Shown piece by piece: positions 1 through 61,034 of a DNA stretch of 61,034 bases (positions are counted from its first letter, which is position 1; every line of letters begins with the position of its first letter). The notes under the pieces were generated by a model, which was given only the letters and a program-made list of their open reading frames with translations, ran no database searches and had not been told where the DNA came from. Location: contig CAYGGG010000002.1 of NCBI GenBank assembly GCA_964349455.1, forward strand, positions 1 through 61,034, given 5' to 3'. Position numbers and translations under genes: made by a program. The DNA is from an uncultured Muribaculaceae bacterium. Its GTDB lineage: Bacteria; Bacillota_I; Bacilli_A; RF39; UBA660.

Positions 1-1
1 A

Positions 2-748
2 TATAAAATAAATGAATTTTTACCAATTGACGATGCGGAAATCGCAGAATATTATAATAAGTTAAATAAAACAATTATTATAAATTACATAAATAATGAA
101 TATCAATTTGCATATATTGGAGTACATTTGTTGTTTATGACTTATTTATATTATGCGGTTTGGCAAATAAGTAAAATGTCCTCAGAAATGTATGGGGTAG
201 CCTCGCTATTTGTTAGACCTTTTAACAACACTGAGCTAAACTTTGATGATATTCAGTCAGTATTTGATTATAAAGATATTCCCGAAAAGGATATAATTAA
301 TTTTTTGCATTTGGCTGGAATTGATAAAAGTTACTTGGGAATTTTAAAAAAACAAATTAAAATTCGAAATGGAATGGCGCATGCCAGTGGAGATTATGAT
401 ATTCTCGAAGAAGAACCGTTTCAATTGGAAATAAATAATGTGATTTCAATAATTAAAAAATGTAATAAGAATATATGTGAAAATTTACTTTTAAATGAAT
501 ATTCAAATAGTTTATATTTATATTTTGCTAAAGGTAAAAATTTTGAGATTGAAATAATTAATAATTTTGTTGATAATAAGTTTATAACGGAGTTATCTTT
601 GTCTTGTGAGGAAATCAAGTATTTAGTTAATATTAGTAAGAAAATACTTTTTTCTAATTTTAAACATTTAAGTGATAAACAATGTGTGAATTTAAAAAAA
701 GCTCACTTGTTAATTTGCAAAATATGCAATTCAAGATATTTATCCTAA
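2..748 (+). CDS. HEPN-like (R-x4-H motif) protein, 5'-truncated by the window edge
   Basis: Frame 2 is open from nt 2 (YKINEFLPIDDAEIAEYYNK...), so the ORF-track TTG start at 128 is probably internal. IRNGMAHASG (R 365-367, H 380-382) fits the HEPN Rx4-6H signature. No other family signature was recognised. Confidence 0.45.
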   Translation, partial: YKINEFLPIDDAEIAEYYNKLNKTIIINYINNEYQFAYIGVHLLFMTYLYYAVWQISKMSSEMYGVASLFVRPFNNTELNFDDIQSVFDYKDIPEKDIINFLHLAGIDKSYLGILKKQIKIRNGMAHASGDYDILEEEPFQLEINNVISIIKKCNKNICENLLLNEYSNSLYLYFAKGKNFEIEIINNFVDNKFITELSLSCEEIKYLVNISKKILFSNFKHLSDKQCVNLKKAHLLICKICNSRYLS

Positions 749-890
749 ATATTAATTTTGCCATTATTTTTTGAGATAAAGCAAAACAACTGAATAACGA
801 AAACATCAATATATACAATGGTTTGAGACCCCTTGAGATAAAGTGGGATGCCCTCAAGTGAGCACCTTTAATGTGTGGGTACTATAAGGA

Positions 891-924
891 AAAAGGCAAA
901 TTATTATTTGTCTTTTGTTTTTTA
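891..924 (+). terminator. Rho-independent terminator after the HEPN-like gene
   Basis: AAAAGGCAAA (891-900) pairs with TTTGTCTTTT (908-917), giving a 10-bp stem with one G-U pair and loop TTATTAT, followed by GTTTTTT. Confidence 0.5.
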
Positions 925-978
925 TCTAAATTGTATAAAACACGCAAAAATGTGATAAAATTATAGTAGGTGGTTGTA

Positions 979-3111
979 GTGATTGATATAAATATTAAAT
1001 TAGAAAAAAATAAAGATTATTTTGATAACTTATTTTTAAAATATGATCCTCAAATTAACCTCGATGAAGAACAGCGAAAATCAGTACTTCTTGAAGCTGA
1101 TAATTTACTTGTAATAGCTGGTGCCGGTAGCGGCAAGACGACTACAATGGTAGCAAAAGTTTTATACTTAATAGAAAAAGAAAACTACAAAGAAACTGAC
1201 ATAGTCGTTATTTCTTTTACAAGAAAAGTGAAAGAAGAAATAGAAAAAATAATTCATGAAGTATTTGGATATAAAGGTGTATCAGTTCATACGTTTCACG
1301 CACTTGGCTTAAAAATAATTAATGCCTCTGGTTATAATTATGAAAAAATAATTGATGAGGGTGGGCAGTATACAATATTAACAGAATATATAAAAGAAGT
1401 TCTATTTAATGATAAAGAAAAATTTGGTAGATTTGTAAAATCTTTTAAAAAATATTTGTTTTTTAAAGCTGGATGGGAAAAATTCTCTAGTTTTGCCGAA
1501 TACCATGATTATGCATATAGGCTTGGTTTGAAGGAAAATGAATCAGATATAAAAAAATATAATCGCGAGCAAATAAAAAAAAGACGCAGGTATAAAAAAA
1601 CAATAAAAGGAGAATATTTAAAATCTCAAGAAGAGGTTGATATCGCAAATCTACTTTATATTAACGGAATTGAATATGAATATGAAAAAAGATATGAGGA
1701 TAGATTAAATTACCATCCTGATTTTTACATTCATCAACGGGGTAATGGCAATTATATAGAACACTTTGGAGTGGACGAAAATGGTCACAATGGTATGCAT
1801 ACAAAAGAAGATCTGAAAAGATATCTTGAGACACTGCAATTAAAAAAGGATTTTTTTCAAAGCCTCCCATCAGAAAATCTATTTATAGTTACGTATTCAA
1901 AGTATAACGATAAAAGGACATATAAAGAAGAATTAGTTAATCAATTAAACAAGAGGGGTTACAAGGCTTTTAAAAGAAGTGAAGAAGAAATTTATGAAAG
2001 CCTAAAAGAAACTGATAAAGAAAAATATACTAACGTGTTTGTAAACAAAATAATAATTCCTTTCATAGCTTCATTTAAACAACAGGGTTTTGAAGAACCT
2101 GAGTTTGATAAATTAATTTTTGAAAGTAAAGATGAAATTCAAGAACAGTTGATAATACTAAAAGATTTCTTTTCATACTATCAAAATGAATTAGCTACAA
2201 AACACCGTATAGATTTTGAAGACATGATTTCTAGAGCATATCAAGTAATGCCAAAATTAGTTGAAAAAAAACTAGGAGTTGATTTTAAATATTTAATAAT
2301 TGATGAATATCAAGATATCTCTTCTAGTAGATTAGATCTTGTAAGAAGAATGTCTAATTTATTTGATGCTAAAGTAATGGCGGTTGGGGATGATTGGCAA
2401 ACTATATTTGGATACTCGGGATCTAGAATCGATTTATTCAAAAATTTTGTTGATGAAATGGAAAGTGCCGAAAGCGTTGCTATTCAAAATACATATCGAA
2501 ATAGTCAGGAATTAATTGATATTGCTGGCGAGTTTGTTCTTAAAAATGAAAATCAAATTGTAAAAAGACTAAAATCAACAAAACACCTAGAAAACCCACT
2601 TGAAATTTTTATTTATAATGATGGAACAGACGAGGATGTGAATAAAAACAGGGCACAAGCTGTTGAAGAAATTTTAGATGAAATAACTAGAGACGTAAGC
2701 GTTAAAAAAATTCTTTTCATGGGAAGATATAAAAAAGATGTTTATAAAATTGCCAGTCCAGCTATGTTCAAATCTTATCCGAACAAAGTTGAATCAAAAA
2801 AATATCCCGAATTAGCAATTGATTTTCTAACAATTCATCAATCAAAAGGGATTGGATATGATTACTGTGTTTTACTAGATATGAGTAGTGACACGTACGG
2901 TTTTCCCTCGAGAATAGAGGACATTCCAGTTGTTAAATATATAAAGCCTAAAATTGATGAACCAATTGCTTATCCAGAAGAAAGAAGGTTGTTTTACGTG
3001 GCCTTAACAAGAACAAAAAACAAAATATATGTTCTAGTTCCCAAAAGTAAGAAATCATCATTCTTCTACGAAATAAGGGGTTATAAGAATGTTGAAACCA
3101 TTGATATGTAA
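979..3111 (+). CDS. UvrD/Rep-family SF1 helicase (helicase IV-like) with an inserted restriction-endonuclease-like module
   Basis: Walker A AGAGSGKTTT (~1117-1143). Other helicase motifs are IIDEYQDIS, VGDDWQTIFGYSG, TIHQSKG and FYVALTRTK. The insert carries YHPDFYIH...YIEHFG (1711-1770), resembling the [YF]xPDF...IExxG nuclease-fold pattern. The ORF track starts at GTG 970, but AGGTGG at 968-973 favours GTG 979. Confidence 0.85.
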   Translation: MIDINIKLEKNKDYFDNLFLKYDPQINLDEEQRKSVLLEADNLLVIAGAGSGKTTTMVAKVLYLIEKENYKETDIVVISFTRKVKEEIEKIIHEVFGYKGVSVHTFHALGLKIINASGYNYEKIIDEGGQYTILTEYIKEVLFNDKEKFGRFVKSFKKYLFFKAGWEKFSSFAEYHDYAYRLGLKENESDIKKYNREQIKKRRRYKKTIKGEYLKSQEEVDIANLLYINGIEYEYEKRYEDRLNYHPDFYIHQRGNGNYIEHFGVDENGHNGMHTKEDLKRYLETLQLKKDFFQSLPSENLFIVTYSKYNDKRTYKEELVNQLNKRGYKAFKRSEEEIYESLKETDKEKYTNVFVNKIIIPFIASFKQQGFEEPEFDKLIFESKDEIQEQLIILKDFFSYYQNELATKHRIDFEDMISRAYQVMPKLVEKKLGVDFKYLIIDEYQDISSSRLDLVRRMSNLFDAKVMAVGDDWQTIFGYSGSRIDLFKNFVDEMESAESVAIQNTYRNSQELIDIAGEFVLKNENQIVKRLKSTKHLENPLEIFIYNDGTDEDVNKNRAQAVEEILDEITRDVSVKKILFMGRYKKDVYKIASPAMFKSYPNKVESKKYPELAIDFLTIHQSKGIGYDYCVLLDMSSDTYGFPSRIEDIPVVKYIKPKIDEPIAYPEERRLFYVALTRTKNKIYVLVPKSKKSSFFYEIRGYKNVETIDM

Positions 3112-3157
3112 TCACTAACAAAGTTTAACCCCCCCCAACCAATAACTGAGGTGAAAT

Positions 3158-5059
3158 ATGGGAATAGAAAGATTATATGAAAGTACGGCTATGGATATAA
3201 ACATAGATGCATTAGTATCTTTATCAGGAATTGATTTAACAAATTATGTAATTGCGACATCTTCAATGAGAAAAAAAGCATTGCTTAAGAATGAAAAAGT
3301 AAGAGCTTTATTTTTTGAAGCCCAAAATCATTATGCTTTTATATGGTTAATTCAAAAATTAAAAGAAGAAGAATTATTATATTTTTGTGATGAAGAATTA
3401 ATTTCTTTTTTAGAAAAAGATTTAAGATTAGCTGATAAATTAAATGCAATCATCTCTTCTGAAAATAAAAGTGCTTCTTCTTTTTTAAGTCATCCGGTAG
3501 TAATAGAGTTAATTTTTAAAGAAAATTCTAGTCTTAATTTCATTATGAATAGTAGTGTATTAGATATTGATTTTGGAAAAAAATATTTTTCTTTTTTAAA
3601 AAATAATCATCCTGAAGCAATTGATGATCTTAATTATTTAGCTGATGATGTGGTAATTGAATTAATGTCAGAAAATCTTGATTATGTGATTGAAAGTGGT
3701 TATTTAAAAGAATATTTAATTAGTGCTAGTCCAAAAGTAACTGAAAAAATAATTGAAAATAGTTTGGTTGAATTAGAATTTTTAAAATTAAGTGTTATGG
3801 AAATTGATATGAAAATTGAAAAGGGTCTAGTTTTGCCAGCTCATGTTTATAATAATTCGCTTTTTTTAAAAAAATATTTAGAAATAGAAGATGTTAGTCA
3901 GTATCGTAATAAGATTAATAGACTAGCTTCTGTTTCATTAAGTAGTGTTGATTTAATTGAGAAAAAAAGAAAACAATATTATTTAGAACAATTGAATGGT
4001 CTTAATTTAGAAAATGGAATGTTGCCTAAATATCAAAATCTTTATGATCGTTTGGAAACTGATTTAGATTTTCGCCAGTTTAAATATGGTGATGGACGGG
4101 TTCTTTTTGAAGATATTTCAAAGATTAGTAATAAAGAAGATTTATATCAAATAATGTTAAAAAAGTCTGAAAAAGAAGCATTAGAAATGATGATTGATTT
4201 TGTTTATGAAGAAGTGGCATTTGATTTTATTAGTGCGACAAGAATTATGTTAGAGTATAATAATTCATTAGCAGAATCTGTTTTATCTAATGAACGGCTT
4301 GCTTTATATCAAATGTTTGATCAATATGCTGATTTATCAGTTAGTGAAAGAATTAATTTTTTTAATTCTTTAGCTGGTAATGAGATGGAAAACTTTTATG
4401 ATGATTTTAAAGTTTGTCGGGAAAAAAGTTATCAAGCAATTAATGATAATTTGTTTAGAATTGAAAATATGAGTGGTTTGAAAAATAATGATTTATCAGA
4501 AAAATATCAACTTCCAATTTATCAATTAGAAGGTGAACAGTTTCAAATGTTGGTAACAGCTACTGCAATGGATCGAAAAAAAGAAAAACTAAATTTAAAC
4601 CATGATCGATCAACTTCTTCTTGTAGTGTAATTGGGGATAAACATATTAAGGTCAAAAATGAAAATAATATTGTGCTTGGGTTTGCTGATTTTGATATTG
4701 ATAAAGTACTTCATTTGCATCAAACGGATTCTTTTACTGCTTATGAAAGTTTATCAACGCTTCATACCAAAGTTTTTACACCAGATCAATTACTTAGAAA
4801 TACAAGCGGATATAATGAATTATTATATTCTAATACTAACTTTGTTGATGGTGAAAAAGAGCATCAATCTTTAAAACCAAGTTATGTTGTTGCTTATGAT
4901 AGGATTGAGACAGGCGATCTTTTATATGCTCGTTCTTGTAATATTCCAATTGTTGTAATTAATTCTAGTAAGTATCAAAAAAAAGACGGTGTTCTTGGAA
5001 CTAGTTATGGTTTATCTAATTATGGTGGGATTGATGATGATTATTATCGAAAGCGGTAA
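3158..5059 (+). CDS. Hypothetical 633-aa protein with no recognisable motif, predicted soluble and mostly helical
   Basis: Long ORF with a GAGGTGA RBS 5 nt upstream, 46 nt after the helicase stop. No catalytic signature was recognised. Confidence 0.6.
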   Translation: MGIERLYESTAMDINIDALVSLSGIDLTNYVIATSSMRKKALLKNEKVRALFFEAQNHYAFIWLIQKLKEEELLYFCDEELISFLEKDLRLADKLNAIISSENKSASSFLSHPVVIELIFKENSSLNFIMNSSVLDIDFGKKYFSFLKNNHPEAIDDLNYLADDVVIELMSENLDYVIESGYLKEYLISASPKVTEKIIENSLVELEFLKLSVMEIDMKIEKGLVLPAHVYNNSLFLKKYLEIEDVSQYRNKINRLASVSLSSVDLIEKKRKQYYLEQLNGLNLENGMLPKYQNLYDRLETDLDFRQFKYGDGRVLFEDISKISNKEDLYQIMLKKSEKEALEMMIDFVYEEVAFDFISATRIMLEYNNSLAESVLSNERLALYQMFDQYADLSVSERINFFNSLAGNEMENFYDDFKVCREKSYQAINDNLFRIENMSGLKNNDLSEKYQLPIYQLEGEQFQMLVTATAMDRKKEKLNLNHDRSTSSCSVIGDKHIKVKNENNIVLGFADFDIDKVLHLHQTDSFTAYESLSTLHTKVFTPDQLLRNTSGYNELLYSNTNFVDGEKEHQSLKPSYVVAYDRIETGDLLYARSCNIPIVVINSSKYQKKDGVLGTSYGLSNYGGIDDDYYRKR

Positions 5060-5136
5060 TTTGATTTAATTTTTTTATATTGTTAAAATTATAATAATTT
5101 AAAGAAAAGTTTTTTTTGAAAAAAGGAGCGGATTAA

Positions 5137-5946
5137 ATGTTTAGTTTGGGGCGAAGTGTTGATATTAAAAATTCGAGTAATCGGTGGCTTGTTATAATTA
5201 GTTTTTTGGTTGCTAGTGTGATGGCTTTTTTTTTAATGAATTTAATTGATGGATTATTGATTGCATTTGGGTTCTTTCTTTGTTGGGCGTTAGCTAGAGA
5301 GATTGATCCAAAGTATGAAAATGCTGCTTTTGTGGCGGCTTTTATTTTTTTAGGTTCAACTTTTTTAATCAATGATGGCTTGCAAATTGCTTTGCTTTTG
5401 TGGTTACTTCTAGCGATTAGATTTATTAGTAAAATATGTGGTAAAATCCCAACATTATTTGATGTGATTACGGTTGTTGGGTTTAGTGCTTATTTAGGAT
5501 ATGCTTTTTTAAGTCCGTTATTTCTGTTGCTTTCATTTTTGATGTTAATTTTTGCTTGGATTAGGTATGGCAGAGCAAAACTATATATTAGTTCTGCCAT
5601 TGTTGTATTATTTTTACTGGTGATGATTAGTTTAATTATTCCTTGGCAATTTAGTGAACTGTTTTATTTAATGATGGTCGATATTAAAATATTTATTTTA
5701 TGGTTAATTAGTATTTTAATATTGTTTTATTTTCAGATGCAGGTGTTGTCCTGGAATAAAACATATGAAGATGATTTAGGTGGTAGTTTAGAATATAATT
5801 GGCTACAGTTAGCATTAGTTTTTTATGGTGTGGCATTAATTGGAATTATTTTGTTTGTAAATATTAGTTATAGTTCATTGTCTTTGTTGTTAGCTACTAT
5901 TATTGGTGTTAATTTACATGCTTTATATATTGTTTTTAACAAGTGA
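5137..5946 (+). CDS. Polytopic integral membrane protein of unknown family
   Basis: AAAGGAG RBS. The sequence is almost entirely hydrophobic segments (about 8 predicted TM helices by eye). Confidence 0.6.
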   Translation: MFSLGRSVDIKNSSNRWLVIISFLVASVMAFFLMNLIDGLLIAFGFFLCWALAREIDPKYENAAFVAAFIFLGSTFLINDGLQIALLLWLLLAIRFISKICGKIPTLFDVITVVGFSAYLGYAFLSPLFLLLSFLMLIFAWIRYGRAKLYISSAIVVLFLLVMISLIIPWQFSELFYLMMVDIKIFILWLISILILFYFQMQVLSWNKTYEDDLGGSLEYNWLQLALVFYGVALIGIILFVNISYSSLSLLLATIIGVNLHALYIVFNK

Positions 5947-5991
5947 TGGGTTGAGTTTAATTTTTTTTTTTTTGAAAAATGTGATATTATT

Positions 5992-6432
5992 ATGCTAGGT
6001 GATGATATGGTTGAAATATTGGATTTTGATCTTGATGAAGAAGTAACTGATAATTATTATGGGATTAAGAATAAAGCAATTATGACTGAAATGGAAATCA
6101 AATGGTTTAAATTGTTTGAAAAATTAATTAGTGATGATTTTTTCATCTGGCCCCAAATCAATCTTGCTTCAATTATGGATATTGAAGCAAAATATCAGCA
6201 AAAGTTATTTCATAATATAGATTTTGGTATTTTTCGTAAAACGGATTTTAAATTAATGTTGTTAATTGAAACAAATGATTTTCGTCATAAAAAAGAAAAA
6301 GGTTTTTTAAGAGACAAAAAAGTAAGTGATTGTTGTAAAATGGCCGGTTATCCATTTATAAAATTAAGTTATTCGCAAATTAAAAAAGAAACGCATATTA
6401 AGAAAATTTTGAATGCGAGAGGACTTGTTTAA
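5992..6432 (+). CDS. DUF2726-like (PD-(D/E)xK nuclease fold) protein
   Basis: NIDFGIFRKTDFKLMLLIETNDFRH...RDKKVSDCCKMAGYPFIKL matches the DUF2726 pattern (DF..., IE.D..H, RD..., aGyP). An alternative start is ATG 6007, behind AGGTGA. Confidence 0.6.
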   Translation: MLGDDMVEILDFDLDEEVTDNYYGIKNKAIMTEMEIKWFKLFEKLISDDFFIWPQINLASIMDIEAKYQQKLFHNIDFGIFRKTDFKLMLLIETNDFRHKKEKGFLRDKKVSDCCKMAGYPFIKLSYSQIKKETHIKKILNARGLV

Positions 6433-6477
6433 GGGGTTAGTGATTTTTTAAATTAATTATAGAAAAGAGGAATAGTA

Positions 6478-7260
6478 ATGATTTTAGATGATTTTGATAG
6501 TGACCCAGATGCAATTATTAACCCAAATTTAACAGTTGAAAAAATAAATGATTTTCCGAAAATTGGTGTATCTTGGTTTTCGAAAAGATTATTTGATAAG
6601 TATATTGAAATACTAAATCCTAAGAAAATAGGAGAAATTGCAAGTGGGAATGGGAAAAGTCCTGTTTATGAAATTGATTACAAGGGAGTTAAAATAGCAT
6701 TGTTTATGGCCAAGGTGGGCGCGCCAATATGTGTAATGGGGTATGAGGAATTACTAGTGATGGGTTTAGAAAAATTGGTGTTATTTGGTACTTGTGGTGT
6801 GCTTGACAAAGAAATTGAAGATTGTTCGATTATTATTCCAACTTCGGCAATTCGTGATGAAGGAACTAGTTATCATTACATGAGTGCTAGTGAAGAAATT
6901 GTAGTAAATGAAAAATATGTTGAATTGTTTGAAGAAGTATTGAATGAACATAATTATTCGCATGTTAAGGGGAAGGTTTGGACAACTGATGCACCGTATC
7001 GTGAAACTAGAGACAAAATGAAAAAACGAAAAGAACAAGGCTGTGTTTGTGTTGATATGGAGTGTGCTTCAATGGCGGCGGTTGCTAAATTTCGAAATAA
7101 AGATCTTTTTCAATTCTTTTATGCGGCTGATAATTTAGATTCAACTAATTGGGATGTACGAAGTTTAGGGAAAGATATAAAGTTAGACGAAAAAGAAAAG
7201 ATGGTGCTACTTGCTTTAGAGTTAGCTAAAAGAATTAGTGAACAAGATGAAAAAGTTTAG
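6478..7260 (+). CDS. Nucleoside phosphorylase (PNP_UDP_1 family, uridine/purine phosphorylase-like)
   Basis: GTCGVL..., IIPTSAIRDEGTSYHY, TTDAPYRET and VCVDMECASMAAVA are typical of PNP/UDP family 1. Confidence 0.75.
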   Translation: MILDDFDSDPDAIINPNLTVEKINDFPKIGVSWFSKRLFDKYIEILNPKKIGEIASGNGKSPVYEIDYKGVKIALFMAKVGAPICVMGYEELLVMGLEKLVLFGTCGVLDKEIEDCSIIIPTSAIRDEGTSYHYMSASEEIVVNEKYVELFEEVLNEHNYSHVKGKVWTTDAPYRETRDKMKKRKEQGCVCVDMECASMAAVAKFRNKDLFQFFYAADNLDSTNWDVRSLGKDIKLDEKEKMVLLALELAKRISEQDEKV

Positions 7261-7271
7261 AAGGAGATATT

Positions 7272-8054
7272 ATGAAAAAAAATGAAATATTAAAGGAATA
7301 TTATGAAAAAGGTGGCGAAAAAGAGAGATTAACGAAAGATAAAAGTCATCAAGTTGAATTTTTGACAACCACTAGGTATATTGATAAGTACTTAAAAAAA
7401 GATGATAAGATTATAGAAATTGGTGCTGGAACAGGAATTTATTCACTTCACTATGCACAAAGAGGTTACTTTGTTGAGGCAGTCGAATTAATTCAATATA
7501 ATATTGATGTTTTGAAAGAACAAGTAACATCATCAATGAATATAAATGTTAGACAAGGAGATGCAATTGATTTATCTTTTTATGAAGATAATAGTTTTGA
7601 TATTACACTTGTATTAGGACCTTTATATCATTTATATAATGAAGAAGACAAAGAAAAAGCAATTAGCGAAGCAATTAGAGTTACTAAAAAAAATGGTTTA
7701 ATATTTATTGCATATTTAACTCATGGTTCGATTGTATTAGGTTACGGTTTAAAAAAAGGAAATATGTTGGATTTAAAAAGACAATGTGATGAACAATATC
7801 GATTTGTAGATGATGTAGTTGAAGTTTTCTCAGCTTTCTTTGTTGATGAATTTGAAAAGATGATGGAAAAATTTAATTGTGAGCATGTTGCAAGTGTTGG
7901 TGCTGATGGAATTACTAATTCAATGGGGGAATGGATTAATCAATTAACTGATGAAGAGTATGATGTTTGGCTTGATTACCATTATAAATCTTGTGAACGA
8001 AAAGATATTCAAGGATATAGTTGTCATATGTTGCATATATGTCGAAAGAATTGA
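7272..8054 (+). CDS. Class I SAM-dependent methyltransferase
   Basis: Motif I IIEIGAGTGIYSL, an acidic residue at the end of beta-2 (VEAVE), and post-I/II motifs DAIDLSF...FDITLVLGPLYH. Confidence 0.8.
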   Translation: MKKNEILKEYYEKGGEKERLTKDKSHQVEFLTTTRYIDKYLKKDDKIIEIGAGTGIYSLHYAQRGYFVEAVELIQYNIDVLKEQVTSSMNINVRQGDAIDLSFYEDNSFDITLVLGPLYHLYNEEDKEKAISEAIRVTKKNGLIFIAYLTHGSIVLGYGLKKGNMLDLKRQCDEQYRFVDDVVEVFSAFFVDEFEKMMEKFNCEHVASVGADGITNSMGEWINQLTDEEYDVWLDYHYKSCERKDIQGYSCHMLHICRKN

Positions 8055-8067
8055 AAGGAATTGAAAA

Positions 8068-8514
8068 ATGTTTTATGATGAATTTGATTATATAAAAGGA
8101 GAAGTAGTTGATTTAAAAATTGTCGAAAAAAGAGAAGAGGACAGAGAAAAAGGTTTCTGTCCAATGTATATTTGGCATATAATAAAAGATAATCAAGTAG
8201 TTGGCGAGATTTTGTTTCGTTTTGGATTTAACGAAAATATTTATTACGGTGGGAATATTGGAATTACAGTATTTGAGGAATATCGTGGTAATCGATATGC
8301 AGGATTTGCTTCCAAAATGGTGCTTAAAGTTGTTAAAAAACATAATATGAAAGAAATATATATTACTTGTAACCCAGATAATATTGCTTCAAAAAAAACA
8401 ATTGAAACCAGTCCTAATTGCCAATTTATTGAAAAAGCTTTGCTTCCTAAACATAATGATCAATATAAAAAAGGAATGAGAGAAAAGTTGATTTATAAAT
8501 TAGTGATTGAATAA
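8068..8514 (+). CDS. GNAT-family N-acetyltransferase
   Basis: GNIGITVFEEYRGNRYAGFASKMV resembles GNAT motif A (acetyl-CoA binding). The size is typical. Confidence 0.65.
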   Translation: MFYDEFDYIKGEVVDLKIVEKREEDREKGFCPMYIWHIIKDNQVVGEILFRFGFNENIYYGGNIGITVFEEYRGNRYAGFASKMVLKVVKKHNMKEIYITCNPDNIASKKTIETSPNCQFIEKALLPKHNDQYKKGMREKLIYKLVIE

Positions 8515-8593
8515 AGGGTCTAAAATGATTGAGTTAAAAGCAGGGTGTTAAAATAGAAAAAAAGAGTTTTATAAAAAATTTGAATTTAAAAAT

Positions 8594-8624
8594 TAAAAAA
8601 AATGAGTGTTTTAACACTCGTTTT
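8594..8624. terminator. Bidirectional terminator between the convergent GNAT and VanW genes
   Basis: An A8 run, then the GAGTGT/ACACTC hairpin (8604-8619), then TTTT. Confidence 0.55.
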
Positions 8625-8632
8625 AAATTAAA

Positions 8633-9457
8633 CTAATTATTTGTTCTAATCTCAAGATTTGATGAATCATATAAAACACGGGCGTGATTTTTTTTAATTA
8701 GTACTCTGCTAGTTAAATTCCCTGTTTTCTTATCAATACATTCTTGGTAAATCTCACCATTCCGATAAATAATTTCATTTTCATTAGAAAAATATTCGTT
8801 TTCTTTTTTAATATGATATTTTACATCTATTTCTTGGCTAGATCTTATTTCAGCACATAAATATTCTGGAGTTAACCAAACGATTAGTTGAAATGTTGAA
8901 TCGGTATTATTGAAAAATCGATAATCAAGATAATTATAAGCAATTGAAGTCCCAAGTCCAAACGGTACTTGTCTTCCATAATCTGGAAACAAATCGATCC
9001 CGTTGTGGTGATGATGCTCAGTAATTTCTAGAGGTGTGTGGATTACAAGCCAATGAATTAAATTAGTAAATTGGCATATGCCACCACCGATTCCCTTTGA
9101 GGCATGACCTTTTAAAATTGTCAGGCCATCTTTATAGCCCCTTTTTTCTGAACATGGACCGACAAGGGACCAAAAAGAAAAAGTTTCGCCTGGAGCAATT
9201 GTAATATTAGAAACTTTTGGTGCCGCAATCGCTAAATTAATGGCTTTATTATTTTGTAGATTGGGATCGACATCACCAAGTTTGCGGTGAATTAATGATT
9301 TGTGTGCGTATATTAGATATGGCAGTTTTTCATCTAATTTCGTTTTGGCAATTTTTTGAAACCGAAAAATATTTTTTGAGTGTCTTAAAGTTGTACATTT
9401 AAACACGGATATTTTATATGTAGTTGGTGATATTTGACAAAAAAGTTTTCGACTCAT
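8633..9457 (-). CDS. VanW-family protein
   Basis: GETFSFW..., GYKDGLTI and KGIGGGICQFTNLIHW match the conserved VanW core. Confidence 0.8.
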   Translation of the reverse strand: MSRKLFCQISPTTYKISVFKCTTLRHSKNIFRFQKIAKTKLDEKLPYLIYAHKSLIHRKLGDVDPNLQNNKAINLAIAAPKVSNITIAPGETFSFWSLVGPCSEKRGYKDGLTILKGHASKGIGGGICQFTNLIHWLVIHTPLEITEHHHHNGIDLFPDYGRQVPFGLGTSIAYNYLDYRFFNNTDSTFQLIVWLTPEYLCAEIRSSQEIDVKYHIKKENEYFSNENEIIYRNGEIYQECIDKKTGNLTSRVLIKKNHARVLYDSSNLEIRTNN

Positions 9458-9717
9458 GATGGCCCCCCCTGATTTGATTAATAATAATTTAAATTATTTT
9501 TGAGAAAAGTCTTAAATTATTGGTTAAATCTAACAAAAAGAATATAGCATAATATTTATAAAAGTACAATCATTTTATGCTTTTTTTTTTTGAATTATGA
9601 AAAGGGACGGGTTTATGATAAAATACAGATTGAAAGTGGATTTATGGAAAATACTGTTATCATGGTAGTTTCAGCATTAGTTAAAAAAAATATTTTTAAT
9701 GAAAAAAAAGTTAGGTA

Positions 9718-9748
9718 TTGACTCTATAGGTTACTCTAATGTTAATAT
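9718..9748 (+). promoter_or_regulatory. MerR-type promoter with a 19-bp spacer
   Basis: TTGACT (9718-9723), a 19-nt spacer containing the CTATAG palindrome and two ACTCTA copies, then TAATAT (9743-9748). It sits about 20 nt upstream of the merR-family start at 9769. Confidence 0.5.
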
Positions 9749-9768
9749 CGAGATGTGGAGGAAATTAT

Positions 9769-10578
9769 ATGTATCAAATTAGTCAATTTTCAAAAATTAG
9801 CAATACGTCAATTCAAACTTTGCGCTATTATGATAGTTTGCAATTATTAAAACCAAAAGTAATTGGTGAGTCTAATAATTATCGCTATTATACTAATGAA
9901 GAATTGGTGAAATTAAGAATCATTAAAAGATTAAAAAAGATGGGTTTTCAGTTAAAAGAAATTGCTGAAATAATCAAAAAATATGATGAAAAAAAATTAG
10001 TAAGTCATAAAAGTAAATTGGAAATGGAAATTGCTAATAAAATACAATATGTTAAGGAAATTAAGAAAATGATTAAAAAAATGAAAAACGGTAATCATAA
10101 TTTTGAAAAAGAATTAACTTTTCTCGCAAAAAATGAAGAAAGGAGAGTAAATATGAAAGAAAAATATATTTTAGCAAAAGCAAAATTACTTGAATGTTAT
10201 GACTTATATCAGCAAAAAAACTTTGAGGAATCGATAACAGCTCTAGAAGAATTAAAAGAAGAAATTTTTGCTTCAGATGAAGGACAGGATCCTTTTTGGA
10301 ATCATACGGCGGGGAATTTGTTTATGGGAATTGCTTTTGAAGTTTTTAAAGCAAGTAAAAAAGAAGAAGTTTCTTTTTTAACTATTTTTGATTTTAACAT
10401 TAATGGTAAGTCACAGATTGACAATTTAAAAGAATATACTGATTTGTTGGCAAAGGATAGTTATGCTTATTTGTGCTTAGTAAGTATAAGTTCGGCTCCA
10501 CTTGAAACAAAGGAAGCTGTAATTCGTATTTTTCGCCAAATAATAAAGGCCTATGCTGGAAGAGAAACGAAGAATTAA
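9769..10578 (+). CDS. MerR-family transcriptional regulator with a long C-terminal domain
   Basis: MYQISQFSKISNTSIQTLRYYDSLQLLKP is the MerR wHTH. The GGAGG RBS sits before ATG 9769. The ORF-track start at 9739 lies inside the promoter. Confidence 0.85.
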   Translation: MYQISQFSKISNTSIQTLRYYDSLQLLKPKVIGESNNYRYYTNEELVKLRIIKRLKKMGFQLKEIAEIIKKYDEKKLVSHKSKLEMEIANKIQYVKEIKKMIKKMKNGNHNFEKELTFLAKNEERRVNMKEKYILAKAKLLECYDLYQQKNFEESITALEELKEEIFASDEGQDPFWNHTAGNLFMGIAFEVFKASKKEEVSFLTIFDFNINGKSQIDNLKEYTDLLAKDSYAYLCLVSISSAPLETKEAVIRIFRQIIKAYAGRETKN

Positions 10579-10579
10579 A

Positions 10580-10601
10580 TAAATAGTCTTTAGAAAAATT
10601 A
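10580..10601 (+). repeat. 22-bp direct repeat, copy 1 (flanks the ABC-F gene)
   Basis: TAAATAGTCTTTAGAAAAATTA differs at 1 of 22 positions from the copy at 12266-12287. Confidence 0.8.
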
Positions 10602-10623
10602 AACTGTTGTTTAATTTTTTTTT
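10598..10623 (+). terminator. Terminator after the merR-family gene
   Basis: ATTAAAC/GTTTAAT stem (10598-10604 and 10609-10615), a 4-nt loop and a T9 run. Confidence 0.5.
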
Positions 10624-10650
10624 ATGATAAAATATTGCTTAGGTGATAAC

Positions 10651-12195
10651 ATGCTAGAAATGCGGAATATTAACATATTTTTAAAGCAAAATGATCGTTC
10701 TTTAGTAGAAGACTTTAATTTTGTTTTAAACCGAGACAATAAAGTAGCAATAATTGGTGAAGAGGGAAATGGCAAAAGCACTTTATTGAAAATGATTTTT
10801 GATAGCAATATGATTGAAGAGTATTGTGATTTTTCTGGTGAAATAAATAAAAAAAATTTAAAAATTAGTTACTTAGAACAACTATTAGATTTAAAATGGT
10901 ATCAATATGGTGTTTGCGATTATTTTATAAATGATTCGTTTTTTAATATAGATTATGAAAAATATAATCAATTAAATGAAATAATGAATATATTTGCTGA
11001 TTTAAAATTAGATACTAATTTAATTGAAGAAAATCGAATAATAAGTAGTTTATCAGGTGGTGAAAAAGTAAAAATGCAGATTGCCAAAATACTTTTTGAA
11101 AAACCAGATATAATTCTTCTTGACGAGCCCACAAATGATTTGGATATTGAGACGTTAGAATGGCTTGAAATTTTTATAAAAAAAAGTAAAACACCAATTA
11201 TTTTTATTTCTCACGATGAAACATTATTAAGTAAAACGGCTAATGTAATTATTCACTTTGAACAAATAAAGAAGAAAAGTGGTTCACGCTATACAATTTA
11301 TCGAAGTGGTTATGAAGATTATGTTAAACAAAGAGAAAGTTTATTAAACAAGCAGGAAATGGTTGCCTGCAAACAAAGAGAGGATTATAATAAACAAAAA
11401 GAAAAATGGATGCAAGTGTACCAAAAAGTTGACTATCAACAAGAAACCATTTCAAGAAAGGATCCTCATGGTGCCAAATTGTTGAAGAAAAAAATGAAAA
11501 CTTTAAAGGCTCAAGAAAAAAGATTAGAAAAAGAAAAGGAAGATTTTTTAGCAATTCCTGATGTTGAAGAAGCAATTAATTTTTTCTTTTCTAAAAAAAT
11601 AATACGGAGAAAAAAGATGGTGCTCAATTTTGAATTGGAAAAGTTAAAAATAGACGAAAAATTATTAGCACAAAATATTAAACTATTAGTTAGTGATGGT
11701 GAACATGTTGTAATTATTGGTCGAAATGGAATTGGCAAGAGCACATTGTTAAGAAGGATTAAAGAGAATCTAAGTCAAACTGATTTTTCAATTGGCTACA
11801 TGCCTCAAAACTATGAAGATATAATTGATTTAAAACAAACACCAATAGATTTTTTAGTTGATGGGGTTGAAAAAGAAAGAATAACTCGTGCTCGTAATTT
11901 AATGGGATGTATGAAGTTTACTAGTGAAGAAATGGAAACGAAAATTAGGAATTTAAGCGGTGGACAGAGAGCGAAGTTGTTGATTATAAAATTTATTATT
12001 GATGAAAATGATTTTTTAATTTTAGATGAGCCAACAAGAAATTTAAGTCCTTTGTCAAATCCAATTATTAGAAAAGTTTTAAGAAGTTTTTCGGGAGCGA
12101 TTATTAGCGTTTCGCATGATCGAAAGTTTATAAATGAAGTTTGTGACGTATGTTATGAATTAACTAATGAGGGGATTAAAAAAACTGATATATAG
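10651..12195 (+). CDS. ABC-F family ATPase (two ABC domains, no TM domain); possible ribosome-protection/ARE type
   Basis: Domain 1 has GEEGNGKST, LSGGEKVKM and LLDEPTNDLD. A K/E-rich linker follows. Domain 2 has GRNGIGKSTLL, LSGGQRAKL and LILDEPTRNL. AGGTGA lies before ATG 10651. Confidence 0.85.
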   Translation: MLEMRNINIFLKQNDRSLVEDFNFVLNRDNKVAIIGEEGNGKSTLLKMIFDSNMIEEYCDFSGEINKKNLKISYLEQLLDLKWYQYGVCDYFINDSFFNIDYEKYNQLNEIMNIFADLKLDTNLIEENRIISSLSGGEKVKMQIAKILFEKPDIILLDEPTNDLDIETLEWLEIFIKKSKTPIIFISHDETLLSKTANVIIHFEQIKKKSGSRYTIYRSGYEDYVKQRESLLNKQEMVACKQREDYNKQKEKWMQVYQKVDYQQETISRKDPHGAKLLKKKMKTLKAQEKRLEKEKEDFLAIPDVEEAINFFFSKKIIRRKKMVLNFELEKLKIDEKLLAQNIKLLVSDGEHVVIIGRNGIGKSTLLRRIKENLSQTDFSIGYMPQNYEDIIDLKQTPIDFLVDGVEKERITRARNLMGCMKFTSEEMETKIRNLSGGQRAKLLIIKFIIDENDFLILDEPTRNLSPLSNPIIRKVLRSFSGAIISVSHDRKFINEVCDVCYELTNEGIKKTDI

Positions 12196-12265
12196 AAGTT
12201 GATTTTATGGAAAACATTGTTTATTATGATGGTAGCGTAAGCGACTTAAAAGAATATAATTTGAT

Positions 12266-12287
12266 TAAATAGTCTTTAGGAAAATTA
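12266..12287 (+). repeat. 22-bp direct repeat, copy 2
   Basis: TAAATAGTCTTTAGGAAAATTA, immediately upstream of the ASCH gene RBS. Confidence 0.8.
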
Positions 12288-12304
12288 TTAAAGGAGAAAT
12301 TTTA

Positions 12305-12706
12305 ATGAAAACAATTAGTTTGCGCGAGCCCTTTGCTAGTTTAGTAAAAGAAGGAATTAAAAAGACTGAAACGAGAAGTTGGCAAACAAAATATCGTGGA
12401 GAGTTATATATTCATGCTAGTAAGCGGAAGTTAACTAAAAAAGATGAGGTTGTTTATAAAAAAATATTAGATTTTTTAAATGATCTTGATTTTAAGTATG
12501 GATATATTATTGCTAAATGCCAGTTAGTTGATTGTGTGTTAATTGATCAAAAATTTATTAAAAAAATAAATAAAAAAGATTATCTTTGTGGTGATTATCA
12601 AGTCGGAAGATATGCTTGGTTTTTAGAAGAAATTGAAGTGTTAGATGTGCCGATTATTGCTAAAGGTCAATTGGGAATTTGGGAGTATAAAAAAAATAGA
12701 AATTAA
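12305..12706 (+). CDS. ASCH-domain protein
   Basis: ISLREPFASLVKEGIKKTETRSW...GELYIHAS is the typical ASCH/PUA-like N-terminal signature. Confidence 0.65.
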   Translation: MKTISLREPFASLVKEGIKKTETRSWQTKYRGELYIHASKRKLTKKDEVVYKKILDFLNDLDFKYGYIIAKCQLVDCVLIDQKFIKKINKKDYLCGDYQVGRYAWFLEEIEVLDVPIIAKGQLGIWEYKKNRN

Positions 12707-12707
12707 T

Positions 12708-13142
12708 CTATTTTTTTGTTTTACAATGGATATTATTGTTGTTATGAAAGTAATAGTTATTATCAATAACGGTATTAATATCAACCGGAGTTATATGTTT
12801 ATTTCCTTGATTTATTTTAATAGGAATATATGGGATTTGATAATGTTGTAAAAGTAATAATCTGTTTTTATTGAGTAAATTTGCATAAACTTCTTGACAT
12901 GCGATTAAAAAAGTTTTTTCGTATTTTTGATTTAATTCAATTCCTAAACTAGTTAAAGTGGTAATAAAAATCGCATGATGATCAAAGTTTAGAAAAGAAA
13001 TTATTTCGGTTTTTTGATCTTGCGAAAAAAATGGTTTTTTGTCACAAATAATAACTGGTTCTTCATATTTGTGGTAGAAATTTTGAGCAATGTGAAGTGC
13101 CGTTTCATTGGCTCCTAATAAAACTAATTTATATTTATTCAT
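12708..13142 (-). CDS. Short protein resembling only the pre-ATP-grasp N-terminal part of an ATP-grasp ligase (possible remnant)
   Basis: KLVLLGANETALHIAQNF...PVIICDKK... resembles the Rossmann-like pre-ATP-grasp domain. The ORF ends where the ATP-grasp core would start. Confidence 0.3.
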   Translation of the reverse strand: MNKYKLVLLGANETALHIAQNFYHKYEEPVIICDKKPFFSQDQKTEIISFLNFDHHAIFITTLTSLGIELNQKYEKTFLIACQEVYANLLNKNRLLLLQHYQIPYIPIKINQGNKHITPVDINTVIDNNYYFHNNNNIHCKTKK

Positions 13143-13226
13143 CGTTCCTCCTAATAAGCTTGTATTCTATCACATTTTATCAATTTGTCAAGAAGGATTA
13201 TGTTATAATGCAATTGAGGTGTAATT

Positions 13227-14213
13227 ATGAATAAATATATTGTTACTTATGCACCATGTTTTGAAAAGAACATGCTTTTGGAATTAGAAAAGGGTGTTGG
13301 TGAGGTAAGAATTGTTAAAAAATTTGATCATGATTTATTATTAATTGAATGTGATAAAATGGTTGATTCGGATTTAATTTTTGTTAAACATTTAATGCCA
13401 GTAATGAAAAGCGGAATTGTTATCGAAAAAGAAATGTTTTTTGAAAATTTATTAGAAGAAGTAATAAAAATTGTTGAATTAAAAAATGAAAAGTTTGCTG
13501 TTCAATGTCGGATTAAAAAAGGGGATGGGGCGTTTAGTGCGAAAGATGTTGAGGTATTTTTAGGAACATATTTTGAAAAAAATGGTGCTGTTCCTGCTTT
13601 TGTTGAAACTGAGTCAGTGATAAAAATAATTTCCGTTTTTATTTTTGAAAAAGAATATTATATTGGTTTTTCAACTAACGTTGAAAATCTTAATTATCAT
13701 TGTGATGAATATCGTCTTTTTTCAAAGAATGGTCGTCAAGTTTCAAGAGCTGAAAATAAATTAAAAGAAGCGATTGCTAAATTTAAAATTCCTTTGATAA
13801 AAAATGGAATGGCCTTAGATATTGGGGCGGCACCTGGGGGATGGTCGTTAGTTTTAGCAGATTATGGGTATCATGTTTTAGCAGTTGATCCAGGTAATTT
13901 AAAGGAATCAGTTTTAAATAATCCTTTGATTAAGCATTTTAAAGGGCGGATTGAGGATTTAAAAATAAATGAGCAGTTTGATATGATTGTTAATGATATG
14001 AATGTGGATCCAAAAGAAACGTCTTTGATAATGAATCAAATTGCTTCTTTGTTAAAAAAAGATGGAATCGTGATTTTAACTTTAAAATTACCAATTAAAT
14101 CAACTAATCTTATTTTTGAAACAATATCAATATTAGAAGAGCAGTATCAGGTGGTGGCGATTAAGAGTTTGTTTCATAATCGTCAAGAAGTGACTTTGGT
14201 TTTGAAAAAATAA
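13227..14213 (+). CDS. RlmM-like/FtsJ-family SAM-dependent RNA 2'-O-methyltransferase with a THUMP-like N-terminal domain
   Basis: SRAENKLKEA...LDIGAAPGGWS...VDPG...DMNV matches the FtsJ/RlmM motifs. Confidence 0.7.
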   Translation: MNKYIVTYAPCFEKNMLLELEKGVGEVRIVKKFDHDLLLIECDKMVDSDLIFVKHLMPVMKSGIVIEKEMFFENLLEEVIKIVELKNEKFAVQCRIKKGDGAFSAKDVEVFLGTYFEKNGAVPAFVETESVIKIISVFIFEKEYYIGFSTNVENLNYHCDEYRLFSKNGRQVSRAENKLKEAIAKFKIPLIKNGMALDIGAAPGGWSLVLADYGYHVLAVDPGNLKESVLNNPLIKHFKGRIEDLKINEQFDMIVNDMNVDPKETSLIMNQIASLLKKDGIVILTLKLPIKSTNLIFETISILEEQYQVVAIKSLFHNRQEVTLVLKK

Positions 14214-14272
14214 TTTTTTATTTTTGTTTGACAAGAACATATGTTTTGGTGTATATTGGAAGTGGTGATAAA

Positions 14273-14806
14273 ATGTATAGTTATTTAAAAGGTTTAGTGA
14301 GTGAAATATTAGCTGATGGAATTACGTTAGAAGTCGGTGATGTTGGCTATTATATTCATTGTGCTAATCCATATCAGTTTAAAAAAAATGATTTGGTTTG
14401 TATTTATTTGTATCAATTGGTAAAGGAAGATGAAATAAGTTTGTATGGTTTTTCTAGTCGTGAAGATTTAAGTTTGTTTTTGAAATTAATTAGTGTTAAG
14501 GGCCTTGGTTGTAAGATGGCCTTGCCGATGTTTGCGGCTTCGGAAACTAAAAAAATAATTGCTTCGATTGAAAATGAAGATTTAGTTTTTTTGCAAAAAT
14601 TTCCAAAAATTGGTTTAAAACTTGCTAGTCAAATTATTTTGGATTTAAAAGGAAAATTAGTTAGTAAAAATAAAAGTAGTGATGATTTAATTGAAACTTT
14701 AAAGGCTTTGGGGTATAAGAAGAGTAGTATTGATCAAGTTGTTTTAGAAATTGATCATTTGTTACCAATTGAATTACAAATTAAAGAAGCTTTGAAAAAA
14801 TTATAG
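14273..14806 (+). CDS. ruvA: Holliday junction branch-migration complex subunit RuvA
   Basis: MYSYLKGLV...GVGYYI..., helix-hairpin-helix motifs VKGLGCKMA and FPKIGLKLA. The ORF-track start at 14228 adds a non-homologous leader. Confidence 0.9.
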   Translation: MYSYLKGLVSEILADGITLEVGDVGYYIHCANPYQFKKNDLVCIYLYQLVKEDEISLYGFSSREDLSLFLKLISVKGLGCKMALPMFAASETKKIIASIENEDLVFLQKFPKIGLKLASQIILDLKGKLVSKNKSSDDLIETLKALGYKKSSIDQVVLEIDHLLPIELQIKEALKKL

Positions 14807-14814
14807 GAGGATTT

Positions 14815-15771
14815 ATGGATAATTTTGAAATGACAATTAGACCAAAAACGTTAGATGAATATATTGGTCAAAGTGAAATGAAAAATAATTTAGCAATTTT
14901 TATGCAAGCTGCTAAAATGCGAAACCAAGTATTAGATCATGTTTTATTATATGGCCCACCTGGTCTTGGTAAGACAACGATGGCCTATATTATTGCTAAT
15001 GAAATGGATAGTCAAATTAGAACAATTAGTGGCCCTACAATTGAAAAGATTGGTGATATAGCATCAGTTCTTTCCTCAATTGAAGAAGGTGATATTGTTT
15101 TTATTGATGAGATTCATCGAATTCCTAAATTTGTTGAAGAAGTTTTATATTCGGCAATGGAAGATTTTTTTATTGATATTATGATTGGTGGCGAAGGGAA
15201 TAGTCGCAGTGTCCGAATTGAAATTCCTAATTTCACATTAGTTGGGGCGACGACTCGTTTTGGTGATTTAACCGGGCCTTTGCGTGATCGATTTGGCATT
15301 GTTGCGAAATTAGATTATTATAGTGATATAGAGTTAATGCAAATTGTAACAAGAACGAGTAAGGTGTTAGATGTTATGATTACGAAAGAAGCAATTAAAA
15401 TTTTAGCAAGTCGTAGTCGTGGAACTCCGAGAGTTTCTAATCGGTTATTTAAACGAGTTAGTGATTTTGCTTTGGTGTTAGGAACTGGTTCAATTGAAAA
15501 GGATATTTGTAATTTAGCGTTAGAAAAAATGCAAGTTGATCGAATGGGACTTGATAATACCGACTATAATTTGTTAAAATCAATTATAGAGAAGTTTAAT
15601 GGTGGCCCGGTTGGGATTGAAGCGATAGCTGCTAGTATTGGTGAAGAGGTAACAACGATTGAAGATGTTCACGAGCCCTTTCTTCTCCAACATGGTTTGC
15701 TTAAAAGAACCGTTCGTGGTCGTTGTGCAACTAATAAAGCTTATGAACATTTAGGAATTAAGAAGGAGTGA
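14815..15771 (+). CDS. ruvB: Holliday junction DNA helicase RuvB
   Basis: RPKTLDEYIGQ, LLYGPPGLGKTT, FIDEIHR, TLVGATTR and SRGTPRVSNRL. Confidence 0.97.
   Translation: MDNFEMTIRPKTLDEYIGQSEMKNNLAIFMQAAKMRNQVLDHVLLYGPPGLGKTTMAYIIANEMDSQIRTISGPTIEKIGDIASVLSSIEEGDIVFIDEIHRIPKFVEEVLYSAMEDFFIDIMIGGEGNSRSVRIEIPNFTLVGATTRFGDLTGPLRDRFGIVAKLDYYSDIELMQIVTRTSKVLDVMITKEAIKILASRSRGTPRVSNRLFKRVSDFALVLGTGSIEKDICNLALEKMQVDRMGLDNTDYNLLKSIIEKFNGGPVGIEAIAASIGEEVTTIEDVHEPFLLQHGLLKRTVRGRCATNKAYEHLGIKKE
15743..15771 (+). repeat. 29-bp direct repeat, copy 1 (3' end of ruvB including RBS-like AAGGAG and stop)
   Basis: ATGAACATTTAGGAATTAAGAAGGAGTGA is identical to 16766-16794. Confidence 0.95.
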
Positions 15772-16655
15772 TGTATGTGAAAAAAAGAAAGTTAATTTTT
15801 ATCTTGATTAGTATTGTGGTAATGATTGGAGGGGTGGTTGCTTTTTATCAATTAAATGAAAAAGAAGTTGAAAAAATTGATAAACCGATTAAAAATGAAA
15901 AAGAAGTTGAGTTAGATGATGTTGAAGAACAAAAATTTGAAGAAGTTCTTTTGACTGATGATGAAAAGTTAGCATTAGTTATTTTTATGCTTGAACATGA
16001 GAGTTTTACACGGGCTATATATGATAGTACGAGTTCAATTGAACTAGATTGGATAGTAACAAATTTGTGTGATGATACTCCTCAAAATTACAAAGTTAGA
16101 ATGACGAATGAAATGGAAAATGATATCACAAAGTTGAATCTTAATTTTACTGAAGACTATGGTCAACTATCAAAATATTATATTTCACTTTCCTCAGTAA
16201 CTGAATATTATGAAAAAATGACCGGCAAAACAGCAATTGTGGAGGAAGATTCTTTTGTTGATTATCCTGAATTAGCCGTGAGTTATTTATATGTTTCAAA
16301 ACATAAAATATTTGTGTGTTACGAAAATTGGTACGAAAATTTTGGATTGCCCGAATATTTAATATATCGGGATTCTTCTAATATAGCAACTATTTCAATT
16401 GACCAACTATTAAAAAAAGTGGATGAGGATATATATGTTTTGAAAACTACTGAAAGAAGTTTTACATATAAGTTGGGAAGCGGAGAACAAGCGGAAAAAT
16501 ATGATAAAGAATTATTACAAAAAACTCTAGAAGATATATCATTGAATAAACAAACAGAAATAGATTTGGGAATGTATTATTATCGTAATGATGCTTATGT
16601 GATGAAAAAGAAAGATGGAGAGTGGCAATTTGTCTCGGCTAAAAATGAATATTGA
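15768..16655 (+). CDS. N-terminally membrane-anchored hypothetical protein, inserted between ruvB and queA
   Basis: The start (GTG 15768 or ATG 15771) overlaps the ruvB stop. A single TM (LIFILISIVVMIGGVVAF) is followed by an acidic linker and a ~230-aa domain with no recognisable motif. Confidence 0.6.
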   Translation: MMYVKKRKLIFILISIVVMIGGVVAFYQLNEKEVEKIDKPIKNEKEVELDDVEEQKFEEVLLTDDEKLALVIFMLEHESFTRAIYDSTSSIELDWIVTNLCDDTPQNYKVRMTNEMENDITKLNLNFTEDYGQLSKYYISLSSVTEYYEKMTGKTAIVEEDSFVDYPELAVSYLYVSKHKIFVCYENWYENFGLPEYLIYRDSSNIATISIDQLLKKVDEDIYVLKTTERSFTYKLGSGEQAEKYDKELLQKTLEDISLNKQTEIDLGMYYYRNDAYVMKKKDGEWQFVSAKNEY

Positions 16656-16765
16656 AAATTTTTGGATTAACAGTTTTTTGTTTGGCCAGTTGTGCTATAT
16701 GGATTTTTTACAATAAGTTGGGTTGGCGGTTGATAGTGTAAATTCTATTAGCATCATTAATAAAC

Positions 16766-16794
16766 ATGAACATTTAGGAATTAAGAAGGAGTGA
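16766..16794 (+). repeat. 29-bp direct repeat, copy 2 (supplies the queA RBS)
   Basis: Identical to 15743-15771. The flanking bases differ on both sides. Confidence 0.95.
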
Positions 16795-16798
16795 AATT

Positions 16799-17800
16799 AT
16801 GCATTTGAGTGATTTTGATTATCATTTACCGAAAAGTTTAATTGCGCAAGATCCATTGATGAAAAGAGATAGTTCAAAATTACTAGTGCTTGATAAAGAA
16901 ACCGGTTTAGTTGAACATAAAGATTTTGTTGATATTGTTTCTTATTTGAAAAAAGATGATGTCTTAGTTTTAAATGATACGAAGGTAATTCCAGCGCGGT
17001 TGATTGGGAAGAAGGCAACTGGTGGTGTGATTGAAGTTTTGTTGATTCGTGATTTAGGTGATGATGTTTGGCAGTGTTTGGTTAAACCGTTTAAAAAAAT
17101 TAAAGTAGATACCGTTTTGTGGTTTGGTTCTTTAAAAGGTGAATGCATTTTTAAGGGTGAGGAAGGAATTGCTCATTTTCGTTTTTTTTATGAAGGTGAT
17201 TTTATCGAGTTGTTAGATCAGTTAGGTGAAATGCCCCTCCCCCCTTATATTGTTAAAAAGTTAGTTGATAAAAATCGTTATCAAACAGTTTATGCTAAAA
17301 ATATTGGTAGTGTTGCTGCACCAACAGCTGGACTTCATTTTACGGATCATTTGTTAAAAAAAATTGAAGATATGGGTGTTAAAATTGTTTATATTACGCT
17401 TCATGTTGGAATTGGTACGTTTCGTCCGGTAACGGTTTCTAATATCAAAGAACATAAAATGCATGATGAATTTTTCTTTGTTTCAGAAGAAGTTGTTTCT
17501 GTTTTGAATAATTGTCAGGGGCGGATTATTGGAGTTGGGACAACGGTTGTGCGGACTTTAGAAAGTATTTATGAAAATAAGTTTGTTTGTAAGAGTGGTT
17601 TTACTGATTTGTTTATTTATCCTGGTTATCAATTTAAAGCAATTGATATGATGATTACTAATTTTCATCTTCCGAAATCAACTTTATTGATGATGGTTAG
17701 TGCTTTTGCAAAAAGAGAATTTATTTTAGAAGCTTATAAGGAGGCAGTGTCACGAAAGTATCGATTTTTTTCGTTTGGTGATGCGATGTTAATTAAATGA
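16799..17800 (+). CDS. queA: S-adenosylmethionine:tRNA ribosyltransferase-isomerase QueA
   Basis: MHLSDFDYHLPKSLIAQDP, LPPYI, YQTVYA, APTAGLHFT, GVGTTVVRTLES and FHLPKSTLLMMVSAF. Confidence 0.97.
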   Translation: MHLSDFDYHLPKSLIAQDPLMKRDSSKLLVLDKETGLVEHKDFVDIVSYLKKDDVLVLNDTKVIPARLIGKKATGGVIEVLLIRDLGDDVWQCLVKPFKKIKVDTVLWFGSLKGECIFKGEEGIAHFRFFYEGDFIELLDQLGEMPLPPYIVKKLVDKNRYQTVYAKNIGSVAAPTAGLHFTDHLLKKIEDMGVKIVYITLHVGIGTFRPVTVSNIKEHKMHDEFFFVSEEVVSVLNNCQGRIIGVGTTVVRTLESIYENKFVCKSGFTDLFIYPGYQFKAIDMMITNFHLPKSTLLMMVSAFAKREFILEAYKEAVSRKYRFFSFGDAMLIK

Positions 17801-18675
17801 AAGTATTAGTTATTTTAGGACCAACCGGAGTTGGTAAAACAAAGATGAGTATTGAACTTGCAAAAGCGTTAAATGGTGAGATTATTAATGCCGATAGTAC
17901 CCAAGTTTATAAGGGACTGGCGATTGCAACTGCTAAAGTAAGGGAAGATGAAATGGATGGGGTTTTGCATCATCTTTTTAGTTTTGTTGATTTGGAAAAA
18001 GATTATTCGGTGTTTGATTATCAAAGGGATTGTCGTTTGAAAATTGAAGAAATTTTAAAAAGAAAAAAAACGCCCATCCTAGTTGGTGGAACTGGTTTAT
18101 ATATTAAAGCGGCTTTGTATGATTATCAGTTAGGTGATGAAACAAAAGAGCAGTTTGATAGTTATACTAATTTAGAATTGTATAATGAGTTGAAAAAGCA
18201 TGATCCTGATTGTACAATCCATCTTAATAATCGAAAAAGAATGATTAGAGCTTTAAATTATTGTTTGCAGTATAGTCAACCGTTTTCGAAAAAAGAAAAA
18301 AATTCTAAATTATTGTATGATGCTGTTTTTATTGGTTTAACAATTGATCGTGATGTTTTATATCAAAGAATTAATCAAAGAGTTGATTTAATGATTAGGA
18401 AAGGTTTGATTGATGAGGCATTTGATTTATATGAAAGAGGAATTAGAACGAAAGCAGTTTTAACTCCAATTGGTTATCGACAATTGTTTTTGTTTTTTGA
18501 TAAGTTGATTAGTCAAGATGAAGTAATTGCTTTAATTAAAAAAGCAAGTCGTAATTATGCAAAAAGACAGTATACGTGGTTTAATCATCAGTTAGATGTT
18601 AAATGGTTTGATGTGAGTGATTTTTTGAAAACAAAAAAAGAGATTGTTGGTTGGATAAAGGGTGAAAATAAATAG
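17797..18675 (+). CDS. miaA: tRNA dimethylallyltransferase MiaA
   Basis: ILGPTGVGKT..., INADSTQVYKGLAIATAK, HHL and VGGTGLYIKA. It overlaps queA by ATGA. Confidence 0.95.
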   Translation: MKVLVILGPTGVGKTKMSIELAKALNGEIINADSTQVYKGLAIATAKVREDEMDGVLHHLFSFVDLEKDYSVFDYQRDCRLKIEEILKRKKTPILVGGTGLYIKAALYDYQLGDETKEQFDSYTNLELYNELKKHDPDCTIHLNNRKRMIRALNYCLQYSQPFSKKEKNSKLLYDAVFIGLTIDRDVLYQRINQRVDLMIRKGLIDEAFDLYERGIRTKAVLTPIGYRQLFLFFDKLISQDEVIALIKKASRNYAKRQYTWFNHQLDVKWFDVSDFLKTKKEIVGWIKGENK

Positions 18676-18707
18676 GTTAATGTGTTATAATGAAAACAGG
18701 TGATATC

Positions 18708-21700
18708 ATGAATGAGCAGTTATTATTGTTATTAAAAAAAATTGAATTGAAAGAGGATTATTATCCTCTTTTCGAAAGTGGTTTGATTACTAAAGTAGAA
18801 CATTTTAAGAAAAATGATCGTTATCTTTTTCATATTGAAATTGATGATTACCTGCCCACTGAAATATATGATTTAATGTTTTCAAATATTAAATCATGCT
18901 TTCCTTCGTCAGATGATGTTGATATCAAATTTGCTGTTCGAAAACATGATTATCAAAAAATGAAATTATATTTTATTTATGTTTTGCAAAAAGTATTGGG
19001 AATGACACCGTTAATTGAAATTTATCGTGAATGTGATATGCGAACTGAGGAAAATAAATTATGTTTAGTGGTTGCTAATAAAGCGGAAAAATCAAAAATA
19101 ACTAATTCTTTAAAAGAGATTGTTGATTTTTTTGAAAAGCTTGGTTTTAAAGATATTAAAATTGAAGTTTTAATTGATTTTGCAAAAGGAGCGGCTATTT
19201 TAGTTGATGATGAAAAACCCATTATTATTAAAAAAGAAAAAAAAGAGAAAAAAGCAATTATCGGAAATGAAATAAAAGAAACTTCTCAATTAATTGAAAG
19301 TATTACCAAAGAAGTGCCTTTGGTGGTAATTGAAGGAATGTTGTTTGGCGTTGATTTTTTTGAAACAAGAAAAAATAATTTTAAAATTATCACTTTAAAA
19401 TTAACTGATTTTTCAAATAGTATGTATGCGAAAATATTTGTCAATAAAGATGAATTATATAATGAACTAAAAAAAGACTTAAAAGTTTCTGGTTGGTATA
19501 AAATTAAAGGTTCGGTCAAATATGATAATTATGCCAAAGAATTAATTTTAAATGTTCGTGATATTAATATAGTTGAAAAAGAAGAAGAAATTGTTGATTT
19601 ATCAGCTGAAAAAAGAGTTGAATTACATACGCATTCGTTTATGAGTCAAATGGATGGTTTATCAGCGGTAAAAGACATCATTGCTTTTGCAAAGAAATTA
19701 GGCCATAAAGCGGTGGCGATTACTGATCATAATAGTGTGCAATCATTTCCGGAAGCTTATAATGAAATAAGATATGGGAAAGATGATTTCAAAGTTATTT
19801 TTGGTTGTGAAATGGTAATGATTGATGACCAAATAAAGATTATTAGTCAAAAAGATGATCGTGCAATAGATGAGGTTACTTTTGTTGTTTTTGATTTTGA
19901 AACAACTGGTTTTAATGCGGGTGCTAATGATCAGATTATTGAAATTGGTGCTGTTAAAATAAAAAATGGCGAAATAATTGATCAATTTTCAGAGTTAATT
20001 AATCCTGGGAAACCGTTACCGGCAATTATTACTGATATTACTAAAATTACTGATGCGATGTTAGTTGGCATGCCTAGTGAAGAAGAAGTAATTAGAAAGT
20101 TTATTGCTTGGTTTGGTGACTGCCCATTAGTTGCTCATAATGCTAAGTTTGATCTTTCTTTTTTGGAAAGGGCTTATAAAGTTTATAATTTAGGGGAGTT
20201 TAAAAATACGCTAATTGATACTTTAGAGTTATCAAGAGCATTTGATTCTTCTAATACAAAACATAGTTTATCGGCTTTGGTAAAGAGATATAATATTCCT
20301 TTTGCCGAAGATGAACATCATCGTGCTGAGTATGATGCAAAAGCAACGGCTTTGGTATTTGCTGCTATTTTAAAAAAATTAATTAGTCAAAATTATCAAA
20401 CGATAAGTAGTTTAGATAATTTAGTTTCAGAAGAAGATGTTTATAAGTTTGGTCGTAGTTATCATATTAATATTTTGTGTAAGAATCGTGATGGTCTTAA
20501 AAATTTGTTTAAGTTAGTGTCTTACGCTAATACTGATTATTTATATAAAAGTCCGCGAATTCTTCGTAGTAAGGTTGTTGAATTAAGAGAAAATTTATTA
20601 ATTGGTAGTGGTTGTTATTTGTCAGAGGTGTTTGTTGAAGCAAGAAGTCAAACAACTGAAGATTTGCGTAATATTATTAGTTTTTATGATTTTGTTGAAA
20701 TCCAGCCGATTGATATGTATGATCATTTGTTACAGATGGGTGAGTTTGCTGATACAAAGGAATTAGTTGATACGGTTAAAAAAATTGTTAATGTTGCTGA
20801 TGAAGCGGGCGTAATGGTGGTGGCGACTGGTGATGTTCATCATTTAAAAAAAGAGGATCGTTTATACCGGGAAATTGTCGTTAATCAAAAAGTTCCTGGT
20901 GGTGGGTTGCATCCTTTAGCGAGAAGTAATATTAAAAAAATTCCTTCAGCATATTTTAGGACTACTGAAGAAATGTTAAATGCTTTTTCTTTTTTAGGGG
21001 AGGACAAAGCGTATCAGATTGTTGTTGAAAATACTAATTTAATTACTGATCAAATTGAAAAAATAAAAGTGATTTTGGATACTGATGGAATTCCATTTAC
21101 GCCAACGATTGAAAATTCTGATCAACAAGTTCGGGATATTGTTTATCGTGAGGCGTATAAGATTTATGGTGATCCGTTACCAGAGATTGTTTTAAAACGA
21201 ATTGAAGATGAGTTAAAAGGAATTATTGGTGGCAAGTTTGATGTTATTTATTTGATTTGTCACAAGTTGGTTACGAAATCAAATGAGGATGGTTATTTGG
21301 TTGGTAGTCGTGGTTCAGTTGGTTCATCATTGGTGGCAACGTTAATGGGATTGACTGAAGTAAATCCGTTAGAACCGCATTATTTGTGTCCAAAGTGTCA
21401 TAAGACAATTTTTGTTGATGGATATGATAGTGGTTATGATTTACCATTGAAAAAATGTGAGAAGTGCCAAGTTGAAATGTTGCGCGAGGGGCAGAATATG
21501 CCGTTTGCTACTTTTTTAGGGTTTAATGCTGATAAGGTACCTGATATTGATTTGAATTTTTCGGGTGAATATCAAGCAAGAGCACATGAGTATACAAGAA
21601 CTTTGTTCGGGCCTGATAATGTTTTTCGGGCGGGAACAATTGGAACGGTTGCTGATAAAACGGCTTATGGTTTTGTGCGGGGATTTTTGGAGGACAAGAA

Positions 21701-22979
21701 CTTAACGATGCGAAGTGCGGAAATCGAGCGACTGGCAATTGGTTGTACCGGCGTAAAAAGAACAACTGGTCAACATCCGGGGGGAATTATTGTTATTCCG
21801 CATGATAAGGAAATTTTTGATTTTACGCCGTATCAATTTCCAGCTGATGATGTTAAAGCTAGTTGGCGAACAACGCATTTTGATTATCATGCAATTGATG
21901 AGAGTTTAGTTAAATTAGATATTTTGGGTCATGATGATCCAACGATGTTAAAGATGTTGGGTGATTTGTCAAAGTTGGATGTGACAAAGTTAAATATTAC
22001 TGATGATAAGATTATGAAAATGTTTTCTTCACCAAAGGTGTTGGGTGTGACTAGTGATGATATTTTTTGTGAAACGGGAACATTAGGTGTCCCTGAGTTT
22101 GGTACTAAATTTGTCATTGCTATGTTGATGGATACGAAACCAAAAACATTTGGTGAACTAGTTAAAATATCAGGTCTTTCACACGGAACTGATGTTTGGC
22201 TTGGGAATGCGCAAGAATTAATTAAAAATAATGTCTGCCCGTTTAAGGATGTAATTGGTTGTCGTGATGATATTATGGTTTATTTAATTGATAATGATCT
22301 TGATGCGAAAGATGCTTTTCAGATTATGGAGTTTGTTCGTAAAGGAAAACCGAGTAAGGAACTTGATAAGTGGCGTGTCTTTGAGAAAAAAATGGAAGAA
22401 AAGAAAATTCCAAGATGGTACATTGATTCTTGTTATAAAATTAAATATATGTTTCCAAAAGCCCATGCGGTTGCTTATGTAATTAGTGCTTTGCGAATTG
22501 CTTGGTTTAAGGTTCATAAACCGATTTATTATTATGCGGCTTATTTTTCAGTTCGTTGTCATGATTTTGATGTTGATGCTTTGTTAAATGGATATAAGCA
22601 TACCAGGAATTTGGTTAATGATTTGTTTAATCGGGGCAGTGATTTGACAAATAAAGAAGTGGCTACTTTAGAGGTAATGCATGTTGCATTAGAAGCAATG
22701 GCTCGTGGAATTAAGTTTGCACCAATTGATGTGGAAAAAAGTGACGCAATGAATTTTATTGTTTTGGATGACAATACATTACTTCCGCCGTTTCGAATTT
22801 TAGATGGGCTTGGTGAACAGGTTGCTAATAAAATCGTTAGCGAACGAATCAAGAAACCTTTTTTAAGTATTGAGGATTTGCAAAAAAGAGGAAAAGTCAA
22901 TGCAACGACAATCGAAAAAATGCGTTTTATGGGGATGCTTGATCATTTAGATGAGTCAAGTCAGATGACACTATTTTGA
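18708..22979 (+). CDS. polC: DNA polymerase III alpha subunit, PolC type
   Basis: PHP domain (VELHTHSFMS), inserted 3'-5' exonuclease (FVVFDFETTG...HNAKFDLSFL...HRAEYDA), a Zn-finger (CPKCHK...CEKC) and the polymerase core. ATG 18708 aligns with known PolC N-termini. Confidence 0.97.
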   Translation: MNEQLLLLLKKIELKEDYYPLFESGLITKVEHFKKNDRYLFHIEIDDYLPTEIYDLMFSNIKSCFPSSDDVDIKFAVRKHDYQKMKLYFIYVLQKVLGMTPLIEIYRECDMRTEENKLCLVVANKAEKSKITNSLKEIVDFFEKLGFKDIKIEVLIDFAKGAAILVDDEKPIIIKKEKKEKKAIIGNEIKETSQLIESITKEVPLVVIEGMLFGVDFFETRKNNFKIITLKLTDFSNSMYAKIFVNKDELYNELKKDLKVSGWYKIKGSVKYDNYAKELILNVRDINIVEKEEEIVDLSAEKRVELHTHSFMSQMDGLSAVKDIIAFAKKLGHKAVAITDHNSVQSFPEAYNEIRYGKDDFKVIFGCEMVMIDDQIKIISQKDDRAIDEVTFVVFDFETTGFNAGANDQIIEIGAVKIKNGEIIDQFSELINPGKPLPAIITDITKITDAMLVGMPSEEEVIRKFIAWFGDCPLVAHNAKFDLSFLERAYKVYNLGEFKNTLIDTLELSRAFDSSNTKHSLSALVKRYNIPFAEDEHHRAEYDAKATALVFAAILKKLISQNYQTISSLDNLVSEEDVYKFGRSYHINILCKNRDGLKNLFKLVSYANTDYLYKSPRILRSKVVELRENLLIGSGCYLSEVFVEARSQTTEDLRNIISFYDFVEIQPIDMYDHLLQMGEFADTKELVDTVKKIVNVADEAGVMVVATGDVHHLKKEDRLYREIVVNQKVPGGGLHPLARSNIKKIPSAYFRTTEEMLNAFSFLGEDKAYQIVVENTNLITDQIEKIKVILDTDGIPFTPTIENSDQQVRDIVYREAYKIYGDPLPEIVLKRIEDELKGIIGGKFDVIYLICHKLVTKSNEDGYLVGSRGSVGSSLVATLMGLTEVNPLEPHYLCPKCHKTIFVDGYDSGYDLPLKKCEKCQVEMLREGQNMPFATFLGFNADKVPDIDLNFSGEYQARAHEYTRTLFGPDNVFRAGTIGTVADKTAYGFVRGFLEDKNLTMRSAEIERLAIGCTGVKRTTGQHPGGIIVIPHDKEIFDFTPYQFPADDVKASWRTTHFDYHAIDESLVKLDILGHDDPTMLKMLGDLSKLDVTKLNITDDKIMKMFSSPKVLGVTSDDIFCETGTLGVPEFGTKFVIAMLMDTKPKTFGELVKISGLSHGTDVWLGNAQELIKNNVCPFKDVIGCRDDIMVYLIDNDLDAKDAFQIMEFVRKGKPSKELDKWRVFEKKMEEKKIPRWYIDSCYKIKYMFPKAHAVAYVISALRIAWFKVHKPIYYYAAYFSVRCHDFDVDALLNGYKHTRNLVNDLFNRGSDLTNKEVATLEVMHVALEAMARGIKFAPIDVEKSDAMNFIVLDDNTLLPPFRILDGLGEQVANKIVSERIKKPFLSIEDLQKRGKVNATTIEKMRFMGMLDHLDESSQMTLF

Positions 22980-24067
22980 CAACTAGTGTTTATCTTCATG
23001 TTCCTTTTTGTAAATCAATCTGCCCATATTGTGATTTTTGTAAAATAGTTTACAATAAAAAATTGGTAAAAGAGTATTTTGTTTATTTAAGGAAAGAAGT
23101 TTCAACTTTTTATAAGGGGGAACGGTTAAAAACGATTTATATTGGTGGTGGAACACCAAGTGCTTTATCGTTAAGTGAATTAAAGGAATTGTTTTTGATT
23201 ATTGATTTGTTTAAAAAAGAAAAAAATTGTGAAGTTACGATTGAAGTAAATCCAGATACGATTAGTTTACAAAAGTTGCAGTTTTTACGAGATAAAGTTA
23301 ATCGAATTAGCGTTGGTGTTCAAACTTTTAATGATCAGCATTTGTTTTTTTTAAATAGAAATTATAATAAAAAGGTAATTTTATCTAAAATTAAGTTAAT
23401 GAAAGAGATTGGTTTTAAAAATATTAGTATTGATTTAATTTATGGTTTTAAAAATCAGACGTTAGATGATTTGAAAAAAGATTTATTAATGGTGAAAAAA
23501 TTAGATGTGTCGCATCTTTCAATTTATAATTTAATTGTTAAGGAGAATACTGTTTTTTCTGATTATGAGGGTGATCCGGATTTGGATTATCAAATGTATT
23601 GTCTATTGGAAAAAGAGTTAACTGATTTTATTCATTATGAAATAAGTAGTTTTGGGGAAAAAGGATTTTTTAGTAGACATAATTTGGTTTATTGGCATAA
23701 TCAACCTTATTATGGATTTGGTTTGGGTGCGAGTGGTTTTGTTGATTTGATTAGGTATCAAAATAGTGATAATTTTAATTTGTATAAAAAAGGAGTTAGG
23801 GTTTTAGAAAAGGTGTCTTTTTCGGATATGATTGTTAATCAATTTATTATGAATTTACGCTTGTTAAAGGGAATTAGTGAAAAAGCGTTTATTAATAGAT
23901 ATGGGATTAGTTTTTTAAGTTTTAAAAATGTTGAGCGTTTAATTATGGAAAAAAAGTTAATCTTTAAGAATGGTTATTTGCGGATTTCGAAAAAAAAGAT
24001 GTTTGTTAGTAATGAGGTTTTGTTAAGATTAGTGGAAGATTATGAGGTGGGAAATGGAAAAGATTAG
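22976..24067 (+). CDS. hemW: Radical SAM heme chaperone HemW (HemN-like)
   Basis: YLHVPFCKSICPYCDF (CxxxCxxC), IYIGGGTPS and RISVGVQTF. The TTG start overlaps the polC stop, so the start is less certain. Confidence 0.9.
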   Translation: MTTSVYLHVPFCKSICPYCDFCKIVYNKKLVKEYFVYLRKEVSTFYKGERLKTIYIGGGTPSALSLSELKELFLIIDLFKKEKNCEVTIEVNPDTISLQKLQFLRDKVNRISVGVQTFNDQHLFFLNRNYNKKVILSKIKLMKEIGFKNISIDLIYGFKNQTLDDLKKDLLMVKKLDVSHLSIYNLIVKENTVFSDYEGDPDLDYQMYCLLEKELTDFIHYEISSFGEKGFFSRHNLVYWHNQPYYGFGLGASGFVDLIRYQNSDNFNLYKKGVRVLEKVSFSDMIVNQFIMNLRLLKGISEKAFINRYGISFLSFKNVERLIMEKKLIFKNGYLRISKKKMFVSNEVLLRLVEDYEVGNGKD

Positions 24068-24602
24068 TGTGTTTGAAGAAGAATTAAATTATATTAGTGA
24101 TTTAAGGATAAAGAATAGCTTGATTAATTATATTGAAACATTACCTGATTATTTCTTTTTAATTGCTGCTAGTTCTAGTGGTAAGTATCATCCTAGTTAT
24201 GCTTTGGGCGAGGGTGGTTTAGTAAGGCACACGAAAGTGGCTTTGAAAATTGCTAATGCTTTATTTAGAAATGATTCTATTCAGTCATTTAGCAGTTTGG
24301 AAAAGGATTTGATTTTTTATGCATTATTAATTCATGATAGTTATAAGTTGGGTTTAAATCAGGTTGAGCATACAAGATTTGATCATCCGTTAGTGGCGGC
24401 TGATCAGTTTGTTGTAAATAGTGTTGGTTTGATGGAGAATGAAAAGAAATTAATTAAAGGGATGGTTGAAAGTCATATGGGACAGTGGAATGAAAATGTG
24501 TATGAGAAAATTCAATTGCCAAAGCCTGCTAATGAATTGGAACGGTTTGTGCATTTGTGTGATTATTTGGCTAGTCAAAAGTTTTTGGAAATAAAGTTTT
24601 AA
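24054..24602 (+). CDS. HD-domain phosphohydrolase-like protein
   Basis: SSSGKYHP...GGLVRHT...LLIHDSYK...HLCDYLAS carries the H...HD...D pattern. GAGGTGG lies before ATG 24054. Confidence 0.7.
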   Translation: MEKISVFEEELNYISDLRIKNSLINYIETLPDYFFLIAASSSGKYHPSYALGEGGLVRHTKVALKIANALFRNDSIQSFSSLEKDLIFYALLIHDSYKLGLNQVEHTRFDHPLVAADQFVVNSVGLMENEKKLIKGMVESHMGQWNENVYEKIQLPKPANELERFVHLCDYLASQKFLEIKF

Positions 24603-24650
24603 CTTTATTTTTTTTATATTTTATTGTATACTTATTATAGGAGTGGTAAG

Positions 24651-26255
24651 ATGATTTTTCGTAAACCATATGCAATCTTTATTAAATATTTTAAATTAAT
24701 CCATTTGGCCTTAGCAACGGCAACGATTTATTTAATTTATCGAATGGTTTTAATTTTGAATTTTTTAAATGAATCAATTACAACTCCGCGATTTAATTTA
24801 AGTGGATCAGTTAATATTGATCTTTTTGATTTTTGGATTTATTTAACGCCCGTTTTGATAATTTTAGTTTCGATTATGGTTTTAAGTGTTTTGGTTTATA
24901 AACAAAAACCCTATCGTTTTTATGCGATTGCTTTAATTGCATTTATTGTTATTTTTTTGTTTGGTTTTTATTTAGCTGATTATTTACAAGTGATGGAAGT
25001 TCGAATTATGCCGGGCCAGAGTTTGAGTTTAGTCCGTGATTTGGTTTTGTTATGTATTGTTATTGAAGCTATTGCGGCGATTAAGTTTTTAATAACGGGA
25101 ATTGGTTTTGATATTAGAAGTTTTGATTTTGGAAAAGATTTAGCGGAACTTGAAATTGATGATATTGATCGTGAAGAATTTGAAGTTGAGGTTAAGGTTG
25201 ATATTAATAAAGCAAAACGAGATGTTTTTCGTAATGTTCGTAGTTTTAAATATGCTTATTATGAAAACAAATTTCGTTATAATGTTGCTATTTTTATGGC
25301 TATTGTAATGCTTTCGTTTGTTCTTTTTAATACTTATCGTAATCGAGTGATTGCTTTAAGCGAGGGCGATTGGTTTGTTGGTCGACAATTAGAGCTAACT
25401 GTTAGGGAAAGTTATTTGACAACAAAAAATTATGCTAATGTTAAAATGATTGACGATACGGTATTGTTAATTTTAAAAATGGATCTTGTTTCAAAAAGTA
25501 ATCTCCCTAAACCTTTGGAAAATGCTTATTTTAGAATTGAAGTGGGAAATTATTCGTTTTATCATTCTAAAAAATATCGCGACAGTTTGTTTGATTTAGG
25601 AATTGTTTATGATGATCAAAAAATTGGTAATGAGAGTCAGTCTTATTTGTTTGTGTTTGAAATTCCAGAGGCTTTTGTTGATCGGTTATTAGTTTTTAAG
25701 TATGTTGATGATTTTCGTTTTGTTAGTAAAAAAAGAGGCCCAGGTATTCAAAATTTTTTCATAGATCCGGTTAGTTTAGATAATAATGATGATATTTATG
25801 TAACAAAACTTGGTGATAACGTTTATTTTCGCGAACCGATTCTGGTTAGTTCCTTAAGTGTTGAAGAATATGAGTTAAAAGAAGAAATAAAATTAGATTA
25901 TCGTTTCTGTATTAGTAGTAATAATTGTTTTATTTCTCATGAATATTTAAGACCGGGTTATTATGGAAATGAGGAAATGGCTATTTTAAGATTAAAGGGT
26001 GATTTTAATTTAGATGAACGAGTTAAGCATCTTAATCTTTCTTATGTTGAATTTCTTCGTTCTTTTGGTAAGTTAGAATATGTTGTAAATGGTCAGAAAA
26101 AGTGGGTTGGGTTTAGTCAAGAAGCAAAGGCGGTTCGTGTTAATACTGGAAAAAATGTTTATTTGGAAGTGCCGAAAGATTTGTTAAAAGCCGAAAAAAT
26201 TGAGTTAGTAGTTAATCTTCGCAATTATACTTATAAACATCTTTTAAAATATTAG
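24651..26255 (+). CDS. Membrane protein (4-5 N-terminal TM helices, ~300-aa extracytoplasmic C-terminal domain), unknown family; first gene of the island
   Basis: AGGAGTGG RBS before ATG 24651. Hydrophobic segments span the first ~240 aa. Confidence 0.55.
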   Translation: MIFRKPYAIFIKYFKLIHLALATATIYLIYRMVLILNFLNESITTPRFNLSGSVNIDLFDFWIYLTPVLIILVSIMVLSVLVYKQKPYRFYAIALIAFIVIFLFGFYLADYLQVMEVRIMPGQSLSLVRDLVLLCIVIEAIAAIKFLITGIGFDIRSFDFGKDLAELEIDDIDREEFEVEVKVDINKAKRDVFRNVRSFKYAYYENKFRYNVAIFMAIVMLSFVLFNTYRNRVIALSEGDWFVGRQLELTVRESYLTTKNYANVKMIDDTVLLILKMDLVSKSNLPKPLENAYFRIEVGNYSFYHSKKYRDSLFDLGIVYDDQKIGNESQSYLFVFEIPEAFVDRLLVFKYVDDFRFVSKKRGPGIQNFFIDPVSLDNNDDIYVTKLGDNVYFREPILVSSLSVEEYELKEEIKLDYRFCISSNNCFISHEYLRPGYYGNEEMAILRLKGDFNLDERVKHLNLSYVEFLRSFGKLEYVVNGQKKWVGFSQEAKAVRVNTGKNVYLEVPKDLLKAEKIELVVNLRNYTYKHLLKY

Positions 26256-26303
26256 TAAATAAGGTATAATGAAAAGAGTAGGCAAGGGTGCAGGTGGGTG
26301 AGC

Positions 26304-26978
26304 ATGAAAAAGATTGATGGGTTATTACTGATAATTGCTTTTTTAGTGTTAATGCCGATGCAAATTAATGCTTTTTGTGATACAATGATTGTGAATAGTG
26401 AAAAGGCTACTTTGAAAAAGATTGCTTCAAATGTTACTTTTAGTACTTTTTATGAAGAAACTGATGATCAACTGGTGTTTAGTATTAGAATAAATAATCT
26501 CGATAAAAGTTTAAAAGTAGTTGATAATAAAACAAAAGAAGAAATTTTTTATGGACTTAATACTAAAGATATGCGTGAGTATATCGTTGGCAATTATCAG
26601 CCCGGTCAATCAGTTCAATTTAATTTTTTTGTACTAGGTAGTGATTGTATTAGTGAAGAAGAAATTTTAATGGTTAGGTATGTTAATCTACCTTATTACA
26701 ACAAATACTATAAAGATCCGCTGTGTGTTGGTTTAAGTAATAATTTAATTTGTCGTAAATGGGCGAATGTTAAATTAGATTATGATGATTTTAAAAATGA
26801 GATTGTGAAACTAAAAGAAGAGGTTAATGAAGAGAATGATAAAGAAGAAGATGATGAAATAGGGTTTATTTCGTTGTTTGAATTAATTAAGGAATATTAT
26901 ATATATTTACTTGGTTTAGGGATATTAGTTGTCGGATATCGAATGTATATGCGAAGAAAAGATGATTTTAAATTATAG
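26304..26978 (+). CDS. Secreted/bitopic protein with a signal peptide, conserved Cys residues and a C-terminal TM anchor
   Basis: MKKIDGLLLIIAFLVLMPMQINA signal sequence. C-terminal YIYLLGLGILVVGYRMYMRRKDD. AGGTGG lies 6 nt before ATG 26304. Confidence 0.55.
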   Translation: MKKIDGLLLIIAFLVLMPMQINAFCDTMIVNSEKATLKKIASNVTFSTFYEETDDQLVFSIRINNLDKSLKVVDNKTKEEIFYGLNTKDMREYIVGNYQPGQSVQFNFFVLGSDCISEEEILMVRYVNLPYYNKYYKDPLCVGLSNNLICRKWANVKLDYDDFKNEIVKLKEEVNEENDKEEDDEIGFISLFELIKEYYIYLLGLGILVVGYRMYMRRKDDFKL

Positions 26979-26987
26979 GAGGTTTTG

Positions 26988-29900
26988 ATGAAAATAAATA
27001 AAAAATATTTAGTAATTATTAGTATATTTTTAATTATGATTTTTCTTAGCCCCATAATTGGTTTTAGTTGGACGGGTCCAATTGATGATTGGATTAGACC
27101 TCCTGGTGATAAAAGATTAACTGGAACAAAGTATGGTCTTAATGATAAATCAAACGCAATTCGAATTTATGTTGTTAAACAAACGGGAAACAATGTAAAA
27201 GTGGTTTCAGCGGTTAAAGATTTTCGTTCGTCAGTTGTTTCTAAGGAAGGACATATTACCCATTATTCGGTTTCTGCTAATGGTTTGGGGACGAGAATTA
27301 ATGGTGATAGTCGGTTGGTGAGCGATGGTAATTACAAGAAATATGTTGAAACAAAGTCATCATATTTTGACAAGGCGCTACCAAAAGTTTTTGTTGATGG
27401 TGGAACACAGGATGTGAAAAAGTTTATTATCGATTTATATGCTGATGAGGGAAATTGTAAACCAAATTGTTTGTCTGAATTTTTAATTAATGTGTTAGGT
27501 GGAATGGATGCTACAACCAAAAGTGATTTTCGTAATTTGAATAATTTTAGTAGTTATTTTATTATCGTCGAACCAGTGCATTATTATTGGCGGATAAGTG
27601 GTGCTCCTGATGCAATTGCTTTTTCTTCAACTGATGGAGCTTTGTATTATAATAATTTTGGAACGGCTTTGTCAGATGTTCGAACAAGAATTTATAATAT
27701 GGCGCCGTTGGCAATTATGAATGTTGATATTCATCAACAATTAAGTGTATTAGATCGAGTGACAATGCCACCATTAAAGCCAGCAATTTATGATCCAGAT
27801 GTTTGTTATTCAGCTTGCTTTTATACAAAAGATGAAATGATTGGTCGTTCTGGATATGGAATTGGATATTTTTATATGAATGACTTTGTTGAAAAAATTC
27901 CACCAGATGACACACCAAAAACTTGTCAAACAATGATTAACCAGTTTCCAAATGCAACTGAATATTGGAAATTTGTTGAAGAATATTTAAATAAAACAAG
28001 TGAACGTTATCAAGGAGATAAATTTAATTGTTGTACTGATTTTGATAATTATATTAAGTCAATTGAAAAAACGAAACCAGAGTCGAAAATTATTATTTCC
28101 TATAAAACAGACTATGAGTTGTATTGCAAATCAAATGTGACACCACCAACGCCAATCCCAGAAGATCCAGATGGAAAAGAATGTCGTTATTCGGTAGCGG
28201 TTTCTTGTCCAGATTGTACCGAAAATCAATCGGGTATAATTAAGGATATTGATGATTGGGATTGTATTTTTGCTAGTGATAAGGTGGCATCGGTTCCGTT
28301 TAAAAATCATTATAATTCAAACCTCAATAATCGTTATTGTAAGGTTTATTGTCGTGAAGAAATGGGCTATGTGTATCCGAAAGAAACATTTACGGTTTAT
28401 GCTGGGTCGCATTTTACCATGGGAGATTTTCCGAGTGATTCATCAACGCTAGTACCAAATTGGGGAAGTGTTGCTTTTCAGGGAACAGCCAATTGTCGTC
28501 CTTCGACTGATCGGGATTTGAAAACTGATAAATTAGCGGGTGATCATGATTACTTAAATATTGATCATGTTCTATTTGCAAAAGATTGGAAAGAATTAAA
28601 TCAAAAATTAGGTGATGCTTGGGATAAGTATCAAGTTGCTGTTTTACAAGATTGGGCAAAAAGTAATGCAAAATTTGATGGGAAAACGTGTGGTTTAGTT
28701 TTTGATGATAGTTATTCAAATAAAGATGGCTGTGTTAACGAGGAAAAAATGTACAAGTGTCCACAAGGGGTACCGGTTGATCGAGGAACTGATCCAAGAA
28801 ATACGGAGTTTAAATGTACCTATACAACCGATGCTAAAGAGGTGTCTGGCCGATATGAATGTTTAAGTGGCGTTTTGGAAGGTTCTTTGTGTCGCCATCA
28901 AGTTGATGCAATATATTCGCATTATCGTTGTTTGGGGACTAGTAATGCTAAGTATGAAAAAGTTAAAACACCAAAGTATGAATATGCGAAAGCAAATATT
29001 AGAGGAAATGAAAGTAGTGGTTCATTTAGTTGGTGTACTGGGCGAAATGATGTAACTTATAGTTGGGAAGATGATTACGGTTCTGCTGGTTATCATCGGC
29101 GGTATGTTATTGATAGTCAGGTAACTAGTTTACGAACTTCAACTGAGTTATATCGTAATGCGGCAAGCACTTTACCTAGTAATTTAATTACTTCACCAAC
29201 GGTTGAAGATAGTAAAAAATTATATGATGATTATTATAATCAGTTGGAAAATCGCTTGCTTCAAATAAGAGCTTGCCAAAGTTTTGAATATAGTTATGAT
29301 CATCTTAGTCCAAAGATGCTAGTTGGATATAAAGATTATAAATATCCAGAACCAAAGGAATTTGAATTAGATTTGGTTGTTACTGAACAAAAAGACACAG
29401 ATTACTTGTTAAAAGGAAAAAAGGTTGATTATTCGACTGCAGATATTGATCGATTTGTTTGTGCTACACCAATTAGTCCAGGGCGGACGGAAAGTTTATT
29501 GATGGTTGGAAGGGCTTTTAATTGTCCGGTTGAAAAGCAAGAGTATCCTAATAATGATTCCTTTTATCATACAAAAGACCGAGTGATTAATTATGAGTTA
29601 AATAAAGATGTTTATCGATATGTTGTAAAACATAGCGAAAAGGGGAAGTTCACGTTTGACTCGGTTTCTTATCATCAAAAACCAAGTAGTGGTAATTTTA
29701 TTGATATTGGTTATGGTAATTTTCCAATTCATTATTATCAAGGGGAAAATTATCCAAGTACAAGTACGGTTTGGTTGCGGCTAGCAAATAGTCCTAGTGA
29801 AAGTTTTGGGTTCAATAATCGGTTTGATAAATTTGTTTTCGGAATGTACAAACCAGCGTTTGTTGATTCTGAATGCATGCGTTATGAGTGTGATTATAAT

Positions 29901-30326
29901 ATTAAATATCGAATTATTCCCCCTGATGATGGTGGACCTACTGAAACAATCGATATTTTGGTTAAATTTAGACCAATTGATCTTGTTGAACCATTCCCTG
30001 GGAATGATGGTTTGGGTAGGATGCCAGGGTGGAATTGGCAAGGTGACCATGTAATTGAGAGTGTGATTGTTAATAATCGTGGTGTTAGTGGAAGTCGGGT
30101 CTATTTTGATGTCGACCCAATGTATACAATTAATTTAAATTTTAGTAATATTTTTGAGATTAGGGGTTATAATAGAGGTAGAGACTATTTTGATTTTAAT
30201 TTAAATTGTCGAACGGGGCTCACTAGCGAAGGAAGACATCGCGAGTGTCAAAGTAGTTTTGTCGATCAATTTGTAACAAGAAATAGTTGTTTGCTTAATT
30301 CATGGGATGGTTGTCATAATTTATAA
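26988..30326 (+). CDS. Giant Cys-rich secreted protein, paralog A (1112 aa), unknown family
   Basis: AGGAGG RBS. N-terminal signal/anchor LVIISIFLIMIFLSPIIG. No LPXTG motif or C-terminal TM. Collinear with 30338-33925. Confidence 0.7.
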   Translation: MKINKKYLVIISIFLIMIFLSPIIGFSWTGPIDDWIRPPGDKRLTGTKYGLNDKSNAIRIYVVKQTGNNVKVVSAVKDFRSSVVSKEGHITHYSVSANGLGTRINGDSRLVSDGNYKKYVETKSSYFDKALPKVFVDGGTQDVKKFIIDLYADEGNCKPNCLSEFLINVLGGMDATTKSDFRNLNNFSSYFIIVEPVHYYWRISGAPDAIAFSSTDGALYYNNFGTALSDVRTRIYNMAPLAIMNVDIHQQLSVLDRVTMPPLKPAIYDPDVCYSACFYTKDEMIGRSGYGIGYFYMNDFVEKIPPDDTPKTCQTMINQFPNATEYWKFVEEYLNKTSERYQGDKFNCCTDFDNYIKSIEKTKPESKIIISYKTDYELYCKSNVTPPTPIPEDPDGKECRYSVAVSCPDCTENQSGIIKDIDDWDCIFASDKVASVPFKNHYNSNLNNRYCKVYCREEMGYVYPKETFTVYAGSHFTMGDFPSDSSTLVPNWGSVAFQGTANCRPSTDRDLKTDKLAGDHDYLNIDHVLFAKDWKELNQKLGDAWDKYQVAVLQDWAKSNAKFDGKTCGLVFDDSYSNKDGCVNEEKMYKCPQGVPVDRGTDPRNTEFKCTYTTDAKEVSGRYECLSGVLEGSLCRHQVDAIYSHYRCLGTSNAKYEKVKTPKYEYAKANIRGNESSGSFSWCTGRNDVTYSWEDDYGSAGYHRRYVIDSQVTSLRTSTELYRNAASTLPSNLITSPTVEDSKKLYDDYYNQLENRLLQIRACQSFEYSYDHLSPKMLVGYKDYKYPEPKEFELDLVVTEQKDTDYLLKGKKVDYSTADIDRFVCATPISPGRTESLLMVGRAFNCPVEKQEYPNNDSFYHTKDRVINYELNKDVYRYVVKHSEKGKFTFDSVSYHQKPSSGNFIDIGYGNFPIHYYQGENYPSTSTVWLRLANSPSESFGFNNRFDKFVFGMYKPAFVDSECMRYECDYNIKYRIIPPDDGGPTETIDILVKFRPIDLVEPFPGNDGLGRMPGWNWQGDHVIESVIVNNRGVSGSRVYFDVDPMYTINLNFSNIFEIRGYNRGRDYFDFNLNCRTGLTSEGRHRECQSSFVDQFVTRNSCLLNSWDGCHNL

Positions 30327-30337
30327 AGGAGGCTTTT

Positions 30338-33300
30338 ATGAAAAAATTTAGCAGAATTATATTAGGAGTTTTTGTTTTAACAATTGGGATATTGTTGTTT
30401 CAAGAAACAATTTTTGCTGGATGGCAGGGCTCAATTGGTGGTACAGGTGGAAATCAAGGAGGAAGTGGGACAACCGCTAATGTTTATATTACAAATAGTG
30501 GTGCACATGCAATGAGAGTGTATATGGTTAAACAAGTCGGCGGCAGTGTAACAGTTGTTTCTAATGTAAAAGATTTTCGAAAACAAGATGGGTGGCAGTA
30601 TAAGACGGTTTTAAATTATTCTACTTCAGGTAACGGCCTTGGGACGAGATTTGGCAGTAATTTGGTAAAAAACAATTCGGGATATAATGCCCACGTTGTT
30701 ACAAAATCTTCTCAGGAGGGAGTTCCGCTTCCCACCTTATATGTAGAGGGGGCAGGACAGGCAGTTCGTAATTTTTTCTTGGCGTTGAATCGTAATCAAA
30801 CTAATTGTAGTCCAAATTGCTTACATAAATTTTTAGTTGAAACACTGGGTGTTAATAGTGAATTGAAAGGTATTTTGGAAAAACAAGGAGATGTTAGTAA
30901 TTATTTTATTGTGGTTGAACCAGTTCATTATTTTTGGAAAAATCCAAGTGGTAATGCAATTGCCTTTTCTTCAACTGATGGTGCTAAATTTTATAAAGAT
31001 TTTGTAAGTGGCGGAATACATAATGTGCAATCGCGAATTTTTAATCATTCCCCGTTGACACTTGTCAATTTAAATTCGAAGCCTTTAAATGCATTATCGG
31101 CAGCTGGGACACCATTAAAACCATGGTGTAGCAATGCAGCTGTTTGTTATAGTAATCGAAGTCAGTATTTTTATACCTCGGCTCAAATGATGGGTAGTTC
31201 TGGATTGGGAATTGGTTATTTATGGGCGAAGGAAACTGATTTGGGTAAGGAATGCGATCCTAAGGATCCAAAAAATCCGTGTGAGGATGATGACGAAGAT
31301 ATTCCTAAAACTTGTGCTTCAATGATGTCAAACATTTCTGATTATAAAGCATATTGGGATTTTGTTAGATGGGGTTTGAATAAAACGGATAAGGATTATA
31401 AGATGAATTGTTGTAGTGATTTTAAAAATTATATTGAAAGGCAAAAAGCAACTAATCCTACTTCTCTAATTTTATCAGCACATCAAGTTGATTATGAGTT
31501 GTATTGTGAAAGTCCGACAACAACAGTCCCGCCACCAACACCAAAAGATCCGCAATGTGCGTATTCGGTTCTGGTTTCATGTCCAGAATGTACTGAGATT
31601 CAATCTGGTGCGATTAAGGATATTGATAATTGGGATTGTATTTTTTTAAGTGATCGTTCGCCAAATGTGCCTGTTCAATTTAGAAATCATTATATTCAAG
31701 CATCGATTGGTGATAATCGTTATTGTAAGGTATATTGTCGTGAAGAAATGGGCTATGTTTTTCCAGAGGAAACATTTACGGTTAAGGCAGGACTTCATTT
31801 TACAATGGGAAGTACTTCTGTTGATACACCATTTGGAATTCCAAACTGGGGGAATGCTGCTTTTCAAGGAACCGCAAATTGTATGCCAGATATAAAGAGA
31901 GATAAGAAAATAGAGCCTTTAGCTGGAATTGATCGAACTAAGACAGGTGATCATGATGATTTACATATTGACCACGTGAAATTTACACATGATTGGAAGG
32001 ATGTTAATATTCGTTTGGGGACGGCTTGGGATAAATGGCAAGTTGGTGTTTTACAAGATTGGACTAAGAATAATGCCCAATATGCCGGACGGGATTCATC
32101 ATGTGGATTGGTTTTTAATGATAGTGAGTCAAGAGCAGCAGGCTGTGTTGATGAAAATAAAATATATTCATGTAGTTATGGGAAACCGAAAGATGGCTCA
32201 TCCAATAATAGTCGAAAAACTATATTTGAATGTCGCCATGTAGTACCCGCTACCGCGCATTATACGTGTTCTTCAGGAACTTTCAATGGGGTCGATTGTG
32301 ATACACAATGCACAAGAATGATTGATTGTTATAATTCTGTCACTAAAAAATGGGAGAAGTGTCCTCAAAATTATAGTTGTTCTGTTGCGGCAACATTTTC
32401 TCATTACACTTGTGATGAACCACAATATGATAAACCATTACCAGGGGATTCTTCTCAATGTTATTATGATTTTACCTCAGATTCAACTAGATGGCAGTGT
32501 AACAGTACAAGCGGTGCATATTATCAAAGAGTGAGAACTCCTTCATATAATTATAATAATCCAAATATACGAGGAAATGAAAGTAGTGGGTCGTATAATT
32601 GGTGTACAATAAGGAGCGATGTTAATTATGATTGGACTAACGATCCGAATACAGCAAGTGGATTTACTCGTCGCTTTGTTTCAAATACTCAGGTGAGTAG
32701 TTTATCGTCTAATACAAATTTATATGATCCCGCTCCAAATACAGCAAGAAGACCGGCAACGAGACCATCTGTTAATTCGTTGCGAAATGCCTATGATGTA
32801 ATTTATCGTGAACGGGAAGGTTATTTGCAACAAATAAGAGCTTGTCAAAATTATGATTATAACTATAATCATTTAAATCCGCAAATGCGAATGGGGTATA
32901 ATGATTTTAAATATCCGTTACCGCCTGATGTTGATTATGCATTAGAATCAAAAATAACCGAAACTTCAGAAATTGATTATCTGGTAAAAGGACAATATGT
33001 CAGTAGTTCATCAGATGTGATTGATCGATTTTCGTGTAATCCACCAACTACACCAGCGACTACTACTAGTTGGCAAACTGTTGGGACGGCTGTTAAATGT
33101 CCAATTACAAAACAAGATTATCCAGATAATGATGCTTTCTTCTATACTAAAGATCGAGTTATTAATTATGAGTTAAATCAAAATATTCATCGTTTTGTTA
33201 TTAAACATAGTGAAAAAGGAAATTTTACTGATGATTCGGTTTCGGTTCACAGAAGACCTGCAACCGGAAATTATATTGACATTGGATATCCAAATTTACC

Positions 33301-33925
33301 GGTTCATTATTTTCAGGGAGACCATTATCCTGATACTAGTCAAGTATGGATTAGATTAGTCGATGTACCAAGCCCTAGTTTAGGTTCAAATAATAGATTT
33401 GACAAGTTTATTTTTGGGCAATATAAACCAGCAACCATTAATGCAAGAGAATGTATGCGTTATGAATGTGACTATAATATTACCTATCGGTTTATTCCGC
33501 CTGATGATGGTAATCCTAATCCGGGAGGTCCTAATCCAGGAGACCCAACAGGGGTTATTGATATATTAGTTAAATTTCGACCAATCGATTTAGGAGATCC
33601 TTTTCCAGGTCATTCAGGGACAGGGCGAACGCCAGGATGGAATTGGAATTCAGACAATGTTATTACGCAAGTTATTAGTAATAATCGAGGGGTAACGGAA
33701 GATAGACTTTATCGCGACCGAAATCCGATGTATACGATTGATTTAAGATTTAATGCAATTTCAGCAATTCGTTCATATAATAGGAATCGTGATTATAATG
33801 ATTTTACGCTTACTTGCCGAACCGGATTAACTGGTAATAGTCGGCATCGTGAATGTCGAAGTACATTTGTAAATCAGTTTGTAAAAAGAGATTCATGTTT
33901 AAGCACTTGGAACGGTTGTCATTGA
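30338..33925 (+). CDS. Giant Cys-rich secreted protein, paralog B (1195 aa), unknown family
   Basis: AGGAGG RBS and signal/anchor IILGVFVLTIGILLF. Blocks shared with paralog A include VEPVHY, AIAFSSTDGA, YCKVYCREEMGYV, FQGTANC, NIRGNESSGS, LQIRACQ, TKDRVINYELN, ECMRYECDYNI and IDILVKFRPIDL. Confidence 0.7.
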   Translation: MKKFSRIILGVFVLTIGILLFQETIFAGWQGSIGGTGGNQGGSGTTANVYITNSGAHAMRVYMVKQVGGSVTVVSNVKDFRKQDGWQYKTVLNYSTSGNGLGTRFGSNLVKNNSGYNAHVVTKSSQEGVPLPTLYVEGAGQAVRNFFLALNRNQTNCSPNCLHKFLVETLGVNSELKGILEKQGDVSNYFIVVEPVHYFWKNPSGNAIAFSSTDGAKFYKDFVSGGIHNVQSRIFNHSPLTLVNLNSKPLNALSAAGTPLKPWCSNAAVCYSNRSQYFYTSAQMMGSSGLGIGYLWAKETDLGKECDPKDPKNPCEDDDEDIPKTCASMMSNISDYKAYWDFVRWGLNKTDKDYKMNCCSDFKNYIERQKATNPTSLILSAHQVDYELYCESPTTTVPPPTPKDPQCAYSVLVSCPECTEIQSGAIKDIDNWDCIFLSDRSPNVPVQFRNHYIQASIGDNRYCKVYCREEMGYVFPEETFTVKAGLHFTMGSTSVDTPFGIPNWGNAAFQGTANCMPDIKRDKKIEPLAGIDRTKTGDHDDLHIDHVKFTHDWKDVNIRLGTAWDKWQVGVLQDWTKNNAQYAGRDSSCGLVFNDSESRAAGCVDENKIYSCSYGKPKDGSSNNSRKTIFECRHVVPATAHYTCSSGTFNGVDCDTQCTRMIDCYNSVTKKWEKCPQNYSCSVAATFSHYTCDEPQYDKPLPGDSSQCYYDFTSDSTRWQCNSTSGAYYQRVRTPSYNYNNPNIRGNESSGSYNWCTIRSDVNYDWTNDPNTASGFTRRFVSNTQVSSLSSNTNLYDPAPNTARRPATRPSVNSLRNAYDVIYREREGYLQQIRACQNYDYNYNHLNPQMRMGYNDFKYPLPPDVDYALESKITETSEIDYLVKGQYVSSSSDVIDRFSCNPPTTPATTTSWQTVGTAVKCPITKQDYPDNDAFFYTKDRVINYELNQNIHRFVIKHSEKGNFTDDSVSVHRRPATGNYIDIGYPNLPVHYFQGDHYPDTSQVWIRLVDVPSPSLGSNNRFDKFIFGQYKPATINARECMRYECDYNITYRFIPPDDGNPNPGGPNPGDPTGVIDILVKFRPIDLGDPFPGHSGTGRTPGWNWNSDNVITQVISNNRGVTEDRLYRDRNPMYTIDLRFNAISAIRSYNRNRDYNDFTLTCRTGLTGNSRHRECRSTFVNQFVKRDSCLSTWNGCH

Positions 33926-33945
33926 GAAAAAGGAGGGAATAGATT

Positions 33946-34359
33946 ATGAAAGAGTCGTTATGGGGGACATTTGTAATTATGTTTGGAATTACTGCTGTGT
34001 TTTTTGTCTTATTGTTTCAAAGAATTGTTACAACGAGTGAACATAATTATCATATATTGAAGGAGGCTACTGAGGGTGCGATGTACGATGCACTTGATTA
34101 TGCTGAATATCGTGCTTATGGAACAGTCCGAATCGATCGTGAAAAATTTGTTGAAAATTTTGTTCGCCGATTTGCTGAGAGCGCGTCATTAACTGATCGA
34201 TATTTTATTGAAATATATGATGTGTTCGAGGAACCACCAAAAGTAAGCATTCAAGTTTCCAGTGTTGAATCCGGAAACCCTGGAACGAATGAACGCTTTG
34301 AATTTAATATTGTGAATCGAATTGATGCAATATTAGAAACGATGTATGTTAATCCATAG
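33946..34359 (+). CDS. TadE/pseudopilin-like protein (N-terminal MKESLWG leader plus hydrophobic helix)
   Basis: MKESLWG-TFVIMFGITAVFFVLLF followed by a ~110-aa soluble domain. It shares the leader pattern with 38100, 38304 and 38774. Confidence 0.45.
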   Translation: MKESLWGTFVIMFGITAVFFVLLFQRIVTTSEHNYHILKEATEGAMYDALDYAEYRAYGTVRIDREKFVENFVRRFAESASLTDRYFIEIYDVFEEPPKVSIQVSSVESGNPGTNERFEFNIVNRIDAILETMYVNP

Positions 34360-34377
34360 TAAGAAAGGAATGAGAAA

Positions 34378-35247
34378 ATGAATGGTATAGTAAATGGTTT
34401 ACAAGGTTTTTTAAAAAACAAGAATATTGTTACAATTTTGGGCGTAATTGCAATTTTGGGTATTTTGTATTTTACTTATAATAATCAAATTGAGAAGCAG
34501 GTTCGTCCATATCGTAATATTCCGGTTGCAAGAGAGGCAATCCAGCCCGGGACAATGATCACTGATGAAATGATTGATTATGTTGATATATCACCAATTG
34601 TCTTTAATCATGGCCGTGTTGCTCGATTTTCAAACGAAGTTGTTGGGAAATATGCTGATTATAATACGGTAATTCCAGCAGGAAGCTTGTTTTATCTAGA
34701 TGTTTTAATTAGTGAAGAACAATTGCCTGATTCGGTATTTACCAAAGTTAAGGATGGCGATGTTGTAACAAGATTTGCGGTTACAACGGAAACAACATAT
34801 GGAAATTCAATTTTTCCGGGAAATAGAATTGATATTTATATGAAAGTAATTGTGCCTAGTACAAGAACAATAATGGTTGGAAAATTATTAGAAAATATTA
34901 CAATTATTGCCGTAAAAGATAATAGCGGTAAAGATGTATTTGTTAGTAGAGAAGATGAGTCACAATCAGCAATGTTAATTTTTGGATTAGACCCAATTTT
35001 ACATAATCTTTTGTTGAAGGCGAGTTATATGCGAGATTTCGAAGTGGAATTAATTCCGGTACCACATGGTGGAACAGTTGAGAATACTGGTGGAACGCAA
35101 ATAAAATCAGAAGCATTGAAATTGTTGATTGAAGCAAACTCTGAACCAAATGAAGAGTTATTTAGTGATCAAGATATTGTGGTTGACGATTTAATAATTG
35201 AAGATGAAAATATTGATTTAGAGGATTTAATAGACGGAGTTGAGTAA
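34378..35247 (+). CDS. CpaB/RcpC-like SAF-domain pilus assembly protein
   Basis: An N-terminal TM (IVTILGVIAILGILYF) is followed by the SAF-like IPVAREAIQPGTMITDEMI...VVGKYA...IPAGSLF. The C-terminal tail is acidic. Confidence 0.55.
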   Translation: MNGIVNGLQGFLKNKNIVTILGVIAILGILYFTYNNQIEKQVRPYRNIPVAREAIQPGTMITDEMIDYVDISPIVFNHGRVARFSNEVVGKYADYNTVIPAGSLFYLDVLISEEQLPDSVFTKVKDGDVVTRFAVTTETTYGNSIFPGNRIDIYMKVIVPSTRTIMVGKLLENITIIAVKDNSGKDVFVSREDESQSAMLIFGLDPILHNLLLKASYMRDFEVELIPVPHGGTVENTGGTQIKSEALKLLIEANSEPNEELFSDQDIVVDDLIIEDENIDLEDLIDGVE

Positions 35248-35249
35248 AA

Positions 35250-36347
35250 ATGAATGACAACATGTTTGCCCAAATTGATTTTGGCGCGTTAAAACCTTAT
35301 TTGGAAAGCGATGACATAACGGATATATCATATAGTAATGGTGGTCAGATATGGCTTAAAACACTTTCTAAAGGGATTTTTCGAGTTGAAAATCCAAGTA
35401 TTGATGATACTTTTATTGAAAAAGTCGCTTTCCAGTGTTCAAACGTGATGGGAAAGACCTTCAATATGGCTCATCCTTTTCTTGATGCAGAAGGAGCAGA
35501 GTTACGTTTAAACTTTGTTCATCGCTCAATTGCAACAAATGGTGTAGCGGTTGTTTTTAGAAAGACACCAGCTAAAATTAGATTGCAAAAAGATAAAATA
35601 TTAGAAGAACAATATATTACAATTGACATTCTTGATTTTTTAATAAAGTGTGTTGAAGGACATTGTAATATTATTGTTTGTGGTGAAACTGGTTCTGGTA
35701 AAACCGAACTTGTCAAGTATTTAGCGTCGCATACAAAAGAAAACGAAAAGATAATTACGATTGAGGATACTTTAGAATTACATTTAGATCGAATTTTTCC
35801 AATGCGCGATATTGTCGCAATGAAAACAAATAATATTGCTTCGTATACTGATGTGTTGGTTACTTGTATGCGCCAAAATCCAAGATGGATTTTATTATCA
35901 GAGGTTCGTAGTGCGGAAGCGGTAATGGCGGTTCGAAATTCAATTTCATCGGGTCATTATATTTTATCAACAATTCATGCCGAAAAAGCAGCTTCTATTC
36001 CAAACCGAATGTATAGTTTGCTTGAATCTAATCAAGATATTGAACAATTTTTAAAATCAATATATCGTTATATTCAATTAGGGGTTTATGTTCGTGGTTT
36101 TCAAGACAAAGAAACCAAAAAGTTTAGACGTGAGGTTGCTGAAGTAACCGAGTTTTATGTTACTGATGATAATGAAGCTAAATATAATATAATTTATAAA
36201 AAAATGGCAACCGGTAATGTTGTGCGAAGAAAACCAAGTAAGTATTTATTTGAATATCTTGAAATACAAGGTGTTAGTTTGGAAGAAGATGCGATTAAAC
36301 CATCGGGTGAAACCGAAAAAGAGGAAAAAGTTGAAGTTTTAATATAA
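35250..36347 (+). CDS. TadA/CpaF/VirB11-superfamily secretion ATPase (T2SSE)
   Basis: Walker A VCGETGSGKTE (~35681-35708), IITIEDTLEL, Walker B/Arg RQNPRWILLSEVR and His box ILSTIHA. Confidence 0.85.
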   Translation: MNDNMFAQIDFGALKPYLESDDITDISYSNGGQIWLKTLSKGIFRVENPSIDDTFIEKVAFQCSNVMGKTFNMAHPFLDAEGAELRLNFVHRSIATNGVAVVFRKTPAKIRLQKDKILEEQYITIDILDFLIKCVEGHCNIIVCGETGSGKTELVKYLASHTKENEKIITIEDTLELHLDRIFPMRDIVAMKTNNIASYTDVLVTCMRQNPRWILLSEVRSAEAVMAVRNSISSGHYILSTIHAEKAASIPNRMYSLLESNQDIEQFLKSIYRYIQLGVYVRGFQDKETKKFRREVAEVTEFYVTDDNEAKYNIIYKKMATGNVVRRKPSKYLFEYLEIQGVSLEEDAIKPSGETEKEEKVEVLI

Positions 36348-36359
36348 AGGAGGCGAAAT

Positions 36360-37265
36360 ATGGGAACATTAGCAGCATTTTTATTGATTAGTGTTTTATT
36401 TGTTTTTTTGGTAGCCTATCGAAAAAACACTGGCGATAGTGTTTACAAATATATTTCAGGACAGGTTGTTGGTGTGTATGAAAAATATGCCCCCTATTCT
36501 TTTCAATCAGTTAGAGAAAAAGTAAAAGGATTGGGTCAGGAATATTCATCAAGGCAGTATGCAATGCAGTTTTCTATTTTTGCAATTGCCGCGTTTGCAA
36601 TATCATATTTATATTTTTACAGCGTAATTACATCTTTAATTTATGCGTTGTTAGCAATTATGGTAATACCATATTTAACTTATTTAAGATGTAAGCGTAT
36701 TTATAGTGAGTTTTTGTTTGAACAAATTCAAGTATATACGACTAACGTTATTATGGAATTTGCCACAACTCAAGCGTTTGTTAAAGCACTAGAAGGGGTC
36801 TATGAATCAGGTGTTTTAGAAGACCCAGTTAAAGGTGATGTAAAGATAATGATTGACATGGCCTATGAAAGCGGAACGATTGAGGGAGCGCTTGATTATA
36901 TGAATAGTAGATATGATTATTTTGTTGTAAAAAATATGCATCAATTATTTTTACAAATTACAAATGAAGGTTCGAAAGATTCTGGGGATGCTTTAGAAAA
37001 TATGTCGTTAGATATTGATATGTTAGTCGAGAATGTTTATCGTGACCGAATGGATCGTTCGAGTTTTCACAAAAAGTTTTTACAATTTGGAATTATTTTA
37101 TATTTAATGGTAATGATGGTTCAATTTTTGTTAGGAATTGAGTCATACATTAAATTGTTAAATAGTGGCTGGGTGCAGCTGTTGATTCATGGTGTGGTAG
37201 CCATTAATACTTATTTTTTGTTGAATGGTGAAAAATATTATAATGAGAATGTAGGTGCAGAATAA
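36360..37265 (+). CDS. TadB-like inner-membrane platform protein (T2SSF-like)
   Basis: Topology is TM, cytoplasmic helical domain (...VKALEGVYESG...IEGALDYMNSRY...DSGDALENMSLDID...), then C-terminal TMs. It lies directly after the ATPase. Confidence 0.5.
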   Translation: MGTLAAFLLISVLFVFLVAYRKNTGDSVYKYISGQVVGVYEKYAPYSFQSVREKVKGLGQEYSSRQYAMQFSIFAIAAFAISYLYFYSVITSLIYALLAIMVIPYLTYLRCKRIYSEFLFEQIQVYTTNVIMEFATTQAFVKALEGVYESGVLEDPVKGDVKIMIDMAYESGTIEGALDYMNSRYDYFVVKNMHQLFLQITNEGSKDSGDALENMSLDIDMLVENVYRDRMDRSSFHKKFLQFGIILYLMVMMVQFLLGIESYIKLLNSGWVQLLIHGVVAINTYFLLNGEKYYNENVGAE

Positions 37266-38047
37266 TGGAATTTGTTATTATAGCAATAATTTTTGTTTAT
37301 ATTTTAGAAGTAAATAATCGTGTTAGTACAAGGAAATTTGTTAAAGAGGCAGAACCATATTTCCGGTTTATGATGGAAGATGATTATAAATTTTTACTGA
37401 CGGTTCGTTATGGGAATGATGTTATTGTTGATGACTTGTACGGAACAAGAGTTCGTAATGGGATAATAACAACCATTGCGCTGGCTTTTATTTTTGTATC
37501 GAGATTAGATTTATTGTATATTGCAATTTGTTTAGTTGCAGGATTCGTGATATTTAAACAACCTTATATGAAATTACAAAAATACTATCAAAAAAATCTT
37601 CATTCTATCAATTTAATGCTTCCTTATTATTTAAAAAGTTTAGAAATATTGATCCAGCATTATACGGTTCCAGTGGCATTATCAAAATCAATTTTAACAG
37701 CACCTGATATTTTTAAATCTGGTTTAGAGAAATTGGTTCATAAAATTGAAGCTGGTGATTCAACGGTTGACCCATATATGGATTTTGCTAAAGAATATCC
37801 TGTTCGTGATTCAATGCGAATGATGCGACTTTTATATCGTTTGGGGCTTGGTTCTCAAGAGAATAAGCATCAACAATTAATGATGTTTTCGCGAACTGTT
37901 TCGACATTACAAAATAAATCACGAGAGACTAAGTATAAAGATCGTTTGGAAATGATGGAAAAGAAAACAATGTTGATGTTGGGGTGTACCGGTGGTGGCA
38001 TTATGATGATAATGTTAATGGCAATTATGATGATGATGGAGTTATAG
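37265..38047 (+). CDS. TadC-like inner-membrane platform protein (T2SSF-like)
   Basis: ATAATG overlap with the preceding gene. Same TM/helical/TM architecture (LPYYLKSLEILIQHYTVPVALSKSI...). Confidence 0.5.
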   Translation: MEFVIIAIIFVYILEVNNRVSTRKFVKEAEPYFRFMMEDDYKFLLTVRYGNDVIVDDLYGTRVRNGIITTIALAFIFVSRLDLLYIAICLVAGFVIFKQPYMKLQKYYQKNLHSINLMLPYYLKSLEILIQHYTVPVALSKSILTAPDIFKSGLEKLVHKIEAGDSTVDPYMDFAKEYPVRDSMRMMRLLYRLGLGSQENKHQQLMMFSRTVSTLQNKSRETKYKDRLEMMEKKTMLMLGCTGGGIMMIMLMAIMMMMEL

Positions 38048-38048
38048 A

Positions 38049-38077
38049 TTGAATTTTAAATTTGCCTATGTTATAAT
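38049..38077 (+). promoter_or_regulatory. Near-consensus sigma-A promoter with an extended -10, in front of the pilin ORF
   Basis: TTGAAT (38049-38054), a 17-nt spacer, TGt then TATAAT (38072-38077). Confidence 0.65.
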
Positions 38078-38099
38078 TCTATAGAAAGGTGGTGAGATA

Positions 38100-38270
38100 G
38101 TGAAAGAAGCAGCAGGAGAAGCGAACTTAACAGTTGTAGCTATTATTTTAATTGGGGTGATTGCAGCAGTTGTTACACCGCTAATTACAAGAATGATGAA
38201 TACAACGAGAGAAAGAGGCGAATGCATGGATACTGGTGGTGTCTGGGTAAATGGCCGATGTCAGCGATAA
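38100..38270 (+). CDS. Flp/type IVc-like major pilin candidate, 56 aa (absent from the supplied ORF track)
   Basis: GTG start 7 nt after AGGTGG. It translates to MKEAAGEANLTVVAIILIGVIAAVVTPLITRMMNTTRERGECMDTGGVWVNGRCQR: a short polar leader, a ~22-aa hydrophobic helix and a C-terminal Cys-x11-Cys loop. It holds the flp position between tadC-like and tadE/F-like genes. Confidence 0.55.
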   Translation: MKEAAGEANLTVVAIILIGVIAAVVTPLITRMMNTTRERGECMDTGGVWVNGRCQR

Positions 38271-38303
38271 GATAACAATTAAAGAATAAATAGGAGGTGT
38301 TTG

Positions 38304-38771
38304 ATGCGCGAAGGTATTGGTAGTATTCAAATGTACAATATCATTATCTTGTTTTTCTTGATCGTGGTAGCATTTTTATTTGCAACAATTAGCTATCAAC
38401 GAGCGTTTAAAGTAAACACTTTAATTACAAGTAGTATTGAAAGATATGAAGGGTATAATGGACTTGCAATTCCAGTTATTGAACGAGATTTAAATACAAT
38501 TGCTTATCAGAGATTACGAGGGGGCGTGACACCAAATTGTCCAGCAAAAGATCCTTTGGTATTAGTGTCAGGTTCTAATTTATCTCATAAGTATTGTGTT
38601 TATGAAGGGGCTTTAGAAACAGTTACTTTTTCGGACGGCTTACAGGTTTCTTTTAGACAATATACAATTGTAACGTACGTTACATTTGACCTGCCCTTAA
38701 TAACTGATTTAATTGAAATTCCTGTCATTTCAAAAACAAATCGAATTGTCTGTTTTGAGGGCGGCTGTTAA
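38304..38771 (+). CDS. TadE/TadF-like pseudopilin
   Basis: AGGAGGTG RBS. MREGIGS-IQMYNIIILFFLIVVAFLF leader and helix, with conserved Cys residues. Confidence 0.45.
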   Translation: MREGIGSIQMYNIIILFFLIVVAFLFATISYQRAFKVNTLITSSIERYEGYNGLAIPVIERDLNTIAYQRLRGGVTPNCPAKDPLVLVSGSNLSHKYCVYEGALETVTFSDGLQVSFRQYTIVTYVTFDLPLITDLIEIPVISKTNRIVCFEGGC

Positions 38772-38773
38772 TT

Positions 38774-39229
38774 ATGAAAGAGTCAATTGGCAACACGATG
38801 GTTTTTACTTGGGTTATCATTTTTCTTTTTTTAATAATGCTTTTAATTATGGGGTCTTTAATGTACTCAAGAGCATTTAAAAATAGAAATGAAATAATAA
38901 CAATTATTGAAAAACATCGTGGATTTAATCTTCAGGCTAGAAATGAAATTGATGAGTTTTTAAGAATGGTTGGATATCGTCAAGCAAAAGATTTTCATAA
39001 TCGAGATGTTAATAATAGTTGTCAACCACCAAGTGGTTGGTCTAACGAGCCAGTACAAAGTGTATATTTGTATTGTGTTTATCGAAATAATAACGCCGAT
39101 TTATATCAGGTTGTTATTTTCTTGTATTTGGATATCCCGATTGTTGGTGAATTTATTTCTTTTCCAGTTCGTGGTGAAACAAGGGTATTTGTTAATTGGC
39201 GAAGCCAAAGTCTTGAGGTGATTAGATGA
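38774..39229 (+). CDS. TadE/TadF-like pseudopilin (paralog of the previous gene)
   Basis: MKESIGN-TMVFTWVIIFLFLIMLLIMG. It shares ...YSRAFK.N..I...IE...G... and YCVY with 38304-38771. Confidence 0.45.
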   Translation: MKESIGNTMVFTWVIIFLFLIMLLIMGSLMYSRAFKNRNEIITIIEKHRGFNLQARNEIDEFLRMVGYRQAKDFHNRDVNNSCQPPSGWSNEPVQSVYLYCVYRNNNADLYQVVIFLYLDIPIVGEFISFPVRGETRVFVNWRSQSLEVIR

Positions 39230-40239
39230 ATGTTATTATAACTAATAAAAATCAAAGTAGTATTCAAACTTTAAATATGGAAATAATTAAAGAAATGAAC
39301 GGTGAATTTTCAGCTGATGAAATTGTTGCTGCGTTTAAGAACTTTTTTTATCAAAGAATGATTTTAGATATTACGGCGTTAAAAGATTTTAAAGAATTAA
39401 GTAATTTGCAAAAATTATCAATTTCATTAGATATGGATAAGTTAATTTTATTTTTAGGAAATGTTGAAATTGGTTCTTCAAATGAATTTTTATCGAGTTT
39501 AATATCAATGGGAATATATAATTTTACCAAAAATGTTGATGGAATTATGTATTTGTATAATAATCCAAATTCATATCGCGATGTGGCACATTTTCATAAT
39601 TTGGATATTTTTAAAGAAGAAGTCCCAACAGCAACTCATTCAACAAAAACTTTAAAAGAATATGGGACACAAATTATTGGTATTGAAAATGTTACGGTTA
39701 ACTCCGGTGCAACGACATTAACATATTTGATGAAAAGGCAATTAGAAAGTAATTATTCAGTGATTGCGATTGAAATGAATAAAAGAGATTTCAGCTATTT
39801 CAATAATGAAAAAGAGATGTATTCATCGACTGATGATCATTTTTTAGGGTTATTAAGTAAGCATGCTGATAAAGATGTTATTTTAATTGATTTGAACGGA
39901 AGTAAGGTTGCAAAAGAACGATGTAATGATGTAATTTACTTGATTGAGCCATCAATTATTAAATTAAATAAGTTAATGGTTTTATATCGTTCGAAATTGC
40001 AAGATATTAGTAAGAAAAAAATTATTTTAAATCAAAGTATGTTAACTTCGAAAGATGTTTTAGATTTTGAATATGAGGCAAGATCAAAGGTGTTTTTTAA
40101 TATGCCACCACTTGACGAGCGGCAAAAAAACATTTTGGTTTTGAATATGTTTTTAAAAAAATTAGGATTTGATCGTCAATATACCGAAAATAGTGATAAA
40201 AAGAGTAAAATCCTTGGTATTTTTAATATTAATAATTGA
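39226..40239 (+). CDS. TadZ/CpaE-like protein (receiver-like N-domain plus degenerate ParA/MinD-like domain)
   Basis: ATGA overlap with the upstream gene. IIGIENVTVNSGATTLTYLM sits where the deviant Walker A should be, with no conserved Lys. DVILIDLNGS is a Walker B-like strand. Confidence 0.35.
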   Translation: MNVIITNKNQSSIQTLNMEIIKEMNGEFSADEIVAAFKNFFYQRMILDITALKDFKELSNLQKLSISLDMDKLILFLGNVEIGSSNEFLSSLISMGIYNFTKNVDGIMYLYNNPNSYRDVAHFHNLDIFKEEVPTATHSTKTLKEYGTQIIGIENVTVNSGATTLTYLMKRQLESNYSVIAIEMNKRDFSYFNNEKEMYSSTDDHFLGLLSKHADKDVILIDLNGSKVAKERCNDVIYLIEPSIIKLNKLMVLYRSKLQDISKKKIILNQSMLTSKDVLDFEYEARSKVFFNMPPLDERQKNILVLNMFLKKLGFDRQYTENSDKKSKILGIFNINN

Positions 40240-40282
40240 CATACATAGTATTGTATGATAAAGTAAATCTAAGGAGGAGATT

Positions 40283-40603
40283 ATGGAATTATACGTTTTA
40301 GCCACGGGACCATGCATGGGCATGCCAACTGTTTTGATTGATTTGTTAGGAATAGTTATTCAGGTGATAAAAATTGTTATTCCGATTGTTTTAGTTCTTT
40401 TCGGAATGCTTGATTTAGGGAAGGCTGTTTTTGAACAAAAAGAAGAAGATATAACAAAAGCTCAAAAAATGTTTGTTAAAAGACTAGTAGCAGCTATTTT
40501 GGTATTTTTAGTAGTTGTAATTGTTCAATTTGTAATCGGCGTTATTGCGAATGCAACAGGCGATTCAGAAGTGATTACATGCTTTGATCATATTTTTAAT
40601 TAA
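40283..40603 (+). CDS. Small two-TM hairpin protein, VirB2/TrbC-like pilin-like candidate
   Basis: AGGAGG RBS. Two long hydrophobic helices are separated by the charged loop LGKAVFEQKEEDITKAQKMFVKR. Confidence 0.4.
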   Translation: MELYVLATGPCMGMPTVLIDLLGIVIQVIKIVIPIVLVLFGMLDLGKAVFEQKEEDITKAQKMFVKRLVAAILVFLVVVIVQFVIGVIANATGDSEVITCFDHIFN

Positions 40604-40626
40604 GAAACTTTGGTTTCTTTTTTTTT
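40602..40626 (+). terminator. Rho-independent terminator ending operon 1
   Basis: AAGAAAC/GTTTCTT 7-bp stem, a 4-nt loop and a T run. Confidence 0.7.
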
Positions 40627-40667
40627 GTAATAATATATTATTTTCTATTTATTATTTAGAAATACTA

Positions 40668-40676
40668 TGATATAAT
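40668..40676 (+). promoter_or_regulatory. Extended -10 promoter (TGaTATAAT) for the T4SS operon
   Basis: TG at 40668-40669 and TATAAT at 40671-40676, 24 nt upstream of ATG 40700. The -35 is weak (TTTATT). Confidence 0.5.
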
Positions 40677-40699
40677 AAATATATGTTAGAGGTGAATAT

Positions 40700-41818
40700 A
40701 TGAAATTAAAACGTCATTTTTTAGTTTTTTGTTTAATTGTAATTTCTTTTTTTATTTTTAATCCAATTGAGGTAAATGCTGAGATAAATGGCTGTGTTTA
40801 TGAAGTTAAGGGTAGCGGGAGTGAAAAATTAATTATTAATGCAAGTAAATCCGTTTTTAAACTATCTGCTGACGGAAAACTCGAGGAAAAATCTTTAGGG
40901 ACGGTTAATATTGCCGGTACCGAAAAGGCAGATGGGAATTTTGCAGCACCATTTAAAAGTTGTCCAGGTAACTTATATAAATATGAATTAGGAGCTAGTG
41001 GTGGCGCAAGAGGCGATGCAAAATCGGTGTATTCTGTTTCATTATGTGAAATAGAAACAGTAAATGATATTAATGATGATTTTAGAAAAAGATGTGATTT
41101 TCTTTTTGATTATATATACATTAAACCTGTGATAGGTGGTACAGAAAAAGAGGAAATGACACTTCGCGAATCAATTGAAGAATATGGTGAAATGGCAGGA
41201 GCACTTTTTAAATATGATTCTCTAAAAAAACAATATCAAATAAAAGATTTGTATAAGGCAATTTCAATTACTGAAGCACAAGAAGATGCTGCTAAGGAAA
41301 ATATGGAGGCAGCGGCGACAGCTTTTGCAAGTTGTGTGAAAAAGAACCATCCTTATGTGAGTAATTGTAATGAAAATGAGTATGATGAGTATGTAAGTTG
41401 TGTTATGGCAGCGGTTGAAGCAAAAGGGGATGAATTTAAATGTAGTGCTGAAAAAAATCAATACGAGGAAGCTTCAAAAGAACTTACTACTGCTCGAGAA
41501 TTGAAATTAATTGAGTGGAATTTAAAGGAATTATCATGCGAGGAAATATTGGGGACAGATTTAATTGAGTTTTTAAAGAGGCTTTTCTTTTATATAATGA
41601 TTATTGGGATTGGTATTACTGTTGTAATGACAATGTTAGATTATGGAAAAGCAATTGCTAGTTCCGATGAAGAAATTTATAAAAAAGCGAATAAGAAAAT
41701 GGGGCGAAGAATAATAATATTGATTATTCTAATACTATTGCCAGTGTTAATTGAATATATTCTTATAATATTTGGTGGGGCAATAGGAATTACAAATGCT
41801 CATCCTTTCTGCGAGTAG
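40700..41818 (+). CDS. Secreted protein with a signal peptide and a C-terminal two-TM VirB2-like hairpin module
   Basis: MKLKRHFLVFCLIVISFFIFNPIEVNA signal sequence. The C-terminal ...VMTMLDYGKAIASSDEEIYKKANKKMGRRIIILIILILL... parallels the 106-aa protein. Confidence 0.5.
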   Translation: MKLKRHFLVFCLIVISFFIFNPIEVNAEINGCVYEVKGSGSEKLIINASKSVFKLSADGKLEEKSLGTVNIAGTEKADGNFAAPFKSCPGNLYKYELGASGGARGDAKSVYSVSLCEIETVNDINDDFRKRCDFLFDYIYIKPVIGGTEKEEMTLRESIEEYGEMAGALFKYDSLKKQYQIKDLYKAISITEAQEDAAKENMEAAATAFASCVKKNHPYVSNCNENEYDEYVSCVMAAVEAKGDEFKCSAEKNQYEEASKELTTARELKLIEWNLKELSCEEILGTDLIEFLKRLFFYIMIIGIGITVVMTMLDYGKAIASSDEEIYKKANKKMGRRIIILIILILLPVLIEYILIIFGGAIGITNAHPFCE

Positions 41819-41826
41819 GTGAAGAA

Positions 41827-43845
41827 ATGATAGTTGGTTTAGTTAATAGTTTTATGAGTATCTCTTCGGGAATTTGGGGTTTTGTATTAGAAACTACGGC
41901 AACAGGGGAAACAACTGGCCAGGCTAATATTTTTTTGTCAATGCTACGAATATTTTTTGCAGCTGTTGACCGAATAATCATTAGTCTTATTAATCAGGTT
42001 TTTGATTTGTTAATGGCAATTGCCGATACTAATATTTTTGGAGACGAAATAATTAGATTGGTTGGGACAAGGATATATGCTTTAGTAGCAATTTTTATGT
42101 TGTTTAAAATTGCGATTACGATGATTAAATATTTAGCGGAACCTGATTCGTTTGACGATCAAAAATCAGGCTTCGGGAAATTAATTTCTAAGGTAATGAT
42201 TGCGTTGTTTATGCTTGCTTTTGTACCAACTATTTTTGATTGGGCGTTTGATATACAAACCTTTGTTATAAAAAATAAGACTTTGGAAAGAATTGTTTTT
42301 GGAACAACTGATACTTTGGGTTCAAATCAATCAAGATCGCTTTCTTTTTCTTTATTTAGTGCTTTTTTTGTCCCTGATCCAAGAGTAGTCGGTTCTGATT
42401 GTGATGGAGCATACTTTGCAAATTCTATTCCAGAATCATGTCTCAGCGCAATAGAGGCAGCGAATGAAGCAGAAGGTGCTTCAGTGAACCAAAATTTCAG
42501 AGTCGCTTATGAAGATAGTGATGCGGAAATATTATTATCCCCGGTACTGATTGATGCAAAAAATGAAACAAATGACTATATATTTCGGTATGATTGGCTG
42601 ATCTCCACAATTGTTGGAGGAATTGCCTTGTTAATATTGGTATCATTTTGTTTTGATATAGCAATTCGTTCTGTTAAACTAGGTTTTTTGCAATTAATTG
42701 CACCAATTCCAATTTTATCCTCAATAGATCCAAGCAGTGAAATTTTTAAAAAATGGTATGAGAGTTGTTTTAAAACATATTTGGATTTATTTATTAGGTT
42801 GATTGCAGTATTTTTTGCTGTTTTTGTAATTGCAGTTGTAAAATCAGGAATTAATTCGGAAGGAATTAAAACATATTCTGGGAATGATAGCGTGGATAAC
42901 TCATTAGTGATGATTGCAATAATATTAGGGTCATTACTTTTTGCAAAAGAACTACCAAAATTAATTTCAGATATAACAGGGCTAAAATTGGATGGTGGCG
43001 GATTCTCTTTAAATCCACTAGATCGATTAAAGCAAGTACCAATTGCAGGAACAGTGGCAGCTGGTGCAATTGGTGGGGCTGGTGGTGCACTTGGAGGTTT
43101 TGTTGGAGGCAGAGAATCGGGGATGGGCCTTTGGAAAGGAGTCCACGGTTTAACGGGCGGAATTGGTGCGGGAATTAGTGCTGTACCAATGAAAGGCACA
43201 AAAGAGGGCGAAAAAGCACAATCTGTGTTTGGTGCTGCAAGAGGAAAGGCTTATAAGGATGCTACTGGTAATGAAATGGCAATATTAAGTAGTGAAAAAA
43301 TGATGGCTGGTTTATTTCCTGAATATACTAAAGGGGTAGTGGATAAGAGAACTGAGAAGCCAAAACAGATGTTAAAACAGATAAAACAGGATCAAGCTTT
43401 TATCGAAAATGAATTGGCCGTAAAAAAAGATGATTACATTGAATATAGTAAAACAGCGCCAGCTGCAACAGCGCCAGCCAGTGAGCGAGAAGCATGGGAA
43501 ACAGGTAGACAAGATCGTGCTAAAGTAATTGCTGATTTGCAAAAACGGTCTGGATTCTTGGAAAAACAAGCAAAACCGTTTGAAAATCAAATAGAGCAAG
43601 TTAAAAAAGCGATGAAAGTGGATGAATCAACAACAAAAACAATGGCTCAAGCTGAGATTGAAGCAAATAAGCAAAGAGAAAAATTAAAGACAGATTATAA
43701 TTATAAGCCACCAGAACCAGATGATACGAGTACACCACCGAGCACACCGCCAGTAGCACCACCGAGTACACCACCGAGTACACCACCTCCAGGTGGTGGT
43801 TCGGATGATACCGATGATACATTGGGGCGTGGAACATATTTTTAA
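41827..43845 (+). CDS. VirB6-like polytopic T4SS channel protein with a Gly-rich segment and a Pro/Ser/Thr-rich C-terminal tail
   Basis: There are at least 6 hydrophobic helices in the first ~400 aa. It sits just upstream of the VirB3/VirB4-like genes, as with ConG/TcpH-type proteins. Assignment rests on architecture and position only. Confidence 0.5.
   Translation: MIVGLVNSFMSISSGIWGFVLETTATGETTGQANIFLSMLRIFFAAVDRIIISLINQVFDLLMAIADTNIFGDEIIRLVGTRIYALVAIFMLFKIAITMIKYLAEPDSFDDQKSGFGKLISKVMIALFMLAFVPTIFDWAFDIQTFVIKNKTLERIVFGTTDTLGSNQSRSLSFSLFSAFFVPDPRVVGSDCDGAYFANSIPESCLSAIEAANEAEGASVNQNFRVAYEDSDAEILLSPVLIDAKNETNDYIFRYDWLISTIVGGIALLILVSFCFDIAIRSVKLGFLQLIAPIPILSSIDPSSEIFKKWYESCFKTYLDLFIRLIAVFFAVFVIAVVKSGINSEGIKTYSGNDSVDNSLVMIAIILGSLLFAKELPKLISDITGLKLDGGGFSLNPLDRLKQVPIAGTVAAGAIGGAGGALGGFVGGRESGMGLWKGVHGLTGGIGAGISAVPMKGTKEGEKAQSVFGAARGKAYKDATGNEMAILSSEKMMAGLFPEYTKGVVDKRTEKPKQMLKQIKQDQAFIENELAVKKDDYIEYSKTAPAATAPASEREAWETGRQDRAKVIADLQKRSGFLEKQAKPFENQIEQVKKAMKVDESTTKTMAQAEIEANKQREKLKTDYNYKPPEPDDTSTPPSTPPVAPPSTPPSTPPPGGGSDDTDDTLGRGTYF
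43728..43790 (+). repeat. Short in-frame tandem repeat encoding (S/V)(T/A)PP units
   Basis: GAGTACACCACCG occurs at 43728 and 43764, and a 12-nt version lacking the final G at 43776. The encoded peptide is TSTPPSTPPVAPPSTPPSTPPP. Confidence 0.7.
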
Positions 43846-43863
43846 AAAAAGGGGTGATTTAAA

Positions 43864-44181
43864 TTGAATGAAGGATTTTTAATTCCGGCAAATTCAAAAA
43901 AATCGATATTAATTTTTGGTTTATTTAAGACATTTGACTTGATCTTGTTTAGCATAGGATTAGGGTTAACATTTTTGTTGTTGATAACCGTTCCGATGCA
44001 AGATCTAACATGGTCGGTAATTGCAATAGCACCAGGAATGATTTGTGGTTTTCTGGTATTGCCATTACCTAATTACTATAATGTTCGAACATTTATTATG
44101 AGTGCATGGCGCTTTTATACAATAAGGCAGAAATTTATATGGAAAGGTTGGTGTGTAATTAATGAGCAAGGCAGAGAGTAG
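43864..44181 (+). CDS. VirB3/PrgI-like small two-TM protein
   Basis: TTG start after AGGGGTGA. It is 105 aa with two TM helices and overlaps the start of the VirB4 N-domain ORF. Confidence 0.45.
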   Translation: MNEGFLIPANSKKSILIFGLFKTFDLILFSIGLGLTFLLLITVPMQDLTWSVIAIAPGMICGFLVLPLPNYYNVRTFIMSAWRFYTIRQKFIWKGWCVINEQGRE

Positions 44182-44710
44182 AAGTAAGTATACAAATGAT
44201 TTAATTCCAGTTAAAAATATTACAAATGGAATGATTTATTTGGACAATGGTGAAAAAGTTGCTGGGGTTAAGATAATGCCCAGAAATATTTTCATTTTGG
44301 ATCAAGATTCGCAATATGGAATAATTGTTAATCTAAAAAATGTTTATAATTTAATTGATTATGAATTTTGGGTGATAGTTGCTGATCGTCCGGTAGATAT
44401 TAATGTATATCTATCACAATTGCAATTATTATATAATAATACAAGTGACCCAGTTAAGCGAAAATTAATTGGTGAGGATATTAGTAAGGGGAATTTTTTT
44501 ATGAGTAGTGATGTGGTTGATACTGAATATTTCTTGTTGTTTAAAGAAAGGGACGATGAATTAATTCAAAAAAGAATTAGAACATTAATTACTAGTTTGG
44601 CAAATGCAGGTTTAACTTCATATCAAACAACCAACGATGATTTAAGAATGGTTTTGGATAATTTCTTAAATGCAGGGAGTACGACAGGATTTGGGACGGT
44701 GATTGCATAA
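44162..44710 (+). CDS. VirB4-family ATPase, N-terminal domain as a separate ORF
   Basis: LIPVKNITNGMIYLDNGEKVAGVKIMPRNIFILDQDSQ...FWVIVADRPVDINVYL resembles the N-terminal region of Gram-positive VirB4 proteins (Tn916 Orf16/PrgJ/ConE type). Confidence 0.55.
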   Translation: MSKAESRSKYTNDLIPVKNITNGMIYLDNGEKVAGVKIMPRNIFILDQDSQYGIIVNLKNVYNLIDYEFWVIVADRPVDINVYLSQLQLLYNNTSDPVKRKLIGEDISKGNFFMSSDVVDTEYFLLFKERDDELIQKRIRTLITSLANAGLTSYQTTNDDLRMVLDNFLNAGSTTGFGTVIA

Positions 44711-46494
44711 TGAATATTAAGAGTCAAATAGCGCCTAAGGGCCTAGAATTTAGAGCAGCTGATTTTATTATTAGTGATAAGTATGCCACTATTTTTACAG
44801 TTATTTCTTTTCCAAAAAGAATATCTATTGCTTATCTTTCTAATTTAACAAGTATGTCAGGAGTTAAGCTAGTGATTAAGCATATTCCAATGCAATTTTC
44901 GGTTATTAGTAAAATGTTGAACAAAGAAATTGTTGATTTAAAAGAAAGATACCAAACGGAAAGAGATCGGACTTTGCAAGAACGAATTAGACAAGATTAT
45001 GAATCTTTGGAACAATTTATTTCCGCTTTAGCATCAAGTCAAGCAAAGATTTATGATTTTCAAATGCATGTAATGGTAACTGCCAATTCTGAAGATGAGT
45101 TAATGACCCGTAAATTACAAATTAGAAACTATATTGAAGCGATGGAAATGCGTGCTTTTCCACTTCGCTTTGAACAGGAAAAAGTTTTTAAATCAATGTT
45201 ACCAATCTTCCCGGCACAAGATATTGAGGAAAGAATTGGGACACCAATTCCAGCACCAACGATTGCAGCAATGTATCCGTTTATTTTTAATAGTGTAAAA
45301 GATCCGGGACTTTCAACTTTACTAGGTGTTGACTTTTCAAGAGGTGTAATTTTATTTAATCAATTTTTGTATCAAATTAAAAAAGAACATAATCGTAATA
45401 ATGCTAATATGATTATTTTAGGAACTTCGGGTAGTGGTAAATCAACCGCGGCTAAGATTATGTTACGTTCTAGTATTCGTAATGATTATCAAATTGTAGT
45501 AATTGATCCAGAAGGTGAATTAGATGAAATGACTAAAATGTATGGTGGTGATTTTATTGATTTGGGTAAAGGTGGACAATTTGGAATGATTAATCCATTG
45601 GAAATAATAATGGATTATGATGAAGAAGAAATAAAAGAAGGACTTGGATATACGGTTTTAACAAGAACGTTACAAACATTAAAAGCATTTCTAAAATATT
45701 ATGATCCAAGTGTTGAGGAAGATGTTATTACTTTGTTTAGTGAAGTTTTACAAGATACTTATCGTCGGTTTGGAATGAACTTTGAAACTGATTACACTAA
45801 GTTTACTTCAACTGATTATCCAACTTTTAAAGATGTTTATGCAACAATTAAGGGACGATTATTATCAATGGCTGATCAATCACATGAAAAAGCAATTATG
45901 GAAAAGTTAGAAATGAAAATCCGTTCAATTGTTAAAGAATTAAAATATTATTTTGATGGTCATACAACTATAAAAACAAATAGTAATTTCATTGTATTTA
46001 ATATTCGTGAATTAATGAATGCTGATAACAATATTCGAAATGCTTTGTTTTTTAACATTTTAAAGTATGCTTGGGGATTAACATTAAATAAAAATGTTAA
46101 TACGGTCTTGATGGTTGATGAAGCGCATGTTTTAATTAGTGGTAGTAATACATTAGGTGCTGAATTTTTAGCACAAGTCCAAAGAAGATCAAGAAAATAT
46201 AATACGGGAACAATTATTATTACGCAACAACCAAGTGATTTTTCTGATCAAAAAGTAATTACACAAGGTAAAGCGATTTTTGATAATGCTGCGTATTATT
46301 TAGTAATGGGTCTTAAAAAGCAAGCAGTTGAAGATTTAGGAAAATTAATCGATTTAAATGATAATGAAAAAGAAAGTATTAAGCGATATAGTCAAGGGGA
46401 AGCTTTGTTTGTTTGTGGTAACCGAAGAATGAGAATGAATGTATATGCATCCGAGCAAGAACTTGATTCGTTTGGTGGGGGCGGTGGCTTATAA
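44710..46494 (+). CDS. VirB4-family T4SS ATPase, C-terminal ATPase part
   Basis: IAPKGLEF...YATIFTVISFP. Walker A ILGTSGSGKSTAAK (~45421-45447) and Walker B VLMVDEAH, followed by RKYNTGTIIITQQPSD. Confidence 0.85.
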   Translation: MNIKSQIAPKGLEFRAADFIISDKYATIFTVISFPKRISIAYLSNLTSMSGVKLVIKHIPMQFSVISKMLNKEIVDLKERYQTERDRTLQERIRQDYESLEQFISALASSQAKIYDFQMHVMVTANSEDELMTRKLQIRNYIEAMEMRAFPLRFEQEKVFKSMLPIFPAQDIEERIGTPIPAPTIAAMYPFIFNSVKDPGLSTLLGVDFSRGVILFNQFLYQIKKEHNRNNANMIILGTSGSGKSTAAKIMLRSSIRNDYQIVVIDPEGELDEMTKMYGGDFIDLGKGGQFGMINPLEIIMDYDEEEIKEGLGYTVLTRTLQTLKAFLKYYDPSVEEDVITLFSEVLQDTYRRFGMNFETDYTKFTSTDYPTFKDVYATIKGRLLSMADQSHEKAIMEKLEMKIRSIVKELKYYFDGHTTIKTNSNFIVFNIRELMNADNNIRNALFFNILKYAWGLTLNKNVNTVLMVDEAHVLISGSNTLGAEFLAQVQRRSRKYNTGTIIITQQPSDFSDQKVITQGKAIFDNAAYYLVMGLKKQAVEDLGKLIDLNDNEKESIKRYSQGEALFVCGNRRMRMNVYASEQELDSFGGGGGL

Positions 46495-46512
46495 TAGGCA
46501 GGCGGTGATAAA

Positions 46513-49302
46513 ATGGATGATGAAAAACAAGAAGAGATAGGGGAAGAGTTAGAAGAAAATGATTCACCTAAGCAAGAGGAATTAAGGGTTGACACTAGTG
46601 ATGATACTCAAAGTAGTATAATTCAAAAGGCAACTGAGGCAAAAGAAATCATTGACAAAGCTAAAAAAATAAAGATGGTTGCTGCTGCATTGTCGGCAAT
46701 GTCACCTCTTTTTTTAATATTACTAAAAATAATGCTAGTTTTTGCGATTGCGCTTTTAATTTTAACAACCATTTTATCTTTTGTTGATCGTATTTATATT
46801 GGAATGGACAAAACATATAATTTTTTGAAATATGGAACGGCTATGGAAAGTGAAGATTTGTTTGTTGAAAAATTAAGAGCAGAATACAGGAAATACCATA
46901 CTTTTTCGAATGTTGAAGAAGAATTTGATCTGCCCTTAATTATGGCAACAGTTAATTATGCTCGCGTGATTGAACCAGAAGGACTTAATATTGAACATAT
47001 TGATACATCAATTTCACCAAAAGATACTTGGCAAATGCTTATTCCCGACAATAATGTTCGTTTTTTTTATCACGTGATGCATGATGAATTAGGTGAAATT
47101 TATACATTTAATCCGTTTGAGCGAAAGCTATTAGCACATATGGTTGGATTTAGAGTTGATAAAAAATGTGTTAAAAAACCAAAATTGGGTGCTGGTTTTT
47201 TTAATGATGTCTCTGAATTGGGTTTTGAGGTTGCAAATAGTTTAGAAGATATTACTAAGTTATTAGAAACGGTTAAATTAGAGATGACGGCTCATGATGA
47301 AACATTAAATAAAATTATAAGTTATACCCCATTTTTAAAAAATATTATTAATAAATATGGACCTGCATATACCTTTTTAATTGATATGATGGGCGCGCAA
47401 GATGCAAGTGTCGGTACTAAATTTTGGGAACGTAAAATCGAAGGTTGGGCCGCATCGTTAGACAAACAAAATCCCGCTGCGTTTATTAGTCGAATTCATG
47501 AAGCGTCACAAGAGAGTGAAGTTGTATGTAGTGATGATGAATTTGCCGTTCCGGTCCTAGTTGTTTTTATGGATTATGAATTGTATAAGCAATATTTAAT
47601 TGATTACTTTATTCCACTGTTTTACATTGATTGCAAAAACTGTCCTTATCGAGGTTTAGAAGAAGATGATCCATTTCGCCAATTGGTAATTACAAGAATG
47701 GCAAATGAAATATTTACAATGCGAGATTTGTATCGTGAATTTATTCCAAAGAATATTACTGCTTCGGGCGATATGTTTATTGGAATGGGAGCATTTATTC
47801 TTGATCCACAAAAGTGTTCACCAGCGCAAACTTTAGAAACGATTTTAGATTCGCCTTGTTTTTCCAGTTCTTATGGACCTAGAGGAAGTTTTTGGACACC
47901 AGGAGGAATGACCGGATTTTTTCATCAAGGAATTGATTTTACTCAAGCAGAAGGATCGCCGATTTTTGCTATGGCAAGTGGTAAGGTGGTTGCAAATGGA
48001 TATGGTTTTGTTAGTGGATATGGGTGGCATGTTTATATTGATCATGGTGAAATTGAGGGGAAACATTTTTTAACGCGGTATGCTCATATGGTAAAGCAAA
48101 GTGATTTGAAGGTTAATGATATTGTACATGGTGGCGATTTAATTGGCTACGTTGGAAAAACAGGAAGATCAACTGGGGATCATCTTCATTTTGAAATTCA
48201 TGTTGATGGTAGGCATACCGATCCTATTCCATATTTGCGTGATATTTTAAGCGGAACTTCACAATTTAATAATGGTGGGAATATTCAACATTATTTGATG
48301 TCTGATCATGCGAATGTACCTTATTGTGAATTACCTGATACTTTAGAAACGAATGGACAGTTACCAACTTCTTATGCAATGATTGCACATAGTTTAGTTC
48401 AAAAAACTGAACCAAGAGAAGTGGCAGAATTTATTTGTGAAAAAATGCCGGATAATCGACAAAGTATTATTAATTCGACGTTAGCTTCACAAAAATTTGA
48501 AATATATTCAGAAAAAATTCCCCCAGGCCTTCAATCAATTAGCCAAGCATTGGATGCTGGGGGACAGATATTGGTACATGTAAATGGGGGACCGTTTGAT
48601 CAAAATAAAAAAGGGAACTATTTAGCAATTGTTAAGTATGCAAATGGGCGATACTTGGTACTAGATCCAACAAGCGAATTTAGAACCCAGCCCCAAGGAT
48701 ATCTTGGTAATGATGTTTCAACAAGAATTTTAAACTTTATTGTTTCGGATGATATTTGGGCTTTTACTAGTTCAAGTGCTGGAATTGGTAATCCGGGAGG
48801 AACGCTTACAGCTTTTAATGATAAAGGATGGGCAAATCATTTGGCTGCTGAGGTGAAAAAATCTAAATTAGGATCTTTAAAACCTAAAGATGCAAATCAA
48901 TTTTTTCAAAGGGGAGTGGTTACAAATGATGGTTGGGGGAAAATATTAACAGCAATGTCTTATTTAGAATCAAGCCATCAACCAGGGTTAACGTATGATG
49001 AGGGACCAAAAATAATGGATAGAACAACAGGAAAACCGGCTCTTTCAACAGGATTGTTTCAAATGTCGCAAGGGTCAATTAGAGGATATAAGTTTCCGGG
49101 TTATGAAAAAGTGACAACTAATGATTTAAAAGACCCTTATAAAAATATTTCGATTGCTGTTCAACTTTTGGAACATTGGGTTGAAAAAGATGGATGTATT
49201 TCTTGTAAAGCAGCTAACAGTTGGCGTGGCGGAGCTCGCTATTGGGCGGTGTTAAGAGATGGAAAAGTTGAGACAATAAGAGCAGCGGTGTTAAAAAAAT
49301 AA
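46513..49302 (+). CDS. Membrane-anchored multidomain cell-wall hydrolase (M23 metallopeptidase plus C-terminal lytic-transglycosylase-like domain)
   Basis: An acidic N-terminus and one TM. M23 motifs HQGIDF (~47922) and GDHLHFEIH (~48181). SLT-like YLESS...TGLFQMSQ (~48961-49075). Confidence 0.85.
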   Translation: MDDEKQEEIGEELEENDSPKQEELRVDTSDDTQSSIIQKATEAKEIIDKAKKIKMVAAALSAMSPLFLILLKIMLVFAIALLILTTILSFVDRIYIGMDKTYNFLKYGTAMESEDLFVEKLRAEYRKYHTFSNVEEEFDLPLIMATVNYARVIEPEGLNIEHIDTSISPKDTWQMLIPDNNVRFFYHVMHDELGEIYTFNPFERKLLAHMVGFRVDKKCVKKPKLGAGFFNDVSELGFEVANSLEDITKLLETVKLEMTAHDETLNKIISYTPFLKNIINKYGPAYTFLIDMMGAQDASVGTKFWERKIEGWAASLDKQNPAAFISRIHEASQESEVVCSDDEFAVPVLVVFMDYELYKQYLIDYFIPLFYIDCKNCPYRGLEEDDPFRQLVITRMANEIFTMRDLYREFIPKNITASGDMFIGMGAFILDPQKCSPAQTLETILDSPCFSSSYGPRGSFWTPGGMTGFFHQGIDFTQAEGSPIFAMASGKVVANGYGFVSGYGWHVYIDHGEIEGKHFLTRYAHMVKQSDLKVNDIVHGGDLIGYVGKTGRSTGDHLHFEIHVDGRHTDPIPYLRDILSGTSQFNNGGNIQHYLMSDHANVPYCELPDTLETNGQLPTSYAMIAHSLVQKTEPREVAEFICEKMPDNRQSIINSTLASQKFEIYSEKIPPGLQSISQALDAGGQILVHVNGGPFDQNKKGNYLAIVKYANGRYLVLDPTSEFRTQPQGYLGNDVSTRILNFIVSDDIWAFTSSSAGIGNPGGTLTAFNDKGWANHLAAEVKKSKLGSLKPKDANQFFQRGVVTNDGWGKILTAMSYLESSHQPGLTYDEGPKIMDRTTGKPALSTGLFQMSQGSIRGYKFPGYEKVTTNDLKDPYKNISIAVQLLEHWVEKDGCISCKAANSWRGGARYWAVLRDGKVETIRAAVLKK

Positions 49303-49314
49303 GGACGGTGAAAT

Positions 49315-50016
49315 ATGAAGAATATGTTTAAAATAGTATTATTATGTTTGATTTTTTTAGGAACTTCTTGTTCTGTTAATTATGATTTAATTGTTACATC
49401 TGATAAGAAATATATTGAAAAATTAGTTGTAACAATGCCAAGAGAAGCTTATTATGAAGATGATAAGCTTGCTGAAAAACAGATTGAAGACTTAATTGAT
49501 GATTTTAAGAATTTGGAACGTGGTGCTAATTTGTATAAATACAATTACCAAATAACGAAAGAATGGGTTTATTTTACGATTAGTCAAAAACATTCTAGTT
49601 TCTTTGGTTATAAAAATTCTTTAATTTATAGTAAATTATTTGAACAAATGGAATTAGTTGAAGAGAACACTTATAAATTAACTGTTAAAGGATATTTGGT
49701 TGATAATGAAGAGGGATTGCCCTTAATATGGGAAAAAGAGATGGCTATAGAAATCCAATTTCATAATGAAGTAATATCTTCCAACGCGAATGAAACAAAT
49801 AATTTTGATAACACATATACGTGGTATTTGGATGAAAATTTAGTTGATAATGGTATTAATGTTGAATTAAGTGACAAAATTAGATATGATGTAGTGGCAA
49901 GGTATTATTTTATGCAAAATATTTTAACAATTGGTTTGGTTACAACTATTACATTATTTGCTGGATTTATTTATTATCGATGGCACAAACAAGAACAAAT
50001 TAGGAATCAATTGTAA
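49315..50016 (+). CDS. Lipoprotein with a C-terminal TM anchor, paralog 1
   Basis: LLCLIFLGTSC lipobox-like sequence and CSVNYDLIVTSDKKYIEK. C-terminal TM ILTIGLVTTITLFAGFIYY. Confidence 0.55.
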   Translation: MKNMFKIVLLCLIFLGTSCSVNYDLIVTSDKKYIEKLVVTMPREAYYEDDKLAEKQIEDLIDDFKNLERGANLYKYNYQITKEWVYFTISQKHSSFFGYKNSLIYSKLFEQMELVEENTYKLTVKGYLVDNEEGLPLIWEKEMAIEIQFHNEVISSNANETNNFDNTYTWYLDENLVDNGINVELSDKIRYDVVARYYFMQNILTIGLVTTITLFAGFIYYRWHKQEQIRNQL

Positions 50017-50028
50017 AGGAATGATATA

Positions 50029-50733
50029 ATGAAATTAAAATTATTGGGTTTATTAATTTTTGTCTTTGTTTTTTGTGGTTGTTCAATTGATTATCATTTG
50101 AAAATTACTAGTGATAAGAAATTTATTGAAGAAGTAATTTTTCGAATTGATCGAGGGGCATATCCTGAAGATGATAAAATCGCCGAAAAAATGATTAAAG
50201 ATGAATTAGATGCATACCAAGAATATGAAGAATACAACCAATATAGTTATAAACTGCGAATTACAAAAGATATTATTTACATCATTATTAATGGCGAACA
50301 TCAGAATATTGAACAATATATGGATTCGCCCCTGTATAAAAATGTATTCCAGTGGGTTGCTGCGTTTGAAGGTAGTACCTATCAATTTGAAACAACTGGA
50401 TCAAGATATGATGTAAATATGGGTGCTGATTCTGATTCATATTTTTATGTTTCGGATTTAAATGTTTATATAAAAACTCATAATAAAGTGATAAAAACAA
50501 ATGCATTAGATGAAAATTATCGAAAAAACGTTTTTCAATGGCAAATTGAAAATAATGATGTTCCTAATAAAATTGAAATCGAACTAGATTATTCGAAAAG
50601 ATATGATATAATAATGCTTGACTTTGTTTTTAATAATTTAATTACTGTTATTTCTTTTACAATTATTATTGGAACGTTAGTTGTCGTTGGTGGATATTTT
50701 ATGATGCAAAATAGATTAAAAAATAAATTATAG
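50029..50733 (+). CDS. Lipoprotein with a C-terminal TM anchor, paralog 2
   Basis: LLIFVFVFCGC lipobox-like sequence and CSIDYHLKITSDKKFIEE. Same length and architecture as 49315-50016. Confidence 0.55.
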   Translation: MKLKLLGLLIFVFVFCGCSIDYHLKITSDKKFIEEVIFRIDRGAYPEDDKIAEKMIKDELDAYQEYEEYNQYSYKLRITKDIIYIIINGEHQNIEQYMDSPLYKNVFQWVAAFEGSTYQFETTGSRYDVNMGADSDSYFYVSDLNVYIKTHNKVIKTNALDENYRKNVFQWQIENNDVPNKIEIELDYSKRYDIIMLDFVFNNLITVISFTIIIGTLVVVGGYFMMQNRLKNKL

Positions 50734-50742
50734 GAGGGTTCT

Positions 50743-52980
50743 ATGAAATTGAAGTTTAAAACTGAAGATAAAGATATTATGATATTTGCTATTTTTTGTG
50801 TTGTTCTTTTTTATATTGTAGCAATTGGATATTTAAATATTTCATTGTTAATTGCTGAAGAAAAAATTCATGGTTTCAATCCTCTCCCAGCTTTTTCTTC
50901 GACAAATTTTCCACCAGTAATGGTTTTCTTTATTGTTTTTTTAATTGTAATTGTTGCTAGTGTATCATCTTATTTTTTTAGAATGGAAAAAGGGATTGGT
51001 TTTGAAATTGGTGCAAAAGATGAAAAAGGATATACAAGATGGGCGACTGAAAAAGAAATGAAAAAACAAACCAAAATGGTGTTACCAACTGCTAAAACAA
51101 GTGAGTATGCCGGGATTCCTTTAATTAATAATGGTCGTGAAATTTGGGTTGATGATGGCGAAGCCCATAGTTTAATAATCGGTTCAACTGGTTCTGGTAA
51201 AACAGCTGGGATTGTTCATCCAATGGTTAAGATTCTTGCTAAAAAGGGAGAGTCAATGATTATTACTGATCCAAAAGGCGAGATTTATGAAGAAAATGGG
51301 GTTATGTTAAAAGAAAAGGGATATAACATTATATTACTAAATTTTCGTAATCCGCAAAGAGGTAATTCTTGGAATCCAATGCAGCTTCCTTATCAATTAT
51401 ATAAAGAGGGTAATCAGGATAAGGCAAATGAGCTTTTAGATGACTTAGCGGTTAATATTTTGTATGAAGAAGTTAAAAATGATGATCCGTTTTGGGAGAA
51501 AACTTCAGCTGATTATTTTGCAGGACTTGCTTTGGGATTGTTTGAGGATGCAAAACCAGAGGAAATAAATTTAAATAGTATTAGTTATATGGCAACTGTT
51601 GGAGAAGAGAAGTCTTTGGGGACAACTTATATTAAAGAGTACTTTAGTCATAAGAGTCAAAAATCAACTTCATATATAAGTGCAAATAGTACTTTGATTG
51701 CACCAACTGAAACAAAGGGTGGGATTTTAGCTGTTTTTCATCAAAAAATGAAAATATTTTCAGCAAGAGAGAATTTAGCTGAAATGCTTTCGCATAGTGA
51801 TTTTGATATGAAAGATATTGGGCGTAAAAAAACAGCTGTATTTTTGCTAATTCATGATGAAAAGAAAACGTATCACCCGTTGATGACAATTTTTATTAAG
51901 CAGTGTTATGAAACTTTAATTGATGTTGCTCAAGAAATGGGAGGGAAACTAGCTTTTCGTACTAATTTTATTTTAGATGAGTTTGCCAATATGCCCCCGT
52001 TAAAAGACGCAACAACGATGGTAACAGCAGCACGAAGTCGTTTGATTCGGTTTAATTTTTTTATTCAAAATTATGCTCAATTAACTCAAGTATATGGTAA
52101 AGAGAATGCTGATACGATAAAGGGCAATTGTGGGAACACGGTTTATTTAATTAGTAGTGAGCTAAGCGCCCTAGAAGAAATTAGTAAGCTTTGTGGCGAA
52201 TCAAAATCAAAGGAAAAAGATAAGACCGATTCACGTCCATTAATTACAGTGAGTGATTTACAAAGGCTAAAATTGTGGGAAGTGCTTATTATGCGGGATC
52301 GAATGATGCCATTTAAAACAAAATTTACGCCAAATTTTAAAATTGATTGGGGCTACGAAACTGATAAAGCAGAGTATATTACACGGATTAAAAATCCAAT
52401 TGATGTTTTTGATATAAAAATGTTTGTTGAAAACAAAAGAAAATCATTGTTTGAAACGGCTACCAAAGCACTAGATGATAAACCAAAACCAATGGCATCG
52501 AATGCAAAACCAGAGTTGGATTTGGATGCTTTAATTCAAAGAATGGATCAAAAGATTGCTGAACTTGAAAAAGAAGAACTTGAAAAAACGAAACAAGGAA
52601 AGGGACAAAGAGCGATTGCAATTAGTGATAAAAAGGACGAAAAACTTCCTTTTGAAAAAGAATCTGAAATTGTTAAAGACGATATATTCATTGTAAATGA
52701 AGAACCCGTTGTAAAAGAAGAACCAAAGATAGAAGTAAAAATACCGGTGAAAGAAGAAATAAAGGTAGAAGTAAAACCACTAGTGAAGGAAGAACCGAAA
52801 ATGGAAATAAAACCGCCAGTGGTTGCTAAACCTGAGGAAAAAGTAAAACCAAAAATCGATTTAACTGATTTTGATGAGGAAGATGGTAATTTAGAGAAAC
52901 ATGAAGAAAATATTAAAACTGAGAAAAAAGGATTTATTACCGATGATCAATTTTTTGATGATTTCTTTGGTGATGAATAG
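50743..52980 (+). CDS. VirD4/TraG-family type IV coupling protein with a K/E/P-rich repetitive C-terminal tail
   Basis: Two N-terminal TMs. Walker A IIGSTGSGKTAG (~51181-51207) and Walker B FILDEFANMP, followed by GNCGNTVYL. Confidence 0.85.
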   Translation: MKLKFKTEDKDIMIFAIFCVVLFYIVAIGYLNISLLIAEEKIHGFNPLPAFSSTNFPPVMVFFIVFLIVIVASVSSYFFRMEKGIGFEIGAKDEKGYTRWATEKEMKKQTKMVLPTAKTSEYAGIPLINNGREIWVDDGEAHSLIIGSTGSGKTAGIVHPMVKILAKKGESMIITDPKGEIYEENGVMLKEKGYNIILLNFRNPQRGNSWNPMQLPYQLYKEGNQDKANELLDDLAVNILYEEVKNDDPFWEKTSADYFAGLALGLFEDAKPEEINLNSISYMATVGEEKSLGTTYIKEYFSHKSQKSTSYISANSTLIAPTETKGGILAVFHQKMKIFSARENLAEMLSHSDFDMKDIGRKKTAVFLLIHDEKKTYHPLMTIFIKQCYETLIDVAQEMGGKLAFRTNFILDEFANMPPLKDATTMVTAARSRLIRFNFFIQNYAQLTQVYGKENADTIKGNCGNTVYLISSELSALEEISKLCGESKSKEKDKTDSRPLITVSDLQRLKLWEVLIMRDRMMPFKTKFTPNFKIDWGYETDKAEYITRIKNPIDVFDIKMFVENKRKSLFETATKALDDKPKPMASNAKPELDLDALIQRMDQKIAELEKEELEKTKQGKGQRAIAISDKKDEKLPFEKESEIVKDDIFIVNEEPVVKEEPKIEVKIPVKEEIKVEVKPLVKEEPKMEIKPPVVAKPEEKVKPKIDLTDFDEEDGNLEKHEENIKTEKKGFITDDQFFDDFFGDE
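52699..52856 (+). repeat. Imperfect in-frame repeats encoding VKEEPK(I/M)E(V/I)K-like units
   Basis: EEPVVKEEPKIEVKIPVKEEIKVEVKPLVKEEPKMEIKPPVVAKPEEKVKPK. Coordinates are approximate. Confidence 0.6.
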
Positions 52981-52999
52981 TGCTTTTAAGCACTTTTTT
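52979..52999 (+). terminator. Terminator ending the island
   Basis: AGTGCTT/AAGCACT inverted repeat overlapping the stop codon, followed by T6. Confidence 0.6.
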
Positions 53000-53001
53000 G
53001 T

Positions 53002-53030
53002 TTGAATTTTTTCTTTTTAAATGCTATACT
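53002..53030 (+). promoter_or_regulatory. Sigma-A promoter of rmuC
   Basis: TTGAAT (53002-53007), a 17-nt spacer, TGc then TATACT (53025-53030). Confidence 0.6.
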
Positions 53031-53046
53031 ACAAGGGAGGGATAAT

Positions 53047-54114
53047 ATGGAAATAGTTTTATTGGGTGTTGTAGTAGTTTTTAATTTGTTTGTTTTATTA
53101 AGTCTTTATTTAAAAAAGAACAATAGTAATGATATGATTGAAAAGATGGGTAAGTTAGAAACAACAATGGTTAAGGAATTTGGCGAGTTTCGTAATAATT
53201 TTTCGCGTGATTTAAATAGTGATTTTGAAAAATTAAATGAAAAGATAGAAACAAGACTAAATTATATAAATGAACGAGTTAATGAACGCTTGGATGCTAA
53301 TTTTAAGGAAACTAATAAAACATTTACTTCGGTTTTAGAGAGGCTTTCAAGAATTGATGAGGCTCAGAAAAAAATTGATAGTTTGTCAACTAATATTGTT
53401 TCATTGCAAGATATTTTAACTGACAAAAAATCAAGGGGAACTTTTGGCGAAGTAAATTTAAAAAATATTATGACTAGTGTTTTTGGTGAAAGAAATGATA
53501 AATTGTATCAACTACAGTATTCTTATCCAAATGGGACAACGGTTGATTGTGTTTTATTTGCACCAATACCTTTAGGACCAGTTTCAATTGATTCAAAATT
53601 CCCGTTAGAAAATTTTCGACGTCTTTTTGATGATAATAATATTGATGCTCGTAAAAGGTTTAAAAATGATTTAAAAAAACATGTTGATGATATTGCAAGT
53701 AAATATATTATTAATGGTATTACCTCAGATCAAGCAATTATGTTTATTCCCGCCGAAGCTGTTTTTGCTGAGGTTCATGCATATCATTCTGATGTTGTTG
53801 ACTATGCTTTTCGAAAGAAAGTTTTTATTGCTTCGCCAACAACTTTAATGAGTGTTTTATCAACGGTGCAAATGGTAATGATGAATTTAGAAAGAGATAA
53901 GTATGCTAGCGTTATTCATAAGGAATTAATTAATTTAGATGAAGAATTTAAAAGATATAAAGAAAGATGGGACAAGTTATCAAGAAGTATAGATACAGTT
54001 AGTCGTGATGTGCATGAAATTCATACGACAACTGATAAGATTACGAAACGATTTAGTTCAATTAGTCAAGTTGAAATTAAAAAAGAAATTGAAGGAGGAG
54101 AGACAAATGAATGA
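53047..54114 (+). CDS. rmuC: DNA recombination protein RmuC
   Basis: N-terminal TM, coiled coil, then KSRGTFGE...MFIPAEAVF...ASPTTLM. GGGAGGG lies before ATG 53047. The ORF-track TTG at 53002 is the -35 box. Confidence 0.9.
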   Translation: MEIVLLGVVVVFNLFVLLSLYLKKNNSNDMIEKMGKLETTMVKEFGEFRNNFSRDLNSDFEKLNEKIETRLNYINERVNERLDANFKETNKTFTSVLERLSRIDEAQKKIDSLSTNIVSLQDILTDKKSRGTFGEVNLKNIMTSVFGERNDKLYQLQYSYPNGTTVDCVLFAPIPLGPVSIDSKFPLENFRRLFDDNNIDARKRFKNDLKKHVDDIASKYIINGITSDQAIMFIPAEAVFAEVHAYHSDVVDYAFRKKVFIASPTTLMSVLSTVQMVMMNLERDKYASVIHKELINLDEEFKRYKERWDKLSRSIDTVSRDVHEIHTTTDKITKRFSSISQVEIKKEIEGGETNE

Positions 54115-54340
54115 AAAAGAAAAGTTAAGAAAATTAAAAGAGCAGTTACTGCAACTTGACCGAATGAGGGGTGGCGAAATCGAACGGGTTCAGGCCTCGC
54201 CAGAAGTTGTAAAACAAAAAGTAAAGCGGTTAAAAGAGCGTGATAAAAGCAACATCCGCGATGGATTGATGTTTTTGTTTGTGTTGTTTCTTTCACAGAT
54301 TAGTTTTGTGGTAATGATGTATATGGTTTTTAAAAAGTAA
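54107..54340 (+). CDS. Small tail-anchored membrane protein (77 aa), unknown
   Basis: ATG 54107 lies behind GAAGGAGGAG and overlaps the rmuC end. A charged helix is followed by the TM LMFLFVLFLSQISFVVMMYMVF. Confidence 0.45.
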   Translation: MNEKEKLRKLKEQLLQLDRMRGGEIERVQASPEVVKQKVKRLKERDKSNIRDGLMFLFVLFLSQISFVVMMYMVFKK

Positions 54341-54352
54341 GGACGGTTTAAG

Positions 54353-55483
54353 ATGATAGAACAAGCGCCAATAGGGCCTTTAATAATACCAAAAGTGGTT
54401 AAACAGCCACTTCTTTTATCTATTATAATTCCGACACTAAATGAAAAAGAAAATATTGTTTTTTTAGTAAAAGAATTAGTAAAACTATTAGATAAAGTAA
54501 AAGATTATGAAATCATTGTGGTTGATGATGATAGTGAAGATTTAACATGGCAAGTTGCTTATGATTTGGCAAAAAAAGTTAAGCAGTTAAGAGTTGTCAG
54601 AAGAGTTAATGAAAAGGGGTTAGCAACAGCTGTTATTCGTGGTTTTCAGGTTGCCAGAGGTGATTTGTTAGCAGTGATTAATAGTGATTTAGAGCACCCG
54701 GTTAAACCAGTTATAAAAATGATTGCTGAAATTGAAAAAGATGTTGATTTGGTTGTTGGCTGTTGTGAAAATAAGAAAAGTTCGTTTTTTTCATTGGCTA
54801 AGTTGCTCGGTTTAGTTTTATTGCCAAAAGTATTTAAAAAAACAACTGATCCAATGAGTGGTTATTTTATGGTGAAAAGAAAAGCAATTGCTGATGTTGA
54901 GTTATATCCGGTGGGTTATAAGACAATGCTTGAGGTAATTGCCAGAGGTGATGTTAAAAAAGTAAAAGAAATTGGCGTTACTTTTTCTCATCAAAAAAAC
55001 GGCCATAATAAACTGTTGCGAAAAAAGGATTTAGAATATTTACAGCATTTGTTTAGATTGCAAATTTCGTCATGGCCCTTAGTTAGATTTGGTCGTTGGT
55101 TTTTAGTGGGAACAAGTGGTTTTGTGGTTGACATGTTGCTTTTTTCGATTCTTTTTTCATTGATTGGTTTTTCATTAACAATTAGTACTTTAATTTCTGC
55201 TGAAATTGCCCTTATTAATAATTTTATTTGGAATGATCGATGGACGTTTGGTGATATTTCAAAAAGCATTCCGAGTCTATATCAGAAGGGAATGCGGTTT
55301 TGGAAGTTTAATCTTATTTGTTTAAGTGGCCTTCTTTTTCATGTTTTATTACTTCGTTGGTTTGTTAATACAGTAGAGATAAATCCATATATTGCAAAAA
55401 TTATGACAATTTTGATTGTTGCAATGTGGAATATTATTTTAAATTTTCGTTTTAATTGGAGAGTAAAATCTGATTTAAAGTAG
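54353..55483 (+). CDS. Family-2 glycosyltransferase (Dpm1/polyprenol-phosphate glycosyltransferase-like) fused to a GtrA-like membrane domain
   Basis: SIIIPTLNEKENI and IVVDDDSED (DxD). The C-terminal 4-TM region FLVGTSGFVVDMLLF...NNFIWNDRWTF is GtrA-like. Confidence 0.8.
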   Translation: MIEQAPIGPLIIPKVVKQPLLLSIIIPTLNEKENIVFLVKELVKLLDKVKDYEIIVVDDDSEDLTWQVAYDLAKKVKQLRVVRRVNEKGLATAVIRGFQVARGDLLAVINSDLEHPVKPVIKMIAEIEKDVDLVVGCCENKKSSFFSLAKLLGLVLLPKVFKKTTDPMSGYFMVKRKAIADVELYPVGYKTMLEVIARGDVKKVKEIGVTFSHQKNGHNKLLRKKDLEYLQHLFRLQISSWPLVRFGRWFLVGTSGFVVDMLLFSILFSLIGFSLTISTLISAEIALINNFIWNDRWTFGDISKSIPSLYQKGMRFWKFNLICLSGLLFHVLLLRWFVNTVEINPYIAKIMTILIVAMWNIILNFRFNWRVKSDLK

Positions 55484-55534
55484 ATTTTGCTTTTTTTTAT
55501 TAAAGAAATGGTCTATAATTAAGAAGAGGTGTTT

Positions 55535-57610
55535 ATGAGAGAAAATTTGTTGCATTATTTAAAAGAGAAATCAGTTGCTGCTTCGTTTGATGAAATTAAG
55601 GAAATCTTAAATATTTCGTCAACAGAACAAGTAAAACAATTGCTTAAGGAAATTGATTTGTTGGAAAAGGAAATGGTTGTTTATCGTACGAGAAAAAACA
55701 AATATATGTTATTGGAAAATTCTCATTTAAAAATAGGGCGATTGATGGTTAATAAAAAGGGATTCGGTTTTGTGATAATGGATGAAGGCGATGACATATA
55801 TGTTAGTGAAAAAAATATGAATCAAGCGATTCATGGTGATTTGGTTGCGGTTGAAGTTACTCGCCAAAATGTTAAGGTTGAGGGACAGGTTATTAAGATT
55901 ATTAAACGTGAGTTAAATGAAGTTATCGGTGAAATCTATTTGCTAGAAAATAAATGGATGGTAAGAGCTGATGATTTAAGATTAAATTTTTTAATTGAAG
56001 TTAAAGACGGGAATTATAATTTTGTTGAGGGTAGTAAGGTTTTAGTGAAATTAGCTGAACATGAAAAAAATTATTTTGGTGAAGTGATAAAGGTTTTAGG
56101 ACATAAAAATGATCCTGGAGTTGATATCTTAGCACTCGTTTATAAATATAATTTTAGTGATCAATTTTCTGATAAAACATTAACTGAAATTGAAAAAATT
56201 GCTAATCAAATTGGTGAAATTGGTGGTCGAAAAGATTTACGACAGGAAATCATTTTTACAATTGATGGTGATGATACAAAAGATATTGATGATGCAATTT
56301 CTTTATCGATTTTGGAAAATAAAAATTACTTGCTGGGGGTTCATATTGCTGATGTAAGTTATTATGTTAGGGAAGAAATGGGACTTGATCAAGATGCTTT
56401 TTTTAGAGGAACAAGTGTATATTTAGCGGACCGGGTTGTGCCAATGCTCCCGCATAAGTTATCAAACGGAATTTGTTCTTTAAATCCAGACGTTGATCGT
56501 TATGCCATTAGTTGTGAAATGGAAATTGATTTGAGTGGTGAAGTTGTTGCTTATCAAATTTTTGAAAGTGTTATTTGTTCGAAAAAACAAATGACTTATA
56601 GTAAAGTTAATAAGCTTTTAGAAGAAAATATGATTGATGATGATTACCAAGAGTTTGTTTCAGTTTTACGCGATATGGCTGATTTAGCAAAGATTTTAAG
56701 AAATAATAAAATTAAAAGAGGCTATATTGATTTTGATATTGATGAGTCGAAGATTATTGTTGATCAGTATGGAAAAGTAATTGATATTAAGTTAAGAGAA
56801 CGAAGAACTGGTGAAATGTTAATTGAGGATTTTATGATTGCTGCAAATGAAACGGTGGCAACGGCAATTAATGATTTAGAACTTCCTTTCATTTACCGGG
56901 TTCATGGTAAACCAAGTGAAGAAAAAATGAATAGTTTTTTTGGGTTTGTTAAAAGTTTGGGCTATCAAATTCCAGTTCCTAATGTTAAAAAGATTTCATC
57001 ATTGGACATGCAGTTAGTTTTAGAAGAATTGAAAAAACAAACAAAGCATGATATTTTTTCAAAGTTATTGCTTAGAAGTATGCAAAAAGCAATTTACGAT
57101 AAAAACAATATTGGTCATTTTGGGATTGGTAGTGATTGTTATACGCATTTTACTTCACCAATTAGACGATATCCAGATTTAATTGTTCATCGCTTACTTA
57201 GAAAGTATTTGTTTGAGCATAAGATTGATAGAAGAGTAGTTGATGAATGGGAGAAAAAGCTAGTTGTGATTGGTGAGCACTCTTCACAAAAGGAAAGAGA
57301 CGCAATTGAATGTGAGCGGGAAGTTGACGATATGAAGAAAGCGGAATATATGCAAGATCATATTGGTGAAATTTTTAAGGGAATTATTAGTGGCGTAATG
57401 AGTTTTGGTCTTTTTGTTGAGCTTGATAACGGGATTGAAGGTTTAATTAAAATTGAAAGTATTAATGATGATTATTATCTTTTTAATGAAATAAACATGT
57501 CATTAAAGGGTGAGCGTGGCAAAAAAGTATATCAATTGGGTGATGAGGTAAAAGTTGAAGTGGTAAGTGTTTCTAAAGCACTGCGAACAATTGATTTTGT
57601 TTTAAGATGA
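55535..57610 (+). CDS. rnr: Ribonuclease R
   Basis: Cold-shock/OB N-terminus, RNB domain (FTIDGDDTKDIDDAIS, MLP..LSNGICSLNP, HFGIGSDCYTHFTSPIRRYPDLIVHR) and a C-terminal S1 domain. Confidence 0.95.
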   Translation: MRENLLHYLKEKSVAASFDEIKEILNISSTEQVKQLLKEIDLLEKEMVVYRTRKNKYMLLENSHLKIGRLMVNKKGFGFVIMDEGDDIYVSEKNMNQAIHGDLVAVEVTRQNVKVEGQVIKIIKRELNEVIGEIYLLENKWMVRADDLRLNFLIEVKDGNYNFVEGSKVLVKLAEHEKNYFGEVIKVLGHKNDPGVDILALVYKYNFSDQFSDKTLTEIEKIANQIGEIGGRKDLRQEIIFTIDGDDTKDIDDAISLSILENKNYLLGVHIADVSYYVREEMGLDQDAFFRGTSVYLADRVVPMLPHKLSNGICSLNPDVDRYAISCEMEIDLSGEVVAYQIFESVICSKKQMTYSKVNKLLEENMIDDDYQEFVSVLRDMADLAKILRNNKIKRGYIDFDIDESKIIVDQYGKVIDIKLRERRTGEMLIEDFMIAANETVATAINDLELPFIYRVHGKPSEEKMNSFFGFVKSLGYQIPVPNVKKISSLDMQLVLEELKKQTKHDIFSKLLLRSMQKAIYDKNNIGHFGIGSDCYTHFTSPIRRYPDLIVHRLLRKYLFEHKIDRRVVDEWEKKLVVIGEHSSQKERDAIECEREVDDMKKAEYMQDHIGEIFKGIISGVMSFGLFVELDNGIEGLIKIESINDDYYLFNEINMSLKGERGKKVYQLGDEVKVEVVSVSKALRTIDFVLR

Positions 57611-57616
57611 GGTGAT

Positions 57617-58069
57617 ATGATGGAAATTAATAATCGAAAGGCCTATTTTGATTATCAGGTGCTCGACACTTTTGAGTGTGGGGTTGTTTTAAAGGGAACT
57701 GAAATTAAATCAATTAGATTGGGCAAGGCTAATATTAGGGATAGTTACGGAATTATTAAAGATAATGAGTTATTTGTTTTAAATATGCATATTAGTCATT
57801 ATGATAAGGGCAATATTAATAATCATGAGGAAACAAGGACAAGGAAATTATTAATGCATAAAAGGGAAATTGTTAAAATCGAAAATCGAATAAAGTTAGA
57901 GGGGTTAACTTTGGTTCCTTTAAAAGTTTATTTTAAAAAAAATATTGTGAAGATTTTATTGGGATTGGTTCGTGGTAAAAAACTTTATGATAAAAGAAGA
58001 GTTATTAAAGAAAGAGATATCAAAAGGGAAACTGATCGTGAGTTAAAAGATTTTACAAAAAATCAATAA
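57617..58069 (+). CDS. smpB: SsrA-binding protein SmpB
   Basis: NRKAYFDYQVLDTFECGVVLKGTEIKSIR...RTRKLLMHKREI. Confidence 0.96.
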   Translation: MMEINNRKAYFDYQVLDTFECGVVLKGTEIKSIRLGKANIRDSYGIIKDNELFVLNMHISHYDKGNINNHEETRTRKLLMHKREIVKIENRIKLEGLTLVPLKVYFKKNIVKILLGLVRGKKLYDKRRVIKERDIKRETDRELKDFTKNQ

Positions 58070-58071
58070 TG

Positions 58072-58080
58072 TGCTAATAT
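58072..58080 (+). promoter_or_regulatory. Extended -10 promoter (TGcTAATAT) for ssrA
   Basis: It ends 8 nt before the mature 5' GGGG at 58089. Confidence 0.45.
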
Positions 58081-58088
58081 ATTGGCAC

Positions 58089-58464
58089 GGGGTTGCTTGG
58101 ATTCGACGGGAATATGAAGAAATTAGATGGCAAGTCGTGTGAGATACGTAAAATCTTACAGAAAAATAACTGGCAAAAATATTTTATCAAGTGTTTTTGG
58201 TTCTCAACCAAGCTACGGGGTGGCTTACGCCTAACTGAAGTCTTAACACTACTTCGTTAACTTTCGCTCTTGGGGTTAATTGAGGTTCGATTAAAGAGCT
58301 ATATTATTATTTTGCTTAGCAATAATAATGAATTTAATAAGCTACTTAAAAAGTAGTTTGTTGGTTAAATCTACTTTTTAGGGAATTTTGATAACTAACT
58401 AAACTTGTAGATGTCTAATTGTCTTAATTTTCGGACAGGGGTTCAATTCCCCTCAACTCCACCA
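58089..58464 (+). ncRNA. ssrA: tmRNA (SsrA)
   Basis: The 5' GGGGUUGCUUGGAUUCGACGGG pairs with the 3' ...GGUUCAAUUCCCCUCAACUCCACCA, with a G3-U pair in the acceptor stem and a T-arm GGUUCAAUUCC. The tag ORF 58172-58231 encodes GKNILSSVFGSQPSYGVAYA, followed by TAA. Confidence 0.93.
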
Positions 58465-58474
58465 AAGTGATATT

Positions 58475-58499
58475 AACTTCTAGTGATAGAAGTTTTTTT
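58475..58499 (+). terminator. ssrA terminator
   Basis: AACTTCTA/TAGAAGTT 8-bp stem, GTGA loop and a T7 run. Confidence 0.8.
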
Positions 58500-58557
58500 A
58501 TGTTAAAATAAGAGGAGATAAAATTTATTATATTTTGAAAAGAATGGGTGTTTAGAA

Positions 58558-59343
58558 ATGGATTTTGTAAGAATTGGTAAAGGGAGATTAAAAATAATTG
58601 TTTTTCATGGTTGGATGTCGTCATCGGGTCGTTATTTGCAACTCGCAGAAGATTTAGTGGTTAATTATGATTGTGAGGTTACTTTATATAATATACCGGG
58701 TTTTGGTGGAAATAAAGCGATCGAAACAGAAGATAATTTGATAGTTGCAATCGTTGAACAAATTTCGAAAACAATAAATATCCATGATTATCAAGTTTTG
58801 ATTGGTCATTCTTTTGGTTCAAATTTAATTTTAAGAATGATTGAGAATAGTAATAAAGAGTTTGATGGAAAAATTATTCTCACCAACCCAGCTTATTTAG
58901 GAATTGATCGATTAAAACATATTTCCTTGTTATGGCCCTTTAACACATTTGTATTGAAATTTTTACAAAGGATGTTAGGATTTGTTGCTCAGTTTTTTGT
59001 AAAGGTAGGGGCGTTGTTAACGATTAATGATTGGGGCAAAATTGATGATATTATTGTTGAAGATGCCCTAAAAGCAGATTCAAAAATGGCGGCAAAGGTA
59101 ATCAAAGAAATTGCAAATGATCGGTGGCAAGTTAGCAAACCTAGTTTGTTTAAAAATGTTACGATTATTTTAGGCGAAAAAGATCGGATTATTGCTTACG
59201 AGAAAGTGAAGCAGCTTGGTGAAAAATTGAATTGCGAGATTAAAATAATTCCAAAGATAGGTCATACGCCAATTGTTGAAGCTTATTTAGAATATAAGGA
59301 AATGATTGTTCAATCGATTGGTTTGAATGATAAAAAAGAATAG
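58558..59343 (+). CDS. Alpha/beta-fold hydrolase
   Basis: IVFHGW..., nucleophile elbow GHSFGS and C-terminal GHTP. Confidence 0.75.
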   Translation: MDFVRIGKGRLKIIVFHGWMSSSGRYLQLAEDLVVNYDCEVTLYNIPGFGGNKAIETEDNLIVAIVEQISKTINIHDYQVLIGHSFGSNLILRMIENSNKEFDGKIILTNPAYLGIDRLKHISLLWPFNTFVLKFLQRMLGFVAQFFVKVGALLTINDWGKIDDIIVEDALKADSKMAAKVIKEIANDRWQVSKPSLFKNVTIILGEKDRIIAYEKVKQLGEKLNCEIKIIPKIGHTPIVEAYLEYKEMIVQSIGLNDKKE

Positions 59344-59364
59344 TTAGAATTTATTGTTTGTGAA

Positions 59365-59373
59365 TGATATAAT
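59365..59373 (+). promoter_or_regulatory. Extended -10 promoter (TGaTATAAT) upstream of the IMPase-family gene
   Basis: TG at 59365-59366 and TATAAT at 59368-59373. It lies downstream of the ORF-track TTG start at 59354, which supports ATG 59390. Confidence 0.45.
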
Positions 59374-59389
59374 ATTGTTAGGAGATAAA

Positions 59390-60250
59390 ATGAAGCAAGA
59401 ATTAATTGAAGTGATTAAAAAAACTATTATTGAGGCTGGTAGAATAGCTTTGGCTTCATATTATCAAAATTTAGATGTTAAGATTAAAAAAGATCAATCT
59501 GTTTTTACGGAAATTGATTTAAAAATCGAAAAGTATATTTATCAGGAGTTAAATGATTTGGTTTTTAATTCAATTTTTATTGGTGAAGAAGATTCTGAAG
59601 AGTTGAGGGTTGATGCTAAAAAAAAATTAGCTAATAAAGCATTTGCAGGAGAATATATTTGGGCGATTGATCCAATTGATGGGACAACAAATTATTTGTG
59701 TCATTTTGCTGATTTTACGATTTCAATCGGATTGTTAAAAAAAGGAATTAAAGGTTTTAAACCTTTTCTTGGTTTTATTTATAAACCTTGTCATGACAAA
59801 TTATATTATACTGATGGGGAACATGCTTATTTGGTGATTAACGCGAGTAAAAAGGGTAAAAAAACTAAAATAAACCCTTTTCTGTTTTCAAAAAATGATT
59901 TTCTTCATCAAATCTTTGTGATTGATAGTACTAGAATCGGAAAATATGATTTAAAAAACTTTAGACATGTTCGAGCACTAGGGGGAATGGCTGAGCAAAT
60001 TGCGTCAGTGGCAGCTGGTGAGGCAATGGCGACAGTTATTCATGCTCATTTGTGGGATGTTGCTGCTGGTTTAGCAATTGCACAAGTCAACGATATTTTT
60101 ATTTACGATTTTGACAGTGGTCAAAGGGTTGAGGAATTTATCTTGTCTGATTTTGTGTTTAGTGAAAAACTAAGTTGGGTTATCAAGAAAGATTATTTGT
60201 TAGTAAATGAAAAAATGAGAGAATTATTTATAAAAGAGGTGAAAAAATGA
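59390..60250 (+). CDS. Inositol monophosphatase/SuhB-family phosphatase
   Basis: FIGEE..., WAIDPIDGTTNY and WDVAAGLAIA. Confidence 0.8.
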   Translation: MKQELIEVIKKTIIEAGRIALASYYQNLDVKIKKDQSVFTEIDLKIEKYIYQELNDLVFNSIFIGEEDSEELRVDAKKKLANKAFAGEYIWAIDPIDGTTNYLCHFADFTISIGLLKKGIKGFKPFLGFIYKPCHDKLYYTDGEHAYLVINASKKGKKTKINPFLFSKNDFLHQIFVIDSTRIGKYDLKNFRHVRALGGMAEQIASVAAGEAMATVIHAHLWDVAAGLAIAQVNDIFIYDFDSGQRVEEFILSDFVFSEKLSWVIKKDYLLVNEKMRELFIKEVKK

Positions 60251-61034
60251 AACTAATAAAGTTAAAGACAAGTGACAATATTGAGTTAGCAGGAGTTTTG
60301 TATGAAAGTGATTCAAAAAAAATTGTAATTCATGTTCATGGTTTTGCTGAGAATTTTTATGAAAATCGCTTTTTAGATTCTCAAGCAAAAATATATAATC
60401 AAAATAATTATAGTTTGTTAGCGTTTAATAATCGAGGTAGTGGTTATATTAAAGATTTAATTAAAAGAGAGGGTGCTAAAATTGATTATATGATTGGTGG
60501 ATCTGCTTATGAAAGTTTTGTTGATTGTTATTTAGATATTGATTGTGCGGTTAATTATGCAAAAAGTTTGGGCTATAGAGAGATTGTTTTGCAAGGACAT
60601 AGTTATGGTTGTAATAAAGTGATTTATTATTATCATCAAACTTTAGATGAGGCAATTAAAAAAATTATTTTGTTAGCACCTTGTGATATGGTCGAAATGT
60701 TACGAAACGAAGCAGAATATATTAAGGAATGTGTTAGAAATCTTGAGGCTAATAAGGTGGTTTTAAATGAAATGTTTCCACCAGTTATTCTGTCACCGAA
60801 AACAGTTGTGAAAGATTATTTGGAAAATAGTGTTAGTGATTTTTTTCGTTATCGTGATGTGAGTTATCAAAGTGATGTTTTAAATAAGATTGAAATCCCA
60901 GTATTAATTGTAATTGGTGAAGATGATGAATATGTTTTTTCAAAAGAAAGAAGTGATATTGAAAAATATTTTATTCGTAATTTAAAAAAGGTTAGTTTTC
61001 TTTTTATTGAGGGAACTGGTCATGATTATAATAA
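60247..61034 (+). CDS. Alpha/beta-fold hydrolase, 3'-truncated by the window end (not in the ORF track)
   Basis: ATGA overlap with the previous gene. My translation runs to the last base with no stop. Motifs are IHVHGFAENF, the nucleophile elbow GHSYGC and GTGHDY. Confidence 0.65.
   Translation, partial: MKLIKLKTSDNIELAGVLYESDSKKIVIHVHGFAENFYENRFLDSQAKIYNQNNYSLLAFNNRGSGYIKDLIKREGAKIDYMIGGSAYESFVDCYLDIDCAVNYAKSLGYREIVLQGHSYGCNKVIYYYHQTLDEAIKKIILLAPCDMVEMLRNEAEYIKECVRNLEANKVVLNEMFPPVILSPKTVVKDYLENSVSDFFRYRDVSYQSDVLNKIEIPVLIVIGEDDEYVFSKERSDIEKYFIRNLKKVSFLFIEGTGHDYN

Follow-up and report, generated by a model that had tools for sequence, protein, structure and literature searches.

A conserved 56-residue pilin-like protein encoded beside type IV secretion genes in uncultured Bacilli

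RESULTS

A 56-codon gene lies in a cluster of membrane and secretion genes

We analyzed a stretch of DNA of 61,034 nucleotides, referred to here as the window, in which a 56-codon gene lies inside a long cluster of co-oriented genes (Table 1). An earlier note on this DNA had described the ORF as opening at a GTG 7 nt after AGGTGG, and we confirmed its coordinates and translation on the sequence; the product reads (M)KEAAGEANLTVVAIILIGVIAAVVTPLITRMMNTTRERGECMDTGGVWVNGRCQR. As that note had also remarked, the ORF track of the window holds no entry for it. The ORF appears once the length threshold is lowered, so that this threshold is probably the reason for its absence. In some MAGs, other pipelines have labelled the gene "hypothetical protein".

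Table 1. Features in and around the 56-codon gene, with positions in the window
Feature	Position	Strand	Remarks
DUF5411 protein	33946-34359	+	DUF5411 at 1.3e-50
CpaB/RcpC/SAF-like protein	34378-35247	+	RcpC 1.3e-3; SAF 1.4e-3; TIGR03177 CpaB 1e-6, below cut-off
T2SSE-family ATPase, CpaF/TadA-VirB11-FlaI group	35250-36347	+	PF00437 at 3.5e-27; candidate filament motor
Polytopic membrane protein, 301 aa	36360-37265	+	Candidate TadB/TadC-type platform pair with the next, contiguous gene
Polytopic membrane protein, 260 aa	37265-38047	+	Second member of the candidate pair
-35-like hexamer TTGAAT	38049-38054	+	Begins 2 nt past the stop of the 260-aa gene
Extended -10 TGtTATAAT	38069-38077	+	TG 38069-38070; TATAAT 38072-38077; 17-nt spacer from TTGAAT
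Predicted transcription start	~38084-38085		
Shine-Dalgarno AGGTGGTGA	38087-38095	+	AGGTGG 38087-38092; 7-nt spacer to GTG
56-aa pilin-like CDS	38100-38270	+	Read from the sequence: GTG start 38100, TAA stop 38268-38270. Protein segments: residues 1-6, MKEAAG, putative leader; ~10-30, hydrophobic helix (G19, P27); 41-56, head with Cys42...Cys54
Paralog 1, 155 aa	38304-38771	+	From ATG 38304; MREGIG-SIQMYNIIILFF..., then SYxxAFKVN; candidate minor pilin
Paralog 2, 151 aa	38774-39229	+	MKESIG-NTMVFTWVIIFLF...; candidate minor pilin
Conserved 337-aa protein	39226-40239	+	At a position where an accessory (TadZ-like) protein might lie
T4SS module	40283-52980	+	Adjacent, co-oriented; components below
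106-aa VirB2-like membrane protein	First in T4SS module	+	T4SS_pilin (Pfam) weak
VirB6/TrbL-like protein	41827-43845	+	
105-aa two-TM protein	Between VirB6/TrbL-like and TraC-like	+	
TraC-like protein	44162-44710	+	
VirB4-like ATPase	44710-46494	+	
M23+SLT cell-wall hydrolase	46513-49302	+	
VirD4-type coupling protein	50743-52980	+	

The T2SSE-family ATPase scored 95.5 bits against PF00437 (cut-off, 24.9), and its best PDB matches were GspE (2oap), CpaF (8rkd), FlaI and VirB11, all at 1e-15 to 1e-17. Among the NCBIfam models, VirB11 (1.6e-30) and the TadA-family TIGR03819 (3e-27) were both matched below their cut-offs, and by score the protein was inseparable from VirB11-type T4SS ATPases. It was present in 61 of 62 eligible loci. 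With it, the locus encodes a T2SSE/PilB-family assembly ATPase, which is a defining component of type IV filament systems next to an inner-membrane platform and a major pilin (Denise et al. 2019).

The ATPase gene is followed by two contiguous genes for polytopic membrane proteins, an arrangement like that of Tad/Epd systems, which have two single-domain platform genes (PMC6668835). T2SSF was matched weakly, at E>=0.07, in 4 of 21 members of the 260-aa family and in 0 of 21 members of the 301-aa family. Neither protein had a PDB sequence match, and hhalign did not detect the two as paralogs. When the AF2 model of the 260-aa protein (pLDDT 66) was submitted to Foldseek, the top two matches were GspF cytoplasmic domains, both non-significant (5nbg, probability 0.87, E=0.88; 2vmb, probability 0.72). 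A deep search with the same protein returned close, unannotated relatives only, and hence no annotation could be transferred. The T2SSF and GspF matches do not sustain the "tadC-like" label given in the earlier note. The 337-aa protein is encoded in 64 of 64 loci, and neither Pfam, NCBIfam nor the PDB gave support for ParA/MinD or another family. Profile searches with these three proteins and with the families of the two downstream paralogs found nothing significant in Pfam or the PDB; we therefore dropped TadB, TadC, TadZ and TadE/F as family memberships and use them as positional analogies only.

The small gene had been said to sit exactly where flp sits in tad loci. In classical proteobacterial tad/cpa loci, flp/pilA comes first, and for these the statement is wrong. 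The gene order does match that of monoderm Tad loci (PMC13091076).

Genes of the adjacent T4SS module were conserved together with the small gene (106-aa protein, 58/58; VirB6-like protein, 43/44; TraC-like protein, 41/42). VirB4 was found downstream in loci L001 to L007, and the synteny of the small gene with the T2SSE ATPase and the T4SS is kept in nearly all loci. The window is chromosomal, with PolC, MiaA and QueA on one side and RmuC, RNase R, SmpB and tmRNA on the other, and a megablast of positions 34000-42000 against the PLSDB plasmids gave no match. Neither att-like direct repeats nor a tRNA was found at the cluster ends, and no relaxase or integrase was found. Searching the literature on RF39, pili and T4SSs, we found no earlier description of the locus.

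The small gene is strongly conserved

The ORF was intact in 81 of 81 copies from related loci, with a common position of the start codon (76 ATG, 5 GTG). Over codons 2 to 20, pN/pS was 0.096 at a pS of 0.57, i.e., at near-saturated synonymous change, and the invariant residues of the protein are encoded by many synonymous codons. In the head of the protein, pN/pS was about 0.5, higher than in the N-terminal half. The small ORF is a genuine, strongly conserved gene under purifying selection. Poor conservation in related islands, with frameshifts or stops, had been named in the earlier note as evidence that would count against the ORF; both the 81 intact copies and the purifying selection point decisively in the opposite direction.

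The family comprises at least 857 database clusters at 90% identity. An exhaustive profile search with the family alignment gave 357 clusters at 50% identity, which among the matches listed belonged to the same family throughout, with no bridge to Flp or other pilins. The gene is carried by about 270 GTDB species (uncultured Bacilli/"Mollicutes" MAGs), always in the same cluster, and the complete contigs that harbor it measure 1.37 to 1.54 Mb.

The small gene has its own conserved promoter

The promoter upstream of the small gene matches 10 of 12 positions plus the TG. As a bare motif it is not exceptional: 93 promoter-like sites occur in the 16-kb region and 81 ± 8 in its shuffled versions, and a score of 11/12 is reached by two sites. 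Because of this, its designation in the earlier note as the best promoter in the island is overstated when judged from the window sequence alone. What did hold up is a private promoter conserved across species. Indeed, TGnTATA[AC]T was found 10 to 60 nt upstream of the start in 73 of 78 distinct loci, where the background rate is 0.012 per 50 nt. When genes were compared one by one as a control, the extended -10 was present in front of the small gene in 70 of 75 loci, and in front of six neighbors (the ATPase, the 301-aa and 260-aa proteins, the two downstream paralogs and the 337-aa protein) in 0/58 to 0/67. A promoter-like site at 40236, before the 106-aa gene, looks similar within the window, yet it was conserved in only 2 of 67 loci and was discarded.

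The -35 element varies among relatives (TTGATA, TTGAAA, TAGTCA, TAGAAA) and is thus the weaker part of the promoter. The Shine-Dalgarno sequence is conserved, with (A/G)GGTGGTGA or AGGTGATA in essentially all related upstream regions. Furthermore, a terminator-like hairpin with a T-run was found 3' of the small gene in 25 of 75 loci, compared to 4 of 72 in a control gap. Together, the private conserved promoter and the frequent downstream terminator point to over-stoichiometric production of the small protein.

The protein combines a short leader, one hydrophobic helix and a small head

The pilin-like architecture described in the earlier note was borne out: a brief leader that terminates in an invariant Gly precedes a hydrophobic helix of about 20 residues and a small head. 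The N terminus reads MKEAxGEAN(L/M)T, with M1, K2, E3, A4, G6, E7, A8, N9 and T11 invariant. In the 75 unique proteins, the leader MKEA[AS]G invariably runs on into E-A-N-[LM]-T and then into a hydrophobic segment, in which G19 and the invariant P27 lie eight residues apart. The leader carries both K2 and E3 and is not net-positive.

Family members are 56 to 87 aa long, and their C terminus varies in length and sequence, with C42, G46, G47, W49 and C54 as invariants of the head. The head of one member, P0270, includes a tandem duplication. Cys counts are always even (2, 4 and 6 in 12, 61 and 2 of the 75 unique proteins, respectively), and in this respect the Cys pair of the head resembles a disulfide. 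The same counts led us to reject a Zn-binding Cys cluster in the cytoplasm, since 12 of the 75 proteins have only two Cys. In the AF2 model (pLDDT 83.5), residues 2 to 44 form a helix and residues 48 to 55 a beta-hairpin. A Foldseek search of this model against the PDB gave no match, such a search being uninformative for a single helix. Pfam matches to LrgB in 25 of 28 members, all below the cut-off and covering the helix alone, were rejected as transmembrane-helix similarity; odd names in the sources, "effector of murein hydrolase" among them, stem from these matches.

Two downstream paralogs start with a similar leader

The leader of the small protein is also found on two nearby larger genes, a trait of pilins. 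Both encode a leader of the form M-[KR]-E-[AGS]-[IVL]-[G/A/S/N] followed by a hydrophobic helix, and the two proteins are related to each other (hhalign E=1e-46). Residues 1 to 26 of the small protein align in register with the N terminus of paralog 2 (hhalign probability 71%, E=4e-5), and the match with paralog 1 is weak (7.5%). In paralog 1, M-[RK]-[EQ]-[GSA]-[IVL]-G was present in 65 of 66 members. Position 6 of paralog 2 is G, A, S or N in 27, 22, 12 and 6 members, respectively; as it is not always Gly, the cleavage site is only putative. Neither paralog matched TadE or a pilin family in Pfam and PDB profile searches, and the "tadE/F-like" label that the downstream genes had received finds no support there.

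The small protein is not a detectable member of the Flp family

The earlier note had likened the small protein to Flp/type IVc pilins. Its architecture agrees with this: as in Flp, a short protein has one long hydrophobic helix and only a very small head, and as in class III signal peptides, a short hydrophilic leader ending in Gly precedes a hydrophobic stretch. However, the 6-residue leader and the spacing of eight residues between Gly and Pro make the helix look no less like that of a type IVa/archaeal pilin than like that of Flp. The Flp_Fap (PF04964) search that the note had suggested gave no match for the window protein at E<=0.1, nor for 28 family members even at E<=10. Similarly, hhalign of the family profile against Caulobacter PilA, an authentic Flp whose sequence was verified against PDB 8u1k, gave a probability of 2.2%. 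The G/xxxxEY motif is absent, as had been observed earlier: the invariant G6 is followed by E-A-N-L/M-T-V, with Thr at +5 in 75 of 75 and Val at +6 in 74 of 75 unique proteins, and Glu at +1 if cleavage follows G6.

N_methyl was not matched, and Glu+5 is absent, in the window protein and in the family members; TadE (Pfam) was not matched by the small protein either. The sole PDB profile match was to the alpha1 helix of the type IV pilin PilE1 (8pfb, E=0.016), with P27 aligned to P22, and archaeal Pilin_N was weakly matched in 2 of 28 members. By these sequence searches, the small protein is not a detectable Flp family member. This is in agreement with the proposal of the earlier note that it would belong to a divergent pilin class.

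Neither the catalytic motif nor the Peptidase_A24 domain of an A24 peptidase was present in the window, in 87 related loci (±10 kb) or in the 10 kb past each window edge. In Bifidobacterium, too, tadV lies outside the cluster (PMC13091076). A literature search on archaeal EppA and pyroglutamate pilin processing yielded nothing usable.

DISCUSSION

A candidate subunit of a type IV filament

Judging from its sequence and surroundings, the small protein is probably a pilin, the major subunit of a thin surface fiber that would be a divergent type IV filament akin to Tad/Epd. The model outlined below includes filament formation, leader cleavage and its site, the identity of the platform and a link to T4SS function, all of which we infer. 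Transcription of the gene would begin at a strong extended -10 promoter of its own within the cluster and, with a leaky terminator behind the gene in many relatives, would supply the subunit in excess over the machinery. The 56-aa product would insert in the membrane by its ~20-residue helix, with the Cys-stapled head outside the cell, and the M-K-E-A-A-G leader would probably be cut off by a prepilin-type peptidase whose gene lies at another place in the genome. The T2SSE ATPase and the two polytopic proteins may then extract the subunits from the membrane and polymerize them, so that the invariant N-terminal helices would pack together at the center of the filament and the variable hairpin, held by a disulfide, would be exposed. 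The two downstream paralogs, having the same leader, would probably be minor (priming or tip) subunits. Given that the module and a monoderm T4SS cluster are joined, the fiber would most plausibly make or stabilize cell-cell contact for the T4SS.

A broader proposal is that the small protein founds an undescribed pilin family and that its fiber is an integral part of a chimeric, chromosomally fixed type IV filament-T4SS organelle of hundreds of species of gut Bacilli, uncultured and with small genomes, in which a retractile or adhesive pilus would engage partner cells for DNA or protein exchange by the T4SS. We put this forward tentatively and with considerable doubt.

Alternative roles of the small protein

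The small protein could instead be a single-pass membrane component (assembly, anchoring or regulatory) of the ATPase/platform or of the T4SS channel, which would not polymerize. Such a role would fit its strict co-conservation with membrane machinery genes, the lack of significant similarity to any pilin family and the lack of a prepilin peptidase nearby. Its invariant N terminus could then be a protein-protein interface within the membrane, and the ATPase may be VirB11-like. However, the strong promoter is conserved for the small gene alone and a terminator is frequent, which argues for over-stoichiometric production. Furthermore, a hypervariable head, with a tandem duplication in P0270 and even numbers of Cys, fits an exposed surface and not a fixed internal contact, and the leader module is common to two larger paralogs, as in sets of major and minor pilins. 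We consider this role unlikely.

A conserved N terminus joined to a variable, Cys-rich C terminus is also the pattern of peptide precursors, and the protein could be a secreted or membrane-tethered Cys-rich peptide (bacteriocin-, pheromone- or effector-like), with the N terminus as export signal and the C terminus as the active part. Its own promoter and terminator, as well as weak sub-threshold matches to defensin-like/myticin families and to FeoB-associated Cys-rich membrane proteins, are compatible with this. Nevertheless, the hydrophobic segment of ~20 residues contains a conserved Gly and Pro, and there is no AxA-type or double-Gly cleavage motif. Nor does the cluster contain modification enzymes, an ABC exporter or an immunity gene. 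In addition, the same N-terminal module heads two 150-aa neighbors, and the gene is fixed between the ATPase/membrane-protein set and the paralogs in about 270 species. A peptide of this kind appears improbable.

The small gene adjoins a complete monoderm T4SS module, and its product gave a marginal match to the NCBIfam F-pilin TraA (E=0.043); Patescibacterial T4SS loci, moreover, carry arrays of VirB2-like pilins (PMC12857230). These points would suit a conjugative VirB2/TraA-type pilin of the adjacent T4SS. The TraA match (TIGR02758), however, reaches 14 bits against a cut-off of 76.6, PF18895 was not matched by the small protein, and the T4SS_pilin Pfam signal is located elsewhere, weakly in the 106-aa protein and in 300-aa proteins of loci L001 to L004. 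The gene is, moreover, embedded in the module of ATPase, platform and leader-bearing paralogs, which lies upstream of those for the T4SS. Pilins of the VirB2 family are hairpins of two helices, whereas the AF2 model of the small protein has one helix. This assignment is highly improbable.

Finally, a non-coding chance ORF in an intergenic spacer, as might be suspected from its shortness (56 aa), its GTG start and AT-rich DNA where promoter-like motifs are common, is refuted by the 81 intact copies with a common start, by purifying selection (pN/pS of 0.10 in the N-terminal half) and by hundreds of homologs.

Significance and comparison with known systems

Whatever its role, the gene family is real, abundant, unnamed in current domain libraries and hidden by length thresholds. 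Should the small protein be a pilin, as we favor, it would stand for a class of type IV filament subunits that is new in sequence, with E at +1, neither Glu+5 nor EY, and a disulfide-stapled mini-head. It would thereby widen the rules for finding pilins, since searches keyed on G/xxxxEY or Glu+5 would miss it. The main interest lies in the physical integration of the filament module into a monoderm T4SS cluster: a conserved pilus-plus-T4SS unit would bear on cell contact and DNA exchange of reduced-genome gut Bacilli. The private promoter, with a terminator in many relatives, provides a clean, testable prediction for metatranscriptomes.

The locus resembles Flp/Tad systems in its very short candidate prepilin (56 to 85 aa), in which a brief leader and one long hydrophobic helix are joined to a tiny head. 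The gene order is also alike: an ATPase gene and two genes for membrane proteins come first, followed by the small gene and then by the genes for two larger proteins whose N terminus is similar. The lack of a peptidase gene within the cluster is a further likeness (PMC13091076; PMC6668835). Unlike Flp, the small protein has no Flp_Fap match, carries G-EANLTV instead of G/xxxxEY, aligns with PilA at an hhalign probability of 2% and displays a conserved disulfide-type Cys pattern in its head. Moreover, its neighbors are without TadB/C, TadE/F or TadZ family signals, and a T4SS is joined to the module.

Type IVa pilins have a helix-breaking G14/P22 pair, and many archaeal pilins are without Glu+5. 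With type IVa and archaeal pilins (PilE1, 8pfb; the Epd pilins of methanogens), the small protein shares a 6-residue leader ending in Gly, an alpha1 helix whose Gly and Pro (G19/P27) are spaced by eight residues and a C-terminal disulfide-bonded loop. It differs from them in having no N_methyl match, no Phe+1 and no Glu+5, and in a globular domain reduced to a head of 15 to 40 residues; none of the similarity scores reaches significance.

Type IV pili encoded with VirB4/VirD4-type transfer genes are found on conjugative elements of Gram-negative bacteria, namely R64/IncI (the thin pilus, PilS/PilV), TP114 and the PAPI-1 island, where they promote or are required for mating-pair formation (PMC12857230; PMC9045228). 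The joint encoding of a type IV filament module, in our case a putative one, with VirB4/VirD4-type genes is common to these and to our locus. However, theirs are diderm type IVb pili with recognizable PilS-type pilins, secretins and peptidases, whereas ours would be a new pilin family in a monoderm member of the Bacillota, with no relaxase or integrase found. In gut Clostridia, operons with DUF5411, CpaF and PilC/GspF have been predicted to be secretion- or pilus-related (Miller et al. 2022, PMC9523054). Here, too, a DUF5411 protein and a CpaF-type ATPase are encoded in one operon, but for the Clostridia neither a T4SS linkage nor the small-protein family was reported, and PilC/GspF is recognizable there and not here.

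According to reviews, Gram-positive conjugation systems do not encode pili (PMC12857230). If the chimeric organelle exists, it would depart from the rule by which T4SSs of Gram-positive bacteria possess adhesins instead of pili. A possible parallel is the T4SS/T4P pair of the epibiotic Patescibacteria, among which Southlakia epibionticum has a T4SS with a VirB2-like pilin array and a separate T4P, both essential for its lifestyle (PMC12857230). Both are reduced-genome monoderms with a chromosomal T4SS and candidate pilus subunits. Nevertheless, the Patescibacterial pilins are VirB2-like hairpins and the T4P is encoded separately, while in the Bacilli studied here a type IV filament-like module with a single-helix subunit lies inside the T4SS cluster.

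A conserved gene for a 56-residue protein

The earlier note had read a promoter, a Shine-Dalgarno sequence, and a pilin-like ORF from the window. All of their coordinates matched the window sequence, and the 56-codon frame reproduced the translation. The small gene appears in the ORF list only with a threshold below 60 aa, which is the likely reason why the supplied track lacked it; in some public MAG annotations, it is already called as a "hypothetical protein."

Features of the window discussed in the text
Feature	Position	Strand	Remarks
-35-like TTGAAT	38049-38054	+	Read from sequence; 17-nt spacer, then TG
Extended -10 TG-T-TATAAT	38069-38077	+	Read from sequence
Shine-Dalgarno AGGTGG	38087-38092	+	Read from sequence; 7 nt to GTG
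Small-gene CDS, 56 codons	GTG 38100 to TAA 38268-38270	+	Read from sequence
First paralog	From ATG 38304		
Second paralog	From 38774		
Co-oriented cluster	24624-52980		About 28 kb
Two Cys-rich proteins	26985-33925		1,113 and 1,195 aa
Poly-Met tail	38020-38047		End of 260-aa protein
Second promoter-like site	40236-40264		TG extended; TTGACA-17-TAAAGT
T4SS genes resembling ICE proteins	41827-46494		
TraC-like and VirB4-like genes	44162-44710; 44710-46494		
Terminator-like hairpin	52975-53010		AGTGCTTTTAAGCACT, then TTTTTT
smpB	57617-58069		
tmRNA gene	58089-58464		Tag peptide GKNILSSVFGSQPSYGVAYA

A word-indexed search found at least 857 clusters of relatives (63 to 100% identity), and exhaustive searching with an HMM yielded 357 clusters at the 50% level, of which nearly all aligned from their first residue. 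When one genome was scanned for each GTDB species, relatives turned up in about 270 species. All carriers are uncultured Bacilli from gut, rumen, and digesters, including "Candidatus Coprosoma," "Firmicutes bacterium CAG:822," and MAGs labeled Mollicutes or Tenericutes. Poor conservation, frameshifts, or stops would have spoken against the gene, but clearly the opposite was found: among 88 sequences examined with a strict motif, there were 81 copies, and all 81 had an intact ORF with the same M-K-E-A start codon position (76 ATG, 5 GTG). In 75 unique proteins, pN/pS was 0.10 for codons 2 to 20 (pS, 0.57; pN, 0.055) and near 0.5 for codons 21 to 40 and 41 to 50, and up to four synonymous codons were used for invariant residues. 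A chance ORF is excluded by the shared intact frame and the low ratio; the small ORF is a real gene.

Expression signals

The promoter of the small gene, described as near consensus, agrees with the consensus at 10 of 12 positions and has the TG as well. By itself, this match is unremarkable in DNA of 30% G+C: the region contains 93 promoter-like sites, compared to 81 ± 8 in shuffles, and two intragenic sites score higher (11/12). The extended -10 of the small gene is conserved in relatives. An alignment-free comparison found TGnTATA[AC]T 10 to 60 nt upstream of the start in 73 of 78 distinct loci (background, 0.012 per 50 nt on the same strand). The Shine-Dalgarno sequence (A/G)GGTGGTGA is also conserved, and the -35 is variable. 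In a gene-by-gene control, 70 of 75 loci carried the extended -10 motif at the small gene, compared to 0/58 to 0/67 at six neighboring genes (the ATPase, both membrane proteins, both paralogs, and the 337-aa gene) and 2 to 3 of 58 at the two genes heading the module, supporting a promoter of the small gene's own. Furthermore, a GC-rich hairpin with a T-run directly follows the stop in 25 of 75 loci (L001, L017, L029, L041, L052, and 20 others; for example, GCTTGCTTTAGAGCAAGT-TTTTCTT), compared to 4 of 72 in the upstream control gap; the window itself, with a gap of only 30 nt, has no such hairpin. For a subunit needed in excess, one would expect just such a strong promoter of its own within a long co-directional cluster, often combined with a leaky terminator, and this pattern is the strongest new support for that idea.

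Another promoter-like site precedes the 106-aa VirB2-like gene; its extended -10 motif is not conserved (2/67 loci).

Relationship to known pilins

No Pfam or NCBIfam model matched the small protein above threshold. The Flp_Fap search proposed earlier gave no match even at E ≤ 10, nor did N_methyl or TadE, so that the protein is not a detectable Flp. Sub-threshold LrgB matches span the helix only and were treated as noise. The probability of an hhalign match to an authentic Flp pilin, Caulobacter PilA (checked as 8u1k), was 2%, and Foldseek with the small-protein model found nothing. The only PDB match of the family profile was the alpha1 helix of the type IV pilin PilE1 (8pfb; E = 0.016), which places P27 on P22, and archaeal Pilin_N matched weakly in two family members. 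Membership in Flp or any named pilin family is thus not demonstrable, and the resemblance to pilins is architectural; the pilin-like architecture that had been claimed stands. An A24 peptidase motif or domain was found neither in the window nor in 87 related loci nor in the 10 kb beyond each window edge. These negative results would suit the main rival, a non-polymerizing membrane subunit of the machinery, which we consider unlikely in view of the expression pattern, the variable head, and the leader shared with the two downstream paralogs.

Residues M1, K2, E3, A4, G6, E7, A8, N9, and T11 are invariant, as are P27, most of the hydrophobic helix (I15-I18, A23), and C42, G46, G47, W49, and C54 of the head; position 19 is Gly in 68 of 75 proteins and otherwise Ala. 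AlphaFold2 with the family alignment predicted one helix (residues 2 to 44) and a beta-hairpin (48 to 55; pLDDT, 83.5). The C terminus comprises 14 to about 45 residues. Each protein has 2, 4, or 6 Cys residues, never an odd number, and a "CC" at 41-42 is accompanied by one extra Cys in the extension, favoring extracellular disulfides and arguing against metal binding. Such disulfides would also fit a secreted Cys-rich peptide; given the hydrophobic helix with its conserved Gly and Pro, we regard this as improbable, more so than the main rival. An extremely constrained N-terminal helix with a fast-evolving, length-variable, disulfide-stapled exposed end is the classic signature of major pilins.

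In one family member, P0270 (145 aa), the Cys-rich head is duplicated in tandem (two CC…GG.W…C units) behind a single N-terminal helix.

The two ORFs downstream are paralogs (hhalign E = 1e-46) and begin with M-[RK]-[EQ]-[GSA]-[IVL]-G and M-[KR]-E-[AS]-[IVM]-[G/A/S/N], respectively; both have a hydrophobic helix and a conserved SY-x-KAFKVN motif behind the leader. From residue 1 onward, the small protein aligned in register with the second paralog (hhalign probability, 71%; E = 4e-5); its alignment with the first had the same register but was not significant. Since residue 6 of the second paralog is not always Gly and each of the three proteins has A, G, or S at residue 4 without exception, any of residues 4, 5, and 6 may precede the cleavage site. 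By analogy, one small and two larger proteins with a common leader have the look of major-plus-minor pilin sets.

Some loci are rearranged. The 260-aa gene does not directly precede the small gene and its paralogs in L042, L057, and L059, nor, with an inserted gene, in L062, L074, and L078; in L081, the small gene and the paralogs flank two unrelated genes. In such arrangements, the small gene retains its own promoter motif.

Genomic context

Upstream of the small gene lie a DUF5411 protein, a CpaB/RcpC/SAF-like protein (sub-threshold matches), and an ATPase (T2SSE, PF00437, 3.5e-27) that scores equally against CpaF, GspE, FlaI, and VirB11. The 301-aa and 260-aa membrane proteins are placed as TadB and TadC would be. 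For the latter, called tadC-like earlier, the family signal is weak: T2SSF matched (E ≥ 0.07) in 4/21 members of its family and in 0/21 of the 301-aa family. Neither protein had PDB sequence matches; the top Foldseek matches of a pLDDT 66 model of the 260-aa protein were GspF domains (5nbg, 2vmb), non-significant. The 337-aa protein gave no ParA/MinD signal. At its C terminus, the 260-aa protein carries a poly-Met tail (…MAIMMMMEL, from ATGATGATG repeats) that is kept in relatives (consensus …SMMMMM).

Downstream, on the same strand, is a monoderm T4SS set: VirB2-like (106 aa), VirB6/TrbL-like, TraC-like, VirB4-like ATPase, M23+SLT hydrolase, and VirD4-type coupling protein. With a VirB2-like protein already in this set, a VirB2-type pilin is a most improbable reading of the short, pilin-like small protein, also less likely than the main rival. 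Among named proteins, those most closely related to this set belong to the Mbov_0396 and Mbov_0397 families of Mycoplasma/Mollicutes ICEs. The VirB6-like protein matches Mbov_0396 (5e-11) and MMCAP2_0566 (6e-10), and another match (2e-12) links a 182-aa protein to the N-terminal part of Mbov_0397-type VirB4, as though VirB4 were here encoded by two genes.

In essentially all loci of sufficient length, the filament-like and T4SS modules are conserved together. The co-oriented cluster, whose gene order is conserved across many species, also encodes a membrane protein, a secreted 226-aa protein, and two very large secreted Cys-rich proteins. The latter had no Pfam or NCBIfam match and are candidate adhesins or fiber-associated proteins; in relatives, a single protein of about 940 aa occupies their position. 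Housekeeping flanks differ by species (HemN/HD and RmuC here; adh_short or ScpB upstream elsewhere), and neither a relaxase nor an integrase, att-like repeat, or adjacent tRNA turned up at the cluster, which may be a fixed chromosomal organelle rather than an ICE. The cluster's transcription unit probably has its 3' end at a terminator-like hairpin immediately behind the coupling-protein gene. The tmRNA gene just downstream of smpB, an ordinary arrangement, confirms the chromosomal context. The same contig (L089) carries, in the 10 kb preceding the window start, a type I restriction-modification system (HsdR/HsdM/HsdS-like) and a DUF3800 gene (together at L089 1772-6812).

Discussion

Judging from sequence comparisons, the small protein is probably a divergent type of pilin expressed from a promoter of its own. 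This inference is the best explanation of the observations.

A very short pilin together with two contiguous platform genes typifies Tad/Epd-like systems (PMC6668835), and DUF5411+CpaF+PilC/GspF operons of Clostridia have been flagged as secretion related (PMC9523054). According to reviews, monoderm T4SSs have no pilin homologs and use adhesins instead (PMC4027160; PMC12857230). T4P-T4SS pairings are known from the Gram-negative elements R64, TP114, and PAPI-1 (PMC12857230; PMC9045228), and a pilin array is known in Patescibacteria (PMC12857230). The added interest here is that the putative fiber module forms part of a T4SS cluster that hundreds of uncultured Bacilli with small genomes have in common.

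Many archaeal pilins lack Glu+5, as does the small protein. Type IVa pilins carry a G14/P22 pair; the small protein likewise has a Gly/Pro pair eight residues apart, and its 6-residue leader ending in Gly recalls theirs.
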